A stretch of 64,000 nucleotides of DNA, from contig JAURGP010000001.1 in the NCBI GenBank assembly GCA_030833725.1, positions 44,080 through 108,079 on the forward strand. Direction: 5' to 3'. The notes under the pieces were generated by a model that was not told the origin of the DNA, searched no databases, and worked only from the letters and a program-made list of their open reading frames with translations. Origin of the DNA: Candidatus Kapaibacterium sp. (lineage in GTDB: Bacteria > Bacteroidota > Ignavibacteria > Kapaibacteriales > Kapaibacteriaceae). How positions within the stretch are numbered: the stretch's first letter is position 1; every line of letters starts with the position of its first letter. Below are positions 1 through 64,000 of this stretch, piece after piece. The position numbers and the translations under genes were made by a program.

Positions 1-572
1 ACGAGTGGTACGCCCAGGTACAAGAGTACGCTCAACGCAATCTCCGCAACATCAACATTCAACCGAGCCCCCTGCAATCCGACCATAGGAGCCACCACCT
101 CCAGAAAGAACCAGGCATACGCCGAGTACATCACCACCTGGAACAAGCTGTTGAAGGCCACCAGACCTGCAGCATACTCGCGATCACCACAGGCCATGTC
201 GTTCCAGACAATCACCATGGCGATGCATCGTGCCAGGCCGATGAGGATGAGACCTTGGAGGTACTCTGGCTTGTCCGCTAGAAACACCGCAGCCAAGATG
301 AACATTAATGTGGGGCCGATGAACCAGTTCTGCAGCAGCGACAGACTCAGTACGCGAACATCACGGACAACGGGGCCCAGCTGATCGTAGCGAACCTTGG
401 CCAGCGGTGGAATCATCATGATGATCAGGCCAAGTGCAATTGGCCAGTTCGTAGCTCCCGTACTCATCGATGCAATGAAGGTTGCTACGTCTGGAATCAT
501 CCAGCCAACCAGGACTCCCACCACCATGGCCAGTCCAATCCACAACGTGAGGTAGCGGTCGATCAATCCCAT
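1..572 (-). CDS. acr3: Arsenite efflux transporter, ACR3 family (N-terminal part; the gene runs off the window start)
   Basis: My own minus-strand translation from the ATG (CAT at 570-572) gives [24 protein letters not shown]...[19 protein letters not shown]..., the characteristic ACR3 N-terminus (LDRYLTLWI motif). It is absent from the ORF track because it has no stop inside the window. It lies 6 bp downstream of arsC on the same strand. Confidence 0.8.
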
Positions 573-577
573 GCTGG

Positions 578-1000
578 TTACTCCCGTTCAAGGGTTCCGG
601 GTAGTTGTTCTACCCACGTTTTAATCTCGTCGCGTACGGCGCGGTACACGTTGAGTACCGCGTCGTCGGTTGGATCCAACCCAGCAGCATAGGGATCCGG
701 GAAGCTGTGATGCACGGCAACGGGAACTCCGGGGATGTGCGGACACGCTTCGTAGGCGCTGTCGCACACGGTTGCAAGCACGTCCACGGTGGCCAGATCT
801 AGGTCGTCGACGGACTTCGACCAGTGCTCCGACAGATCGATCCCTACCTCTGCCATCACTGTGGCGGTCACAGGATTCATCCCCTGGGGATGGGTACCTG
901 CCGAGACTGCCTGGTAGGGGGCTGGCCAGAGGGTACGCGCCCACGCTTCAGCCATTTGGGACCGACACGAGTTGCCGGTACACAGAAACAGGATCGTCAT
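578..1000 (-). CDS. arsC: Arsenate reductase, LMW-PTP / thioredoxin-coupled ArsC type
   Basis: The track ORF 578..1066 contains [20 protein letters not shown], i.e. the CX5R P-loop (CTGNSCRS) of low-molecular-weight phosphatase-type ArsC. The start is placed at the internal ATG (CAT 998-1000) that begins MTILF. Acr3 follows immediately downstream. Confidence 0.85.
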
Positions 1001-1032
1001 CGTGAGGTGCCTCTTTCCTACATTGCACTGGT

Positions 1033-2094
1033 ATGGACCGTCCAGCCATAAATATCGCCCTTCCACTGCTGATTCTGAGTGCCGTGGCTCTTGGTGCCGT
1101 GTTATATGTTCTTCACAGCATCCTGATTCCCCTCGTGCTGGCAGGATTCCTCGCCATCATCTTCAAGCCCTTAGTCGGAGTGGTTCGACGCCTGGGAGCG
1201 CCTACGTGGGTGGGGCTGTTGTTGGTGTTGCTGATGACCAGTGCTGCGATCTACTCCACCAGTGTCATCGTGTCGTGGGGGGTGCAGTCTGCGGTGGAGA
1301 AGGCCCCCGAGTACTCCAAGAGGGTTGTTCGGATGATCGGTCGTGCTGAGGACCTGGTTGCCCAGTACGGTGGCAGGATTGACGCGAATCTGTTAGATCG
1401 CCTCGAGCAGGTCATCAGTGCCGAGAGGGCCGTAGGCATTGCCGGCTCATGGGTGGGATCGGCTCTGACCGTGCTTTCCGACGGCACCTTGGTACTGCTC
1501 TTCTTGATCTTCATGGTGCTGGGCGGCGACCTGTTCGCTCGGAAGTTACAAGTGGCCTTTCACGACGTCACAGCCGTGAATGCCGTGCGGATCTACGATA
1601 CACTCAACATGAAGGTGCTACGCTACCTGCGGCTGAAGACGCTGATCAACCTGTTCACAGGCTTGGTGGTGTATGCCGTGTTAGAGGCGTTCGGTGTAGA
1701 CTTCGCCCCCGTCATGGGGCTGCTGGCCTTTCTGTTTAACTACATCCCCAACATGGGATCGTTCATCATGACGGTCCTCCCTGGTGCCATCGCTGCGGTG
1801 CAGTTTGAGAACGTGGGTTTTGCCTTGATCATTGTTGGTGTCCTGATTGTTGTTCAGAACCTGATCGGCAACATCATCGAACCGAAGATCATGGGTACCA
1901 GTCTGGATATCTCTCCGGTAGTTGTGCTCTTTTCACTGGTGTTCTGGGGCTGGATGTGGGGAATCGTCGGGATGATTCTCTCTGTTCCCATTATGGCCGT
2001 AGTGAAGACACTTATGGAACAGTTCCCCACCACAAAGCCCCTTGCCATTCTCATGGGGTCGACCGTCCCATCATCATCGGAAGAGTTCCGCTAA
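1033..2094 (+). CDS. AI-2E family transporter (PerM/YhhT/TqsA-like permease)
   Basis: 353-aa polytopic membrane protein; architecture and motifs (…FKPLVGVV…NYIPNMGS…) are typical of UPF0118/AI-2E family. Confidence 0.75.
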   Translation: MDRPAINIALPLLILSAVALGAVLYVLHSILIPLVLAGFLAIIFKPLVGVVRRLGAPTWVGLLLVLLMTSAAIYSTSVIVSWGVQSAVEKAPEYSKRVVRMIGRAEDLVAQYGGRIDANLLDRLEQVISAERAVGIAGSWVGSALTVLSDGTLVLLFLIFMVLGGDLFARKLQVAFHDVTAVNAVRIYDTLNMKVLRYLRLKTLINLFTGLVVYAVLEAFGVDFAPVMGLLAFLFNYIPNMGSFIMTVLPGAIAAVQFENVGFALIIVGVLIVVQNLIGNIIEPKIMGTSLDISPVVVLFSLVFWGWMWGIVGMILSVPIMAVVKTLMEQFPTTKPLAILMGSTVPSSSEEFR

Positions 2095-2113
2095 GCGGAC
2101 CGTATCTTCGCAC

Positions 2114-2767
2114 ATGAAGTTCCGTCTAGAGCGTGTGTCCGTAGAGTATGCTGGCATTCCAGCCGTGCGCAATCTGTCGATCGACTACGACGGTACGGAC
2201 GTCCTCATCCTGATGGGAGCAACCGGAGCAGGTAAAACAACCCTCCTGCGCCTGCTCTACGCCGACGTTCTGCCCAGTCAAGGCGACGTCATGATCAACG
2301 GCGTCTCTACGTCGACAATGTCGCTGAAGGTTCGGCAGCAGATGCGTCGCAAGATGGGTATTGTGCAGCAGGACGGGCGGCTGATGAGCGACTACACCGT
2401 GTTCGAAAACGTCCTAGCAACGTATGCACTGAGCGGCTACAGCCGTCGCCATGCCGAGGAGGCCTGTTTGTCGCTTCTCGCCGACCTCAATATCAGCTAT
2501 GTGCGACAGAAGTATCCGCGCGAGCTCTCCGGCGGTGAGCGGCACCTTGTGGCTCTTGCACGCGCTCTGGCCGTCAATCCGGAAGTGGTGATCGCCGACG
2601 AACCTACTGGCACGCTAGATCCTGCCACGACGCTCGAAGTGGCACGAATCTTCCAGCGTGTGGTAGATCAGGGAATAGGTGTGGTGGTGTCGACGCATAA
2701 CCCAGCGTTTGCGGCGGCCTTTCCAACGGCCCGCACCATCACGCTTGCCGAAGGAGCGTTACAGTGA
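2114..2767 (+). CDS. ABC transporter ATP-binding protein, FtsE-like
   Basis: Walker A GATGAGKTT, signature LSGGERHLVALARAL and Walker B VVIADEPTG; about 217 aa from the ATG at 2114 (MKFRLERV). No adjacent FtsX permease, so a true FtsE role is uncertain. Confidence 0.7.
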   Translation: MKFRLERVSVEYAGIPAVRNLSIDYDGTDVLILMGATGAGKTTLLRLLYADVLPSQGDVMINGVSTSTMSLKVRQQMRRKMGIVQQDGRLMSDYTVFENVLATYALSGYSRRHAEEACLSLLADLNISYVRQKYPRELSGGERHLVALARALAVNPEVVIADEPTGTLDPATTLEVARIFQRVVDQGIGVVVSTHNPAFAAAFPTARTITLAEGALQ

Positions 2768-3525
2768 GTGCCACAACACGGATCGTGGTGATCGGTACCG
2801 GCCAGATGGGGGCGGAGCTGGTACAGCTTGCACCCTTCAACCACTGCGAGGTAGTTGCCCAGTGCAACCGCACCACACTGTATGCCAACGTGGACCCGAG
2901 CACGTACGACGTCGCCATCGACTTCACCCAACCGTCGGCTGTGCTTCATCACGTTGCCGTAGCAGCGCACCACAGACGGAATCTGGTGATTGGCACCACA
3001 GGATGGAACAACGATGTTTCCGAGGTCCAGCGGGTGCAACAGATCCAGCAGGAATCGAACATCGGCATCGTCTACGCCAGCAACTTCAGCTTGGGGATGC
3101 AGATGTTCTTCCGGATTGTTGAAGCTGCAGCCAGGATGGTGAACACCCGCACCGAATATGACATTACACTCCACGAGTGGCATCACGCCTTGAAGCTCGA
3201 CAGCCCCAGTGGCACGGCCCTTTCGTTGGCCAACATCGTGCTGCAGCAGCTAGAGCGTAAGAAGCAGATCGCCACAGAAACACAGCATCAGCGCATCCAT
3301 CCAGCCGACCTCCACGTAACGTCGACGCGTGGTGGGCACGTAGTGGGCACTCACGTGGTGAGCCTTGGTGGCCCTACTGACACGCTCACGCTAACGCACA
3401 CGGCCCACAACCGATCGGGGTTTGCGCAGGGGGCTCTGGCAGCTGCCCATTGGCTGCACGGACGTACGGGCTTCTACGACGTATCGGATGTACTCGACCG
3501 TTTGCACGAGGGACCGGCACAGTGA
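2764..3525 (+). CDS. dapB: 4-hydroxy-tetrahydrodipicolinate reductase
   Basis: N-terminal Rossmann motif VVIGTGQMG and the DapB signature EWHHALKLDSPSGTAL (E-x-HH-x-K-x-D-x-PSGTA). Confidence 0.85.
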   Translation: MSATTRIVVIGTGQMGAELVQLAPFNHCEVVAQCNRTTLYANVDPSTYDVAIDFTQPSAVLHHVAVAAHHRRNLVIGTTGWNNDVSEVQRVQQIQQESNIGIVYASNFSLGMQMFFRIVEAAARMVNTRTEYDITLHEWHHALKLDSPSGTALSLANIVLQQLERKKQIATETQHQRIHPADLHVTSTRGGHVVGTHVVSLGGPTDTLTLTHTAHNRSGFAQGALAAAHWLHGRTGFYDVSDVLDRLHEGPAQ

Positions 3526-3884
3526 AGTGGATACTGTTCATGACCGCCACGGCGACTCTGCTTGCGGGTAGTGGTGAGTCCTCTCTGCGCTTCTGGCCTC
3601 CGGTGGTGGATGTCGTGCGCGACTCTACCGGTTACGTGCAAACCATGATCAGCCTGTACAGCGTTCGCGGCGACTCTATCCGCCTAACGAAGGTCGATGG
3701 CTCCTGCAAGTGCGCCAATGGCTCGGTGCAGAGGCCAGTTGCCTACGATTCCGTACCAGCCAAGATCTACCTAGCGATCAACGCCAAACACTTCGTGGAC
3801 TCCGTGAACTACGTTGATTACACCATCCACCACACGGGCAGTGATTCACCTGCGATGTACCGTGTGCTGGTGCGACTCAAGTGA
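3522..3884 (+). CDS. Small secreted DUF1573-like protein
   Basis: A GTG at 3522 overlaps the dapB stop (GTGA). Signal-like KWILFMTATATLLAGSG, then an SCKCANGS motif resembling the SCGCT core of DUF1573. Start is uncertain. Confidence 0.45.
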   Translation: MKWILFMTATATLLAGSGESSLRFWPPVVDVVRDSTGYVQTMISLYSVRGDSIRLTKVDGSCKCANGSVQRPVAYDSVPAKIYLAINAKHFVDSVNYVDYTIHHTGSDSPAMYRVLVRLK

Positions 3885-3891
3885 GATCATC

Positions 3892-4302
3892 ATGCAGCAC
3901 TGGTTAGTAAAAACCGAACCTGATGTGTATTCCTGGGAGCAGTTCGTATCGGATGGCTCCACCTTCTGGGACGGTGTGCGCAACTACGAAGCTCGCAACA
4001 ACATGCGCGCGATGAAGAAGGGCGACCTCGTGGTATTCTACCATACCGGCGATGAGCGCCAGGCCGTCGGTATCGCCAAGGTGGTCAAGGAAGCGTATCA
4101 GGATCCCACCACAGATGATGCTGCGTGGGTTGTGGTAGACCTAGCACCGGTAAAGCCCCTTGCCACCCCCTACACGTTAGCTCAGGCGAAGGCACATCCG
4201 ATTCTCTGCGAATCAGCCTTGGCGAAGAAAGGACGTATTAGCGTCATTTCCCTCACCAAGGCCGAGTACGAGGCAATGATCGAACGGAAATCTCGGGGCT
4301 AG
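3892..4302 (+). CDS. EVE (PUA-like) domain protein
   Basis: MQHWLVKTEPDVYSWEQ…WDGVRNYEARNNMRAMKKGDLVVFYHTG is the canonical EVE/ASCH-like PUA fold N-terminus. ATG at 3892. Confidence 0.75.
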   Translation: MQHWLVKTEPDVYSWEQFVSDGSTFWDGVRNYEARNNMRAMKKGDLVVFYHTGDERQAVGIAKVVKEAYQDPTTDDAAWVVVDLAPVKPLATPYTLAQAKAHPILCESALAKKGRISVISLTKAEYEAMIERKSRG

Positions 4303-5738
4303 CCCTTAAGCGTCTTCTTCAGGTGATCAACATCACCACGAATCTTTCGATCCGTGTCGATGTAATTCATGATCTGCTGACAAGAATGCAGAACCGTTGT
4401 GTGGTCCCGGCCACCAAAATGCAGACCGATGCTCTTCAGCGAGAGCTGCGTCATCTGCTTGGCAAGGTACATGCACATCTGACGAGCCAGCACCACTTCG
4501 TGCTTTCGTGTTTTTGCCGAAAGCAGATCTACGGACTGGTTGTAGTACAGAGCAACTTCCTTCTTGATCTCCTCGATCGTCAGCTGACGCGATGAACCGG
4601 TATTCGACACGGTGCGTACGACGTCCTTTGCAAGATCAAGCGTCAGCTCGCGGTTGTCCAGCGTGACCTTTGCCAAGAGGGAAATCAAACAGCCTTCGAT
4701 TTCACGCACACTGCTGGTGACGTGCCGAGCGATGTACTCAAGGATGTCACCAGGAATCTCGACACCCTCTTCCTGCGCCTTCTGCTGCAGGATGGCCATC
4801 CGTGTTTCGAAGTCTGGTGGTTGGATGTCGGCCGTCAACCCCCACTGGAATCGCGAGATGAGACGCTCGTCTACATCGGCCAGGTCCTTGGGCTGCTTGT
4901 CGCTCGTCAGGACAACTTGTTTTCCAGCCTGATGCAGAGCATTGAAGGTGTGGAAGAACATGTCCTGCGTGCGCTCCTTGCCGCCGAGGAACTGGATGTC
5001 GTCTACAACGAGCACATCCACGGTGCGGTAGAACTGCGTGAACTCCGGCAGACGGTTTGTCTGGATGGCGTTGATGTACTCCATCGTGAACTTCTCGGAG
5101 TTCGTGTAGAGTACACGCGCATTCCGGTTGTGCTGCAACACGCGATTGCCAATGGCTTGTACGAGGTGCGTCTTGCCCAAACCTGTCGGTCCGTAGATCA
5201 CCAAGGGATTGTAGCGCGTTTTTCCCGGGTTGTCCGCAACGGCCATGGCAGCTGACGTAGCCAGCTGATTGTTCTCGCCGCGGATGAAGTTCTCGAACGT
5301 GTAGCGCGGATTGAAGTACGTGGGATAGTGCGCCGTTGGAGATGGCTCAGGAGCAGTCACATCCAGTCGCGCAGACGACGGCTCAAATCGCAGAGGTTGC
5401 TGCGACTGTCGGCGAAAAGCCGGCAACTTGATCGTTCGCTGGTCACGATCGGTTTCGTGGTCGTCAACCACAACTTGGTACTGGAGCTTTGCCGATACTC
5501 CGAGAACCTTTTGGACGGTCTTCTTCAACAACGGCGTGTAGTGTTCCTCGATCCACTCATAGAAGAACTGACTTGGAAGATCAACCGTGAGTTGCGTGCC
5601 ATCCCAGCTCTGAGGACGTATCTGTTGAAACCAGGTCTTGAACACCTGTTCAGAGACATTGTCGCGAATGATATCCAAGCACCGAGCCCAAAGGGTCTCG
5701 GCATCTGAAGATCCGCCGCTGTTGTCAGTACGTCCCAT
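4299..5738 (-). CDS. dnaA: Chromosomal replication initiator DnaA
   Basis: N-terminal domain I (LWARCLDIIRDNVSEQVFKTWF), AAA+ Walker A (GPTGLGKTHL), sensor and box VII motifs, and a C-terminal DNA-binding domain. Start chosen at the ATG (CAT 5736-5738) beginning MGRTD; the track ORF extends to 5864. Confidence 0.9.
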   Translation of the reverse strand: MGRTDNSGGSSDAETLWARCLDIIRDNVSEQVFKTWFQQIRPQSWDGTQLTVDLPSQFFYEWIEEHYTPLLKKTVQKVLGVSAKLQYQVVVDDHETDRDQRTIKLPAFRRQSQQPLRFEPSSARLDVTAPEPSPTAHYPTYFNPRYTFENFIRGENNQLATSAAMAVADNPGKTRYNPLVIYGPTGLGKTHLVQAIGNRVLQHNRNARVLYTNSEKFTMEYINAIQTNRLPEFTQFYRTVDVLVVDDIQFLGGKERTQDMFFHTFNALHQAGKQVVLTSDKQPKDLADVDERLISRFQWGLTADIQPPDFETRMAILQQKAQEEGVEIPGDILEYIARHVTSSVREIEGCLISLLAKVTLDNRELTLDLAKDVVRTVSNTGSSRQLTIEEIKKEVALYYNQSVDLLSAKTRKHEVVLARQMCMYLAKQMTQLSLKSIGLHFGGRDHTTVLHSCQQIMNYIDTDRKIRGDVDHLKKTLKG

Positions 5739-6120
5739 GCTCTTGGCAGGTTCAACCTTATCGCCAGTCTGGCCACTAGTGTGTGCAGGGGAAGAGGGAA
5801 ATAGATTCAGTGTCTCAGTCTTTTTCACCCGGCGTGTGCTCCTGATTCCGCATGAGGTTAACAACTGTGAAGGTGGCTGCGGGCACAGCGCGCTTCATGA
5901 ACTGTAGGGGGTGCAAATTTGACCGCTGAGGGTAATGAATCACAAGGGAAAAAAGTGGTTCATGTGAAGATTTTTTGCTTGCATATCTCGGAAGGGTTCT
6001 AACCCACCGATAGCTCAACAACTTCACCCCTAACGCGGCTTGCGAGCTCCGTATCTTGCGCCTGTTATGACAGCAGAGTCGTCGCACCACACCTCACAAG
6101 CTACAACGGATCCGCCAACC

Positions 6121-6840
6121 ATGGGCAGATCCGACATGGGATTTCTTGAACATCTGCAGGAACTCCGCTCACGGGCCTTCAAGGCCATCATCTGGATTCT
6201 TGTTGGAGCAGGTGTTGCCGCCTACTTCCGCGACTGGATTATGAACGACGTTCTGCTGGGGCCAGCCGTACGTGCCAGCATTCAACTGCAGAATCTCGAG
6301 CCATTCGGACAGGCGTTTCTGCTCTTCAAGGTGATCTTCTTCGCCGGTATCGTGCTGGCTTCACCGCTCGTCATTTGGCAGATCTGGGCCTTCGTTGCTC
6401 CGGGACTTCACGAGCACGAGAAGCGGTGGGCGCGATGGGTAACCGTGCTGACCACGCTCTGTTTCCTGCTGGGCATCAGCTTTGCCTACTTCCTGCTCAT
6501 CCCGAGCATGATGGACTACATCAATGCCATCAAGAATCCGAACATCGCCGATAACATCTCTACGCAGGCCTACTTCTCGTTCTTTATCAATATGATGCTG
6601 GCCTCGGGGCTGATCTTTGAACTTCCCATGGTCACCTGGGTGTTAGCAAAGGTGGGCATCGTGTCGTCCGAATTGATGGTACGCTATCGCCGTCATTCCA
6701 TCGTTGCCATTCTCATCATCGCAGCCATCGTGACGCCTACGCCCGACCCGGTAACACAACTCATGGTTGCCATCCCCCTTTACATCCTCTTCGAAATCAG
6801 CGTACTCATCGCCCGCACCACGTACAAGAAGCGCCTCTAA
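6121..6840 (+). CDS. tatC: Sec-independent protein translocase TatC
   Basis: FLEHLQELRSRAF N-terminus and six-TM TatC topology. The track ORF begins at a TTG at 6040; the ATG at 6121 (MGRSDMGFLEHL) is preferred. Confidence 0.8.
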   Translation: MGRSDMGFLEHLQELRSRAFKAIIWILVGAGVAAYFRDWIMNDVLLGPAVRASIQLQNLEPFGQAFLLFKVIFFAGIVLASPLVIWQIWAFVAPGLHEHEKRWARWVTVLTTLCFLLGISFAYFLLIPSMMDYINAIKNPNIADNISTQAYFSFFINMMLASGLIFELPMVTWVLAKVGIVSSELMVRYRRHSIVAILIIAAIVTPTPDPVTQLMVAIPLYILFEISVLIARTTYKKRL

Positions 6841-6842
6841 TC

Positions 6843-7826
6843 ATGCCTGTCCAATCACTCTCTACCATAAGCGCACCGGTACTCGACGAGCTCGAGCAGC
6901 TGGATGGCTACATGCGATCTACGCTCACGTCGAAGACGGCTCTGCTCGACACCGTAGTCCGCTACATTCTGCGGCAGCGCGGTAAGAGAGTACGGCCTAC
7001 CCTAGTGTTTCTCAGTGCCGGCATGTGTGGCGGCATCAGCCAGAGAACCTACGTTGGAGCGGCGATGGTCGAACTTCTCCACACCGCAACGCTGGTCCAC
7101 GACGACATTGTCGACCAGTCCGAGGAGCGCCGCGGCATGGCCAGTATCAATGCCGTCTGGAAGAACAAGGTAGCCGTACTGGTGGGAGACTACCTTCTGT
7201 CGAAGGGACTACTGATCGCCGTGCAGCACGACGAATTCGACTACCTGCGCGTGACAGCTGAAGCTGTGCGCCGCATGAGTGAGGGCGAGTTGCTGCAGAT
7301 CCAGAAATCCCGACAGAAGACCATTGACGAGGAAACGTACTTCCGCATCATCTCGGACAAGACCGCCTCGCTCATCTCAACGTGCTGCGAGGTGGGTGCC
7401 ATCAGCGCGGGCGTCGACGCCCACGAGCGCGATGCTCTGCGTCAGTTTGGGGAGTTGGTGGGCCTGGCCTTCCAGATTCGAGACGACGTTCTGGACTACA
7501 CCAGTCGCAGTAGTATCCTCGGTAAACCGGTTGGAAACGATATCCGTCAGCAGAAGATTACGCTTCCGCTGATCTACGCCTGCCGGGAAGCCCCCTCCAG
7601 CGAAGCTCGACAGGCCATTCGCACCGTGAAGCGTGGCAAGGTGAAAGATGCGGACGTAGAGGGCGTCATTGCGTTTGTGGATCGCTACAACGGCATCTCC
7701 ATGGCCAATACCAAGGCCAATGAACTACGCGACCAGGCCGTTCGTCTACTACAGCCGTTTCCAGCTACGCCGTACCGGCAGTCGCTGATTGATTTTGCTA
7801 ATTTCGTCGTGTTACGCAACTCGTAG
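6843..7826 (+). CDS. ispB: Polyprenyl diphosphate synthase (octaprenyl/solanesyl-type, IspB-like)
   Basis: FARM LVHDDIVDQSEERRG and SARM FQIRDDVLDY motifs; 327 aa. Confidence 0.8.
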   Translation: MPVQSLSTISAPVLDELEQLDGYMRSTLTSKTALLDTVVRYILRQRGKRVRPTLVFLSAGMCGGISQRTYVGAAMVELLHTATLVHDDIVDQSEERRGMASINAVWKNKVAVLVGDYLLSKGLLIAVQHDEFDYLRVTAEAVRRMSEGELLQIQKSRQKTIDEETYFRIISDKTASLISTCCEVGAISAGVDAHERDALRQFGELVGLAFQIRDDVLDYTSRSSILGKPVGNDIRQQKITLPLIYACREAPSSEARQAIRTVKRGKVKDADVEGVIAFVDRYNGISMANTKANELRDQAVRLLQPFPATPYRQSLIDFANFVVLRNS

Positions 7827-7838
7827 GAGTACCCTCGT

Positions 7839-8549
7839 ATGCAATCGTACAACCCATACAACCCCAGCACCATAGCCTCGGCCGTCTCGGCCGATACTCT
7901 TCGGACCTACGTCCAGCGTGTGTATGCCTGGATGGTAGGGGGCTTGCTCATTACGGCTCTTACCGCTGCCGGTATCTCCAGCTCTCCAGCGCTGATCCAG
8001 GCCATCTTCGGCACACCACTGATGTGGGTGGTGATGCTGGCACCGATTGGCCTTGTCTTCTTCCTGGGAGCCAAGATCGAAACCATGCAGACGTCCACCG
8101 CTGCCAGCGTGTTCGTGGTGTTCTCTGTCTTGATGGGAATCTCGCTGTCGAGCATCTTCATGGTGTACGCACTGGGCAGCATTTTCCAGGTGTTTCTCAT
8201 TGCGGCCGGGATGTACGGCGCTGCTGCCGTGTACGGGTATACCACCAAACGCGATCTGACGGGCATGGGCTCGTTTCTCTTCATGGGTCTGATCGGCATT
8301 GTGCTGGCGTCGGTGGTGAACTGGTTCTTGCAGTCGGATGCCCTGTCGTTTGCCGTATCGGTGATTGGCGTGCTGGTGTTTACCGGGATGACGGCGTGGG
8401 AGATGCAGAAGATCAAGTCGCAAGCTGTGGTGATGTATGCTGGTGAAGCACTTGCCACCAAGCGGGCCATCCTCGGTGCGCTGTCGCTGTACCTCAACTT
8501 CGTGAACCTGTTTCTCTTCCTGTTACGCCTGCTCGGCGATCGCCGGTAG
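7839..8549 (+). CDS. Bax inhibitor-1/YccA family membrane protein
   Basis: Seven-TM 236-aa protein with the N-terminal pattern typical of the BI-1/YccA family. Confidence 0.7.
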   Translation: MQSYNPYNPSTIASAVSADTLRTYVQRVYAWMVGGLLITALTAAGISSSPALIQAIFGTPLMWVVMLAPIGLVFFLGAKIETMQTSTAASVFVVFSVLMGISLSSIFMVYALGSIFQVFLIAAGMYGAAAVYGYTTKRDLTGMGSFLFMGLIGIVLASVVNWFLQSDALSFAVSVIGVLVFTGMTAWEMQKIKSQAVVMYAGEALATKRAILGALSLYLNFVNLFLFLLRLLGDRR

Positions 8550-9305
8550 ATGAAGTCCGCAGCTGTTGTTCCACCGACGTTCGCCCTGGACGCCCTGCGA
8601 CTGCTGCAGGAGGGTGACGTGCACGCCGCCCTGACGCTGGCGGCCGACGGTGTACGCAGCTATCCGACCTATGTAGGGGGCTATGTTGTCCTGGCTGATT
8701 GTTACTCTCGGCTGGGCGCCCACGACGATGCAACGGTGATCCTGCGCGAGGCCGAGAGGCGTTTTCCTTCTAGAGCCATTCTGCGGAAGAAGCGGGTAGA
8801 AGTTCCAACACCCGTGCAACCTCTGCGCATCATCTCGCTGTCGCATCCGGCTTCGGATCAGCGCACGATTCGTAGCACCACCATGCGCCTGATTCCAGGG
8901 TTGGAGTACACGTCCCTGCGATTCGAGGGTATTCGGCGCTCCGGACGCTCCGTGAGTGCACTCCCCGAGCCTCCAGCCTTTCGAAGCTTCCACCCTGCCT
9001 CGGCGCCCTCGGCACTGCGGACGCCGCGGAAGGTGTCGCTGGAAGAGCTCGCCTCACGCATTGGCAAGGTGCGGATCACGGCCGAAGAACTCGAGAAGCG
9101 ACCACCCGCCCCTGATCCGTTGGCAAACAATCCGCGGCAGGCCTTCGTGACGGAAACACTAGCTACGATCTACCTGAATCAAAAGAGCTATGCCCAAGCC
9201 ATCGAGGCCTTCACGCAGCTGATGGAGCGGCACCCGGATCGGGCTGCTTTTTTTGAAGAACAGCGAGCCAAGGCCCAGGCCCTGCTTGCTTCCAGTACCT
9301 CCTAA
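8550..9305 (+). CDS. TPR-repeat protein
   Basis: TPR-like helical repeats at both ends (…GDVHAALTLAADGVRSYPTYVGGYVVLADCYSRLGAHDDA… and …SYAQAIEAFTQLMERHPDRAAFFEEQ…) around a Pro/Ser-rich linker. Confidence 0.5.
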   Translation: MKSAAVVPPTFALDALRLLQEGDVHAALTLAADGVRSYPTYVGGYVVLADCYSRLGAHDDATVILREAERRFPSRAILRKKRVEVPTPVQPLRIISLSHPASDQRTIRSTTMRLIPGLEYTSLRFEGIRRSGRSVSALPEPPAFRSFHPASAPSALRTPRKVSLEELASRIGKVRITAEELEKRPPAPDPLANNPRQAFVTETLATIYLNQKSYAQAIEAFTQLMERHPDRAAFFEEQRAKAQALLASSTS

Positions 9306-9323
9306 ACCCACCCTGGAGTACCG

Positions 9324-10628
9324 ATGGCGCCGATCATTCTCTGGCGGTACATCCTGCGGTCCATGGTAGGGCCCTTCCTCTTTGGCACGGCCATCATCAT
9401 CTTCATTTTTCTGTCGCAGTACATGATCAACTACCTGCCAAAACTGGCAGGAAAGGGGCTTGGCTTAGACGTCATCGGCGAGTTCATGGTGCTGAACATG
9501 TCGTGGATTCTGGTCCTTGCTGTCCCGATCGGCGTGCTGTTTGCCAGCGTGATGAGCTTCGGAGCGCTGTCGGCTACACACGAGGTTACGGTGATGAAGG
9601 CCTCGGGTATGGGACTCATCCGGATGATGGTTCCGGTGGCTGTTGTTGGAGCCGTTCTTTGGGGAGCTACGTTCTGGTACACCGATAACGTTCTGCCAGA
9701 TACCAACCTGCGCCTGAGTTCGATGATGCAGAACATTCAGCGGTTGAAGCCAACGTTTGCCATCGAAGCCGGGCAGTTCACCACTCAGATCGACGGCTTT
9801 ACCATCTTGGCCCGACGCATGGACAGCACCGGCGTGATGCATGGCATCACGATCTATGATCGTACCAAGCCCGACCGCCTTACCATCGTAAGTGCAGATG
9901 TGGGTCGGCTATCCTTTTCTCCGTCGTACACGCGGTTGATCGTAGACCTTACCCAGGGCGAAGTCCATCAGTCTCGGATATCGGATCGTAAGCCCTACCG
10001 TGTTGTTGAGTTCAACACGCATCGCATTGTGATGCGCGCTGATCGATTCTTCTACGAAAAGCCCGACGTCTCCGGATCGTCGCGTGGGGATCGTGAGATG
10101 CGCATCTCGGACATGCAGGCTATCGTAGATCGCAGTGATTCCATCATCACGGCAGCCCAACACTCCTTTGGGAACCTGCTACACCAACACATCTCCACGG
10201 TGACGCATGCCCCTTCAGCAACCAATGGCGGTGATGGCCTCCAGCAGGCCGACGAGCCGTACAACCGAGCACTGGGCTTGATCACCACCGAGCGCACGGC
10301 CCTAGAAACAGAGCTCTACCGCGAAGATGCCGAGCGACGCCTGTCGAGTCGGTACGAGGTAGAGATTCACAAAAAGTACGCCATCCCGTTTGCCTGTCTG
10401 CTGTTCGTCTTTGTTGGAGCCCCACTCGGCATCCTCACCAAGGGAGGCAACTTTGGCATCAGCGCTGCCATTTCGCTTGCCTGTTACATCGGCTACTGGG
10501 TAACGCTCATCGGCGGAGAGGAACTTGCCGACCGCGGAATGTTAGCTCCCGAGATTGCGATGTGGGCAGGAAACACGTTGTTTCTGGTGATCGGAGTGGT
10601 CACGACGGTGCGCGTGAACAACCGCTAG
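9324..10628 (+). CDS. LptF/LptG family LPS export permease (YjgP/YjgQ)
   Basis: MAPIILWRYILRSMVGPFLFGTAIIIFIF… is the YjgP/YjgQ N-terminus; 434 aa with a large periplasmic loop between TM3 and TM4. Confidence 0.8.
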   Translation: MAPIILWRYILRSMVGPFLFGTAIIIFIFLSQYMINYLPKLAGKGLGLDVIGEFMVLNMSWILVLAVPIGVLFASVMSFGALSATHEVTVMKASGMGLIRMMVPVAVVGAVLWGATFWYTDNVLPDTNLRLSSMMQNIQRLKPTFAIEAGQFTTQIDGFTILARRMDSTGVMHGITIYDRTKPDRLTIVSADVGRLSFSPSYTRLIVDLTQGEVHQSRISDRKPYRVVEFNTHRIVMRADRFFYEKPDVSGSSRGDREMRISDMQAIVDRSDSIITAAQHSFGNLLHQHISTVTHAPSATNGGDGLQQADEPYNRALGLITTERTALETELYREDAERRLSSRYEVEIHKKYAIPFACLLFVFVGAPLGILTKGGNFGISAAISLACYIGYWVTLIGGEELADRGMLAPEIAMWAGNTLFLVIGVVTTVRVNNR

Positions 10629-10642
10629 CGGCAGGTCAACAC

Positions 10643-11806
10643 CTACCACACGAAACGGTTCAACGCCGTATGCGCTCGGGCGAAGGCTTCGTCCATGGTA
10701 GCAGCGGTGGCCGTGAGGTGGCCCATCTTTCTTCCAACGCGGGATTCTTTCTTGCCATAGAGGTGTAACGACACGCCGTCCACCTTGAGCATTTCTACCA
10801 CACTGTCCGGAATGGCACTACCTGATCGCTCGCCTAGCAGGTTGATCATGGCAGCACCACCAACGCGCAACTCCGGCGAGCCAAGAGGCATGTTCGTCAC
10901 TGCACGGATGTGGTTCTCAAACTGCGAGGTAACGCAGGCCTCGATCGTGTAGTGACCGCTGTTGTGAGGTCGAGGAGCAATCTCGTTCACGAAGATCTCA
11001 TCCTTGGGTGTGAGGAACATCTCCACACCAAAAACCCCAACACCATCGATGGTTTCCACGCAGGCAACGGCAATCTCCTGAGCACGCTTCTGCAGCTCTT
11101 CTTCGATGGGAGCTGGTGCCAGTACCGTCACACAGATGTGTCCTTCCTGAATCGTCTGCACGCAGGGATACACCGCTACTTCGCCGCGCTTGTTCCGGGC
11201 CACCATCACAGCCAGCTCTTTGTTGAAGGTAACGAAGCTCTCGGCCATCAAGGGACGAGGTGCCTCGCCTTCCATGAACCTACGCCACACCATATCGATC
11301 TCCGTATCGCGCTTGATCGTGGCGTTACCGTAGCCGTCATAGCCGTGCGTGCGTGTCTTGGCCACAAAGGGATATCCATGCGTGGCACCAAACTGGTGGA
11401 GGTCGTCCTTCGTTGTGATTTCGGCAAAGGTAGCCGTGGGCAAACCCGCTTGAGAGAAGGTGACCTTCTGGGTGTACTTGTCCTGCACGAGGCGCATGGT
11501 AGCCGGCGTGGGATAGACCCGTCGGCGCTCGGCAATGCGATCCAAGATGGCAGGATCGACGAACTCGTTTTCCAGCGTGATGATATCGGATGCTTTCACA
11601 AACGCATCTACCTGAGCCTCGTCATTCCAGCCACCCGGAAACTCGTGCTTCGTCATCCGTCCAGCCGGTGAATCGGCACCGTGCTCGATGATGGCTGCCT
11701 GCATTCCCAATCGATACACTTCCTGGAGTGTCATCTTTGCCAACTGGCCACCGCCGAGGATTCCCAGAGTAAACGGCTCGGACGGCGTGTAGATCGATGG
11801 TAGCAT
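10643..11806 (-). CDS. purK: N5-carboxyaminoimidazole ribonucleotide synthase (ATP-grasp)
   Basis: LGILGGGQLAKM N-terminus and ATP-grasp motifs; 387 aa. PurT cannot be fully excluded. Confidence 0.75.
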   Translation of the reverse strand: MLPSIYTPSEPFTLGILGGGQLAKMTLQEVYRLGMQAAIIEHGADSPAGRMTKHEFPGGWNDEAQVDAFVKASDIITLENEFVDPAILDRIAERRRVYPTPATMRLVQDKYTQKVTFSQAGLPTATFAEITTKDDLHQFGATHGYPFVAKTRTHGYDGYGNATIKRDTEIDMVWRRFMEGEAPRPLMAESFVTFNKELAVMVARNKRGEVAVYPCVQTIQEGHICVTVLAPAPIEEELQKRAQEIAVACVETIDGVGVFGVEMFLTPKDEIFVNEIAPRPHNSGHYTIEACVTSQFENHIRAVTNMPLGSPELRVGGAAMINLLGERSGSAIPDSVVEMLKVDGVSLHLYGKKESRVGRKMGHLTATAATMDEAFARAHTALNRFVW

Positions 11807-12181
11807 TTAGGCAGACTCCTCAATAACAACTACGGCCAGTCCAACCAGTGCCGTGTGCGACAGGCTCACGTGGATCGTATGACTACCCCATCGCTCCAGC
11901 ATCGGACCGAAGAGTTCGATCACGGGCTTTCCTGATGGCTCGTTGCGGATACCAACATTCTTGAAACTCATTCCATCCCGCATGCCGGTTCCAATGGCTT
12001 TGCTGAAGGCTTCCTTTGCTGCAAAGCGGGCTGCAAAATGCAGGAACCGTGTTTCGCCATAGCGGTTGCAGTAGTCGATCTCCGTGTTCGTAAACACGCG
12101 CTGCAGGAAGCGCTCGCCGTATTCAGCGTACGACTTCTCGATGCGCGGCACGTCCACAATATCAGTTCCTAGACCAATCAA
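11807..12181 (-). CDS. acpS: Holo-ACP synthase (4'-phosphopantetheinyl transferase)
   Basis: [15 protein letters not shown]…[10 protein letters not shown] is the AcpS fold. The TTG start overlaps the prfB stop (ATTGA), suggesting translational coupling. The track ORF extends further into prfB. Confidence 0.75.
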
Positions 12182-13282
12182 TGTTGCTGATCCTCGAACA
12201 GGAGATAGGCCTTGATCAACTCGTCCAGATCTCCATCCATCACGCGATGGACATCGGTGATCTTGGTTTCGGTACGGTGATCGTTCACCATCGTGTAGGG
12301 CTGAAACACGTAGCTGCGAATCTGCGAGCCCCATTCAATCTTCTTCTTTGTTCCCTCGATGGCAGCCTTCGCGGCTTCCTCTTCCTCCCGGCGCTTCTGG
12401 TAGAGGCGGCTCTTCAGCATCATCATGGCGCGCTCGCGGTTTAGAAGCTGCGATCGCTCCTGCTGACAGCTCACCACGATGCCCGTGGGAACGTGTGTAA
12501 GGCGCACGGCCGTCTCCACCTTATTCACGTTCTGTCCCCCCTTACCGCCCGAGCGGAAGGTGTCCATCTCGACGTCGGCAGGGTTGACCTCAATCACAAC
12601 GTCGTCGTCGACCTCGGGATACACGAAGACCGAGGCGAAGGACGTGTGGCGTCGGGCATTGGAATCGTAGGGGCTGATGCGTACCAGGCGATGGACGCCG
12701 TTTTCGGCCTTTAGGTAGCCATAGGCATACGGACCGCGCACTTCCAGCGTACCGCTCTTGATGCCAGCGGTATCACCCTCCTGCTCATCAGCAAGGAAGA
12801 CTTGGAAGTTGTGCTGCTCGGCCCAGCGCGTGTACATCCGCAGCAGCATCTCCGCCCAGTCCTGAGCCTCGGTACCGCCGGCTCCTGCATTGATCGTCAA
12901 GATGGCATTACGGTTGTCGTCCGGCCCGGAGAGAATCTTCTTCAGTTCTAGTTCGTCAACAGCCGCAAGACATCGATCCAGTTCGGCGGTGATGTCGGCC
13001 TCCATCGTGGAGTCCTTGGCTTCCTCGCCCAGTTCGATCATCGCCTGAACGTCATCGGTTGCCCTGCTAGCCTGTTGCCAGGAATCTACCCAGTCCTTGA
13101 GGTCGGAGAGTTCACGGCTCACCTTCTGCGCACGCTCCTGGTTGTCCCAGAAGTCGGGTGCAGATTGTAACATCTCTCGCTCGGCAATCTCATCGCGCTT
13201 GCCGTCGATGTCAAAGGTACCTCCGAAGTTGCTCTACGCGAGAGCGGAGATCGGAAAGTGTTTCTTTCTGGGGTTCGAACAT
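12178..13282 (-). CDS. prfB: Peptide chain release factor 2, with programmed +1 frameshift
   Basis: GGQ motif, [24 protein letters not shown] (RF2-type SPF/SPY tripeptide region) and [16 protein letters not shown] frame-0 leader [23 protein letters not shown] from the ATG (CAT 13280-13282) ends at an in-frame TGA. The +1 frame continues as [24 protein letters not shown]… into the track ORF. Confidence 0.9.
13210..13225 (-). other. prfB programmed +1 ribosomal frameshift site (internal SD-like GGAGG + CTT TGA C)
   Basis: The minus strand reads CGG AGG TAC CTT TGA C. This matches E. coli prfB AGG GGG TAT CTT UGA C: an SD-like element 3 nt upstream of the CUU slippery codon, then in-frame UGA followed by C. 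Confidence 0.85.
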
Positions 13283-13330
13283 GGTAGGGGGCTCTGGGGC
13301 TGTGATGAATCGTGCTGCAAAAATACGGCT

Positions 13331-15748
13331 TTACAGCAACGGTGACGACACACCGATCGACCATCCAAACCTGCCGCGCTCCATGCCAAGGCCCCCTACC
13401 GGCCAGAGCGCATCAACGCGGAGGTAGAAGAGCTCACTGATGAACGTCGGGATGCGGGCCAGCGCCACACCGGCCTCCATGTACCACCCACCAGTAGCAT
13501 CCCATGCTACACCAGCGGCTGTAGGCTGCTGATCCTGCCAGACGTTGGCCGCATCGAACACGCCAATGATGTCGATGCCACGCTTGTTGGAGAACGTGGG
13601 CAGACCGATGGCACGCCACCAGAGATCGGTGAAGTTGTGCTCCACATGAGCACGTACGTAGCGTGTTCCACCGAAGGCACTCACGGGAACAGTTGCAAGA
13701 TCCACGTGGCTACCCAGCACCGGATAGCGCTGCAGCAGGGAGAACTGGTACTGACGTGGAAGGTTTCCCTGGAGTTGCGTACCGCCAAAGAGGTCTAGAT
13801 CCAGACGCATCGGATAGTATCCCGTTGCAAACGTTTGCAGGCGAAGACCCACACTTGCCTCAGCCGAAGCAAACGCCTCCGATGTTGCCATATCGCGTCC
13901 GAGGCGGACAACGGCATCAACAAAGAATGGCCGGACGGAGCCGAAAAATTCCGCGCCACCGGATCTCCCATACGATGCCGTGAGAGCCAGCGTCTGGTAG
14001 TGTCCAGCATCTGCTGGAATCACGGTACGATTGGGCGCCTCGAGTACCGGCATGTTGATGGCACGATGATCGCTTGCCATCAGGGATCCGGAGAATCGCC
14101 CCCATCGCATCACCAAACCTACCTCGGAACCATCCATGCGGTAGAAATCCGACCAGTCGGGATAGATCACATCGGAGAGGTTCAGGAAGTCTGCACGGCC
14201 AAACACGGATCGACTTGCTTGCAGAGTGGTCACGCGGGAGAACACAGTGCCCACCACCTGCACAACCTCGCCGCGGTCGCGGTGAAGATCAACAGCCAAG
14301 CCAACCTCACCCGTCCGCGTTCCATTGCGCCCAAAGGTGGCTTGCGTTGTAAGGCGCACCGGCTCGAGCGTGGCACTGATTTCACCTCCGTAGCGCATGC
14401 CCGTGATCGAGGCGCGATCGATCACGGGCACCAGACCCAGCGTCACGGGACCGACACTCAGTCCAAAACTCGCCGCACGGTTGTCGTCTTCGTCGCGAGG
14501 TGGTCTTGCCGCTGCAACGGAGTCGGCAATCCGGTAGGCCTCGCGTTCCTCTTCTGATTGCTGGGTATAGGCACGCTGCTCCCAGAACTCCGGACGTGAA
14601 CTGTCGGCATCGTCGGCGACCGACGTTGTACGATCCTCCTGACGGATCCGGATTCGGCCCTGTCCTTTCTGCTGGACGGTATCCTCCGGACTGGTGAACA
14701 CGGAATCAGCGATGGGTACATTCACCTGGACGTCCGTCACGTGGGTCTCCACGGATACGTCAAGGTTGACAGAAAGGACTCCAGTGAGAACCTCCACTCC
14801 AGCACGGGCGGTAATCTGCTGGTACATGGGCAGCCACACGGAATCTGCATGTTGCTCATACCGCTGCACGTAGCGGACGCGACGAACAAACGGAATGGCC
14901 GTTTCGTCGGTAGGAGAAAACTCAGCACCAATCACGTGGTAGGTACCCTCAACAATCGTGAGTGTGCCTTCAAAACCCGGATACATGCGGACCTTTGGCT
15001 CGAAGGCCACGCGATACACCATCAGGTTGCCAAGCGGCTCCTTACCCAGGAGTCGGTACTGGTACTCATCCAAGGCTCCGGGGGCAAGGGGCGTTACGAG
15101 TCGTGTTTGCAGGATCCGGACTTCGGGGATCGTGAAATCGAAGAACTGGTCAAAGACGAGCAGGTTCTCCTGAGCTGGCACGTTCTTGGTTTGCCGCCGC
15201 TGGATGATGTTGACGTGCTTTCGCGGCATGGGCGCGCGTTCGTCATACACGGTGGAGAAGGTCTCCATGATGGACGACTTCACTGTATTCTCTTGATTAC
15301 GACGCAGCCCGGCATCATCCACCGTGACGTTCATCTTGGAGTACACACTACTCACGACAGATGTTACACGTTGGTTGTTCTCTTCCACCCGCTGCGACGC
15401 GCGCTTGATGACTTCCTCGGCTGTGATCTCACCTGTCACGGCCACGGTGCCGTAGTTCACGGACGATGGCTGCAACAGAATCTCGCTTCCCACGGACTGC
15501 ACGTCGATCACAAGTCGGTTGTAGCCGAGCGATGTGACGATCAGTCTCTGCGCTTCGGGAGGCAATGGCAGGCGAAACTCCCCTCGCCCGTTGGTGTACG
15601 TACCCTTGGTTGTTCCATCAATCCGGAGTGATGCACCCCCAACGGGTTCACGGGTGACACTACTCCGGACGATACCTTGCACAACCGTCTGCGCCTGCAT
15701 GGATGACAGGCCTACAGTGAATACGATGCACAGGAGGATGCGGGACAT
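13331..15748 (-). CDS. Outer-membrane protein with N-terminal carboxypeptidase-regulatory-like domain (DUF5686-like)
   Basis: Signal peptide, then VVQGIVRSSVTREPVGGASLRIDGTTKGTYTNGRGEFRL (CarboxypepD_reg β-sandwich) and a long β-rich region; 805 aa. Confidence 0.55.
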   Translation of the reverse strand: MSRILLCIVFTVGLSSMQAQTVVQGIVRSSVTREPVGGASLRIDGTTKGTYTNGRGEFRLPLPPEAQRLIVTSLGYNRLVIDVQSVGSEILLQPSSVNYGTVAVTGEITAEEVIKRASQRVEENNQRVTSVVSSVYSKMNVTVDDAGLRRNQENTVKSSIMETFSTVYDERAPMPRKHVNIIQRRQTKNVPAQENLLVFDQFFDFTIPEVRILQTRLVTPLAPGALDEYQYRLLGKEPLGNLMVYRVAFEPKVRMYPGFEGTLTIVEGTYHVIGAEFSPTDETAIPFVRRVRYVQRYEQHADSVWLPMYQQITARAGVEVLTGVLSVNLDVSVETHVTDVQVNVPIADSVFTSPEDTVQQKGQGRIRIRQEDRTTSVADDADSSRPEFWEQRAYTQQSEEEREAYRIADSVAAARPPRDEDDNRAASFGLSVGPVTLGLVPVIDRASITGMRYGGEISATLEPVRLTTQATFGRNGTRTGEVGLAVDLHRDRGEVVQVVGTVFSRVTTLQASRSVFGRADFLNLSDVIYPDWSDFYRMDGSEVGLVMRWGRFSGSLMASDHRAINMPVLEAPNRTVIPADAGHYQTLALTASYGRSGGAEFFGSVRPFFVDAVVRLGRDMATSEAFASAEASVGLRLQTFATGYYPMRLDLDLFGGTQLQGNLPRQYQFSLLQRYPVLGSHVDLATVPVSAFGGTRYVRAHVEHNFTDLWWRAIGLPTFSNKRGIDIIGVFDAANVWQDQQPTAAGVAWDATGGWYMEAGVALARIPTFISELFYLRVDALWPVGGLGMERGRFGWSIGVSSPLL

Positions 15749-15755
15749 GTGGCAC

Positions 15756-16427
15756 TTATACGTCGGCGTGGTGTTCCGGTTGCACTTGCTCGATGTGCCA
15801 ACCTAGAGCCCCCTGCAAACCGTACCTCATGGCCACACCAATCAGCAGGGCGCTCATGCGCTCGAGCGTGCGACTGAGAATCAGGCTACCGACGTACCAC
15901 GGACGAAATCCCATCGATGTAATCATGCGCTCCACAACGCGGGCAGCATCCCGATCATCGGATGCTACAAACGTGTCGAAGACGGGGCGGGTGGTGAGAG
16001 GCGTGTCGAAAGCAGCAACAGAGATCGAGTTCAACGCCTTCACCACACGGGCATGTGGCATCAGCTGGGCAAGATGTTCGGCGGCACTCTCATCGTGTGG
16101 CGTTAGCACGTCGTCCAGCGATGGCGTCAACGGATTGGTCATACTCACCACGATACGTTGCTGCAGAGCATCACCGACGCGCGTGGCAAAGTCCTGCTCG
16201 GCCTGGTACGGAATCGCGAGAATCACAACGTCGGCCGCCAGGCACGCCTCGACAGGATCGGTAAACAGGGTCACGAGTGGTTCAGCCCCCTGCATGACCT
16301 GTAGCGGAAAGAGGTTGGTGTCGAAGGCGCACACCCTGTAGTGAGCGTCGAGGAGCCGGCGCACGATGCGCGACCCCATGGCTCCGGAAGCGCCAATCAC
16401 GGCAACGGTAGGTCGATTAGGAAGCAT
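15756..16427 (-). CDS. NAD(P)-binding Rossmann-fold protein (COG2085 / F420-dependent NADP-oxidoreductase-like)
   Basis: VAVIGASGAMGSRIVRRL dinucleotide-binding motif; 223 aa. Overlaps the upstream kefB-like gene by 11 nt. Confidence 0.5.
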   Translation of the reverse strand: MLPNRPTVAVIGASGAMGSRIVRRLLDAHYRVCAFDTNLFPLQVMQGAEPLVTLFTDPVEACLAADVVILAIPYQAEQDFATRVGDALQQRIVVSMTNPLTPSLDDVLTPHDESAAEHLAQLMPHARVVKALNSISVAAFDTPLTTRPVFDTFVASDDRDAARVVERMITSMGFRPWYVGSLILSRTLERMSALLIGVAMRYGLQGALGWHIEQVQPEHHADV

Positions 16428-18180
16428 CGGACGGACTTTCGAATTCCTTGGGTGTAATACGGGCTAGAGCGCCGTAGCGGTGTTGCCGCATGCGATCCTC
16501 CTGCTCCAGGATCACCTGATGGTCCACACCCAGATGCTCCAGGACGGCTGCGAACATCTGAATGCTGGACTCGTACTCCTCGGTGATCACCACATCGGCA
16601 CCTCGTCGAGACATCTCCTCGGCATCTCTGGCATAGCGCACGCGGGCCATCACCATGGCATCAGGACGCAGCTTTCGCACGGTCGCAACGCCATGAGCCA
16701 TCACGGTGTGGTCGCTAACGGCAACGATGATCACCGTTGCAGACTCAATGCCGGCTCGCTCCAGATCTTCCTCGCTGGACAAATCTCCCTGGACAACGTT
16801 GCACCCATCGCGACGCAGTCTGGCAACGTTCTGAGGATTCAATTCGAGCATGCGATATGGGATGGTTGTGCGTTTCAATACCTGAGCAACATTGGCCCCA
16901 AGAACGCCACCGCCAATAATCGTCACGGTTGGAGCTTGATCCTCCATCACCACCGTCGATGATGGGTCGAACCATGACTGTCCAGGTAACACCTGTTCCA
17001 CTACAGGAGTTGCACGCTCGGCAAACCACGGGGCAAACGTGATGAGCAGCGGCGTTACTACCATCGTGATGATAATCGAGACAATGAGGTTCTGGAGGTC
17101 GAAGTCGGAAATCACACCAAGACTGGCCCCTGCTGTTGCAAGGACAAATGAAAACTCTCCTACCTGTGCCAGAATCACCGCCGCCATCACGGCCGTGCGT
17201 GGGTTCACGCGTAGCGGTATCAGCACGAGAGTCACCACCACGGCATTGGCAACCAAGATTCCCAGTGCTGTAATGATGTTCATGGGAAGCCACTGCCAGC
17301 TGATGTTCACGAGCAAACCAATCGACAGGAAGAACACACTGGTGAAGGCATCACGCATCGGCTGTAGTACTCGGCCAATGGTGTGTCCCTCTTCGCTACC
17401 TCCAATGGCAAGTCCAGCGATGAAGGCTCCAAGAGCCATCGACACACCGGCGAGGCTGGTAACGTAGGCTGTGCCGAAGCAGAGCGCGAGGCCACCAAGA
17501 ATCAGGACCTCCGGTGTGGCCGTGCGTGTAACGTACGGAATGATCCGTGGCAGGGCGTAGCGTAGTCCCACGATCAGGAACACCGTAACGCCAATCATCG
17601 TACCGAGCTGAATGGCAATGTCGGTGTTCGTCAGTGTACCGCCTGGTGCCAGCAGCGTGGTGATGATCATCAGTGGTACCACGGCAATATCCTGGAAGAT
17701 CAGGATACCCATCACCGCTCTGCCATGCGGCAGAGCCAGTTCCCTGCGGTCCTTTAGGACCTTGGTACAGATGGCCGTGGAGCTAAGTGCCATGGCCATC
17801 CCAATGAGGGCAGCCCCCTCCACCGAGATTCCTTGAGGCGTTACCCAGTGGGCTACGGCATAGGCACTGGCACCGAGGAGTAGTGTGGAAAGGAGCACTT
17901 GTAAGGGGCCACCGACCAGCACAATGGTGCGCAAGCGCTTGAGGTCGTCGATGGAGAACTCCAGGCCGATGGTGAACAACAGCAGAATCACACCAATCTC
18001 ACTGATGACGGAGATGATGTCATCCTGTGCAACCAGCGCCAGGCCACTCGGACCGATGATGAGACCAGCCGTGATCAATCCCACGATAGGTGGAATCTTG
18101 AACCGCTGGAACAGGAGAATAACGGCTACGGCAGCAAGGCTGAGCAGGACGAGCTCGTCGAGAAACTCGAATCCGTGCAT
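16417..18180 (-). CDS. kefB: Monovalent cation:proton antiporter-2 (CPA2) K+/H+ antiporter with C-terminal TrkA-N/KTN domain (KefB/KefC-like)
   Basis: Na_H exchanger membrane domain (…IGPSGLAL…) plus C-terminal Rossmann IIGGGVLGANVAQVL. Confidence 0.8.
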   Translation of the reverse strand: MHGFEFLDELVLLSLAAVAVILLFQRFKIPPIVGLITAGLIIGPSGLALVAQDDIISVISEIGVILLLFTIGLEFSIDDLKRLRTIVLVGGPLQVLLSTLLLGASAYAVAHWVTPQGISVEGAALIGMAMALSSTAICTKVLKDRRELALPHGRAVMGILIFQDIAVVPLMIITTLLAPGGTLTNTDIAIQLGTMIGVTVFLIVGLRYALPRIIPYVTRTATPEVLILGGLALCFGTAYVTSLAGVSMALGAFIAGLAIGGSEEGHTIGRVLQPMRDAFTSVFFLSIGLLVNISWQWLPMNIITALGILVANAVVVTLVLIPLRVNPRTAVMAAVILAQVGEFSFVLATAGASLGVISDFDLQNLIVSIIITMVVTPLLITFAPWFAERATPVVEQVLPGQSWFDPSSTVVMEDQAPTVTIIGGGVLGANVAQVLKRTTIPYRMLELNPQNVARLRRDGCNVVQGDLSSEEDLERAGIESATVIIVAVSDHTVMAHGVATVRKLRPDAMVMARVRYARDAEEMSRRGADVVITEEYESSIQMFAAVLEHLGVDHQVILEQEDRMRQHRYGALARITPKEFESPSDAS

Positions 18181-18198
18181 AGGGCCTCCTGTGCGTGT

Positions 18199-18888
18199 TT
18201 AACTGCGACTACCAAAGATGGCGCTGCCAACACGGATCATGGTTGATCCCTCGGCAATAGCCCATTCCATGTCGTTCGACATGCCCATTGAGAGTTCAAT
18301 GGCCGAGGCCGGAACCCGGCCTTCTTCGATGGCACGATCGCGGATGGATCGCAGCAAGGCAAATCCCCGACGAACGGTTGCTTCATCGGATGATAGAGCA
18401 CCCATGGTCATGAAGCCCCGCACGTGAACACGTGTTGACTGAGCAATGGCTTCCAGAATCGTGTTGACCTCGTCGGGTGTACATCCGTGCTTCGACTCCT
18501 CACCAGAGGTGTTCACCTCTACGTAGACGTTGATGTGCCGATTTACCCGCGCGGCCTGCTTCTGGAGTTCCACCACAAGAGCTACACGATCGACACTCTG
18601 CACGGTATCGACAATCTCGATGATGTCCTTGACCTTATTGGTTTGGAGGTGGCCGATGAAGTGCCATACGACCTCTTCCTGTGCCAAGGCCTTTGCCTTT
18701 GGTACGAGTTCCTGCGCCTTGTTCTCACCACAGAGGTGTAAACCGGCACGGATCGCTTCCCGAATCGTTTCGGGGGTCTGCTCCTTGGTGGCCAGACATA
18801 CGCGCATATCGCCCAGTTCACGGCCGTTCTGTTCGCATGCAACGTTGAGGCGCTGCAATAGGATCTGGATTTGCTTTTGGATCGTCAT
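18199..18888 (-). CDS. yggS: YggS family PLP-binding (alanine-racemase-fold) protein
   Basis: …IREAIRAGLHLCGENKAQEL…HFIGHLQTNKVK… motifs; start at MTIQKQ (CAT 18886-18888). Confidence 0.8.
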   Translation of the reverse strand: MTIQKQIQILLQRLNVACEQNGRELGDMRVCLATKEQTPETIREAIRAGLHLCGENKAQELVPKAKALAQEEVVWHFIGHLQTNKVKDIIEIVDTVQSVDRVALVVELQKQAARVNRHINVYVEVNTSGEESKHGCTPDEVNTILEAIAQSTRVHVRGFMTMGALSSDEATVRRGFALLRSIRDRAIEEGRVPASAIELSMGMSNDMEWAIAEGSTMIRVGSAIFGSRS

Positions 18889-18950
18889 AAGCTCGAATAT
18901 ACGATGAGGCCAGAGCATGCATCTCGTCAACCTTCCAATATATTCGCCAG

Positions 18951-20474
18951 ATGGACAACACCCCCTCAACTTCAATTGCCACGCGATTCCTGGACGCCGT
19001 TGAGCGCGTTGGCAGCAAACTACCCGATCCAATCACGCTGTTCATCCTGGCCGCCGTTCTGGTTGTTGTAGCCTCATGGCTTGCATCAGCAGCTGGCGTG
19101 ACGGTCGTGGATCCTGGAACGGGTGCAACGATCTCCGTAGAGAACCTGACAAGCAAGCCCTACGTCCAGAGGATGTTCACCGACGCGGTGAAGAACTTCA
19201 CGGAGTTTCCTCCGCTGGGTCTTGTGCTGGTAACGATGATTGGTATTGCCATTGCCGAGCGTGGTGGCTTTATCACGGCGCTGTTGCGGCGCACGGTGTT
19301 CGTGGTGCCGAAGAGTCTGCTTACGGCAGCCTTGGTGTTCACGGGAGTGCAGTCGTCGCTGGTGGCCGATGCCGGCTATGTTGTGCTGATCCCCCTTGGT
19401 GCGGTGATCTTCGCTGCTGTAGGTCGACACCCCCTGGCTGGACTCTCGGCCACATTTGCCGGAGTGTCGGGTGGTTTCAGCGCGAACCTGTCCATCACAT
19501 CCCTTGATCCGTTGCTAGTGGGTATCTCACAGACAGCGGCCGAACTGATCACTCCCGGTTATGAGATCACGATGACGTCGAACTGGTGGTTCATGATCGC
19601 CTCAACAATATTCCTTACAATGATCATCACCGTGGTCTGTGAACGCATCGTGGAGCCACGCCTCGGAGTATGGAAGCCAGATGGAAGCGGATCGAGGGAT
19701 GTCCTCACACAACAAATCTCAGCTTCAGAACAGCGGGGTCTGCGGTGGGCCAGCATCACCTTTGTGCTGGGGCTTGGTGTCTTGGCACTTCTGACGATCC
19801 CGGATCAGGCTGTGTTACGGGACTCTCAAGGTAGCCTGAAGCCGCTCGAGCAGAGTATCGTCGTGATCCTGATGCTGTTGTTCCTGGTGAGTGGGATTGT
19901 CTATGCCGTAGTAACACGAGCAGCCAAGACCGACAAGGAGCTTGCAACCATGGCCGGTGACGGCATGGCCACGATGGGTGGCTACATCGTCCTGTCATTT
20001 GTGATGGCCCAGTTCATCTTCTACTTCAAGTGGTCGAACTTGGGGATTATCATTGCTGTAAATGGTGCTAACCTCTTGAAATCGCTAAGTCTGGAGGGGC
20101 CGTTCCTCCTCACTGCATTTGTCCTTGTGGCAGCTGCCATCAATCTGTTGGTAGCCAGTGCTTCGGCGAAATGGGCCATCATGGCCCCCGTCTTCATTCC
20201 GATGTTCATGCTGATGGGAATCAGTCCGGAGGCAACACAGCTGGCCTACCGCATCGGAGATTCATCAACAAACATGATTGCACCACTGCTGGGTTACGTG
20301 CCACTCATCATCGTGGCAATGCAGCGGTACAAGAAGGATGCAGGATTTGGAACGCTCGTGTCGTTGATGTTGCCGTACTCCGTTACCATCATCGTGCTAT
20401 GGACACTGATGTTGCTGGTATGGGTATGGTTAGGTGTCGATATTGGACCGGGGGTTTCGGCGCAGATGCCGTAG
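18951..20474 (+). CDS. abgT: AbgT family transporter (p-aminobenzoyl-glutamate / antimetabolite exporter family)
   Basis: The N-terminus …RFLDAVERVGSKLPDPITLFI… is characteristic of AbgT/MtrF; 507 aa polytopic. Confidence 0.8.
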   Translation: MDNTPSTSIATRFLDAVERVGSKLPDPITLFILAAVLVVVASWLASAAGVTVVDPGTGATISVENLTSKPYVQRMFTDAVKNFTEFPPLGLVLVTMIGIAIAERGGFITALLRRTVFVVPKSLLTAALVFTGVQSSLVADAGYVVLIPLGAVIFAAVGRHPLAGLSATFAGVSGGFSANLSITSLDPLLVGISQTAAELITPGYEITMTSNWWFMIASTIFLTMIITVVCERIVEPRLGVWKPDGSGSRDVLTQQISASEQRGLRWASITFVLGLGVLALLTIPDQAVLRDSQGSLKPLEQSIVVILMLLFLVSGIVYAVVTRAAKTDKELATMAGDGMATMGGYIVLSFVMAQFIFYFKWSNLGIIIAVNGANLLKSLSLEGPFLLTAFVLVAAAINLLVASASAKWAIMAPVFIPMFMLMGISPEATQLAYRIGDSSTNMIAPLLGYVPLIIVAMQRYKKDAGFGTLVSLMLPYSVTIIVLWTLMLLVWVWLGVDIGPGVSAQMP

Positions 20475-21926
20475 CCAAGAAATGTCCCACAGTCCAGTAG
20501 CCACCAGTACGCCGAACAGCACCGGAACAGCCAACACTCGCGCGCCGATACCACTAGCGGTGAAGGGGTCCGGTGTCACGTTGAGTACGGCCAGATATAT
20601 GGCGGCAGTAGCACCTACCACGAGGGTGACGCGTGTCCAATCGTACCGCATGGGATACACACGCTGTACAAACCACCACAGCACGGCAACACTCACCACA
20701 TAGGCAGCCACCTTGGCCCAAGCCGCTCCATCGATGCCAAGCGGTGGCACCAGCACGTAGGTAGCCACAACATTCACCAGAGCCGCAGCGCCGGTAGCAA
20801 TGGGTAGGCCACCTGTCCGCTTGGTGATATGCAGACCAGCTGCTAGGTTGATGAAGATGCCATTGAAGAAGTAGGCAAACATCACAATCGGAATGATGGA
20901 CATGCCACTCCAGTAGGCAGGATTGATAAACCGCCCTCCAATGAATGGCAGTTGTACAACGTAGGGCATCAACAGAGCTGTTGTGAGAAACAGCATTCCA
21001 CAGACTGTCGTAAACAGGATCAGGACGCGCGCAAAGAGCGTCTGAGCATCATCGTCGGTATGGTGCTGCAGATAGAACGGCTTCCATGCATACTCAAAGA
21101 CCGTGATGAACATCATCAAGGGTATGGCCAGTCGGAAGTTTGTCTGATACATCCCCACCACCGCACTGCTGGTAAGCATCAGGAGCAAGGGGCGATCAGC
21201 CACCTGCACCATGATCGAGGAAAAGCTGGCCGGGACCGTCGGCAGTCCGAAGTGGAGTAATTCGCGCAGGGTACGTTGTGCACGCCGCAAGCCCCCTTCC
21301 AAACCTGTCCGCACAGACGACACCACCGATGGAATGAAGAGCAGAAAGGTCGCAGCGCTAGACAGGACACCGGACCACACCACGCCCATGAGGTGCAGAT
21401 CCAGCACCACCACCAACAGCGCATTGAGTGCCACGTTGACCACAATGGCTGCCAGTCGGTACAAGGCAAACGTGCGAGACCGTCGCTGCATCCGCAGACG
21501 TGCAAACGGGATCAACACGAGGGCGTCAAACAAGGGAATCAGAGCAGCCGTAGCCACAATGCTGCCACCAGACCCGTCCAGCTGTAACACAGAGCTGCTG
21601 GCAATGGGACCGGCAAACACCATCGTAAGGGCTGAAACCACCAATCCGACTACCACAATGGTGCCGAAGGCAACTGTGAATACATGGTTGCTACGGTTGG
21701 GGTTATCGCGCTCCCAATAGCGCATGAAGGCCGGCTCGAGACCCAACGAGTAGAGGATGTTCACAAAGGCGATCATAGCGTAGATCGCAGCAACATCTCC
21801 AATCTCCCCTGCCGTAAGGTAATTGGTATACAGCGGCGTCAGGAGGAAGGTCAGGAACCGTCCAACTACGGTGGACACTCCATACACCAGCGTATCAGAG
21901 GCCAGAGATCGAATCTTTGAATGCAT
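20430..21926 (-). CDS. Polysaccharide biosynthesis protein / oligosaccharide flippase (MOP superfamily, Wzx-like)
   Basis: 498-aa protein with 12-14 TM segments and the typical N-terminus LASDTLVYGVSTVVGRFLTFLLTPLYTNYL. Confidence 0.7.
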   Translation of the reverse strand: MHSKIRSLASDTLVYGVSTVVGRFLTFLLTPLYTNYLTAGEIGDVAAIYAMIAFVNILYSLGLEPAFMRYWERDNPNRSNHVFTVAFGTIVVVGLVVSALTMVFAGPIASSSVLQLDGSGGSIVATAALIPLFDALVLIPFARLRMQRRSRTFALYRLAAIVVNVALNALLVVVLDLHLMGVVWSGVLSSAATFLLFIPSVVSSVRTGLEGGLRRAQRTLRELLHFGLPTVPASFSSIMVQVADRPLLLMLTSSAVVGMYQTNFRLAIPLMMFITVFEYAWKPFYLQHHTDDDAQTLFARVLILFTTVCGMLFLTTALLMPYVVQLPFIGGRFINPAYWSGMSIIPIVMFAYFFNGIFINLAAGLHITKRTGGLPIATGAAALVNVVATYVLVPPLGIDGAAWAKVAAYVVSVAVLWWFVQRVYPMRYDWTRVTLVVGATAAIYLAVLNVTPDPFTASGIGARVLAVPVLFGVLVATGLWDISWLRHLRRNPRSNIDT

Positions 21927-21978
21927 GGGCCGGGGGGCGTCCGTTAACTTTGCAGTACCTGCAAAAGTACACAGGCAT

Positions 21979-22030
21979 TCACCGGGGTAATCACCGGAGT
22001 AATCACCGAGGTAATCATTGGGGGGTAATC
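21979..22030 (+). repeat. Tandem 12-nt direct repeat array (4 units, CAYYGRRGTAAT) immediately 5' of M28 peptidase start
   Basis: caccggggtaat / caccggagtaat / caccgaggtaat / cattgggggtaat, then the ATG at 22031. Confidence 0.85.
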
Positions 22031-23848
22031 ATGACCGTCGCACGCATCCTTCTCATCGGCGCTCTAGCACTCTCGTACACGTCGCTGCCTGTTGGTGCTC
22101 AGCAGCAAGAGCGACTCCAACAGTACGTCCAACAGTTGGCTTCTGAAGAAACACTCGGGCGTGCACCCGGTACGGACGGGATCGAGAAAGCTGCGGCCTA
22201 CATCATGTCCAACTTTGAGCGTCTCAGGCTCACACCGGTAGGTGACCAGGGTACCTACCGCAACACGTTCACCATCACCAGCCGTGCCGACCTTGACGGT
22301 GCAAACTCCGTCACCTTCGACGTTCGACGGGAGCGTCCCGGTGTTCCGATCGACAAGGTCCGGCCTACGAAGATGCCGTGGAAACTGGGTGCCGATTACC
22401 AGCCCTTCAGCTTCTCCGATACCGGGATGGTGTCTGGCAGAGTTGTCTTTTGCGGCTATGGTATCGAGCCCCATGGCATGGACTACAGCGACTACAAGGG
22501 AATCGATGTGAAGGGGGCTGTGGTCATCGTGCTGCGGGGACTGCCGAAGTGGGCTGAAAATGATGCCCACCTGAAGCCCTTGGGATCACTTCGCAGCAAG
22601 ACGACACTGGCCCGTGAAAAGGGCGCTGCTGCCATCTGTTTCGTCAACGAGAAAGGTGACTCCTCCGATGTGCTGGACCGCTTTGGTGTGGACCGTCTTG
22701 GAAAGAGTGCGGGAATCATGGCCGTACAGGTGCGCCGGACTCCCTGCGCGAAGGTCTTCCCGGCATCAGTCACCACGTTGTTTGCCGCCGAAGAACAGAT
22801 CAACACGTCCCGCAAGCCCCTTTCCTACGAACTGCCACACACGGCGGCAACGTTGGAAACGCACATTCGCTTCACGGAGAGTCCTACGAGCAATCTCATC
22901 GGCATGGTCAAGGGAACCGATCCGGCTCTGCAACGAGAGTTCATTGTTGTGGGTGCGCACTACGACCACCTTGGCATGGGGGATGAGAACTCTCGAGCTA
23001 CCACGAGCGAGCCAGCCATTCACTATGGTGCCGACGATAACGCCTCTGGTACCGCTGGTGTGCTGGAGTTGGCCGAGCGTCTTAGCGCCAATCCTCCTAA
23101 GCGCTCGGTGGTCTTTATGGCGTATACGGCCGAGGAGAAGGGTTTGCTGGGTTCCAAGCACTGGGTCTCCACGCCCACGCTCCCCCTGGAGAACATCGTG
23201 GCCATGGTGAACATGGACATGATCGGCCGGCTGAAGGACAACAAACTCAACGTCCATGGCGTAGGTACCTCACCGGCTTGGACCACGACGATCTCTGCAG
23301 CCACAGAGGGTACGGGGCTGAACGTGTCTACCACCAGCGATGGCTTCGGACCGAGCGATCACGCATCGTTTACACCCAAGAAGATTCCGGTTCTGCACTT
23401 CTTTACAGGCTTGCACACGGACTACCATCGTCCGTCGGATACCTGGGACAAACTCAACTTCGAGGGACTCGCTTCGATTGTTGATGTGGTAGAGCGCACA
23501 GTGCGCATCACGGCCGATGCCGACCAGCGTCTTGCGTTCACCGAAGGCGCCGAGAAGCCAAAGGCTCAGGCGACGGGAGGGGGCTTTAAGGTATCGCTGG
23601 GCATTATCCCGGACTATGCCGACGATCCGAACGGATTGCGTGTTGACGGTGTCCGTGAAAACACTCCTGCATCGAAGGCCGGCATGGAAGACGGCGACAT
23701 CATCACCAAAATCGGTTCCACAGCGATCAAGAACATCTACGACCTAACGGCCTTCCTTGGCTCGGCCACACCAGGTGACGAAGTAGAGATCGTTGTTCTT
23801 CGCGGCGGTAAGGAAGTGCGATTGAAAACCACGCTCACCGGCCGATAA
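22031..23848 (+). CDS. M28 family zinc peptidase with C-terminal PDZ domain
   Basis: Signal peptide MTVARILLIGALALSYTSLPVGAQ; M28 metal ligands (…GAHYDHLG…GADDNASG…YTAEEKGLLGS…); C-terminal PDZ (…GLRVDGVRENTPASKAGMEDGDIITKIG…). The track ORF starts upstream at 21917, but that would put a repeat peptide before the signal sequence. Confidence 0.8.
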   Translation: MTVARILLIGALALSYTSLPVGAQQQERLQQYVQQLASEETLGRAPGTDGIEKAAAYIMSNFERLRLTPVGDQGTYRNTFTITSRADLDGANSVTFDVRRERPGVPIDKVRPTKMPWKLGADYQPFSFSDTGMVSGRVVFCGYGIEPHGMDYSDYKGIDVKGAVVIVLRGLPKWAENDAHLKPLGSLRSKTTLAREKGAAAICFVNEKGDSSDVLDRFGVDRLGKSAGIMAVQVRRTPCAKVFPASVTTLFAAEEQINTSRKPLSYELPHTAATLETHIRFTESPTSNLIGMVKGTDPALQREFIVVGAHYDHLGMGDENSRATTSEPAIHYGADDNASGTAGVLELAERLSANPPKRSVVFMAYTAEEKGLLGSKHWVSTPTLPLENIVAMVNMDMIGRLKDNKLNVHGVGTSPAWTTTISAATEGTGLNVSTTSDGFGPSDHASFTPKKIPVLHFFTGLHTDYHRPSDTWDKLNFEGLASIVDVVERTVRITADADQRLAFTEGAEKPKAQATGGGFKVSLGIIPDYADDPNGLRVDGVRENTPASKAGMEDGDIITKIGSTAIKNIYDLTAFLGSATPGDEVEIVVLRGGKEVRLKTTLTGR

Positions 23849-23856
23849 CAACTGTC

Positions 23857-25212
23857 TCAGCGATTGGCAATGCCCCAGGCCATCACGGCCATGGCATAGG
23901 CACAGTCGTTCAGCTCACGCGGATCGAGTTTATCGGGCGTGTCGGCTTCGGTGTGATGATACCAGAAGTACTTCGATGTGTCTACTACCAGCTCGATCAC
24001 TGGTACTCCACGTGCGCGCAGTGGACCGGTGTCGGCACCTCCACCACCCTGTACCAATGTAGGGGGCTTGGGACTCGTGGTGATACCAGCCTGTAGGAGT
24101 GCCTCAACATCGGCCTTGAGCGAGCCCTCTACCGAGCCGCTAAAGCCGACAGGCTGAAACGTGCCGCCGTCAACCTCCATGGCCAGCACGTGCTGTTCAT
24201 GGGCAGTCAAGTCGGCGTAGGCCTTCCCACCTCGCAGACCATTCTCTTCGTTGGTCCAGAAGCATACTCTGATCGTGCGCTTGGGCTGCTTGCCGAGGCC
24301 CTTGATGGCATTCAATGCATGCCATGTGACAAAGCAGCCACTGGCATCGTCCATGGCGCCTGTACCAACGTCCCAGGCATCGATGTGGCCACCCATCACA
24401 ACTACTTCCTCGGGATGCTCTGATCCTGGAATCTCGATGATGATGTTGCGTGACGGTCGGTCCTCTGCTGATCGCGCCTCCATCATGAGCTCCAGCTCGA
24501 TCGACTGTCCACGATCCTGCATACGCTGCATCAACATGGCATCCTCCATCGTAATGGCAGCGGAGGGAATCTTTTGCACATCCTCACGATATCCCATACC
24601 ACCGGTATGCGGCGTCTGCATGCCGTACGGACCCACACTTCGCGTGAGCGATGCAACAGCTCCGTGAGCTGCGGCTGCCGATGCACCACCATAGCGGTAC
24701 TGTACCGTTTCGCCATAGGTGGTAAAGGGCACATTCCACACCACGATCTTACCTCGAGCTTCGGCGCCGCGGGCATCCAATTCTTCAAACGAACGCACAA
24801 CAAGAACCTCCGCCTTGATGGGCGTACCATTGGTACCCACACTGCCACCCAGCCCCATCATGGGTAAGGGACGGGAGGGGGCCGAGAGCATGCGCAGTGA
24901 TTCGGCTCCACGGATCCACGTTGGCACCATCACGGGCTGCGTGCGTACCGACCATCCTTGCTGCTGCATGCGGGCACTGATCCAATCCAATCCCTCCTCG
25001 AGCACGGTAGTACCACTCAGCCGGCGCGGATAGGCATCACAGAACTCGGCTACCTGATGCCACAGGGCCGAATCGGTGTAGGTGCCACGGCGTAGTGCCG
25101 GCAGATCTGCCTCGATCTGGATCTGCGCCTGCAGGGAACACGTCATGATCAGGGCGCAACAACCCAGAATCAATCCTGGAATCAATCCTGGAATCAATCT
25201 TCGAATCAACAT
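23857..25212 (-). CDS. M28 family aminopeptidase (secreted or lipoprotein)
   Basis: …GGHIDAWDVGTGAMDDASG…CFWTNEENGLRGGKAY… M28 motifs. Start placed at MLIRRLIPGLIPGLILGCC (CAT 25210-25212), which gives an N-terminal signal peptide. Confidence 0.8.
   Translation of the reverse strand: MLIRRLIPGLIPGLILGCCALIMTCSLQAQIQIEADLPALRRGTYTDSALWHQVAEFCDAYPRRLSGTTVLEEGLDWISARMQQQGWSVRTQPVMVPTWIRGAESLRMLSAPSRPLPMMGLGGSVGTNGTPIKAEVLVVRSFEELDARGAEARGKIVVWNVPFTTYGETVQYRYGGASAAAAHGAVASLTRSVGPYGMQTPHTGGMGYREDVQKIPSAAITMEDAMLMQRMQDRGQSIELELMMEARSAEDRPSRNIIIEIPGSEHPEEVVVMGGHIDAWDVGTGAMDDASGCFVTWHALNAIKGLGKQPKRTIRVCFWTNEENGLRGGKAYADLTAHEQHVLAMEVDGGTFQPVGFSGSVEGSLKADVEALLQAGITTSPKPPTLVQGGGGADTGPLRARGVPVIELVVDTSKYFWYHHTEADTPDKLDPRELNDCAYAMAVMAWGIANR
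25167..25210. repeat. Tandem 12-nt repeat (about 3.7 units, GAATCAATCCTG) inside the signal-peptide coding region of the M28 aminopeptidase
   Basis: gaatcaatcctg ×2, gaatcaatcttc, gaatcaac; on the coding strand this encodes L-I-P-G / L-I-P-G / L-I-R-R. Confidence 0.8.
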
Positions 25213-25311
25213 GCGAGAAACTCCATAAGCATGACAACTACCGGCTTGTGCTCCTGTGAAGGTCGGTATCTTTGTGCCTACCTTCGGGCAAACACCGGGG
25301 AACCTACTACC

Positions 25312-26436
25312 ATGAATCTCGTAATCAAAGCGCTCGATCCCAGCAACGTTACTACGTTCATCAAAGCGCAGTGGAACTTCTACCGCGACGATCCCCACTG
25401 GGTACCACCGCTACTGATGGATCGTAAGAAGCTTCTCAACAAGGAGAAGAATCCCTTCTACCGCCACGCCGAGATGCAGCTCTTCATCGCCCAGCAGGGA
25501 AAAGAGACTGTAGGCAGGATTGCTGCCATCGTGAATCACAACCACAACCTGACGCATAAAGATACCGTTGGCTTCTTCGGTTTCTTCGAGTGTATTCAGG
25601 ATCAAGGTGTGGCAACAGCATTGTTTGCTGCTGCCGAGCAGTGGTTGCGTGATCGCGGTATGACACGCATCCGCGGACCCGTCAATCCATCGATGAACGA
25701 CGAAGTAGGATTACTCGTACATGGTTTTGATGGGCCACCGGTCATTCTGATGACCTACAATCCGCCCTACTATGCTCAGCTGATCGAGGACGCTGGATTC
25801 GAAAAGGCCAAGGACCTCTATGCCTATCTGATCCGTCAGGAGGACTACCGCTCGGAGAAGTTGTTGCGTCTGGCCGAGAGGATCAAGGAGCGCAACGAGG
25901 TCAGCTTCCGCAACATCGATCTGAAGAACACCGAGCAGTTTCGTAAGGACCTAGAAACGATCAAGCAGATGTATAACACTGCGTGGTCGCCCAACTGGGG
26001 CTTCGTGAAGATGACGGATGATGAGTTCGAGTTTCTGGCTGCCGACTTGAAACAGATCGCCGACCCAGAGTACATCTTCTTTGCAGAGGTAAAAGGCCAG
26101 CCAGCAGGCTTTATTCTGTGCCTGCCGGATGTGAACCAAGCCCTCATCCATAACCGCCGTGGTAGTGCCCTTGGTGCACTCTTCCACCTACTGACCAAGA
26201 AGAGTAAGATCGATCTGCTACGCATCGTGATTCTTGGAGTTCTCCCTGAGTACCAAAAGCTGGGGATCGATGCCTTACTGTACCACGAAATCGGTCTGCG
26301 TAGCCAGCCACGTGGAATCAAGGCAGGTGAGGCAAGCTGGATTCTCGAGGATAACAGCATGATGAATCGTGGACTGACTCAGGTCATGAACGGCGATCGG
26401 TACCGGACATACCGCTTATTCGAAAAGGCACTTTAA
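25312..26436 (+). CDS. Hypothetical protein, possibly a tandem GNAT-fold acyltransferase
   Basis: 375 aa from the ATG at 25312. Two-lobed α/β pattern with acyl-CoA N-acyltransferase-like segments (…GFFGFFECIQDQGVATALFAAAEQWLRDRG…); no strong motif. Confidence 0.4.
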   Translation: MNLVIKALDPSNVTTFIKAQWNFYRDDPHWVPPLLMDRKKLLNKEKNPFYRHAEMQLFIAQQGKETVGRIAAIVNHNHNLTHKDTVGFFGFFECIQDQGVATALFAAAEQWLRDRGMTRIRGPVNPSMNDEVGLLVHGFDGPPVILMTYNPPYYAQLIEDAGFEKAKDLYAYLIRQEDYRSEKLLRLAERIKERNEVSFRNIDLKNTEQFRKDLETIKQMYNTAWSPNWGFVKMTDDEFEFLAADLKQIADPEYIFFAEVKGQPAGFILCLPDVNQALIHNRRGSALGALFHLLTKKSKIDLLRIVILGVLPEYQKLGIDALLYHEIGLRSQPRGIKAGEASWILEDNSMMNRGLTQVMNGDRYRTYRLFEKAL

Positions 26437-26460
26437 TCACAACTTCAACCATCCACTGCC

Positions 26461-27174
26461 ATGGGTAGAGCATTTGAGTTTCGACGCGCGCGCAAGGAAA
26501 AGCGCTGGGCCAACATGTCGCGCACATTTACAAAACTTGGCAAGGAAATCTCCGTTGCGGTGAAGTCCGGGGGACCGGATCCCGAAACGAATGCCCGCCT
26601 GCGCGTGATCATTCAGAACGCCAAGGCGGCAAACATGCCGAAGGACAACATCGAGAGTGCCATCAAGAAGGCTTCGGCAAAGGATGCAGCGGATCTGCAG
26701 GAAGTCAACTTCGAGGGCTATGCACCTCACGGCGTAGCCATCTGGGTGGAAACCACCACCGACAACAACACACGAACCGTGGCTAACGTGCGGTCGTACT
26801 TTAACAAGGGTGGCGGTCAGCTCGGTACATCGGGATCACTGGAGTTCATCTTCGAGCGAAAAGGCGTGTTTACGATTCCACTGGATGGAGTGGATCGCGA
26901 CTCTCTCGAGATGACGCTCATCGAGAGTGGTGCAGATGATATCCAGGAGCAGGATGGAGAGTTACTGGTCTACACATCGTTTGCAGACTTCATTCCGGTG
27001 CAGCGGGCACTGGAGGCTGCAGGTGTACATGTTTCAACAGCGGAGCTCCGTCGGATTCCCAACACAACAGTAAAACTGTCTGACGAGCAGGCCGAAGACG
27101 TGATCAGGATCATCGACAAGCTCGAGGACGACGACGACGTACAGAATGTGTTTCACAACATGTCGGAAGAATAG
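26461..27174 (+). CDS. yebC: YebC/PmpR family DNA-binding transcriptional regulator
   Basis: MGRAFEFRRARKEKRWANMSRTFTKLGKEI…NARLRVIIQNAKAANMPKDNIE… is diagnostic. Confidence 0.85.
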   Translation: MGRAFEFRRARKEKRWANMSRTFTKLGKEISVAVKSGGPDPETNARLRVIIQNAKAANMPKDNIESAIKKASAKDAADLQEVNFEGYAPHGVAIWVETTTDNNTRTVANVRSYFNKGGGQLGTSGSLEFIFERKGVFTIPLDGVDRDSLEMTLIESGADDIQEQDGELLVYTSFADFIPVQRALEAAGVHVSTAELRRIPNTTVKLSDEQAEDVIRIIDKLEDDDDVQNVFHNMSEE

Positions 27175-27177
27175 CGG

Positions 27178-28635
27178 ATGTGCGGAATTGTAGGCGTCTT
27201 TAACCATCCCCAGGCATCGGTCCTCTCCTACTATGGCTTACATGCCCTGCAACATCGGGGTCAGGAGGCATCCGGTATTGTATCGGTGTACCAGGAGGAG
27301 GGATCTGGCAAGCCTCGATTTGGTATCCACAAGGGTGAAGGCCTTGTGCTGGACGTGTTTTCTGATCACGCGTTGTTTTCAACGACGCTCAGGGGTACAG
27401 CGGCGATCGGACACAATCGCTACTCCACCACTGGAAGCACGTCACTGGCAAACATCCAGCCATTTCAGTTCAACTACACGGGTGGACTGTTTGCCCTGGC
27501 CCACAATGGGAACCTGACCAACACGCGCCAGCTGCGCAACCAGCTCAAAACGGATGGTGCCATCTTCCAGACCACCACGGACTCGGAGGTGTTCATGCAC
27601 CTGATTGCACGCAGCAAGAAGACGACGCAGATCGACCAGATCCGCGATGCCGTGCAGCAGGCCAAGGGTGCCTACTCACTGGTGATGCTCTCCGACACAG
27701 CGTTGTACGCCGCTCGCGACCCCAACGGCTTCCGTCCTTTGTGTATCGGTCGCTTAACTCATGAAGGGGGCTATGCCTACGTGGTGGCGTCGGAAACGTG
27801 TGCCCTGGACATCATCAGCGCCGAGTATGTCCGCGATGTAGAGCACAACGAAATCATCGAAATCAACGAGCATACAGTCCGCACTGGCGAGATCACATCG
27901 CACTACATCGATCCGTCGATGGAGCAGTCGTCGCACTGCATCTTCGAATACATCTATTTCTCGCGACCCGATTCGATGATCTTTGGTCATCCAGTTGACA
28001 AGGTGCGTCGAAAACTGGGAAAGCATCTGGCCGAAGAGAGTCCGGTAGCAGCACCAGATGGTAGCAAGGTTGTCGTTATTGCCGTCCCCGACTCGGGTAA
28101 CACGGCTACTCTTGGTTATGCTCGTGTAAACGAGGAGCGGTTCCCAACACGGTACGAGATTGGCCTCATTCGCTCTCACTACATTGGCCGAACCTTCATT
28201 GCTCCAGGGCAGAACTCACGCGAGTTTAAGGTGAAGGCCAAGTTCAATGTTGTGCGTGGCGTACTCGAGAACAACACGGTGGTGGTGGTGGACGACTCGA
28301 TTGTGCGAGGAACAACGTCGCGTTCATTGATCCATCTCATTAGAGAAGCCAAGCCAACTTCCGTACACATGCGGATTACCTCACCTCCCGTGAAGCATCC
28401 TTGTATGTATGGCATGGACTTCCCGAGCACGGAGGAGCTGATTGCCAACCACTACGATTCGGCAGAAGACATCGCCCGTCAGTTGGGTGCTGATTCCCTC
28501 GCCTACCTGAGTGTGGATGGACTGATGCGGGCGGTACCGAGCCAGGCAGGCAAGGGATACTGTACCGCCTGCTTTACGGGAACATATCCGGTGGAGATTG
28601 ATGTTTCGGCCGGGAAAATGGCAACGGAAGAATAA
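27178..28635 (+). CDS. purF: Amidophosphoribosyltransferase
   Basis: MCGIVGV Ntn-hydrolase N-terminus and PRTase domain (VVVVDDSIVRGTTS). Confidence 0.9.
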   Translation: MCGIVGVFNHPQASVLSYYGLHALQHRGQEASGIVSVYQEEGSGKPRFGIHKGEGLVLDVFSDHALFSTTLRGTAAIGHNRYSTTGSTSLANIQPFQFNYTGGLFALAHNGNLTNTRQLRNQLKTDGAIFQTTTDSEVFMHLIARSKKTTQIDQIRDAVQQAKGAYSLVMLSDTALYAARDPNGFRPLCIGRLTHEGGYAYVVASETCALDIISAEYVRDVEHNEIIEINEHTVRTGEITSHYIDPSMEQSSHCIFEYIYFSRPDSMIFGHPVDKVRRKLGKHLAEESPVAAPDGSKVVVIAVPDSGNTATLGYARVNEERFPTRYEIGLIRSHYIGRTFIAPGQNSREFKVKAKFNVVRGVLENNTVVVVDDSIVRGTTSRSLIHLIREAKPTSVHMRITSPPVKHPCMYGMDFPSTEELIANHYDSAEDIARQLGADSLAYLSVDGLMRAVPSQAGKGYCTACFTGTYPVEIDVSAGKMATEE

Positions 28636-28650
28636 CTACACGGAGCAGGC

Positions 28651-29301
28651 ATGTCGGAGCGATTGCTTCCCAAACCCAGTCCGTCGGGCTGGAAGTGGAT
28701 CATGGTTGTCCTGGGAATCTTGGGTACGATAGGCGTAACGCTGTCGCTCATCTTCCGCACATACTCCGACAACAACGACCCATCAGTTCGCGAGCGGAGA
28801 CGAAATGCCGAGCAGGTGAGCTATGCCGTCGTGTTCTCTCAGGTTCCTAGTCGTCGTGCCGAGGCCATCATCGAGGGTATCATCACAGATATTGGCGCCG
28901 ACTCGGCCCGCACAGACCTTGTGATTGGTGCAGCGGCTACTGATCCCTGGAGTAAGTCTATCGCTGACTACCGCATTGCACTCAATACGGCAATGGCAGA
29001 CGCTCCAGATCTTCCGATTGGCAAGCAAACTCTCATTCCGTCGATGGTAGCTGGTTTACTGTTTCAATCGGAAATGCCAGCGCGTCTCTACCTCATCGGT
29101 ACGATTGCCGACACGCTGAATGGTGCAGTGCAGAAGCGGACCCAAGAAACGGCAAAGTCACTGCGATTGCGGAATGCGTCACGGGCGCCAGTCCACGTGA
29201 TCTCATACATGGACACCACGGTGGTACGTAATCGGGAGTACCTACAGGTGCTTCGTGGAATAGGTCTCGACGTTGAACAGCGCGAGATCACTTTGCCGTA
29301 A
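28651..29301 (+). CDS. Hypothetical membrane-anchored protein
   Basis: Single N-terminal TM segment (WKWIMVVLGILGTIGVTLSLIF), 216 aa, no recognisable motif. Its 3' end overlaps the convergent vWA-OmpA gene by 14 nt. Confidence 0.4.
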   Translation: MSERLLPKPSPSGWKWIMVVLGILGTIGVTLSLIFRTYSDNNDPSVRERRRNAEQVSYAVVFSQVPSRRAEAIIEGIITDIGADSARTDLVIGAAATDPWSKSIADYRIALNTAMADAPDLPIGKQTLIPSMVAGLLFQSEMPARLYLIGTIADTLNGAVQKRTQETAKSLRLRNASRAPVHVISYMDTTVVRNREYLQVLRGIGLDVEQREITLP

Positions 29302-30667
29302 TCACGATCTCCGTGCGGCGGTTGAGACGCCGTCCGAATTCCGTGCCATTGGATGCAATGGGCTTACTTGGGCCGAATCCCTGGCTTTCGATACGCTCGG
29401 CAGAGACACCTTTGCGGATGAGGTAGTCGCGCACGCTGTCGGCACGACGTTTCGACAGAGCGTTATTCACGGCCATGGATCCCACGTTGTCCGTATGACC
29501 CTCTACCCGGATGCGTACCGTTGGCCGCTGTTTCATGAACTTGATCAAGACGTCCAGTTCCTCTACGGTATCCGGCAGATCTGCGCTATTGGTCTTGAAG
29601 AGGAGGTTCTCTATGATGAACTTTCTTCCGATTTCTACAATCGGGACCTTTTGCTGGACGAGCTCTCGCTTGTTCTCATCCAGAATGCTCACGTTGATGG
29701 AGTCTTTCTTCAGCGTCGCAGCATCCGACCGGTAGGTGATGGCATACAGGTTGGTGATCTGCGTAGAGTAGTTATCAAGAATCTGGGCGAACGGGTGGTT
29801 GATGTTGTAGAGCGCTCCCTTGGTTCCGCGTGTGAGCTTGGTGTACTCATCCATCTCCGGTCGCACAATACAGAATGTCTTGATCGCCTCACTGTTCATG
29901 AGGCGGATCATAGTGTTGGTTGTGTGGCTCGTTACGCCCGAGCCCCCTTCACCTGATTGATGGTATGGGGCATCCGTCACAAGTACGGCTACGCGATTGG
30001 CAGCGGGACGAAACTTGATACGCTTCAACTCGGCAAGGGCTTCAAGGGCATTCTCCTTTTCATCGAATCCACCGTTGGCCTTCAGGAGCTCCAGCCAATT
30101 GAGAAATGTGGACACGTCATCAATCGGTTGATTGACCGTTTCTACGATGTCCGTAAACGTGATCAATCCCAGGCGGTAGTCGATACCACGCTGTTGCAGG
30201 GAGTTCGTGAAGTTTCGGACATTGGCTTTGATGTCGTTGATGTAGCCCTGCATCGTACCGGTAACGTCCACGAGGAAGATGAAGTCGACTGGAACCTGCG
30301 CGCCTTGCTGAATCTTCGCAATGCTGACAACCTGTTTTTCGATGTTGTTTTCGCGCACGAAGAGATTCTCCGGACGCAAGGTGTCGAGGTTGACATCTGA
30401 ACCAGGATACATCTCGCAGATGAGGGTGATCTGCGGAAATTTGGAGATGTCTACGTTTTGAACGATGATGCGGAGCTGCTTGCCAGGAGCTGTCTTGAAT
30501 TCCGCCTGCTCCGCGTGCAGTTTGATGCGCTCGAGAGAATCCTTTCCGCTCTTGGCGGCAGGACGCTGGGCAGCCAGTGGAACCACCAGTAGCACGGTTA
30601 AAAGCAAGACGGGCCACCCCAAAAAGGGTCGCCCGTTCGATACATGTTGTGCTGATGATGGGGTCAC
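29288..30667 (-). CDS. Secreted von Willebrand factor A domain + OmpA-like C-terminal peptidoglycan-binding domain protein
   Basis: Signal peptide; vWA MIDAS region DFIFLVDVTGTMQGY…; C-terminal OmpA motif …RIRVEGHTDNVGSMAVNNALSKRRADSVRDYL…RRTEIVI. Confidence 0.7.
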   Translation of the reverse strand: MTPSSAQHVSNGRPFLGWPVLLLTVLLVVPLAAQRPAAKSGKDSLERIKLHAEQAEFKTAPGKQLRIIVQNVDISKFPQITLICEMYPGSDVNLDTLRPENLFVRENNIEKQVVSIAKIQQGAQVPVDFIFLVDVTGTMQGYINDIKANVRNFTNSLQQRGIDYRLGLITFTDIVETVNQPIDDVSTFLNWLELLKANGGFDEKENALEALAELKRIKFRPAANRVAVLVTDAPYHQSGEGGSGVTSHTTNTMIRLMNSEAIKTFCIVRPEMDEYTKLTRGTKGALYNINHPFAQILDNYSTQITNLYAITYRSDAATLKKDSINVSILDENKRELVQQKVPIVEIGRKFIIENLLFKTNSADLPDTVEELDVLIKFMKQRPTVRIRVEGHTDNVGSMAVNNALSKRRADSVRDYLIRKGVSAERIESQGFGPSKPIASNGTEFGRRLNRRTEIVITAK

Positions 30668-30695
30668 GTGCGTGATTCCGCTGCATCACTCCGGA

Positions 30696-32213
30696 TTAGA
30701 TGGAGAAGCGAATGACCGGAGAGATCATGAAGAAGCTGTTGAAGTCGAATGGTCGCAGTTCGGTGCGGAGGTTCGTAGCGTACTTTGCTTCGAGATACAG
30801 CCACTGACCAACAATTGGAACGAACACGCGGCCCATAAGTATCTGATTGGCAATCTGTGCCGAAACGCCGAAGGGGCGACCAGCCTGATTGAAGTACTCG
30901 ATCTTGGCATACACCCAGTCCAATGCCTCGGTTGGGTGATACAACTGAATACCACGAGCATCGGAGATCAGGCTGAAAGTGTTCACACCTGGCGTACGTT
31001 GCCACAATGCGGTTTGTTGCACTTCACTGTACACCATGCCCAAGTCGATGCGGAAGAAGTTATCGGGATTCGCGCGGTCCGGCCACCAGTTGTAGAACAG
31101 CGACACGCGACCCGTCCCACGAAGGAGGTAGATGGTGCTATCGGCGTACCGTCCGGTAGGAGGCACGTCGGTCACCAGCGTGTTGTACGGCACGTAGGTT
31201 TCAAGGTTCGATATCTCGGTGCCTTCGCCCAGACCTTGAAGTGGAAGTTCGGCATGGAAACTCAAACCAAACTCTTCCATAGTTGGCACGTTGAAGTCGA
31301 ATCCGGCAACAGCCTTCCCACCAGGACCTGCATCCAGAAGACGTGGTGCAATAAAGTCCAGAATCTGATTGTCGCCCTCGATGCCACCCGTGATGCGGTA
31401 GGCCATGCCGAGCCGAAGAGACAGGATGCTTGGTAGGGCGCGGTTGTTGTTTGGATTCTTGTTGCCGATGGGATTGATGCGCAACGACACGCGTCCTTCA
31501 CCAGACGTCCAGAAGGGCATACCAACCATGTCGGTACCCAGTTCCGATAGGAGCCACACTTGACCAGGACCCTGACCGAGCTTCAGTGCCTGCTCAAAGG
31601 CAGAGATGCTCATTGCATGCGTCTTGGTTGTGGGTTGGAAGAAGTTGACCATCTCGTTGACTTCTTCCTGCGTTGGCATTTCCTTCGGATCGATCGGATA
31701 GAAACAGTACGAGCGTGCTGGTACGTCCAGATCGTATCCCTGTGCATCTGCCTGACCAGAGATCAGGTTGACGAGTCGCTCTGGTACCCGCGTACGGATG
31801 TCCTGGGCGTTCAACGTCACGTAGTCTGGAGCCTGGCCAGGGGCGAGGTCGGCGTTTGCACCTTCGTGGAACGAACCCCATTGAATGAGGAGGATATCGT
31901 ACGGCTTATCCATTTCATCAACGGACTTGGGTGCAGCCGTAATACGGATCTCGCCATTCAGGTTTGCTGGTCTACGTTCGTTGATCGTAAACACATGCTT
32001 GAGCTTCACGGCTATGTCGGGCTCGCACAGCTTCCAGCGCGGGAAGTACGACACGAGGTTTTCGTCGATCGTAGTAAGAGCCTGCATCGCGGCATCGCGC
32101 TTTGCACTGAGTTCTGTACCACCAAGATTGCGCTGTGCCGAAGCAGTTCCGGCAACCAGAGCAAGCAGAACGAACGTTAGAAGTACTGGTGTGCTTTTCA
32201 TTCTCATGTTCAT
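30696..32213 (-). CDS. Hypothetical secreted protein (505 aa)
   Basis: N-terminal signal peptide MKSTPVLLTFVLLALVAGTASAQ; β-rich; no recognisable catalytic motif. Confidence 0.45.
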   Translation of the reverse strand: MNMRMKSTPVLLTFVLLALVAGTASAQRNLGGTELSAKRDAAMQALTTIDENLVSYFPRWKLCEPDIAVKLKHVFTINERRPANLNGEIRITAAPKSVDEMDKPYDILLIQWGSFHEGANADLAPGQAPDYVTLNAQDIRTRVPERLVNLISGQADAQGYDLDVPARSYCFYPIDPKEMPTQEEVNEMVNFFQPTTKTHAMSISAFEQALKLGQGPGQVWLLSELGTDMVGMPFWTSGEGRVSLRINPIGNKNPNNNRALPSILSLRLGMAYRITGGIEGDNQILDFIAPRLLDAGPGGKAVAGFDFNVPTMEEFGLSFHAELPLQGLGEGTEISNLETYVPYNTLVTDVPPTGRYADSTIYLLRGTGRVSLFYNWWPDRANPDNFFRIDLGMVYSEVQQTALWQRTPGVNTFSLISDARGIQLYHPTEALDWVYAKIEYFNQAGRPFGVSAQIANQILMGRVFVPIVGQWLYLEAKYATNLRTELRPFDFNSFFMISPVIRFSI

Positions 32214-32216
32214 GCG

Positions 32217-34301
32217 TTAGAAGTTCCAGACAATGCGCGCTGTGGGAATAAAGACTGTCGACTGCTCCCACGGGCGAGGATCCCGCATTGCAGTCCAGAA
32301 CCATTGCCCTTCCAGACGAAGAGCCAGAAGCGCTGATGATTGAACAATAGGGAACTGGAAGTAGAGGTTGCCACCAAGTGTGCGATCGAAGTAGTTGATC
32401 GAACCCCCAAATGGTGTACGTCCACTTGTACTCATGAATTCAATGCGACCCGAGAAGTCGAAGATCGTCTCACTATCGATCTCTTCGTATAGCACTTCCT
32501 GAGGGTTGAGCGTGTCTTCGCGAGTGGACCACGTCTCGGCGATGTACATCGTTGGGCCCAAACCGAAGCGGAATTGGAATCCCTCATCGATCGACAAGGC
32601 AAACGTGTACTGCAGACGTCCGGTCATCCGAACGAGGTAGTCGTTAGAAGGCGTTGTGGTCAGGAGTTCTGCTAGCGTACCAGGGTGGGTACCGAAGTCT
32701 GACTTCGTCGCGTCGCCAAACACGTAGGAGAATCCAAAGTTGAATACACCACTGTTCTTGAACAGCGACGTGGAGAAGTTCAGGTCGGTTGCGATACCGC
32801 CGTAGGACGGCTGGGTGAAACGACGCGTTGCAAAGTTGCTGGCCGTGTTCGACCAGAGGCCGTTCGGCAGGATCACACCCAACTTCGCGTCACCCAGCGT
32901 ACCATCGCCGTACACGTAGCTTACGGTGGCACGTTCCGACCAGATCGACGGATAGTTGATCTGATCAAGACCATAGCGCAGTTCTACGCCGGATACGGGC
33001 AGGTTCTGGTTGGCGTAGTAGTCTGGTCCAAGGTCAGCAGAGAGTTCTACATCTGCATACTTCCGTTGACCGCTTGCTGACATCACCACAAACTTCAAGT
33101 CCTGGCCAGGAATAGCATCATTCATGATTGCAGCTACACGGTTCTTGTTGTCCGACGATACGGACTTACCGTTGATGGCTGTAATCACGTCCCCTACTTC
33201 CAGTCCAGCAGATTCGGCTGGGCTACCCGGTTCCACCGACACGACCACTTCAGTGTTCGTGCGTTCGCCACCCATTTCCTGAACCTTAAACTCCGTTTCG
33301 GCACCAAGGTATCCGAAGGCATTAGCCAGTTGTGATTCCGACGGTGCGTACCTGCGCCAGCTCACGAGGTCATAGCCCAGGATGATCTCGTTCTCGCGGT
33401 TATACTTGAACGCCTGACCCTGCGACACACGTTGATAGGACTGAATCTCTGACGTTGTAGCGCGCACCTTGGTTTCGTCGCGGAAGTTTTCAAGGGGCTT
33501 TACGATTCCGGTTTCCTGACGCTGCAGGATAATGTTGTCGATTTCTTGGAGGTCCAGCGTGCGGTCGCGGTAGCTACCCTGCTGAACGAGGTCACCCAGA
33601 AACTGATCCATCGAAAAACGCTCATCGAGTTCCGGACGCTGATCTTCGCTCTTGGCGATGAGCGTGCGGAACATCTTCATGTTCATGGTGTAGTCTGCGG
33701 CTGCCTTGTCTTCCAAGGAGCGCTGCAGGTAGATGTCGTCCAGCATCATGGCTTTGTCGAACTGCACACCCTGCAGGTTTGAGGTGAGTTTGCCACCTAC
33801 GCGCTTGGCTGGAAGCAGACCGATGTACACTTGCTGTGAGTTGTTCTTCTTCCGGGTGGTGATCAGGAAGAATGCATCAGGGTTGTTGTCCTCGGCACCC
33901 GAGGCCAGCGACAGCTCTACAGCTTCATCGATGGCAGCATTGTATTCTTCAAACGACACCTCGCCGGAGTTTCGCATCTCCGTGATTTCCTGGTTGTTGT
34001 TCGCCTCGTCGACAAGACTGAGACGATCCCCGGGATTCTTGCTCGCGATGGCGGATAACAATGCCAAGAGCTTAGCGTTCTTGCTTGTGCCAGCAGCAGA
34101 CTTCTTCGTTTCTTCCTTGAAGAACTCACGAAGCTTCGCACTGTAGTCACCGGATACTTCAAGAACCTGAATGTTACTGTACTTGTAGTTCCGGTAGTTC
34201 TGAAGGATTGAGCGCAGGTTGGCATCGTCGGCGTTCATGCGAACGGACGGGACCAGCATCACTGCGATCAGAAGCCCGAAGAGGGCAGCCCGTGGATTCA
34301 T
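32217..34301 (-). CDS. PDZ domain-containing putative outer-membrane β-barrel protein
   Basis: Signal peptide (MNPRAALFGLLIAVMLVPS); central PDZ (…GLEVGDVITAINGKSVSS…); C-terminal β-rich region ending …IVWNF (terminal aromatic typical of OMPs). Confidence 0.5.
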   Translation of the reverse strand: MNPRAALFGLLIAVMLVPSVRMNADDANLRSILQNYRNYKYSNIQVLEVSGDYSAKLREFFKEETKKSAAGTSKNAKLLALLSAIASKNPGDRLSLVDEANNNQEITEMRNSGEVSFEEYNAAIDEAVELSLASGAEDNNPDAFFLITTRKKNNSQQVYIGLLPAKRVGGKLTSNLQGVQFDKAMMLDDIYLQRSLEDKAAADYTMNMKMFRTLIAKSEDQRPELDERFSMDQFLGDLVQQGSYRDRTLDLQEIDNIILQRQETGIVKPLENFRDETKVRATTSEIQSYQRVSQGQAFKYNRENEIILGYDLVSWRRYAPSESQLANAFGYLGAETEFKVQEMGGERTNTEVVVSVEPGSPAESAGLEVGDVITAINGKSVSSDNKNRVAAIMNDAIPGQDLKFVVMSASGQRKYADVELSADLGPDYYANQNLPVSGVELRYGLDQINYPSIWSERATVSYVYGDGTLGDAKLGVILPNGLWSNTASNFATRRFTQPSYGGIATDLNFSTSLFKNSGVFNFGFSYVFGDATKSDFGTHPGTLAELLTTTPSNDYLVRMTGRLQYTFALSIDEGFQFRFGLGPTMYIAETWSTREDTLNPQEVLYEEIDSETIFDFSGRIEFMSTSGRTPFGGSINYFDRTLGGNLYFQFPIVQSSALLALRLEGQWFWTAMRDPRPWEQSTVFIPTARIVWNF

Positions 34302-34368
34302 GTATCGATGTTCCTTAGAAGTAGAAATGTTCTTCACGTACTCGTGCTGCAGGTTCACCTTGCGGTGA

Positions 34369-36672
34369 TTACCGGCGGCGTCCTCCACGGCCACCACGAC
34401 CACTCTTTTCGATCGGCACATTCACCGAAACGCTCACGGGCTTATTGCTCACGCCACGTTGCTGGTTGTTCGGATTCGTGATCGATCCCCGAGCCGTCAA
34501 ACTGATGCTACCCGAAACGGACGTCACGTCGCGGTCGATATCACCACTGATTTCCAGACGCACCCGGTACAAGCCATCGCCTTCTTCACTCACACTGGAG
34601 GAGATCACCGGTGCGGTGATACCACGCAAGGAGTTGCTGTTGACGATGATTTGCGGAGTAGCAATCTTCGCCGAGGCCTCGTTGGTCAAGTTAGTTGGCT
34701 TGGTGATCTTCAGCACACCCGTCACCTCGATCACGCTTCCCGTTTGGTACGCATTAACGTTGGTGAGTTCGCGGGCAATCGTTGGACCTTCCTGCTTCAC
34801 CGGAATGTTGTCGATGTCCAACAGCGTGACCTTTTCGCCCCGTTCGTTCTGCCACAAGAACTGCAGCGAGTAGTTGGTAGCTTCTTCATCAACCTTGACG
34901 GTAGCACCCAAACCGCGCTCTACCACTGGCTGTGATTGCTTGTTCGACTTGATGGCTACGCTATACTGCTTCGCCGGAACGTTACGAACAGCTGCAGCCT
35001 CGGAAGCACCCGTGAGCGCGTTAAAGGTAAGCTGGCTGCCGTAGTTCGCCTCTGCCAAACGTGCTCGCATGTTCTGAACATACGTTGGGCTGGATGGATC
35101 CTCTAGTTGACCCTTGTACACGCGCAGTGTGGCTTGCTGGACATCCTGTTTGCCGGACGTTCGCTGCGTAACACTCACCGTCCACTCACCCTCTGTGAGG
35201 GGCGCTGTGGTGTAGGCTAGCCAGCGATTCGTACCGGCAGCAACTGGCGTGCCTGACGAGGCTACCTGATCACCCGTTCCCTTCCGTTCGAACTGCAGAG
35301 CAATACGCTGGCCCTCCTTCTCCATGTAGCCTTCAGGAGCAGGAGTGGTTGGTAGGGCAGGACCCGTGGAAAGGTAGAAGGCCCCACCCACCCCGGCGTG
35401 GGCATACATGCGGGTGTTGTCGTACTCTACGAATGGGTCAGCCGTAGGAATGTTCGGCTTTACCACGCGAACCGTAAAGCCGAGGCTTGCTTGATTCTGC
35501 GACAGATCGACAAAGCCCCCTGGCTGAAGAATCATATTGATATAGCCATACAGCTTAGCCTCGCGGGCCATGTCGGGCTCATCCTTAAGAATCTCCTGGA
35601 CCCGCGCAGCAATAGCGTCGGCATACTCGCTGCCGCGCATCTGCCCATTCTTGAACTTCTCGGTGGCCTCCTTGACAACTTCATCTGTCATCGTCCGGTC
35701 CAGTTCCTTGAGTACGCTCTTCAGATCCTTGACCTTCAGCTGCACGGTACCAATGTTGATCTTCTCGTCGTCGCTAGCTTCGCTGGGCGCACCATTCGGA
35801 TCTGCCTTGATACCAAGAATCTTGTTGGTGCGTGAGAAGAAATGCAGCTTGTAGATACCGGTCTTTCCTGCCGGCTTGAAACGGGCCATGAAGGAGCGCA
35901 CCTTCAAGTTGGATGGTAGACGGTTGGTGCCAGCCGGATCGACCGTAGCCGGATGGCTGTACTCGAACTGCACCTTACCTTCAGCATTATTCCAGAAGCT
36001 GCGATAGTTGCCCTTTGGTTCATCGAGGGTATACACGGGCGACTCGTCTCGGAACCAGCCCTGTGCTTCCTTGAGACTCAGCGGCACAGAAACGGAGGAT
36101 GTCCACTCTTTGTCGAGAATTGCACGCTGATATCCTTCCAGCGTCCAATTGTTAATCCGTGAACCAACGCCAGCATTACCTGTGGACAACGCTGAGTCAA
36201 TACTACGGTCGCTGGGGAAGGCTGGAACTTCATCGGAGTTGTCATCCGTGTGCCAGATCTGGTAGTAGATCTCACGCACGTTCGACGCCAGTACGAAGTC
36301 CTTCAGACGTTGCTTCTTTTCGTTATCCGACAGACGCTGATCCTTGATCACCTTGGAGAGGTCGTTCATGACGTCTGTGACGCCAACTTCAACCACGTAC
36401 TCGCGATCTTCCTTGATCAGGTTCATGCCAGGGGCACTGGACCACGATGCGTCTTTCAACACGATCTGGTCTTGCGGCCTCGTGCTCAAACCCTCCACAC
36501 CTGTACCCGTTTGCAGCTGCGAGAGGATCGACTGAACGATCTTCATCGACTCCTTCTGCTTAGCGATCAGGTGCTCTTCTGCCTCGTCGCGCTCCACGAT
36601 GATAATGAGGAGCTCGAGGATCACAGCGAGATACAGCACGAAGTATACTTTTCCGGCTCCGCCTTTTGACAT
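34369..36672 (-). CDS. Bitopic inner-membrane protein with large periplasmic domain (767 aa), function unknown
   Basis: Short cytoplasmic N-terminus MSKGGAGK, one TM helix (VYFVLYLAVILELLIIIV), helical then β-rich periplasmic regions, Gly/Arg-rich C-tail (GRGGRGGRRR); good SD (GGAGGT) before the ATG. Overall architecture weakly reminiscent of GldM/PorM- or TolA-like periplasm-spanning proteins. Confidence 0.5.
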   Translation of the reverse strand: MSKGGAGKVYFVLYLAVILELLIIIVERDEAEEHLIAKQKESMKIVQSILSQLQTGTGVEGLSTRPQDQIVLKDASWSSAPGMNLIKEDREYVVEVGVTDVMNDLSKVIKDQRLSDNEKKQRLKDFVLASNVREIYYQIWHTDDNSDEVPAFPSDRSIDSALSTGNAGVGSRINNWTLEGYQRAILDKEWTSSVSVPLSLKEAQGWFRDESPVYTLDEPKGNYRSFWNNAEGKVQFEYSHPATVDPAGTNRLPSNLKVRSFMARFKPAGKTGIYKLHFFSRTNKILGIKADPNGAPSEASDDEKINIGTVQLKVKDLKSVLKELDRTMTDEVVKEATEKFKNGQMRGSEYADAIAARVQEILKDEPDMAREAKLYGYINMILQPGGFVDLSQNQASLGFTVRVVKPNIPTADPFVEYDNTRMYAHAGVGGAFYLSTGPALPTTPAPEGYMEKEGQRIALQFERKGTGDQVASSGTPVAAGTNRWLAYTTAPLTEGEWTVSVTQRTSGKQDVQQATLRVYKGQLEDPSSPTYVQNMRARLAEANYGSQLTFNALTGASEAAAVRNVPAKQYSVAIKSNKQSQPVVERGLGATVKVDEEATNYSLQFLWQNERGEKVTLLDIDNIPVKQEGPTIARELTNVNAYQTGSVIEVTGVLKITKPTNLTNEASAKIATPQIIVNSNSLRGITAPVISSSVSEEGDGLYRVRLEISGDIDRDVTSVSGSISLTARGSITNPNNQQRGVSNKPVSVSVNVPIEKSGRGGRGGRRR

Positions 36673-36728
36673 TGCCTACCTCCTGGCGTTCTAATGTGTT
36701 GCCGATGCTGGGAATCCAGTACCGGCGT

Positions 36729-36764
36729 CTGTCAACGTATCTGTCAACGTATCTGTCAACTTAC
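36729..36764 (-). repeat. Three tandem 12-bp direct repeats, each containing a TTGACA hexamer, 57-92 bp upstream of the 767-aa gene
   Basis: Plus strand ctgtcaacgtat ×2 + ctgtcaacttac; the minus strand reads GTAAGTTGACAG ATACGTTGACAG ATACGTTGACAG. Confidence 0.85.
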
Positions 36765-37123
36765 TTGTTTGGAGTTGCCGTCTTCTCAGCAGCTGGCATG
36801 GACGTCGTGGACGTCATCGCCGTCTTCTTGGCGGTTGACGAGCAGCACGAAGCACCTGCCGACTTACTCTTCTTGGTTACCGTTGATGCTTGAGTTGTTG
36901 CTTCAGCGGTTGATGAACATTCTTCGGTTGTGGAAGCCTTTTTGGCCGCCGGAGTTACCGTTTCCGAAGAAGTTGTTGCAGCTGTGGACGTGGTCGAGCA
37001 GCACGAGGCCGAAGCAGTGCCCTTGCCCTTCTTTGAATCACCACAGGCTGCATTTGCCGTAACTGCCAATACTGCTAGGGACATAGCAGCTACTACAAAG
37101 AGACGCGTTGTTGTTTTCATCAC
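36761..37123 (-). CDS. Small Ser/Thr/Ala-rich putative lipoprotein with paired-Cys (CC) motifs
   Basis: Signal peptide MMKTTTRLFVVAAMSLAVLAVTANAAC (lipobox-like). The mature part is low-complexity S/T/A/K-rich with an internal duplication carrying SCCS motifs (ASASCCSTTSTAATT… / …SAGASCCSSTAKKT…). Confidence 0.45.
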   Translation of the reverse strand: MMKTTTRLFVVAAMSLAVLAVTANAACGDSKKGKGTASASCCSTTSTAATTSSETVTPAAKKASTTEECSSTAEATTQASTVTKKSKSAGASCCSSTAKKTAMTSTTSMPAAEKTATPNK

Positions 37124-37343
37124 AACACCTTGTGTTAATGGTACGATGGCGTATCAAATATCACGCCACAGATGCATGTAAAATAGTTTCCTGCTGCGGC
37201 TTATCCAAAGACTATTCCTCAGGCTATACCTCGGGCTATTCCGCAGACGATTCCTTGCCGTAGCCCTCCATCATAGAGACAGCCCTGCATCTGGTTGAAC
37301 CACATACAGGGCTGAGTGACGTCATGTGATTGGTAGCTGTTTC

Positions 37344-40300
37344 TTACGAGCATCCGCTTGTGGTGCCGCAGTCGTCACAGACCGTGCAGCTACCGTTTCG
37401 GCGCACATTCGTGGAAGCACAGTTTGTACACGTATCACCGGTGTAGCCAAGCTCGCGAGGATCAACCTTTGCACGCACGCCATTCATCTCACGCGTTTGC
37501 TGACCATGAACATCTACGCTGGTCGGTGGTACGTAGCCGATCGGATCGGAAACTCGTACGGCATTGGCTGGTACGTCTGTGTCAGGGGGCTGAATGGATG
37601 CCGGTGCAGGGTTCAACTCGTCCACGGCCTTGACGTGCACAAAGTCGGTGCGGTTGAGATAATCGTAGCCAAGCGTCCGGAACACGTAGTCCAGCACGGA
37701 CGTTGCGTTCTTGATTGCCTCGTGACCCTCCACAAAGCCCGCCGGTTCGAATCGGGTGAAGGTGAAGGTGTCCACCATCTCCTCGAGCGGAACTCCATAC
37801 TGCAGTGCCTTTGATGCAAGCACAGCAAAACAGTTAAGCAAGCCCTTGAAGGAAGCCCCTTCCTTGTACATGTCGATGAAAATTTCGCCAATCTGGCCGT
37901 CTTCGAACTCACCCGTACGGAGGTAGACCTTGTGGCCACCAACGTTGGCTTCGCGCACGTAGCCGTGACGACGCTTCGGCAAGCGCCGGCGTTCTGCACG
38001 GTGGTACACACGTTCCTTGATGACTTCGTAGACTTCCTTGGGACCCTTGGTCTCATCGAGTGTGTCTTCGTCGCCCAGCATGACGATTTCGTCGAAGCTG
38101 TCGGCACTGGCATTCAGCGGCTGAGAGAGCTTTGAACCGTCACGGTACAGAGCAATGGCCTTGACCATCAGACGCCAGGACTCCATATGCACTTCTTCCA
38201 CTTGACCAACGGTGGCCTCGGCAGGCATGTTGATCGTCTTGGAGATCGCACCGGAGATGAACGACTGGGCAGCAGCCATCATGCGAACGTGGGCCATGTA
38301 ATCGATGTAGCGCTGACCCTTCTTGCCACACTTGTTGGCACAGTCAAAGACAGGTAGATCCGCATCCTTGATATGTGGGGCACCTTCGATGGTCATGGTG
38401 CCACAGACGTAGTCGTTGGCGTAGTCGATCTCTTCCTTGCTGTAACCCAAGCCCTGAAGGACGCTGAACGATGGATCGTCGAGTTGTTCAGTGGTGAAGC
38501 CCAGGCTATGGCAGAGGTCGTCGCCCAACGTGTATCGATTGAACACGAAACGGATATCGAAGGCCGTGTCGAGCTGCTGCTCGATCTTCTCGATCACCTC
38601 GTCGGTGAGCCCCTTTTCCTTCAAGCTCGACTTGTTGATGAACGGGCATGCAACGAGTGTTCCGTGACCCTTGCAATACTTCTCGATATCCTCGATCTCG
38701 CTCTCGCTGTAGCCCAGCTTGTGGAGGGCCTTGCTGACGGACTGATTCACAATCTTGAAGTAGCCACCACCGGCCAGCTTCTTGAACTTGACAATGGCAA
38801 AATCAGGCTCGATACCCGTGGTATCGCAGTCCATCACCAAGCCAATGGTACCCGTAGGGGCAATCACCGTGGCCTGAGCATTACGGTAGCCATACTGCTC
38901 GCCTAGGGCCAGTGCTCGATCCCACGCTTCCCGTGCTGGACCAATCAGGTGGTCCGGGCAGTGATCAGCGCTAATCCCCATTGGCGTGATCGTGAGACCT
39001 TCGTATTCCTCTTTGGTGGCGTTGTATGCTGCACGCCTATGGTTGCGAATCACGCGGAGCATGTCTTCGCGGTTATGCTCGAATCGTGGGAAGGGCTTGA
39101 CGTCCCGTGCCATCTCTGCCGATGTGGCGTAGGACTCGCCCGTCAGGATCGACGTTAGGGCACCAGAGATTGCCAAAGCTTCGGGCGAATCGTATGGAAC
39201 GCCCATCACCATCAACACCGTGCCAAGGTTGGCATATCCCAGACCCAACGTGCGGAAATCGTAGCTACGGCGGGCCATCTCCTTGGATGGGAACTGCGCC
39301 ATCAGCACCGAGATCTCCAGTGTGATGGTCCACAGGCGAATCGCATGCTTGTAGTCGTCTACGCGGAAGGTACCCGTCTGCTCATCGTAGAAGTGACCAA
39401 GGTTGATCGATGCCAGGTTACAGGCCGTGTCGTCCAGGAACATGTACTCCGAACATGGGTTCGAAGCATTGATGCGACCATCCGTTGGGCAGGTGTGCCA
39501 TTCGTTGATGGTTGTATCAAACTGCAGACCTGGGTCGGCGCTCTTCCACGACGACATGTTGATCTTGTTCCACAGGTCGCGTGCCCGCACGGTACGATGC
39601 TTGGTAGCATCGGTACGCCACACAAGGTCCCACGTGGTATCGTTGACGACAGCCTCCATGAAGCTGTTGGTGACGCGTACGGAGTTGTTCGAGTTCTGAC
39701 CCGACACCGTGTTGTACGCCTCGCCTTCGTAGTGCGTATCGTAGGAGTCGAAGTTCAGGGATGTAAAGCCTTGCTCTACAAGGGCCAGTGTCCGCTTGAT
39801 GTAGTTGTAGGGGACGCCGCGATGCAATGCACGCTGAATAAGCATGCGCAGTTCAGGATTGGACTCCGGATCGGCACCGTTCGTATGGGCTTCGTCGGTG
39901 ATGGCCTTCAAGAAGGTGGAGCACACCTTCGAGCCGGACACCAGGGCTGCAACCTTTTCTTCTTCCTTGGCCTTCCACTCAATGAACTTCTCGATATCCG
40001 GGTGATCGATGTTGACAATCACCATCTTGGCAGCACGACGCGTTGTGCCACCACTCTTGATGGCTCCGGCTGCGCGGTCGAACACCTTCAGGAAGGACAT
40101 CAAACCCGACGACACGCCACCACCGCTCAAGCGCTCGGTTTCACCACGCAGGTTAGAGAAGTTCGACCCTGTACCAGATCCAAACTTGAAGATGCGGGCT
40201 TCACGTGTGGCGAGATCGAAGATGCCGCCTTCGTTCACGAGGTCGTCTTCTACCGATTGAATGAAGCAGGCATGGGGCTGAGGATGTGTATAGGCATCCT

Positions 40301-40814
40301 TGGAGCGCGTCATCTTCTCGGTATCCGGATCTACGTAGTGGTGACCCTGAGCCGATCCAGTAATGCCGTAGGCAAAGGCCAGACCCGTATTGAACCATTG
40401 CGGAGAATTTGGTGCGGCCATCTGCTTCAACAGCATGAAGGCCATTTCATCGTAGTACGCTTGAGCATCCTCGGCCGTATCGAAGTAGCCATACTTCTCG
40501 CCCCACCACCTCCAGCATCCGGCCAAACGGTGCACTACCTGACGCACCGATCGCTCCGGACCGGTCACAGGTGCGCCGCTTTCATCCAGAAGGGGCTCTC
40601 CCTGGTCGTTTACCTGAGGAACACCGGCCTTGCGGAAGTACTTCTGAGCAAGAATGTCCGTAGCTACCTGCGACCACTGCTTGGGCACCTCGATGTCGTC
40701 CATCTGGAAGACCACGGAGCCGTCGGGATTACGGAGAATGGATGAACGACGTGTGTACGAGAACTGCTCGTAGGCACTGGAACCCGCCGTTGTAAAGCGT
40801 CGCGCAATGTGCAT
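37344..40814 (-). CDS. nrdJ: Adenosylcobalamin-dependent ribonucleoside-diphosphate/triphosphate reductase (class II RNR)
   Basis: N-terminus MHIARRFTT…[22 protein letters not shown] (hallmark of B12-dependent RNR), active-site region …[21 protein letters not shown]…, C-terminal Cys cluster ([22 protein letters not shown]). SD GGAGGA 5 nt upstream of the ATG (CAT 40812-40814). 1156 aa; no intein hallmarks seen. Confidence 0.9.
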
Positions 40815-40829
40815 GGATCCTCCAAGGTG

Positions 40830-40860
40830 CAAAAAATGGTGAAGCCCCCTCCCCACCATC
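40830..40860 (-). promoter_or_regulatory. Terminator-like hairpin + U-run in the nrdJ 5' leader, immediately upstream of its RBS (candidate attenuator)
   Basis: The minus strand reads GATGGTG GGGAGGGGGCTT CACCATT TTTTTG, then CACCTTGGAGGATCC ATG. A 6-7 bp stem, 12-nt loop and T6, sitting in a leader of more than 300 nt. Confidence 0.3.
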
Positions 40861-41183
40861 GTATCACCCGACCAGAGTTCTTTTGATGCGGTTCAGGACA
40901 GAGTTCGCAGACTACGTACTCTCCCCGCTCTGCAAGAAACCGGGTTGGTTGATGTGTGATGGGAGCTGTTCGTGATCGCTGGTGATGGCTCCTGAGAGCT
41001 GATGCGTTATTGACCGGGCCGTGTAATCTTTACCACCATACTGCTGCCATACAGACGTACTTTTCCGTACTACTGCTGTGCGATCTTCGAACAACGATGG
41101 GCAAAATAGTGTACACTGGTGCGATCGTCAACGGATATCGGTTGATGTGGAAAAATAGCTGTCTCATCCTCTGAAATAGTAAC

Positions 41184-41786
41184 ATGTCTTGGCTTCTTCA
41201 CACCCTCGCGGGCATCGATGTATGGCTCTTCAATGCCATTAACCACGGGCTTTCCAACGGATTGTTCGATGCAGTGATGCCGATGTTCACGTCGGTGACG
41301 TGGTGGCGTCCGGTGTACGTGATCGGTCTGGTCCTGTTGCTATGGAAGGGTGGTGTTCGCGGACGTTGGGCAGCGGCAACGCTCGTGGTGATGATTGCCA
41401 TCTTCGATCCCCTGAGCACGATCCTGCTGAAAAATCCCATCGATCGACTCCGGCCGTTTAACGTCCTTCCCGATGCCATCAATCTGATCGGCATGGTGGG
41501 GAATGGTGCGGGCTCCTTTCCTTCTAACCACGCGCTGAACAACACGGCAGCGGCCGTGATTCTCCACCACTATTACCCGCAGCGGACCTGGCTATGGGTG
41601 AGTATCGCAGCCCTGATGGCTTTTTCGCGGATCTACGTGGGCGTGCACTGGCCCAGTGATGTGCTGGGCGGGGCGCTACTGGGGCTTGTAGGGGGCTATG
41701 GCATGGTTGTGCTGGCTCGATTCATTCAGCAGCGATCACCGCTGCCGCGGCCCGACGACCACTCCGAACAGCACCCTCGAGCGTAG
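41184..41786 (+). CDS. PAP2 family phosphatase (phosphatidic-acid/undecaprenyl-diphosphate phosphatase-like)
   Basis: All three PAP2 motifs present: KNPIDRLRP, PSNH, SRIYVGVHWPSD; polytopic membrane protein. Confidence 0.8.
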   Translation: MSWLLHTLAGIDVWLFNAINHGLSNGLFDAVMPMFTSVTWWRPVYVIGLVLLLWKGGVRGRWAAATLVVMIAIFDPLSTILLKNPIDRLRPFNVLPDAINLIGMVGNGAGSFPSNHALNNTAAAVILHHYYPQRTWLWVSIAALMAFSRIYVGVHWPSDVLGGALLGLVGGYGMVVLARFIQQRSPLPRPDDHSEQHPRA

Positions 41787-42999
41787 CCGGTAAGCCGGTA
41801 TCGGTCCAGTCGCCAGCTACGGCAACATTCCGGGGCACGCCGGGCACCTGATGGCACCGTGCAGCCCGCTCTGTTGGCAAGAACAGTGGCGTGGCTTGTT
41901 TTTCCTTGATCACCTGGCCATGGTGCAGGTAAACATCTGTTGCAAGGCCAAAAAGCTGGCGCAACTCGGCATCACACTGGGTAATGATCTCCTCGCTGCT
42001 GCGGCTGGCAAGAGCGGATGCTGCACTGATCGTGAGTGAAACCACGCCTGGCGACGGCTTGCGGAACACCCACTGGATGGTTGTCCCCAAGGTGGCTACC
42101 ATGTCATCAGCCAACCACGACTGGTTGTACCACAGGTACACGCTAATGATCGGTGAATTGACGAAGCTGGGAACCTTGGCTTCCGGTAGGATTCGTTGCA
42201 CCGATGCAGCCGGTGTGGCAATCACTACAGCATCGGCCTCGATGCGCTCACCATTCGAACACCACACAGCCTGCACTATGTGGTCGTCAGCTTCTAGGCG
42301 CTCCACCATCGTGCTGAGGCGCACCGTGCCGTTGCGTTGCTCGAGCCACGCGGGAAATGGTTCGAGTAACCACGACAGGCCTGTCGTTGGCAGCAGAATG
42401 CGAGCGGCATCCGTTCCCCCAAGGAATCCTAGGCGCATCACCGCAAGAAGCAGTTGCGCGTCGGCCAGATGCAGTGGTGCGTTGAGTGTTGCCAAGATGA
42501 TGGGTTCCCAAAATCGCTCGATGGCCTGCGGTGTTTGGCCCATACGTTGAAGATGCTGCAAGCACGTCTCCTCACCGGCCTGCAACCGTCCCAGCTGGAG
42601 TTGGAGCGCCCAGCGAAGAATCCCACGCTTCGAGGACCACGATAACCCACCAAGTGTTGCAATGCCCCATGCCATGCCGAGTGTTCCCGGCAGTCGTCCG
42701 GCGTTCAGCACCGTGCGCCGCCCAGAAACGTCTACAAATGGCACCTTTAAGGCCGGCTGCGGCTGTAGGACATGTTCTGTGCCCAAGGCGCTGATCATGT
42801 CCAGCATGCTCGTGTAGGCGCCAATCAGCACGTGTTGGCCGTTGTCGATTTCAGTACCGGTGTGCCGGTCGACGAACGATCGTGCACGCCCCCCTAGGTA
42901 GCTGCGCGACTCTAGAACGGTTACGCATGCACCCCGTTCAGCAGCGTACATTGCTGCGGCTACGCCGCTCCATCCCCCTCCAATAACTACCACGTGCAT
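41722..42999 (-). CDS. FAD-dependent oxidoreductase (amine-oxidase/phytoene-desaturase superfamily; HpnE/CrtD-like)
   Basis: MHVVVIGGGWSGVAAAMYAAERGACVTVLESRSYLGGR dinucleotide-binding βαβ motif. Start at CAT 42997-42999. The 3' end overlaps the convergent PAP2 gene by 65 nt. Confidence 0.6.
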   Translation of the reverse strand: MHVVVIGGGWSGVAAAMYAAERGACVTVLESRSYLGGRARSFVDRHTGTEIDNGQHVLIGAYTSMLDMISALGTEHVLQPQPALKVPFVDVSGRRTVLNAGRLPGTLGMAWGIATLGGLSWSSKRGILRWALQLQLGRLQAGEETCLQHLQRMGQTPQAIERFWEPIILATLNAPLHLADAQLLLAVMRLGFLGGTDAARILLPTTGLSWLLEPFPAWLEQRNGTVRLSTMVERLEADDHIVQAVWCSNGERIEADAVVIATPAASVQRILPEAKVPSFVNSPIISVYLWYNQSWLADDMVATLGTTIQWVFRKPSPGVVSLTISAASALASRSSEEIITQCDAELRQLFGLATDVYLHHGQVIKEKQATPLFLPTERAARCHQVPGVPRNVAVAGDWTDTGLPATLEGAVRSGRRAAAAVIAAE

Positions 43000-43043
43000 A
43001 GCTGTAAATTCGAGAAAATCGAGAACAAACCGGGGATGGTCTG

Positions 43044-43382
43044 ATGCAGACAATGATTACATGGGCTGACTTCGAGGCTGTCGATCTGCGCGCTGGCACG
43101 ATCGTGCGCGCCGAACCGTTCCCAGAGGCCCGCAAGCCGGCCTACAAACTCTGGATCGACCTCGGGCAGGGGGCTCTTCGGCAAAGTAGCGCACAGATCA
43201 CCGACCTGTACCAGACCGAGGCCCTGGTTGGCAAACAGGTGTTGGTGGTTTGCAACTTCCCACCCAAGCAGATCGGCCCCTGGATGAGTGAAGTTCTCGT
43301 GTGCGGATTTGTGCAGGACAACGGATCGGTGGTTCTGGCCGTGCCGGATTCTGCCGTTGCTGATGGCACAAAACTTCGATAG
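43044..43382 (+). CDS. csaA: tRNA-binding protein (CsaA/Trbp111, EMAP-II/Myf OB-fold)
   Basis: WADFEAVDLRAGTIVRAEPFPEARKPAYKLWIDLG…KQVLVVCNFPPKQIG is the canonical tRNA-binding OB-fold domain. Confidence 0.75.
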   Translation: MQTMITWADFEAVDLRAGTIVRAEPFPEARKPAYKLWIDLGQGALRQSSAQITDLYQTEALVGKQVLVVCNFPPKQIGPWMSEVLVCGFVQDNGSVVLAVPDSAVADGTKLR

Positions 43383-43403
43383 AAGTTGTAGATTTGTCGT
43401 TCT

Positions 43404-43485
43404 GCGGAAGTGGCGAAATTGGCAGACGCACCAGACTTAGGATCTGGCGGGGCGACCCGTGAGAGTTCGAGTCTCTCCTTCCGCA
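43404..43485 (+). tRNA. tRNA-Leu (anticodon UAG)
   Basis: Cloverleaf folded by hand: acceptor GCGGAAG/CTTCCGC, D-arm GCG…CGC, anticodon stem CCAGA/TCTGG with loop CTTAGGA (anticodon TAG), long variable arm CGGGGCGACCCGT (class II), T-arm GAGAG-TTCGAGT-CTCTC, discriminator A. CC follows at 43486-87. Confidence 0.85.
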
Positions 43486-43525
43486 CCCCCCTTTATTTTT
43501 CGTAGGTTTTCGTAGGACTTTTACC

Positions 43526-44752
43526 TTGGACCAGCTCATTACTGCGCTGGAAGGGTGCACCCGTGAGGTGCGCATTACCCTTTCGGCCACCGACCTCAAA
43601 CCACACTACAACGACGCCTACGCAAAAGCTCAGAAGTCGATCTCACTGCCAGGTTTCCGAAAAGGGAAGGTTCCTCTCCCCACCATCAAGCAGCGTTTCG
43701 GTAAGCAAGTCGAAGCCGAAGCCTTGGAAACCATTGCCGACACGGAGTTCAAGCGTGTGGCGCTGGCCGAGAAACTTGCCGTTGTAGGCAATCCGGCACT
43801 GACCAACATCGAGGAGTCAGCTGATGGCAGCGTGGTCTTCACCATTCTGTGCGAGGTGATGCCCGAGTTCGATCTGGGTGACTATCGATCGCTGTCGGTG
43901 AATCGCCCCGTACGTCCGGTTTCTGAAGAGGACGTCCAGGAAGAGATTGATCGCCTCTGTCTCCGTGCTGCTACCTTCGAAACAGCTGAGGAATCGTCCG
44001 ATGCCATGCACGTGGTGACGTTCACGATGGATGGCAAGGAAGAACGGGTGTTTCTGGACGACGACCAAGTAGACATGCACCTGCGCAACTCGCTCACGAA
44101 CAAGAAGGTAGGCGATACAACTCAGTACACTGCCGAAACGCAGGATGAACAGAGTGAGCCCCCTACCTACGAGATCACCATTACGGACATCCAGAAGGTG
44201 GTTCCAGCCGAGTTCACCAATAGCTTTGTGGAGACGATCACCGGTGGACGCTTCACCACCACCGAGGACCTGCGAAACGACATTGAAACGCAGTTGCATG
44301 ACTATTTCCAGCGGACGTCCCGGAATGCCGTGGAAAACCAGGTTGTAGAGCAGTTGGTTGGCATGCACTCCTTCGACATCCCCCATAGCCTCGTGCATTC
44401 GGTGATGCACCAGCTCTTCGAGGACTTCAAGAAGCGCAACGAAGGTGCTCCTGGCATCGACCAACTCACAGCCCATGATCTGGAAGACGAGCTGAAGCCT
44501 TCGGCCGAGCGCATCGTGCGGTGGGAATTGATTCGCAACAAGATTGTTGATGCCGAGCAGTTGGAAGTTGCCGACAGTGATCTTGGTGATGCTGCTGAAA
44601 AGTATGGCATCCCCGAAGATCAGTTCCGCATGCTGATGCGTCAGAATCGTCAGGTGATGGATCAACTGCTTGCCGAGAAAGCCATGACGGCACTCATTGA
44701 CTATGCCGTGGTAACCGACGTGGACGCCGACACTCAGCAACCAATCGTGTAG
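43526..44752 (+). CDS. tig: Trigger factor
   Basis: N-terminal ribosome-binding domain with GFRKGKVP signature, PPIase and C-terminal arms; TTG start; followed by clpP-clpX. Confidence 0.9.
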
Positions 44753-44766
44753 GAAGGATCACAGCC

Positions 44767-45375
44767 ATGTACAACAACCTGGTACCGATGGTCGTAGAGC
44801 AAACCAGCCGTGGTGAGCGCGCCTACGACATCTACTCGCGCCTGCTCAAGGAACGCATCATCTTCATTGGCACGCCCATCGATGATGTGGTGGCCAGCCT
44901 GACGATTGCCCAGCTGCTGTTCCTGCAGAGCGAGGATCCAAACAAGGACATCTCGGTGTACATCAACTCACCAGGTGGTAGCGTCTCGGCCGGTATGGCC
45001 ATCTACGATACGATGCAGTTTGTCAAGCCGGATATCTCCACGATTTGCGTTGGTATGGCTGCCTCGATGGCGCAGGTACTGCTGTGTGCCGGTTCAGCTG
45101 GCAAGCGTTTCGCCCTGCCACACTCGAAGATCATGATGCACCAGCCACTGGGTGGAACGCAGGGACAGGCCTCGGATATCGAGATCTACACGAAGGAGAT
45201 GCTCCGTACGCGCGACATGCTCTACTCGATCATCAGCACGCACACGGGCAAGGATTACGAGACGATCAAGAAAGATGCAGATCGCGACAACTACATGACG
45301 GCGCAAGAGGCTCTCAGCTACGGTTTGATCGACAAGGTTCTTGAGCGGGCTCAGCCAGCTGCCAAGAAAGACTAA
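44767..45375 (+). CDS. clpP: ATP-dependent Clp protease proteolytic subunit
   Basis: …[14 protein letters not shown]…MMHQPLGG… catalytic Ser/His region; 202 aa. Confidence 0.92.
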
Positions 45376-45395
45376 CGACACCAAAGGACGGATTC

Positions 45396-46661
45396 GTGGA
45401 GCAACCCGAAGAACTGCACTGTTCGTTTTGCGGACGGAATTCGCGCGAGGTTACCAGCCTGATTGCAGGCAAGGGTGCCTACATGTGCGACATCTGCGTG
45501 CAGAACTCGGTAGACATTCTCCGAAAGAATGCACAAAAAGCTGGTGTTCAAACGGACATCTCCTCGCTTCCCAAGCCTTCGGAAATCAAGAAGCAGCTCG
45601 ACCAGTTCGTGATCGGCCAGGACCAGCCCAAGGAGGTCCTCTCCGTGGCCGTGTACAACCATTACAAGCGCATTCAAGCCGAGGACTTCGTAAGCCCCTT
45701 CGATGATGTCGACATCGAGAAGAGCAACATTCTGCTGCTTGGTCCTACCGGTACCGGAAAGACGCTGCTGGCGCAAACGCTTGCTCGTATCCTTGACGTG
45801 CCATTTGCTATTGCCGATGCCACAACGCTTACCGAGGCAGGCTACGTTGGGGACGACGTCGAGTCCATCATCGTGAATCTTCTGCAGAATGCCGACTACA
45901 ACGTGGAGCGAGCCGAGCGCGGTATCATCTACGTGGACGAGATCGACAAGCTTACGCGAAAGAGCGACTCTGCCTCGATCACGCGTGACGTGTCTGGTGA
46001 AGGCGTTCAACAGGGCCTGCTGAAGATGCTGGAGGGAACCGTAGCCGGCATCCCACCCAAGGGTGGCCGTAAGCATCCGGAGCAGCCGTTGATCTACGTA
46101 AACACGCGCAACATCCTGTTCATCTGCGGCGGTGCCTTCGACGGCCTGGAAAAGATCATTGCTCGCCGCAAGCGCCCAACAACAATCGGCTTTACAGCAG
46201 GTGCAGCTGATACCGTCGAGGAGCACACTGGTCTCCTTCGGTTCGTCGAGCCCGACGACCTCGTGAAGTTTGGCTTCATTCCGGAATTCATCGGTCGGCT
46301 ACCGGTGGTCACAGCTCTGGATCCTCTCTCGGACGAGGCCATGCTGGATATCCTTACCAACCCCAAGAATGCCCTGGTAAAACAGTACCAGAAACTCCTG
46401 CTGCTGGAAGGTATCCAGCTGGAGTTCGACACCGATGCCCTTCAGGCTATTGTGGTGCGGGCTAAGCAGCGCAAAACGGGGGCAAGGGGCTTGCGAGGCG
46501 TGATGGAAGAAGTGATGAATCCCATCATGTATCGCCTGCCAGACCAGCGCGAGGTACGTCTGTGCAGAATCACGAAGGCTGTGGTGACGGACGGAGCACA
46601 GCCCATCCTGAGCACTGCCGACGATCGTCAGAACGCCGATCGTCCGAACCTTAGCGCGTAA
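45396..46661 (+). CDS. clpX: ATP-dependent Clp protease ATP-binding subunit ClpX
   Basis: Zinc-binding CSFCGR…CDIC N-terminus, AAA+ Walker A GPTGTGKT and GYVG pore loop. Confidence 0.92.
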
Positions 46662-48240
46662 CCACCAGCGGTTGCACCACCTGTCCTTGAGCTGAACTCA
46701 GCCGTACGTAGTACGTTCCCGACGGTAGTCGATCCACGTCCACGTCGGTGCTGTACGTGCCTGGATCGAACTGTCGATGGTCAAGGGTTCGCACGTGCAA
46801 TCCCAATGCGTCAAACAGGTCCAAACGCAGCTCAGTATGCTCCTGTACCGTGTAGTGGATGCGCGCTTCCGTACTCACGGGATTCGGGCTGATTGAACGT
46901 AAGGACACGCTGCCATTGCTCGCTGCTGGAGTGCCGACACTGGTGGTGGATCCCTTGATCACACGGATCGTTTCGTACGGCCGCATCAGCACGTCCTGAA
47001 CGTCCTGCGGACTGGCTCCGAACCACTGCTCCAACACACTAGCATAGATCTGGCGGAAGTCGAACCGGATCTTCATGTTCTGGTTCTCCAGATCCTCGAG
47101 GTCCGGTGTGGTGCTGGTAACACCGTCCTGCACAGGCGTACCCATGAAGAACATTGGTGCCGCCGTACCGTGGTCGGTTCCGTAGCTCAGGTTGGAGTAC
47201 GGCCTGCGGCCAAACTCCGAGAACGTCATCGTGACCACACGATGATCAACCTTCTGCGCTTCCAGATCACGCTGGAAGGCCGACAACGCCTCGCTCACCA
47301 AGCGCAACAGACCAGCATGGGCGCCAAGTGTAGGATCGCCTTCATCCACCTGGGCGGCGTGCGTATCAAAGCCGTTGAGCGTAACCACGTAGGCCCGCGT
47401 CTTCAAGCCCCCTGCAATCAACCGGGCAACAACAGCAAGTTGATCGGCCAGACGGTTTGCCTCCGGATAGGTCACCTGATTGGTGGCCTTGTCGGCAGCG
47501 GCCTTGATCACCGTAGAGTAGTCCATGCTCTTGAGCTGGATCTGTCGGACGTACTCCACATTCTCGCGAGCATACGAAGTGGATGGCAGATCTGTTCCTG
47601 GAGTATCGGTTCCGCTTACAAGGTTGTAAAACGTTTCGGGGTCCTGCAGCGCCATGCCCATGGACTGTCGTTCCTTACCCACCAACAACAGGCTTACCAC
47701 AGCCGACATCTGGATGGCTACCGGGTCCGGCATCGCTGTATTCGGATAACCCTCCGGATAGCCGGCATAGACGGTATTCAGGTATCGTCCTAGCCATCCC
47801 GTGGGTTCCGAAACATTCGCATCGCTACCACTCATCCAGATATCATTCGATCGGAAGTGCGATTGATCGGGGTTGGGATAGTTCACGCCATGCACCACTC
47901 CCAGCTTCTGCTCTCCATACAACTCAGCGAGTTTCTCCAGTGAAGGGTGTAGTGCCGAATGGTCGTGATTCGGCAGGCGCAGCGCAGCTTCCTCGGGGAT
48001 AGCCACACTTGGTCGAATACGGGCATACGTATCGTACTGATCCAGCGGTATCACGGTGTTCAAGCCATCATTGCCGCCATTGAGCTGCACCAGGACCAAC
48101 ACGCGATCGGACTCCTCCGTGGTGTTGAACAGCTGCTGAAGCTTGGGGCCATCATAGGCTTTGAGCGGGATGCCCTGCAACACGAGTGGCAGGCTCACGG
48201 CACCCAGGCCGGTACGAGTGATAAAGTTTCTGCGATTCAT
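46651..48240 (-). CDS. DUF1501 family protein with Tat signal and T9SS type-A C-terminal sorting domain
   Basis: Twin-arginine signal [18 protein letters not shown]; DUF1501 core (…[18 protein letters not shown]…); C-terminal about 80 aa (…[15 protein letters not shown]…[14 protein letters not shown]…[10 protein letters not shown]…) matches the Por_Secre_tail pattern. Confidence 0.75.
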
Positions 48241-48252
48241 CGTGTGATCCCG

Positions 48253-49815
48253 TTATACCAGTTGAAACTCAGCCATGCGGAAGAGGTAGGTGAATAGGCG
48301 GTCGAGATTCGCCTTTACCCGTGCGCGATTTGCAGTGGACGGGTCGGCTACGTAGTCGTCCCACACCTGCGTCCACTCATAGTACCGCCCACCGTCCATC
48401 AGTACTTCCTCGGCCAGTCGCATTGTGACGGCTTCCGAAAACGGCACGGCAAAGAAGTGCGCGTTGAGGTCCGCAATCATCTGCAACGAGTCCGATGGCT
48501 GCGGCAGCGTTTCAACGAACGCTACGCTGTCCAGGATAGCCTGCCCACGATCGTTCACGCGATTCGGACGCAGAATGGCATCGGTCAGGCCATTGCGAAG
48601 GGGTAGTGTGGCCGTGGTGATCCAGTAATGGTCATAGCCCGGCTCTTGGTAGTACGCCTCCCATCCCGCTACCGTAGGTGCTTCCAGCAGGGTCATCTGC
48701 AGAGACGACATCTGCGCATACAAGCCAAGGTAGAATCTCTGGCGGAGTTGGCGATCGGAAGGGGCTGTCCATGTGGTGGTCGACCGCATCAGGCCAATGA
48801 CAAAGTCGGCTGGACTACCCAGCTGAGCACCGATGATGTTGTCGCTGAAGAACCACTGGCTGGACAGTAGTCGCTCTAGAGTTGGGCCCACAACGTAGTT
48901 ATCGCTTCGAAGCTGCGCGGCAAGGGGCTCAATCACCTCGGTGCGAACGGTGTCATCGATGATGCTGTCAACAAACCAGCGATACAACCTCTCTACGATG
49001 TGTTCTGCCGTACGAGCTTGCTCGAAGATCATGGTAAGCAGTTCATCCAGCTCACGCACTCCGGCACCGGCATCTCTGCTCCCCTTGATCACGCGGTTGT
49101 TGTAGCGAGCCGAGAATTGCTTGTCGGTACTATCATGTTGAGCAGCCACAAACGTCACCGTGCCCGACCGACGATTCTCGCGCCAGCCCGTCAGGACGCG
49201 TGCTGCTGCCCGAACATCGTCCTCGGTGTAGGTGGTGTAGTCGCCATTACCAGCCACAGGCCCCTTACCAATCGTAAAGAGCTCCTGAAGCTCGCGGGCA
49301 TAGTTTTCGTTTGGCGTACCTACCGTATTCGTGTTGCCGTTCAAGTACCGCAGCATTGCTGGCTCGATGGTCACAATACGCGTAAGGTCCTTGAAGTTTC
49401 CTAGGGCGTATGTACGCAGCTGATTCAACAGGGAAAACGTATGCAGAGCACTGCTCACGATCTCGGCTTCAGTAGAAAAGTGGTTAGACCAGAACAACGT
49501 GAGCTTCTCACGAATCGACGGCTGGTCCTCCACCATCAGTCGCGTCCACCAGCCACGCGTCACCGCGTTGTAGTAGACCACCGGTTTCTGCACGTTGTAG
49601 CCACTGCCGCCATCTACCCACTGCAGTCCGGTCTCCGGATCCTCGGGGGGCGTTGGTAGGGGGCGATCAGCAAACAGCTGTGCGATCGTGGCTTCCAATC
49701 CACGATCAACCACTGTTGCCAGCTGTTCTGGCGTAGCGCCAAAGCAGGCTCTTCGCATCAGATGCGCAGCCTGGCGAGCGGTCCACGGTCCGGTGTATCG
49801 ATCGATCTGTGCCAT
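48253..49815 (-). CDS. DUF1800 family protein
   Basis: …AHLMRRACFGATPEQL… signature; DUF1800 is the usual partner of DUF1501 proteins. Confidence 0.75.
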   Translation of the reverse strand: MAQIDRYTGPWTARQAAHLMRRACFGATPEQLATVVDRGLEATIAQLFADRPLPTPPEDPETGLQWVDGGSGYNVQKPVVYYNAVTRGWWTRLMVEDQPSIREKLTLFWSNHFSTEAEIVSSALHTFSLLNQLRTYALGNFKDLTRIVTIEPAMLRYLNGNTNTVGTPNENYARELQELFTIGKGPVAGNGDYTTYTEDDVRAAARVLTGWRENRRSGTVTFVAAQHDSTDKQFSARYNNRVIKGSRDAGAGVRELDELLTMIFEQARTAEHIVERLYRWFVDSIIDDTVRTEVIEPLAAQLRSDNYVVGPTLERLLSSQWFFSDNIIGAQLGSPADFVIGLMRSTTTWTAPSDRQLRQRFYLGLYAQMSSLQMTLLEAPTVAGWEAYYQEPGYDHYWITTATLPLRNGLTDAILRPNRVNDRGQAILDSVAFVETLPQPSDSLQMIADLNAHFFAVPFSEAVTMRLAEEVLMDGGRYYEWTQVWDDYVADPSTANRARVKANLDRLFTYLFRMAEFQLV

Positions 49816-49860
49816 TAGCGTGGTCTTTCCGAGAATAGTTCCGGGAAAATACCGTAAACG

Positions 49861-52083
49861 ATGTTATCTCGGATCGGTTTAACGAACCAGGATGTTTCGG
49901 AATCGTTAGGGTTTCGTCACATTGCTGCTACCGTAGATTGCCACATGCACCGTGTGATCCTGCGCAACATTGCTACTCCGTTCAACCTGCTCAATGCCGT
50001 GATCCTGAGCGGGTTGTTTGCCGTATACCTTGCCTATCGTGACGAGCGCCTGCTGTTAGATGCCTTGGGTGTGACAACGGTCGTGGTGGTAAACACCGTG
50101 GTGGCGGTCATCCAGGAGTGGAGAGCTCGTAGAGCCTTGGAGCAGGTGATCGTTGCGCAGCATCCGGAGCCACCGCCACCTGTTGGCACAATTGTCACGC
50201 TGAGCCGAGGCAGTATGGTTGCCGCCGACGGTGTGGTGGTTGAGAACCATGGCTGTGAACTCGACACAGCGATGGTTACCGGAGAGTCCTTTCCAGTAGC
50301 TGTCGAAGTAGGGATGGAGATCGCCTCCGGTAGCTTCTGCCTAGCGGGGCGTGCCTCGTACCGTGTGACGCGAAGTGGTGGAGATCATACGACGGCACGG
50401 ATCGAGCAGATGGCACGCACGCTGCGGTCAGCCCCCTCCCCCCTGCAGAGATCGATCGATCGGGTGTTTCAGATCTCGTTTGTGGCCGCCGTGACCTTAG
50501 CTCTTGTGGACGTGATGCTTCACCTTCACAGCCTCGGAGACATCGACGTTGTTCGGCGTATCGCTACGCTCTTACTGGGGATGATCCCGGAGGGACTTGT
50601 ATTCTTCACCACCGTTGCTCTTACGATGGGTGTGTATCGCATTGCCCAGCGCGGCGTGTTTGTGCAGCGATTGAATGCCGTAGAGAGTTTTGCAACGGTG
50701 GACACCGTCTGCATGGACAAAACAGGCACGCTTACGGAGAATCAGCTGTCCGTGCATCGGATCGTCCCACTCACGGACGTTGATGCCACGGCAACGCTGC
50801 AATCGTATGTGCGGAGTTCGGGTGAACACGATCAGGTGACACAGGCGCTGCTGCATGTACCACACAACCCTTCCATCGAGGTGACGTGGGTTGATGCCGT
50901 TCCCTTTTCCTCCAGTCGCAAGTGGAGTGCCCAACAACAGGCCGACGGCGCATGGTGGATGCTGGGCGCGCCGGAGGTCCTGCTTGGTTCGCTGCGTGCC
51001 TCCGAACTTGTTGCCGAACATCGTCTTGACCTGTATCGCCTTCTGGTGTTCGGTACTGCGTTAGAACCACAGGGTCAGCCTGTATCGTTTCATCCGCTAC
51101 TCCTGATTGCCCTCGTGGACCGCGTCCGTCCCGATGCTACGGAGTTGCTGGCAGTGTTCGAACGCAGTAACATCAACGTCCAGATCATCACTGGTGATCG
51201 AGCAGGTGCGGTGCAGGCCGTTCTACCTACTTCGACGGCCATTACGGCAGTCCACTCACGGGTAAGCCCCGAGCAAAAACAGAACATCGTAGAACAGCTT
51301 CAAGCATCAGGACGGCATGTTGCCATGATTGGCGATGGTGTCAACGACATTCCAGCCATCCGACACGCCGACGTGGGAATCGCCGTCGGATCGGCAGCAC
51401 CAGCTACCAAGGAGGTTGCGGACATCGTGCTGGAGGCTCGATCGTTTGACGTCCTGCCCGAGGTGATCCAGGAGGGGCGCTCAACGATTCTTACCGTGTT
51501 GCGTGTAGGACAACTCTACATCGGGAAGAATCTTGCGCTTCTAGCCGTTACGATGCTGTGTACTCTGAGCGGCCTTCCCTTTCCGCTCACTCCCCGCCGT
51601 GGCGCCCTCCTGAGCGTGATCGGTGTTGCTATTCCAGCAGTGGTTCTGGCGATCCGCTCCAGCGCTGCTGAACCCGTTACACGGTTCATGCAACAGCTGC
51701 TTGGATTCTCAGCTCGAACGGCAGGTGCTGCTGTTCTTACCACTATCGGAGCCTGGTGGTGGATGACGCACGTGATTGGCACAGCGCCGGCCGCTCCATC
51801 GGTGATGTTTGCCGCCATCATTGGAGTACACCTTGGTGCGATGCTTCGACAGCGTCATCGTGTAGAGATCACGCTGGTGCTGGTCGGCCTGATAGCCGCC
51901 AGCATTCTTGGTTTGTCGGCCCTGCACACCGTTCCGCTTCCATTCTCGATCATCACAACGTTCTACGAGATCACTCCTACAGCTCCAACAGTCCTGCTGT
52001 GGATGAGCGTGTGGATGGTGGTTGGTATGATCGTGATGCGCGGTGTGGGTAGCACCGTGGTCGGAACTAAGTTTGCTCCATGA
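49861..52083 (+). CDS. Cation-translocating P-type ATPase (short N-terminus; type II/III-like)
   Basis: A-domain TGES (VTGESFPV), phosphorylation motif CMDKTGTLTEN, hinge MIGDGVNDIPAI; 10 predicted TM segments. Confidence 0.8.
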   Translation: MLSRIGLTNQDVSESLGFRHIAATVDCHMHRVILRNIATPFNLLNAVILSGLFAVYLAYRDERLLLDALGVTTVVVVNTVVAVIQEWRARRALEQVIVAQHPEPPPPVGTIVTLSRGSMVAADGVVVENHGCELDTAMVTGESFPVAVEVGMEIASGSFCLAGRASYRVTRSGGDHTTARIEQMARTLRSAPSPLQRSIDRVFQISFVAAVTLALVDVMLHLHSLGDIDVVRRIATLLLGMIPEGLVFFTTVALTMGVYRIAQRGVFVQRLNAVESFATVDTVCMDKTGTLTENQLSVHRIVPLTDVDATATLQSYVRSSGEHDQVTQALLHVPHNPSIEVTWVDAVPFSSSRKWSAQQQADGAWWMLGAPEVLLGSLRASELVAEHRLDLYRLLVFGTALEPQGQPVSFHPLLLIALVDRVRPDATELLAVFERSNINVQIITGDRAGAVQAVLPTSTAITAVHSRVSPEQKQNIVEQLQASGRHVAMIGDGVNDIPAIRHADVGIAVGSAAPATKEVADIVLEARSFDVLPEVIQEGRSTILTVLRVGQLYIGKNLALLAVTMLCTLSGLPFPLTPRRGALLSVIGVAIPAVVLAIRSSAAEPVTRFMQQLLGFSARTAGAAVLTTIGAWWWMTHVIGTAPAAPSVMFAAIIGVHLGAMLRQRHRVEITLVLVGLIAASILGLSALHTVPLPFSIITTFYEITPTAPTVLLWMSVWMVVGMIVMRGVGSTVVGTKFAP

Positions 52084-53726
52084 AGCATCGTGCATCCTCG
52101 GTCGCACTTGTTGGCCTACTTTCCCTCGTGCTGTTTGTACCGTTTCTTGGTTCGGTACGCCTGTTTGATTGGGATGAAATCAATTTTGCAGAGGCCGCTC
52201 GGGAAATGATCGTTACCGGCGATTACCTGCACGTCCACATCGACTACGCTCCTTTCTACGAAAAGCCACCCCTGTTCATCTGGGCACAGGTGCTGAGTAT
52301 GCAGATGTTCGGAGTGAATGAGTTTGCCGCACGGTTTCCTAATGCCGTGATTGGTGCCATCACCATGATGGTGATCTTCTCCATCGGCCGCCGCTTCTAC
52401 GACGAGCGATTCGGATGGCTATGGGTGATTGCTTATGCCGGGTCACTACTGCCCCACTTCTACTTCCGATCAGGAATCATCGATCCGATGTTCAACCTGT
52501 TCATCTTCCTTGGCGTGTACTGGATGCTGCGGGCGGTTGATGGTGATTCCGTGAAGTACGGCGCCTATGCCGGACTGTGTGCCGGGGCGGCCGTGATGAC
52601 GAAGGGACCTGTCGGTTTGGGCTTGATTGGCCTTACGATCGCGATTGGCTGGCTGATCCTGCGCAGAAACTATTCCCTACCATGGCGATCGACTCTTGCG
52701 TTCATGACGGTGTCGGTTGCGACCTCGTCCATCTGGTTCCTGATCGACTACCTTCAGCATGGCCCAACGTTTGTGATGGAGAACCTTGCCTACCAGGTGC
52801 GTCTGCTCACCACTGGCGATGCCGGTCATGAGCAACCGTTCTGGTACCATCCTGTGGTGGTCCTGATTGGTTGCTTTCCAGCATCGATGCTACTGTTTGG
52901 TGGGCTACGCTCTTCGGCGAGCGAGTCTCTACAGCAGCGTACGATGCGGATCTGGATGATCGTGCTGATGTGCGTTGTCTTGGTGGTGTTCTCGATCGTG
53001 AAAACGAAGATCATCCATTACTCCTCGATGACCTATCTGCCGCTAACCTTCCTTGCAGCCATCTTTCTGCATCGCTGGATGGCAGGTGCGGTTCGATGGA
53101 GGTGGTGGCACACGGTAACCACAATTGGTATGGCCGCGGTGTGGTCGGTGTTAGCGTTTGTTGCCCTCTGGGCCTTTGCCAATAGTGCCTGGCTGATGTC
53201 GCTACCCACGTTTCGTGATCCGTTTCTTCGCGAGGCACTGCAACGCAAGGTTACATGGTTAGGGATCGAACCCTACCTCGGCTTGCTGATTGTTACAGGT
53301 GCACTTCTAGCATGGTACGTTCGGCGCAGCGGTAGGCACGTGGCCAGCGTAGTGGTGCTGTTCGGTAGTGTGCTGGTGTTCGTCGAAACACTGCTACCCA
53401 TCATCGCCCCTAGGATTGAGCCCTACACGCAAGGCGCTGCTCTGGATTTCTATGAAGAGCTCCAGGGGAAGAACACGTATGTTCAGCCCCTTTCCATGAA
53501 GAGCTATGCCCATCTGTTCTACACCCGAAGGACGCCGGAGTTGAGCGCGTCGGCTCGCGGACTGACGCAAGATGCGTGGCAGCCATGGCTTCTCGAAGGG
53601 AAGCTGGATCGGCCTGCCTACTTTGTGTGTCGGATTCAGGATGCCGGCCAGTGGCGGAACCATCCCAATCTTCGAGAGATTCGGGCTGAAGGGGGCTTTG
53701 TGATGTTCGAGCGGATACAGCCTTAG
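52080..53726 (+). CDS. Glycosyltransferase family 39/83 (ArnT/PMT-like, lipid or protein O-mannosyl/aminoarabinosyl transferase fold)
   Basis: …RLFDWDEINFAEAAREM…YEKPPLFIW… N-terminal DE/loop motif of the ArnT/PMT family; polytopic, 548 aa. Its start overlaps the ATPase stop (ATGA). Confidence 0.7.
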   Translation: MKHRASSVALVGLLSLVLFVPFLGSVRLFDWDEINFAEAAREMIVTGDYLHVHIDYAPFYEKPPLFIWAQVLSMQMFGVNEFAARFPNAVIGAITMMVIFSIGRRFYDERFGWLWVIAYAGSLLPHFYFRSGIIDPMFNLFIFLGVYWMLRAVDGDSVKYGAYAGLCAGAAVMTKGPVGLGLIGLTIAIGWLILRRNYSLPWRSTLAFMTVSVATSSIWFLIDYLQHGPTFVMENLAYQVRLLTTGDAGHEQPFWYHPVVVLIGCFPASMLLFGGLRSSASESLQQRTMRIWMIVLMCVVLVVFSIVKTKIIHYSSMTYLPLTFLAAIFLHRWMAGAVRWRWWHTVTTIGMAAVWSVLAFVALWAFANSAWLMSLPTFRDPFLREALQRKVTWLGIEPYLGLLIVTGALLAWYVRRSGRHVASVVVLFGSVLVFVETLLPIIAPRIEPYTQGAALDFYEELQGKNTYVQPLSMKSYAHLFYTRRTPELSASARGLTQDAWQPWLLEGKLDRPAYFVCRIQDAGQWRNHPNLREIRAEGGFVMFERIQP

Positions 53727-54448
53727 TCGGCGGTGTCGGCAGCGTTGGCAGCGTCGGCAGAACCATAACCACGAAGCTCAAACTTCTCATATCCGCTCAC
53801 GTTGGTCGTGAAGCGCACGGAAGCCTCGAACGGCCCGACGTTCTTTGGTGTGATCGCTACGCGTAGGGTGGCTGTTGTATGCGGCTCCACAACAAGGGGC
53901 ATGGGAGTGAGAATCTGGACGTTCGACTGTGAGGGCGTCGCCCGAATCTCGATCTTCTTTGTTCCACTGGCGGTAAACTGAACGGCTCCCTCGATTGGCG
54001 ATCCCACCGTGCCGCGGTTGAAGGGAATGAAACTCGACGACAACTGCAGTGGTCGTTGAACATCCACGAGTAGGTCTACAACACGTACGGGACTGACGGC
54101 AGCGTTCGTACGCACTGTGAGCGTCTTGTGCATGATGCCATTGCCGATGGGCAGGTTCATGGACACATCAATCGTGGTTTCACCACCTGGCTCGAGACTA
54201 TCGGTTGCCACGGGCGCCGTTGTGCAGCCGCAACTGGGCCGCACTTCCAGAATGCGCAGAAGCTCCGTCCCTGTGTTCCGGAGGGTAATCTGAGCTGCAA
54301 CCTTTGCCGTTTCGCCGGGCGGTACATCCGGTACCACCACACCCCAGTTGACGGTATCCTGCATCTCGAGTGCCGGCTGAGCAACCAGAGCAGATGTGCA
54401 GGTACTGATGCACAGAAAGAGTACCCATTGACGACATGTTCGAAGCAT
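53723..54448 (-). CDS. DUF1573 domain-containing secreted protein (two Ig-like repeats)
   Basis: Signal peptide; …EVRPSCGCTTAPV… DUF1573 core motif. Confidence 0.6.
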   Translation of the reverse strand: MLRTCRQWVLFLCISTCTSALVAQPALEMQDTVNWGVVVPDVPPGETAKVAAQITLRNTGTELLRILEVRPSCGCTTAPVATDSLEPGGETTIDVSMNLPIGNGIMHKTLTVRTNAAVSPVRVVDLLVDVQRPLQLSSSFIPFNRGTVGSPIEGAVQFTASGTKKIEIRATPSQSNVQILTPMPLVVEPHTTATLRVAITPKNVGPFEASVRFTTNVSGYEKFELRGYGSADAANAADTAD

Positions 54449-54502
54449 AGGTGTTGTCCGGTGTAATGCAGTTCGACAGACAAATTCGGTAACTTTTCAC
54501 AG

Positions 54503-55378
54503 ATGAGCCATCCTATCACAGGGCAGACCTGTCCCATTTGCAACGCCTCCGACCTTTCATCCACCACCATTGGTGGAACGCCGATGTGGCGCTGCATGGC
54601 TTGTACAGCGCTCATCACCCCAGTTGAAGCTCGGGCAACAGCAAACAGCGACTATTACCAGACGGAGTACACGCTCACGCATACGTCTCGAACCAACACG
54701 GAGATGCACCGGTACTTTCGATATCCGGAGTATGCTACCCTGATAGGACGGGTACTCAATGAATTGGAGCAGTCTCCGGAGATTCCTCGCACGTGGTTGG
54801 ACGTAGGTTGCGATCACGGATTCTTCCTGGATGACGTGCGTCGTTACGGATTTTCGGTTGTTGGTGTCGAGCCTTCAACATCGGCGCGCGCCTACGCTCA
54901 GAGTATCGGCATTGCTGTGGAGGAGGGTGTGAGCGATGTCACAGGCAAGTACGCTGTGATCTCTCTGTGGCACGTGCTTGAGCACATCGATCAGCCACGA
55001 CAGATGCTGCATCAGCTCTACGAACAGTGCGAGCCTGGTGGTGTTCTGTGCATCCGTGTTCCGGATGCCTCGAGTTTCTGGGCCCGTATGTTGCGAGATC
55101 GGTGGATCTGGTTTCAGGCTCGAAATCACGTTGTTCACTATTCGCCGCGCACGCTTCGAACGGTAGTAGAGGATGCAGGGTTTCAGGTAGCAGAACTCCG
55201 TGCTCAAAAGCCAAACACCTGGCTAACGAGACGTGCCTATCGATTGAGCTGGAAGGTATTCTCACACACGCACGGACGTGCACGTCCGTCGCTTCGGGAT
55301 CGAGTTGCCCGCTGGTATCAGGATGTGACGGGCTGTGAGCTGTTTGTTGTTGCACGTAAACCTCAAAACCAACGATGA
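54503..55378 (+). CDS. Class I SAM-dependent methyltransferase with N-terminal zinc-ribbon
   Basis: CPICN…CMAC zinc ribbon, then SAM-binding motif I (LDVGCDHGFF) and …VISLWHVLEHI… (Methyltransf_23-like). Confidence 0.7.
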   Translation: MSHPITGQTCPICNASDLSSTTIGGTPMWRCMACTALITPVEARATANSDYYQTEYTLTHTSRTNTEMHRYFRYPEYATLIGRVLNELEQSPEIPRTWLDVGCDHGFFLDDVRRYGFSVVGVEPSTSARAYAQSIGIAVEEGVSDVTGKYAVISLWHVLEHIDQPRQMLHQLYEQCEPGGVLCIRVPDASSFWARMLRDRWIWFQARNHVVHYSPRTLRTVVEDAGFQVAELRAQKPNTWLTRRAYRLSWKVFSHTHGRARPSLRDRVARWYQDVTGCELFVVARKPQNQR

Positions 55379-56244
55379 TGATGACCTTGATTGTTCCGCT
55401 TCTGTTTCTTCTGACGCTGCCACTGGGTGGAAATGGCGGCGAGTCGGGCTCTACGGAGTTGCGTCGCGCGGCAGATCTTGCTAGGCGTCACGGCGTCAGC
55501 GCAGAGTTTCTCAACCAGATGATCAGTGCGCCAGATGCGGGATTCATCGAGAAGGCGGTTCGCATCAATGTGACGAACTACGCCTTTACGCCGGACTACT
55601 CCGGTCATTACAACAGTGAGAGCGTTAGTAAGGTGCAGGCCTTTCTTCAAGAGCACGATTCACTCTTTACTGCCATCGAACGCAAGCGGATGGTTCCCAA
55701 GGAAGTGATTGCATCGATCCTGTGGATCGAATCGCGATGCGGCTCCATTACCGGAACCTATCACGTTCCCAGTGTATATCTCAGTCTGATCCTGGCGAAC
55801 GACCCTGTGTACATCAAGGCCAGTATGGATCGAGTTGCCAGCAACAAGGATTTTGATCCATCGCAGCACGACTCACTCCGTGCCGTGATCGAAAAGCGTG
55901 CTGCGCGAAAGGCAGCATGGGCCATCAAGGAATTGAAGTCGCTCCAGACGATTCACGAGCGTGGGCTGATGAATGTATCGGAGCTGAAGGGTTCGTGGGC
56001 AGGTGCATTTGGCTTCCCACAGTTTATCCCATCGAGTTACACGGCATGGGCCGTGGATGGTGATGCCGACCGCACAATTGATTTGTACTCGCTGGTAGAT
56101 GCAGGCCACTCCATTGCCAACTACCTCCGGAAAAACGGATGGACGGCGTCGCGCTCAAAGCAGCGCAAGGCCGTCCATCACTACAACAATTCCGACGCCT
56201 ACGTCAATGCTGTGTTTACGCTGGCCGAGAAGGTGCGATCGTAA
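55375..56244 (+). CDS. Lytic murein transglycosylase (MltB-like)
   Basis: …SILWIESRCGS…GAFGFPQFIPSSY…DGDADRT… match lytic transglycosylase B family motifs; signal peptide. Confidence 0.7.
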   Translation: MMMTLIVPLLFLLTLPLGGNGGESGSTELRRAADLARRHGVSAEFLNQMISAPDAGFIEKAVRINVTNYAFTPDYSGHYNSESVSKVQAFLQEHDSLFTAIERKRMVPKEVIASILWIESRCGSITGTYHVPSVYLSLILANDPVYIKASMDRVASNKDFDPSQHDSLRAVIEKRAARKAAWAIKELKSLQTIHERGLMNVSELKGSWAGAFGFPQFIPSSYTAWAVDGDADRTIDLYSLVDAGHSIANYLRKNGWTASRSKQRKAVHHYNNSDAYVNAVFTLAEKVRS

Positions 56245-58027
56245 CCGTCTCTGCCAACTGCTCTGCTTCGGCAATAAAGCTCTCGATCACTTTCAGGCCG
56301 GTGCTCCAGAAGGCTGGATCCTCGATGTTGATGCCAAAGGGCGCCAAGAGTTCAGCTGGCGTCTTTGAGCCCCCTGCCGACAGCATGTCCATGTACTTGT
56401 CCGGGAAGCTCACAGGATCCTGCTTGTAGATTTCATACAGGGCCAGAACCAAAAGTTCTCCAAAGGCGTAGGCGTACACATATCCCGGCACGTGCATGAA
56501 GTGGGAGATGTACGACCACCACACGCGGTAGCCTTCTTGAATGTTCACGGCATCACCGAACTGCGCCTTCTGGGTTTCCAGCCAGATCTCGTTGAGGCGA
56601 TCAACGCTGAGTTCACCCTCCGTCCGGCGAGCATTGTGGATGGCGTCCTCAAAGCGGTTGAAGGCAATCTGCCGGAATACCGTTGAAAGCATATCATCGA
56701 TCTTACCCATCAGCAGCGACAGGCGCTCTTCTGGATTCGATACGCGCTCCATCAGCTTGGTAAAGGTGAGGATCTCTCCGAACACGGAAGCCGTCTCGGC
56801 AACCGTGAGCGGGGTGTGCATCTCCAGTGGACCGTTCCGTCGGGAGAGATACTGGTGAACACCATGGCCTAGTTCGTGAGCCAGGGTCTGCACGTCACGG
56901 TTCGTACCGGTGTAGTTCAGGAAGATGTAGGGGTGGACGGATGGAACTGTACCAGCACTGTAGGCACCGCCATTCTTGCCCTTCATCACCGGAGCATGAA
57001 TCCAGTTCTTGTCGAAGAACTGCTGCACAATGTTACCCGCTTCAGGATGGAACTCACGGTACGCGCTCAGCACCAGCTCACGCGCGTCGTCCCACGTCCA
57101 GAAGCTCTCCGTGGCTTCAACCGGCGCGTTACGGTCGTAGTCTTCAAACGTATCATAGCCAAGCACCCGCTGCTTCAACCGATAGAAACGGCGTACCAAC
57201 TCATACTGGCTCACCACGCTGTCGATCAATGCCTGCACCGTTGCTTCCGAGGCTTCGTTGTCCAGGTTCCTCGTTTGGATCCACGAGGTGTGTCCGCGCA
57301 GAGAGTCGTTGGTTGAATGATCGGCCAACACCGTGTTGAAGACAAAGGCCGAGGTTCGCACACCGGCTTGCAGACCCACCGAGATTGCTTGAGAAGCTGC
57401 CTTGCGCACCTCACGATCGGTGCTCTGCATCTTCTTCATGATCTGTGGCTGGGTGAGGTCCTCTCCGTTCAGGTGAAAGACCTGAGAGCTAAGGTGTTCG
57501 TCGTAGAGCCGTACCCATGCCATGCGGGCGGTCAGGTTCTTCTGAGCCAGCACCTGTTCGACTTCCTCGGAGAGCTTGTACGGCTTCATCTGCACCACCG
57601 TTTGCAGCCAGTGTGCACGATCGGCCATGCCTGGCCACTGCATCAGCTCCTGCAGACGACCGTCGGTCAGGTCCATAATCTCCAGCGAGACAAACACCAA
57701 CTGCTGCGACGCCTTTGCACCGGTTTCCCGCACGGTTTGCAGGTTCTTTCCGTAGTCGGCACGAACGGTGTCGGTGGACCACATAAGCTGTGTGTACGAT
57801 CCCATGCGGTACAGCCGCTCGACGATACCTTCGTATTCGTTGAGCATGGCACGGAAGTCCTCGTTCGATACCGAGGCGATACGCCCCTTCCATCGATCAC
57901 GAAACGCTGTACACGTGTCTACGATTGTTGTGAGATCGTGTTGAAATGCTGGCGAGTCCACGCCAGGATACAGATCGTCCAGATTCCAGAAGACTTGTTC
58001 GGCGCCGGTTGTTTTTGTTGCTGTCAT
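56216..58027 (-). CDS. pepF: M3 family oligoendopeptidase F
   Basis: HELGHGVH zinc-binding HEXXH and overall M3B architecture; 603 aa. Confidence 0.85.
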   Translation of the reverse strand: MTATKTTGAEQVFWNLDDLYPGVDSPAFQHDLTTIVDTCTAFRDRWKGRIASVSNEDFRAMLNEYEGIVERLYRMGSYTQLMWSTDTVRADYGKNLQTVRETGAKASQQLVFVSLEIMDLTDGRLQELMQWPGMADRAHWLQTVVQMKPYKLSEEVEQVLAQKNLTARMAWVRLYDEHLSSQVFHLNGEDLTQPQIMKKMQSTDREVRKAASQAISVGLQAGVRTSAFVFNTVLADHSTNDSLRGHTSWIQTRNLDNEASEATVQALIDSVVSQYELVRRFYRLKQRVLGYDTFEDYDRNAPVEATESFWTWDDARELVLSAYREFHPEAGNIVQQFFDKNWIHAPVMKGKNGGAYSAGTVPSVHPYIFLNYTGTNRDVQTLAHELGHGVHQYLSRRNGPLEMHTPLTVAETASVFGEILTFTKLMERVSNPEERLSLLMGKIDDMLSTVFRQIAFNRFEDAIHNARRTEGELSVDRLNEIWLETQKAQFGDAVNIQEGYRVWWSYISHFMHVPGYVYAYAFGELLVLALYEIYKQDPVSFPDKYMDMLSAGGSKTPAELLAPFGINIEDPAFWSTGLKVIESFIAEAEQLAETVTIAPSRPA

Positions 58028-58064
58028 TACTGTGCGGTATTGTGCGGTAATGGTTGTAAGGGGC

Positions 58065-59417
58065 TTATGGTACGATGCGATATATCATGCGGGGGAACGG
58101 AATCACTTCGCGAATGTGCTCAGCGCCGGTAATCCACTTCACGGTGCGCTCTACGCCCAAGCCAAAGCCGCTGTGGGGTACCGATCCAAACTTTCGTAGA
58201 TCGAGGTACCACTGGAAGTCCTCCTGCGACAGTCCCTCGTGCAGAATGCGCTCCAGCAGAGCATCGTGGTCGTCCTCCCGTTGTGATCCGCCGATGATCT
58301 CGCCAGCCCCTTCCGGTGCGAGCATGTCCATAGCTAGAACCACCTGTGGATTTTCTGGGTCGCGCTTCATGTAGAAGGCCTTGACCTCGGTGGGGTAGCG
58401 ATGAATGATACAGGGCTTGTCGAACTGCGTCATCAGCGCCTCTTCCTGGGGTGCGCCAAAGTCCTCTCCCCACGGGAAATCGATCTGAATCTCCGAGCCG
58501 TCGGGCTGCTTCTTGTTCAACTTCACGTTGTTGGCGTGCAGCCACTCCACTGCTTCCGTGTACGACATGCGATGGAACGGTCGCTTCACCTTTTCCAGTT
58601 TGCTGATGTCCCGCCCCAGGGTTTCGAGTTCTTTGCGACAGTGCTGTACACAGTACTGCACGATGTACTCCACGAAGTCCTCGGCCAGATCCATGTCGTC
58701 GTTCAGGTCGAAGTAGGCCATCTCTGGCTCTACCATCCAGAACTCCGTCAGGTGTCGGCGCGTCTTGGACTTCTCGGCACGGAAGGTTGGGCCAAACGTG
58801 TACACGCGTCCCAAGGCCATTGCCGACGCCTCGGCATAGAGCTGACCCGACTGCGTGAGATAGGCTTTGCCAAGGTCGAAGTACTCCGTCTCGAACAAGG
58901 TGGACGTGCCTTCGCAGGCGTTGGGCGTAAGGATGGGAGAGTCCATCAGCTTGAAGCCTCGTTCATCGAAGAAGTCCCGAATGGCTTTCACCACAGCTGC
59001 ACGCACGCGCATAATGGCATGCTGCCGTGTGCTCCGCAGCCACAGGTGGCGGTGCTCCATCAGGAACTCTACACCATGCTCCTTGGGCGTGATGGGATAC
59101 TCAGAGGCAAGTTGATACACCTTGATGTCCGTGACGTCAACCTCTACGCCTCCTGGTGCGCGCTCTTCGGCACGTACTGTTCCCGTAATCGCCAGCGACG
59201 ATTCCTGTGAGAGCGATTTCGCATCGGTCGCAACGCGCTCGTCCACGTTCGGGGCAAACACCACGCACTGAACCATGCCGCTGCCATCACGCAGCTTGAT
59301 GAAGGTGAGCTTACCCTTACCGGTCTTATCCTGAACCCAGCCATGCAGGGTAACTGCCTGGCCGATGTGCTGGTGGAGTTGTTCCACCGTCGTGTAGGAG
59401 AGGTATCGCGAAGCCAT
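58065..59417 (-). CDS. asnS: Asparagine--tRNA ligase
   Basis: Class IIb motifs aligned to E. coli AsnRS: FGPTFRAEKSKTRRHLTEFWMVEPE, YPTEVKAFYM, LAPEGAGEIIGGSQRE, FGSVPHSGFGLGVER, VIPFPR; 450 aa. Confidence 0.9.
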   Translation of the reverse strand: MASRYLSYTTVEQLHQHIGQAVTLHGWVQDKTGKGKLTFIKLRDGSGMVQCVVFAPNVDERVATDAKSLSQESSLAITGTVRAEERAPGGVEVDVTDIKVYQLASEYPITPKEHGVEFLMEHRHLWLRSTRQHAIMRVRAAVVKAIRDFFDERGFKLMDSPILTPNACEGTSTLFETEYFDLGKAYLTQSGQLYAEASAMALGRVYTFGPTFRAEKSKTRRHLTEFWMVEPEMAYFDLNDDMDLAEDFVEYIVQYCVQHCRKELETLGRDISKLEKVKRPFHRMSYTEAVEWLHANNVKLNKKQPDGSEIQIDFPWGEDFGAPQEEALMTQFDKPCIIHRYPTEVKAFYMKRDPENPQVVLAMDMLAPEGAGEIIGGSQREDDHDALLERILHEGLSQEDFQWYLDLRKFGSVPHSGFGLGVERTVKWITGAEHIREVIPFPRMIYRIVP

Positions 59418-59488
59418 AGTGGCGTTCTCATCGATAAAGTGAATGCGAGGTCGATTACGTAGAGCGCAAAATTGCCGAATTTTGAGTC

Positions 59489-59839
59489 ATGAGTAAGCCC
59501 ACTGTGATCAAACGCGTCAATCAGTTTGTGCTCTTCGCCGCCTGGCCCGACGAGTTTGCCGGTCATATTCTGCTGAGCGACCTCCGTGATGCCTGCCCCT
59601 GTGCCCACTGCACGGGTGAAGAAATCATGGGCCAGAAGGTCTTCGTCGGCATGAAGACGCTGGCCCCCGGAATGAACGAGCTGCGCTCCCTGGTTCCGGT
59701 AGGCAACTATGCCATCCAGGCTACGTGGAACGACGGACACGACTCCGGCATCTACACATGGGAGATGCTGCGCAGCCTGTTCGAAGAGAAGCGTCTCAGC
59801 GACGCTACGCTGGACGAGATCCGCTCGCAGTTGGGGTGA
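59489..59839 (+). CDS. DUF971 family protein (γ-butyrobetaine hydroxylase-like N-terminal domain)
   Basis: …[11 protein letters not shown]… zinc-ribbon-like signature of DUF971; 116 aa. Confidence 0.6.
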
Positions 59840-59871
59840 ACTCTTTGCCATCATCAAGTGTTAACCACGCC

Positions 59872-61542
59872 ATGAACACAACCTCTACTTCCCGCATCAT
59901 TCGTGCCCCTCGTGGAACAGAACTCTCCTGCAAGAATTGGCAGATTGAAGCTGCCTATCGGATGATTCAGAACAACCTGGATCCCGAGAACGCTGAGAAG
60001 CCGGATCAGTTGATCGTGTACGGTGGACTCGGCAAGGCTGCCCGCAATTGGGAAAGCCTAGACGCGATTCTGTCGTCGCTGCGATCCATGGAGCCCGATG
60101 AAACGCTATTGGTGCAGAGTGGAAAGCCCGTAGGTGTTGTGCGTACGCACCTAATGGCCCCTCGGGTGATCATTGCAAACTCCAACCTAGTTCCCAAGTG
60201 GGCCACGTGGGACGAGTTTCGTCGATTGGACGAGCTGGGTCTGATGATGTACGGCCAGATGACGGCCGGCTCGTGGATCTACATTGGCACGCAGGGCATC
60301 GTGCAGGGCACCTATGAAACCTTCCGGGAGTGTGCTCGCCAACACTTTGGCGGAACCCTGAACGGAAGGTTCCTCCTCACCGCCGGCCTCGGCGGCATGG
60401 GTGGCGCTCAGCCCCTTGCAGCCACCATTGCTGGAGCGGCAGCCCTGTGCATCGAGATCGACGAATCGCGCATCGATAAGCGTATCCATGATGGCTACCT
60501 CGACCGCAAGATCCACGACCTGGACGAGGCCCTGGCCGTCATTCAAGAATACGTAGAGCGGAAAGAGCCCATCTCCATCGGCTTGGTAGCAAACGCGGCG
60601 GAGATCCTGCCACAACTCATTGAACGCGGCATTACTCCGGATGTGGTTACCGACCAGACCTCGGCCCACGATCCGCTGAACGGCTACTATCCAGCAGGGT
60701 TATCGAAGGTAGAAGCTGATGCCTTGAGGTCCACGGATCCGGAGGACTACCTGCGTCGCTCCCATCACAGCATTGGAGAGCACGTCAAGGCCATGCTGGC
60801 CTTCCAGCAGAAGGGGGCCATCGTGTTCGACTACGGCAACAACATACGTGGTATTGCCCGCGATGAAGCCGGAGTGAGCAATGCCTTCGACTTCCCAGGC
60901 TTTGTACCGGCCTTTGTTCGCGAACTTTTCTGCGATGGTAAGGGGCCGTTCCGCTGGGTGGCGCTCTCTGGTGATCCCGAGGATATCCGCGTTACGGACG
61001 AAGCTCTCAAGGAACTCTTCCCGGACGACGACCATCTGCACATGTGGCTGGACGAAGCCGCCGCACACATTGGTTACCAGGGTCTACCAGCCCGCATCTG
61101 TTGGTTGGGCTACGGGGAGCGTGCCAAGGCTGGGAAACTTTTTAACGACCTTGTGCGTACTGGGAAGGTGTCGGCACCCATCGTGATCGGACGGGATCAT
61201 CTGGATTGTGGCAGCGTTGCTTCGCCGCATCGTGAAACCGAATCGATGAAAGATGGTTCTGATGCTATAGCCGACTGGGTGTATCTGAATTTTGCGCTCA
61301 ATGCCGTTGGCGGGGCCACATGGGTGTCGCTCCATCACGGAGGCGGTGTGGGTATGGGGCTGTCACTTCACGCCGGCATGGTTGTTGTTGCTGATGGTAC
61401 CGACGACGCTGCAGAAAGATTGGCACGCGTCTTGACTTATGATCCGCTGATGGGTATTCTGCGTCACGCCGACGCTGGTTACGACCGAGCTATTCACAAC
61501 ACGAGGAAATTTGGCATAGAAATACCACTACCCTCTTTGTAA
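59872..61542 (+). CDS. hutU: Urocanate hydratase
   Basis: [24 protein letters not shown]-terminus, NAD-binding [14 protein letters not shown] motif; 556 aa. The track ORF begins upstream at 59725, overlapping the DUF971 gene. Confidence 0.9.
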
Positions 61543-61651
61543 CTGATTTCGCACAATCTTCGGACAGAATGGCATAACTGCTACGCCATAATGACAATCG
61601 AGACTGACGTTTCGGCTGTTACCATATCACACATTCGTAGCAGGAGGTGCC

Positions 61652-62305
61652 ATGAGAGCACGAGATTTCCGTCGAAAGACGGGCATTGCGGCTGTACCGG
61701 GATTTGCAAACGGTCAGATTGTATCAACAACAGAAGGTGGTGATGCCATGGACCTCGCCCTGCAAATCGAAGAACTCTTCCGCAACGATCGGAAGAAGTA
61801 CCTCGGCTTCATTCGGCAGCGTGTACGCAGCCAAGAAGAGGCGGAAGACATCCTTCAGGACGTGTTTACAAACGTCCTTGCCGCCTCGAAGGATTCTACA
61901 AAACCAATCGACAACCTGGCGTCGTGGGTGTTTACCTCCGTCCGCAACAGGATCATCGACAGCTATCGCAAGAAGAAAGCCAGTGCCTTTGCCGACATGG
62001 GCTCGCAAGAGCAACATGAGGATGGTATGGACTACGTAGAGCGCTTCCTAGGCGATCTGTCCTACAGTCCAGAGAGCGATCTGGTGCGCAAGACGATCTG
62101 GGAGACCGTTCTTGAAGGCCTCGAAGAGATCCCCGTTGAGCAAAAGTGGGTATTCGTGAAAAACGAGTTCGAGGGTGTGTCATTCCGTGAGATGTCGGAA
62201 GAAACCGGCATCAACATCAACACGCTGTTGGCACGGAAGCGCTACGCCGTCCTGTATCTGCGAAAGAAGCTGCAGGAACTCTACGACCACGTCAACGAGA
62301 ATTAA
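61652..62305 (+). CDS. RNA polymerase sigma-70 family factor (ECF-like)
   Basis: Region 2 (…AEDILQDVFTNVL…WVFTSVRNRIIDSYRKK…) and region 4 HTH (…SFREMSEETGININTLLARKRYAVLYLRKKL). Strong SD (AGGAGGTG) before 61652; the alternative ATG at 61745 would give 187 aa. Confidence 0.7.
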   Translation: MRARDFRRKTGIAAVPGFANGQIVSTTEGGDAMDLALQIEELFRNDRKKYLGFIRQRVRSQEEAEDILQDVFTNVLAASKDSTKPIDNLASWVFTSVRNRIIDSYRKKKASAFADMGSQEQHEDGMDYVERFLGDLSYSPESDLVRKTIWETVLEGLEEIPVEQKWVFVKNEFEGVSFREMSEETGININTLLARKRYAVLYLRKKLQELYDHVNEN

Positions 62306-62330
62306 CCGCAAGAAGCACATTGTGTATTTT

Positions 62331-62366
62331 CAGCGCTGATACCAACCGTATCAGCGCTTTTTCTTT
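62331..62366 (+). terminator. Rho-independent terminator downstream of the sigma factor gene
   Basis: cagcgctgatac-caacc-gtatcagcgct (11-bp perfect stem) followed by TTTTTCTTT. Confidence 0.75.
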
Positions 62367-62375
62367 GGAGTACAC

Positions 62376-62711
62376 ATGAGCTTGATCAACGAATTCAAGA
62401 CGTTTATCGACAAAGGCAACGTGATACAACTCGCTGTGGGCGTGGTCATGGGTGTGGCTTTTGGATCCATTACCAAGTCGCTGGTGGATGACATCCTGAT
62501 GCCTCCCCTTGGCCTGGTGCTCGGTGGTGTGGATTTTTCGGATCTGGCCATGACGATCCGAGAGGCCAATGCCGATGGAACAGGCCTGGTGCAGGTTCGA
62601 TGGGGCACCTTCGTGCAGACGGTGATCAACTTCCTGATCATCGCCTTTTCCCTCTTCGTGGTGGTGAAGGTCTACGATCGGTTGACAGTCAAGGCAGAGC
62701 GCTCGGAGTAG
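62376..62711 (+). CDS. mscL: Large-conductance mechanosensitive channel
   Basis: MSLINEFKTFIDKGNVIQLAVGVVMGVAFG…MPPLG… is the canonical MscL; 111 aa. Confidence 0.85.
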   Translation: MSLINEFKTFIDKGNVIQLAVGVVMGVAFGSITKSLVDDILMPPLGLVLGGVDFSDLAMTIREANADGTGLVQVRWGTFVQTVINFLIIAFSLFVVVKVYDRLTVKAERSE

Positions 62712-63901
62712 ATCGTGTAGCGCTCGTGACTCCCTCGCACCAGCACGATCACACCGGCTGGCGCGCCCGGTGTAGCCGCAAACTCTAACGAGCTATGCAG
62801 CTCCATGGGATCGATGTCGATGCCACGCTTTTTGATCTCCGTCATCGAACCCCAGCCCAGTGTTCGGATGGCTCGCTGGATCCGCTTGCGATCGATGCCC
62901 GACTCCACGCTGTGAATCTTGAAGTGCTGGTACCACGGTGAGGGCCCGGGATCGGTTGGAAGCAGTCCGTAACCGATGCGTGCGTCGATCACCGATGCTG
63001 ACAGCTTCAGGAAGAATTCTGATACCCATCCACTGGCCATCACCGCCGGATGCGGCTCAATGAGGTACATACCCGGTTCAGGGCGCATCTCTGGGGGCAC
63101 CCGTTGGTCCCTTTCCAAGCTCATGTGGACGCCCACATCAACAAGCGTTACACCGCTCTGTCCACAGCCCCTCCATAAGAGGCGCTCACGGCACTCTCTG
63201 CTCCAACCAATGTACTCCTGATGGACATCATCGAGTAGGGGGCTCTCGGTACGGTCGGCAGGGCCGGTTTTGATCCCCAAGCGCTGCACATGCTCCGGTA
63301 GGTGCCAGAACTGCGATAGCGGCGGCTGATACTCCTGTGTAGAGCGATGTCGTGCCGAAGAACTCCTGCGAGACGGATCTGCCCACAGGCCATCGGCCGT
63401 GGCAAGAGCCTCCGTGTAGGCCTCGCAGGGCACAGCCTGGGATACCACGGTTACGTTTGCAACACCTGCTCGCTCGAGGTTACTCTCTGCAATGGCCGCC
63501 AGCACTGGGTCGGCTTCAAACGTTGTTACTCTACCAGCCACACGTGAGAGTGCCAGGGTATCGATTCCTGCACCTGTGCACACCTCCACCACGTGATGCA
63601 CACCGCGAAAGGCCTCGGCATGGTAGGCCGCGATCTGAGGGAGCGTAGCCTGCTGGACCGATGTGGTGGTAAACAGCCAGCCCGGAATGTCCTTGCCGAC
63701 AGCTGCGGCCCGCAGCGTACCCTGGGCTAGGTCGAGCAATAGAGGTATATGATCTCGCCAGATTTCCGGGGCTGATGCCCGGAGCCGAGCAGTGACGGCG
63801 GGCGTTACGCTGCCGACAGCCTTCAGCTGGTCCATCACCTCCTGGACGAAGTCGTAGCCCTGCCGAACACTGGAGCGAATCGCCGATATTTGTAGTTTCA
63901 T
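62672..63901 (-). CDS. Class I SAM-dependent methyltransferase with C-terminal THUMP-like domain
   Basis: SAM-binding motif …VVEVCTGAGIDTLAL…TTFEADP…; 409 aa. Its 3' end overlaps mscL by 40 nt (convergent). Confidence 0.5.
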   Translation of the reverse strand: MKLQISAIRSSVRQGYDFVQEVMDQLKAVGSVTPAVTARLRASAPEIWRDHIPLLLDLAQGTLRAAAVGKDIPGWLFTTTSVQQATLPQIAAYHAEAFRGVHHVVEVCTGAGIDTLALSRVAGRVTTFEADPVLAAIAESNLERAGVANVTVVSQAVPCEAYTEALATADGLWADPSRRSSSARHRSTQEYQPPLSQFWHLPEHVQRLGIKTGPADRTESPLLDDVHQEYIGWSRECRERLLWRGCGQSGVTLVDVGVHMSLERDQRVPPEMRPEPGMYLIEPHPAVMASGWVSEFFLKLSASVIDARIGYGLLPTDPGPSPWYQHFKIHSVESGIDRKRIQRAIRTLGWGSMTEIKKRGIDIDPMELHSSLEFAATPGAPAGVIVLVRGSHERYTIYSERSALTVNRS

Positions 63902-64000
63902 AACACGTTACACCTGGCACTTCACACTTGCATACTGTAGGCACTACATGACACTAGATCCAGAAGCTGTCCGCACATCATTGGAATCCCGTGGACTTAC

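Follow-up and report, generated by a model that had tools for sequence, protein, structure and literature searches.

Five consecutive genes on the minus strand of a 64,000-nucleotide stretch of DNA from Candidatus Kapaibacterium sp. (the window) raise the question of whether they build one apparatus across the cell envelope or are simply unrelated neighbors. The original prediction treated all five as a single cluster of secreted and membrane proteins reminiscent of periplasm-spanning energizers or scaffolds. Here, the cluster was analyzed with respect to gene content, synteny, domain architecture, and similarity to known envelope systems.

Gene Content of the Locus

All five open reading frames (ORFs) were found at the predicted positions and are designated E, A, B, C, and D in the order of transcription (table 1). 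No enzymatic motif had been recognized in them, and scans of the products against Pfam and NCBIfam, including fragments of A, likewise gave no enzymatic family. The start of B is most likely Met41 of the longest ORF (nt 34301), the start also seen in its orthologs, which yields a 694-aa protein with a signal peptide. Therefore, genes B and A do not overlap.

Table 1. Features of the Gene Cluster in the Window
Feature	Position (nt)	Strand	Basis
Gene A: 767-aa N-in bitopic inner-membrane protein	34369..36672	-	
Gene A, N-terminal 65 residues, near-invariant	36478..36672	-	87% mean identity among orthologs vs. 31% for the remainder
Gene A, Ig-like rod, aa 394-753	34414..35493	-	AF2 secondary structure and tandem-Ig structural matches
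Gene B: 694-aa outer-membrane protein	32217..34301 (longest ORF to 34421)	-	Ortholog alignment A3, homologs P0121-P0126
PDZ domain inserted in B (aa 378-460 of the longest ORF)	33042..33290	-	PDZ_6 (46.7 bits), PDZ_2, and PDZ above Pfam cut-off
β-barrel domain of B	32220..33011	-	hhalign vs. C barrel; A3 motifs
Gene C: 505-aa outer-membrane protein	30696..32213	-	
Gene D: 459-aa periplasmic protein, VWA + OmpA_C	29288..30667	-	Pfam
VWA domain of D	29768..30286	-	VWA_2, VWA_4, VWA, and Integrin_beta above Pfam cut-off
OmpA_C peptidoglycan-binding domain of D (aa 356-450)	29318..29602	-	Pfam OmpA, 76.6 bits (cut-off 27.2)
Gene E: ~119-aa secreted Cys/Ser/Thr/Ala-rich protein, CC pairs	36761..37123	-	ORF

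Conservation and Extent of the Gene Cluster

The order A-B-C-D was colinear in all of the non-redundant related loci that hold the four genes (63/63), with median intergenic gaps of 51, 23, and 89 nt. Among 86 loci, families A, B, C, and D are present in 82, 77, 73, and 68, respectively, and the best-shared gene family beyond them occurs in at most 24. Apart from B, C, and D, only NrdJ (24 loci) and an HD-domain protein (17 loci) recur within ±10 kb of A. Such clustering of A-D is far beyond chance. Because synteny is strict among A orthologs that are only ~30% identical, and because the flanking genes vary between lineages, A-D represents a functional unit rather than a set of unrelated neighbors. 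In this respect the original prediction held up: its homologs proved strictly syntenic and not dispersed.

The extent of the unit had to be revised. Distant variants of A (541–640 aa) still have B-like and C-like genes downstream, and the shorter, deepest relatives retain A-B-C. D is absent beside C in two typical loci (L039 and L059) and in one distant lineage (L087, L091, and L092), indicating that the peptidoglycan anchor is not obligatory. Small E-like proteins were detected upstream of A in eight loci only (L007, L011–L014, L016, L037, and L043), and E had no family match in Pfam or NCBIfam. Its predicted composition and paired cysteines were found, and it has a signal peptide, but there is no canonical lipobox, so that its designation as a lipoprotein was not supported. 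Thus, the conserved unit consists of four genes, A-B-C-D (A-B-C in the deepest relatives), and not five; E is an accessory gene of a subclade, outside the conserved core.

The module is carried by at least 256 species-level genomes, all of them uncultured metagenome-assembled genomes (MAGs) from an uncultured Bacteroidota-group (Kapabacteria-type) lineage. The window likewise comes from a Kapabacteria-type MAG and does not belong to Rhodothermota. A, B, and C did not turn out to be members of unrelated, well-characterized families: none of the three belongs to a characterized family, and neither Pfam and NCBIfam nor the PDB contains their families. They form three families outside those described and are candidate components of a new envelope-spanning complex of putative function.

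Gene A Encodes a Bitopic Protein with a Near-Invariant N-Terminus

The AF2 model of A places a transmembrane (TM) segment at residues ~9–27 of a helix that spans residues 6–54, followed by an α/β domain (68–313), a helical bundle (314–389), three Ig-like β-sandwiches (~394–520, 545–625, and 637–753), and a GR-rich tail. This layout bears out the predicted bitopic protein whose periplasmic part is first helical and then β-rich. The rod gave structural matches to tandem-Ig proteins such as ICAM, KIT, and VEGFR, and no relative of A was found in Pfam, NCBIfam, or PDB. The length of A ranges from 541 to 830 aa across its relatives, which disfavors a role as a fixed-length ruler.

The N-terminal stretch is by far the most conserved part of the protein (table 1; consensus MSKGGAGKVYFVLYLAVxLELLIIIVERDEAEEHL…), and its motif is retained in the 541–640-aa and even in ~250-aa relatives. 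Only 42% of the third codon positions in this stretch are identical, implying that selection acts at the protein level. Nearly all TM residues are invariant, on every face of the helix, including a buried Glu20; Arg28, Asp29, and an acidic juxtamembrane coiled coil follow. Glu20 does not vary among 33 orthologs or in any of the distant variants, and a conserved acidic residue in the only TM helix is also typical of MotB/ExbD/TolR-type subunits. No MotB_plug or ExbD model in Pfam or NCBIfam matched A, and a PDB search with a profile of the N-terminal helix returned no MotB/ExbD/TolR-type chain. The invariance of all faces, Glu20 included, together with the Arg28 and Asp29 that follow, suggests that the helix is enclosed by other protein, which could be either a ring-shaped, ion-conducting stator encoded elsewhere or the oligomer of A itself.

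Genes B and C Encode Paralogous Barrels

In B, the signal peptide is followed by a periplasmic N-domain, the PDZ insertion, and finally a β-barrel whose last two residues are NF; barrel motifs and the C-terminal Phe are conserved across its orthologs (alignment A3). C likewise starts with a signal peptide; its N-terminal α/β domain bears an invariant YFPRW..CE motif and the pair Cys63/Cys170, and residues ~199 to 505 form a β-barrel. The two barrels aligned with each other in hhalign (94.8% probability, E = 5e-8). Both proteins show the closed antiparallel barrel, signal peptide, and aromatic C-terminus of outer-membrane β-barrels, and each has a conserved soluble N-domain. Structurally, C was best matched by FadL, PorV, TodX, and BamG, the FadL-like subunit of Bacteroidota complexes; in fold, the barrel of C, and by homology that of B, is closest to the 14-stranded FadL/PorV/BamG type. 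C, originally described as a secreted protein, does have the signal peptide and, judging from these models, is specifically an outer-membrane β-barrel paralogous to B.

The prediction that B is a PDZ-containing outer-membrane β-barrel is correct for the protein in the window, in which both parts were found. However, the PDZ domain is limited to this protein and its close relatives P0121–P0124, and is absent from 27 more distant orthologs in alignment A3. This distribution in the aligned sequences indicates that the domain was inserted within one clade and does not characterize the family.

Gene D Combines VWA and OmpA_C Domains

The predicted combination of a vWA domain and an OmpA-type peptidoglycan-binding domain in D was confirmed, as both score above the Pfam cut-offs (table 1); a signal peptide and a small N-domain precede them. 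The MIDAS motif has been defined as D-x-S-x-S…T…D (PMC9946355). In D, the MIDAS-type residues D134, T136, and D232 are present in 65/65 orthologs and S/T138 in 60/65. The position of the middle Thr is occupied by Asp202 in 59/65, and the metal site is therefore a variant MIDAS. No Cys follows the signal peptide in D of the window or in 24 orthologs with examined N-termini. Since D lacks a lipobox and contains OmpA_C, it is expected to be periplasmic rather than surface-exposed.

At its C-terminus, D has a bona fide OmpA_C domain, like PorE, Pal, YiaD, and the MotB C-domain. The best partial matches in NCBIfam were YiaD, PA1041, LptF, CHU_0125, and PorE, and D stayed below every full-length cut-off, in most cases by far (score vs. 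cut-off, for example: YiaD, 117 vs. 175; Pal, 71 vs. 125; PorE, 77 vs. 600). Only this ~100-aa domain matches; the small N-domain and VWA architecture is foreign to all of these families. Matches of D in PADLOC and PHROG were also limited to the OmpA domain (ZorB/MotB C-domain and PHROG OmpA-like families). The sole further match was a family of unknown function, phrog_11383, to residues 335–420 of B at the PDZ insertion (E = 3.8e-5), and beyond the OmpA and PDZ domains neither resource gave any known anti-phage defense or phage family.

Comparison with Known Envelope-Spanning Systems

The resemblance of A to GldM/PorM, TolA, and TonB noted originally was found to be one of architecture only. 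A shares the N-in bitopic topology of GldM/PorM. In both, the cytoplasmic tail is very short, the TM helix is highly conserved, and a helical region leads into serial Ig-like domains that point toward the outer membrane; both also occur in Bacteroidota-group hosts. On the other hand, A has no sequence or profile similarity to them and carries an extra α/β domain (68–313 in the AF2 model) between the TM helix and the helical bundle. GldM models of Pfam matched neither full-length A (E ≤ 0.1), nor five fragments covering residues 1–320 and 390–767 (E ≤ 10), nor ten distant relatives of A; residues 321–389 of the helical bundle were covered by the full-length scan. GldM/PorM were also absent from its structural matches, with no fold similarity to their solved periplasmic domains, and gldL, gldK, and gldN are not recurrent within ±10 kb among the 86 loci. 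In addition, A bears a protonatable Glu on a single-TM protein, whereas the essential Glu49 of GldLM sits on GldL (PMC8986121).

The Tol-Pal and TonB-ExbBD systems share with the cluster an inner-membrane-anchored periplasm-spanning protein with a highly conserved TM helix, an OmpA-like peptidoglycan binder, and outer-membrane β-barrels. However, no TonB_C or TolA domain was detected in A with Pfam or NCBIfam, and A also differs in lacking the Pro/Lys/Ala-rich spacer and the SHLS-type motif. D differs from Pal in having a VWA domain and in not being a lipoprotein, and neither a TolB-like β-propeller nor tolQR/exbBD is encoded in the operon.

A Candidate Trans-Envelope Complex

As originally predicted, the proteins are distributed over all envelope compartments, the predicted locations being the inner membrane (A), the periplasm and peptidoglycan (D), and the outer membrane (B and C). 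Our leading hypothesis, to which we give about an even chance, is that the products of A-B-C-D assemble into a peptidoglycan-anchored complex that connects the two membranes and is specific to this lineage, the Kapabacteria-type Bacteroidota. In such a complex, A would be anchored in the inner membrane by its invariant TM helix and oligomerize via the adjoining coiled coil. Its α/β-plus-helical base and three-Ig rod would reach across the periplasm and contact the periplasmic N-domains of B and C, which probably form a hetero-pair. D would be held on peptidoglycan by OmpA_C, and its VWA/MIDAS domain may clamp an acidic ligand on a partner. The contacts, stoichiometry, and energy coupling are part of the proposal, as is the biological output, which may be outer-membrane tethering and integrity or powered transport or motility. 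The loss of D in some lineages and the variable length of A count against a bridge. The claim of a trans-envelope apparatus thus stands for the functional unit, by strict synteny, whereas the physical complex and the energizer role are what we infer.

If a stator ring encloses the TM helix, A might relay force or a conformational signal outward to the outer membrane in the manner of GldM, TolA, and TonB. A-B-C(-D) could then be an unrecognized motor, with the Glu-bearing TM helices of an A dimer or oligomer inside a stator ring whose gene lies elsewhere (a paralog of GldL, ExbB, TolQ, or MotA, or else a new protein), and with ion flow moving the Ig rod on a B/C platform braced by D. We regard such a motor as doubtful: in the loci clustered for neighbors, genes resembling MotA, ExbB, TolQ, or GldL are not conserved at distances up to 10 kb, and Glu20 lies in the periplasm-proximal half of the helix, unlike the acidic TM residue of MotB, ExbD, and TolR.

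The same lack of a linked motor gene would suit outer-membrane transport or export, in which a hydrophobic or surface-bound substrate passes through B and C as FadL/PorV-like channels or shuttles. A would then be a periplasmic adaptor or scaffold for its delivery or gating, and D would only position the assembly at the wall, with no force from the inner membrane. The structural matches of C agree with this explanation, and the conserved N-domains of B and C could serve as plugs or docking sites. We consider it unlikely, though a more plausible alternative than those that follow.

That the genes are regulated together while their envelope products never assemble into a single complex is improbable; an example would be a set of stress-induced outer-membrane proteins and a peptidoglycan binder. 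The dispensability of D in some lineages agrees with this explanation, but the order, short gaps, and co-presence have been kept over 63 non-redundant loci at ~30% identity despite turnover of the flanks. This weakens the explanation, because such conservation typifies subunits of one assembly.

A comparably poor candidate is an adhesion or gliding machine like the Agl-Glt system of Myxococcus, in which the barrels, analogous to GltA and GltB, would hold a CglB-like VWA/MIDAS adhesin and A, analogous to GltG and GltJ, would couple to a motor elsewhere. In the Glt system, the VWA/MIDAS lipoprotein interacts with the GltABCHK outer-membrane platform (PMC9946355). The likeness is in the parts list: paralogous barrels (GltA/B/H), a VWA protein with a MIDAS-type motif (CglB), and periplasm-spanning bitopic inner-membrane proteins (GltG/J) all have counterparts in the cluster. 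However, CglB is a surface lipoprotein, whereas D, with OmpA_C and no lipobox, should be periplasmic and peptidoglycan-bound. A has no TonB_C, agl- or glt-like neighbors are not conserved, and the AglRQS motor and many other Glt parts are without counterparts in the cluster.

Finally, it is highly improbable that A represents GldM/PorM in strongly diverged form, within a derived type IX secretion/gliding module. The shared plan and the Por_Secre_tail (T9SS cargo) proteins near the cluster in several loci speak for it, but the scans described above gave no Pfam match, fold match, or gldL/K/N linkage, and membership of A in that family is largely refuted.

Significance of the Module

Envelope-spanning assemblies are few (for example, Tol-Pal, TonB, the T9SS motor, Agl-Glt, Lpt, and Tam), and each has been field-defining. 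The all-face conservation of the TM helix of A and its buried carboxylate are of a kind otherwise known from force-transducing subunits. If the four proteins do form a complex, it would represent a new motor output or else a new means of fastening the outer membrane to the wall and the inner membrane. Under the stator reading, 5:2-type motors would gain a new output module, with an origin independent of GldM, TonB, TolA, and MotB. Whether staple or motor, the complex would define the A, B, and C families as new ones that merit profile models and annotation. If the products are simply co-regulated outer-membrane proteins, the finding would be of local interest.

Conservation of the Gene Cluster

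All five consecutive minus-strand genes that the original prediction had assigned to a trans-envelope apparatus are present as ORFs in the window. In order of transcription, they encode a small Cys/Ser/Thr-rich secreted protein (E), a bitopic inner-membrane protein (A), two outer-membrane beta-barrels (B and C), and a VWA + OmpA protein (D). A "Candidatus Kapaibacteriota" MAG contains annotated proteins that match B and C with 100% identity. The longest ORF of B overlaps A; both the orthologs and the signal peptide point to Met41 (nt 34301), which indicates that this residue is the most likely start, giving a protein of 694 aa and an A-B gap of 67 nt.

Features of the cluster and its surroundings (window coordinates)
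Feature	Position	Strand	Description
YebC gene	26461-27174	+	bona fide YebC, near NrdJ
216-aa membrane protein	28651-29301	+	single TM, no family match; convergent to D
D	29288-30667	-	459 aa, ORF
C	30696-32213	-	505 aa, ORF
B	32217-34421	-	longest ORF
A	34369-36672	-	767 aa, ORF
Tandem repeats	36727-36760	-	2.8 copies of GTTGACAGATAC, each with TTGACA
E	36761-37123	-	120 aa, ORF
Hairpin	37280-37314	-	CAGCCCTG…CAGGGCTG, 8-bp stem, without T-run
nrdJ	37344-40859	-	B12-dependent ribonucleotide reductase; upstream of cluster, same strand

More than 600 homologs of A were found, all labelled hypothetical, in MAGs labelled Kapabacteria, Ignavibacteria, or Chlorobiota; a scan with one genome per species gave 256 relatives. 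Twelve of 80 genome records with the cluster are titled "uncultured Hyphomicrobiales," and further ones bear the names Desulfobulbaceae, Chloroherpeton thalassium, or Melioribacter roseus; the oddly titled records (L007, L025, L034, L051, and others) are probably mislabelled MAGs.

ORFs were called in 86 fetched loci and searched with the window proteins, by which A was detected in 82, B in 77, C in 73, and D in 68. In most loci without a family the contig breaks off early, the exceptions being L039 and L059, in which C is followed by other genes. The order A-B-C-D on one strand was found in all 63 non-redundant loci with all four genes (median gaps 51, 23, and 89 nt for A-B, B-C, and C-D), and the flanking genes vary from lineage to lineage, so the neighborhood conservation looked for in related genomes was clearly observed. 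In all-against-all clustering, the next most recurrent family was NrdJ, upstream of the cluster in 24 loci, a number that no other family exceeded, and no conserved stator or other partner was found within ±10 kb. More distant and shorter variants of A (541–640 aa) still precede B-like and C-like genes, after which D is present in L088 and L093 and absent in L087, L091, and L092. Upstream of A, E-like proteins are limited to the subclade of the window and two other loci. Based on the synteny counts, the distant variants, and the restricted distribution of E, the conserved unit is A-B-C-D with an A-B-C core, and E is an accessory gene. The original prediction was largely right in substance, with the fifth gene and the PDZ domain of B being lineage-specific extras.

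Genomic Context in the Window

Downstream of the cluster lie purF, which is convergent, and the gene for the 216-aa membrane protein. The latter overlaps D by 14 nt and has the same place in 12 loci, most of them close relatives; it is probably outside the system. On the upstream side, NrdJ is a 1171-aa class II ribonucleotide reductase with a TSCPD domain and, at aa 295–358, a YebC_N-like stretch that scores below the threshold. The hairpin just past the nrdJ stop codon may separate this gene from the E-A-B-C-D transcript. Directly after the E stop codon, between E and A, the tandem repeats sit within a 55-nt insertion that is missing from the closest relative, L007 (A protein 97% identical; E-A gap only ~33 nt). 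L007 has the A gene in two overlapping pieces (ORFs 10001-11242 and 11227-12459), owing to a frameshift or to an error in the assembly. Comparison of the loci revealed no conserved promoter or regulatory motif upstream of A, only a Shine-Dalgarno sequence (GGAGG, GGAG, or AGGA-type) ~6–10 nt ahead of the start codon in most of them, and scans for sigma-70 promoters and terminators gave results below shuffle expectation.

Protein Families of the Cluster

Searches of the five proteins, their isolated domains, and ten distant relatives against Pfam, NCBIfam, PADLOC, and PHROG detected only VWA, OmpA, and PDZ, together with one PHROG of unknown function over the PDZ region of B. Pfam confirmed VWA and OmpA in D and PDZ in B, as originally proposed, and matched nothing in A, C, or E; all that NCBIfam added were partial matches to OmpA and PDZ, under the family cut-offs in every case. 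A, B, and C are families outside Pfam and NCBIfam, and our literature search found no description of this cluster.

When the window protein is compared with 32 orthologs, the first 65 residues of A (MSKGGAGKVYFVLYLAVxLELLIIIVERDEAEEHL…) have a mean identity of 87%, against 31% for the remainder. The transmembrane helix is invariant at nearly all positions, Glu20 among them, with Arg28 and Asp29 following. Third codon positions of this stretch are only 42% identical, which rules out an RNA- or DNA-level cause and implies that the constraint acts on the protein. The AF2 model (pLDDT 80) consists of a helix (6–54), an alpha/beta domain (68–313), a helical bundle (314–389), three Ig-like beta-sandwiches, and a GR-rich tail, the last being found in 35 of 63 non-redundant orthologs. 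In PDB, neither sequence nor profile searches with A or its N-terminal helix gave a meaningful match, the isolated domains had no Pfam match, and comparison with B and C found no common domains. Among 1.84 billion representatives, a profile search found only 255 matches, none of which led to an annotated family; it exposed the shorter variants headed by the same N-terminal motif.

This motif also heads some ~250-aa proteins, including P0396 and P0398 (JGI sample 3300075153). One of the two is encoded in a row of genes for products of 290 aa – 248 aa – [247 aa] – 373 aa – 636 aa, with no Pfam match in any product, and one metagenome scan for the context of such proteins found nothing. In addition, P0390 and P0391 (~800 aa), which have a C-terminal Por_Secre_tail (T9SS sorting) domain, match A over its central "GWYKLRFxSRTNxILGV…VNIGTVQL" domain, so this sub-domain is also part of likely secreted proteins.

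In its AF2 model (pLDDT 85), C consists of an N-terminal alpha/beta domain, with an invariant YFPRW..CE motif and a Cys63/Cys170 pair, and a beta-barrel. The C-terminal region of B is homologous to this barrel (hhalign probability 94.8%, E = 5e-8), and in the most distant locus both genes downstream of A match the C profile. Judged from these similarities, B and C are paralogous two-domain outer-membrane proteins. The PDZ domain of B is a ~100-aa insertion between the N-terminal domain and the barrel, present only in close relatives of the window. Sequence and profile searches of PDB with B and C gave no meaningful match; their barrels are generic (12–14 strands) and their N-terminal domains family-specific.

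The signal peptide of D lacks a lipobox and is followed by a small N-terminal domain, a VWA domain (D134, T136, and D232 invariant, S/T138 almost so), and an OmpA_C domain. D is a genuine OmpA_C/VWA protein, yet the equivalog of none of Pal, YiaD, and PorE.

Members of the E family (window; L011–L014, L016, L037, and L043) are small, secreted, Cys/Ser/Thr/Lys-rich, and always directly upstream of A. They share the motifs SCCS, GASCST, KEC, and GSCCS, and have no canonical lipobox at the predicted cleavage site. They may take part in metal or thiol chemistry or act as modified peptides.

Possible Function of the Cluster

By prediction, A is located in the inner membrane, the barrels of B and C in the outer membrane, and D, along with the soluble parts of A, B, and C, in the periplasm and at the peptidoglycan. 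The strict co-inheritance of A-B-C-D is as expected of subunits of one assembly. Synteny and predicted localization together support the proposed envelope-spanning unit, and we therefore favor a peptidoglycan-anchored bridge from the inner to the outer membrane. The rod of A would contact the N-terminal domains of B and C, the OmpA_C domain of D would brace the assembly on the wall, and its MIDAS-type site may bind a partner.

Because the transmembrane helix of A is invariant on all faces and has a buried carboxylate, we argue that it is enclosed by protein. The enclosing protein could be other copies of A in an oligomer or an ion-conducting partner that forms a ring, the arrangement of 5:2 motors; in GldLM, a GldL pentamer surrounds two GldM helices (PMC8986121). 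Since no ion-conducting partner is encoded nearby, energy coupling of A is a hypothesis, not a finding.

Among other explanations, a transport module of the FadL/PorV type, in which A would be an adaptor, is rather unlikely. An adhesion or gliding machine similar to Agl-Glt, which also combines paralogous barrels with a VWA/MIDAS protein (PMC9946355), appears improbable, and D looks periplasmic; we give the same low probability to co-regulated proteins without a joint complex. A resembles GldM and PorM in architecture and TolA and TonB in logic. However, domain models, structural neighbors, and operon partners all fail to place it in these systems, so that the likeness first noted holds for gross architecture alone and a divergent GldM module is very improbable.

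Carried only by uncultured organisms, the cluster probably encodes a trans-envelope complex built mostly of undescribed families, whose function we infer to be that of a peptidoglycan-anchored bridge between the two membranes.
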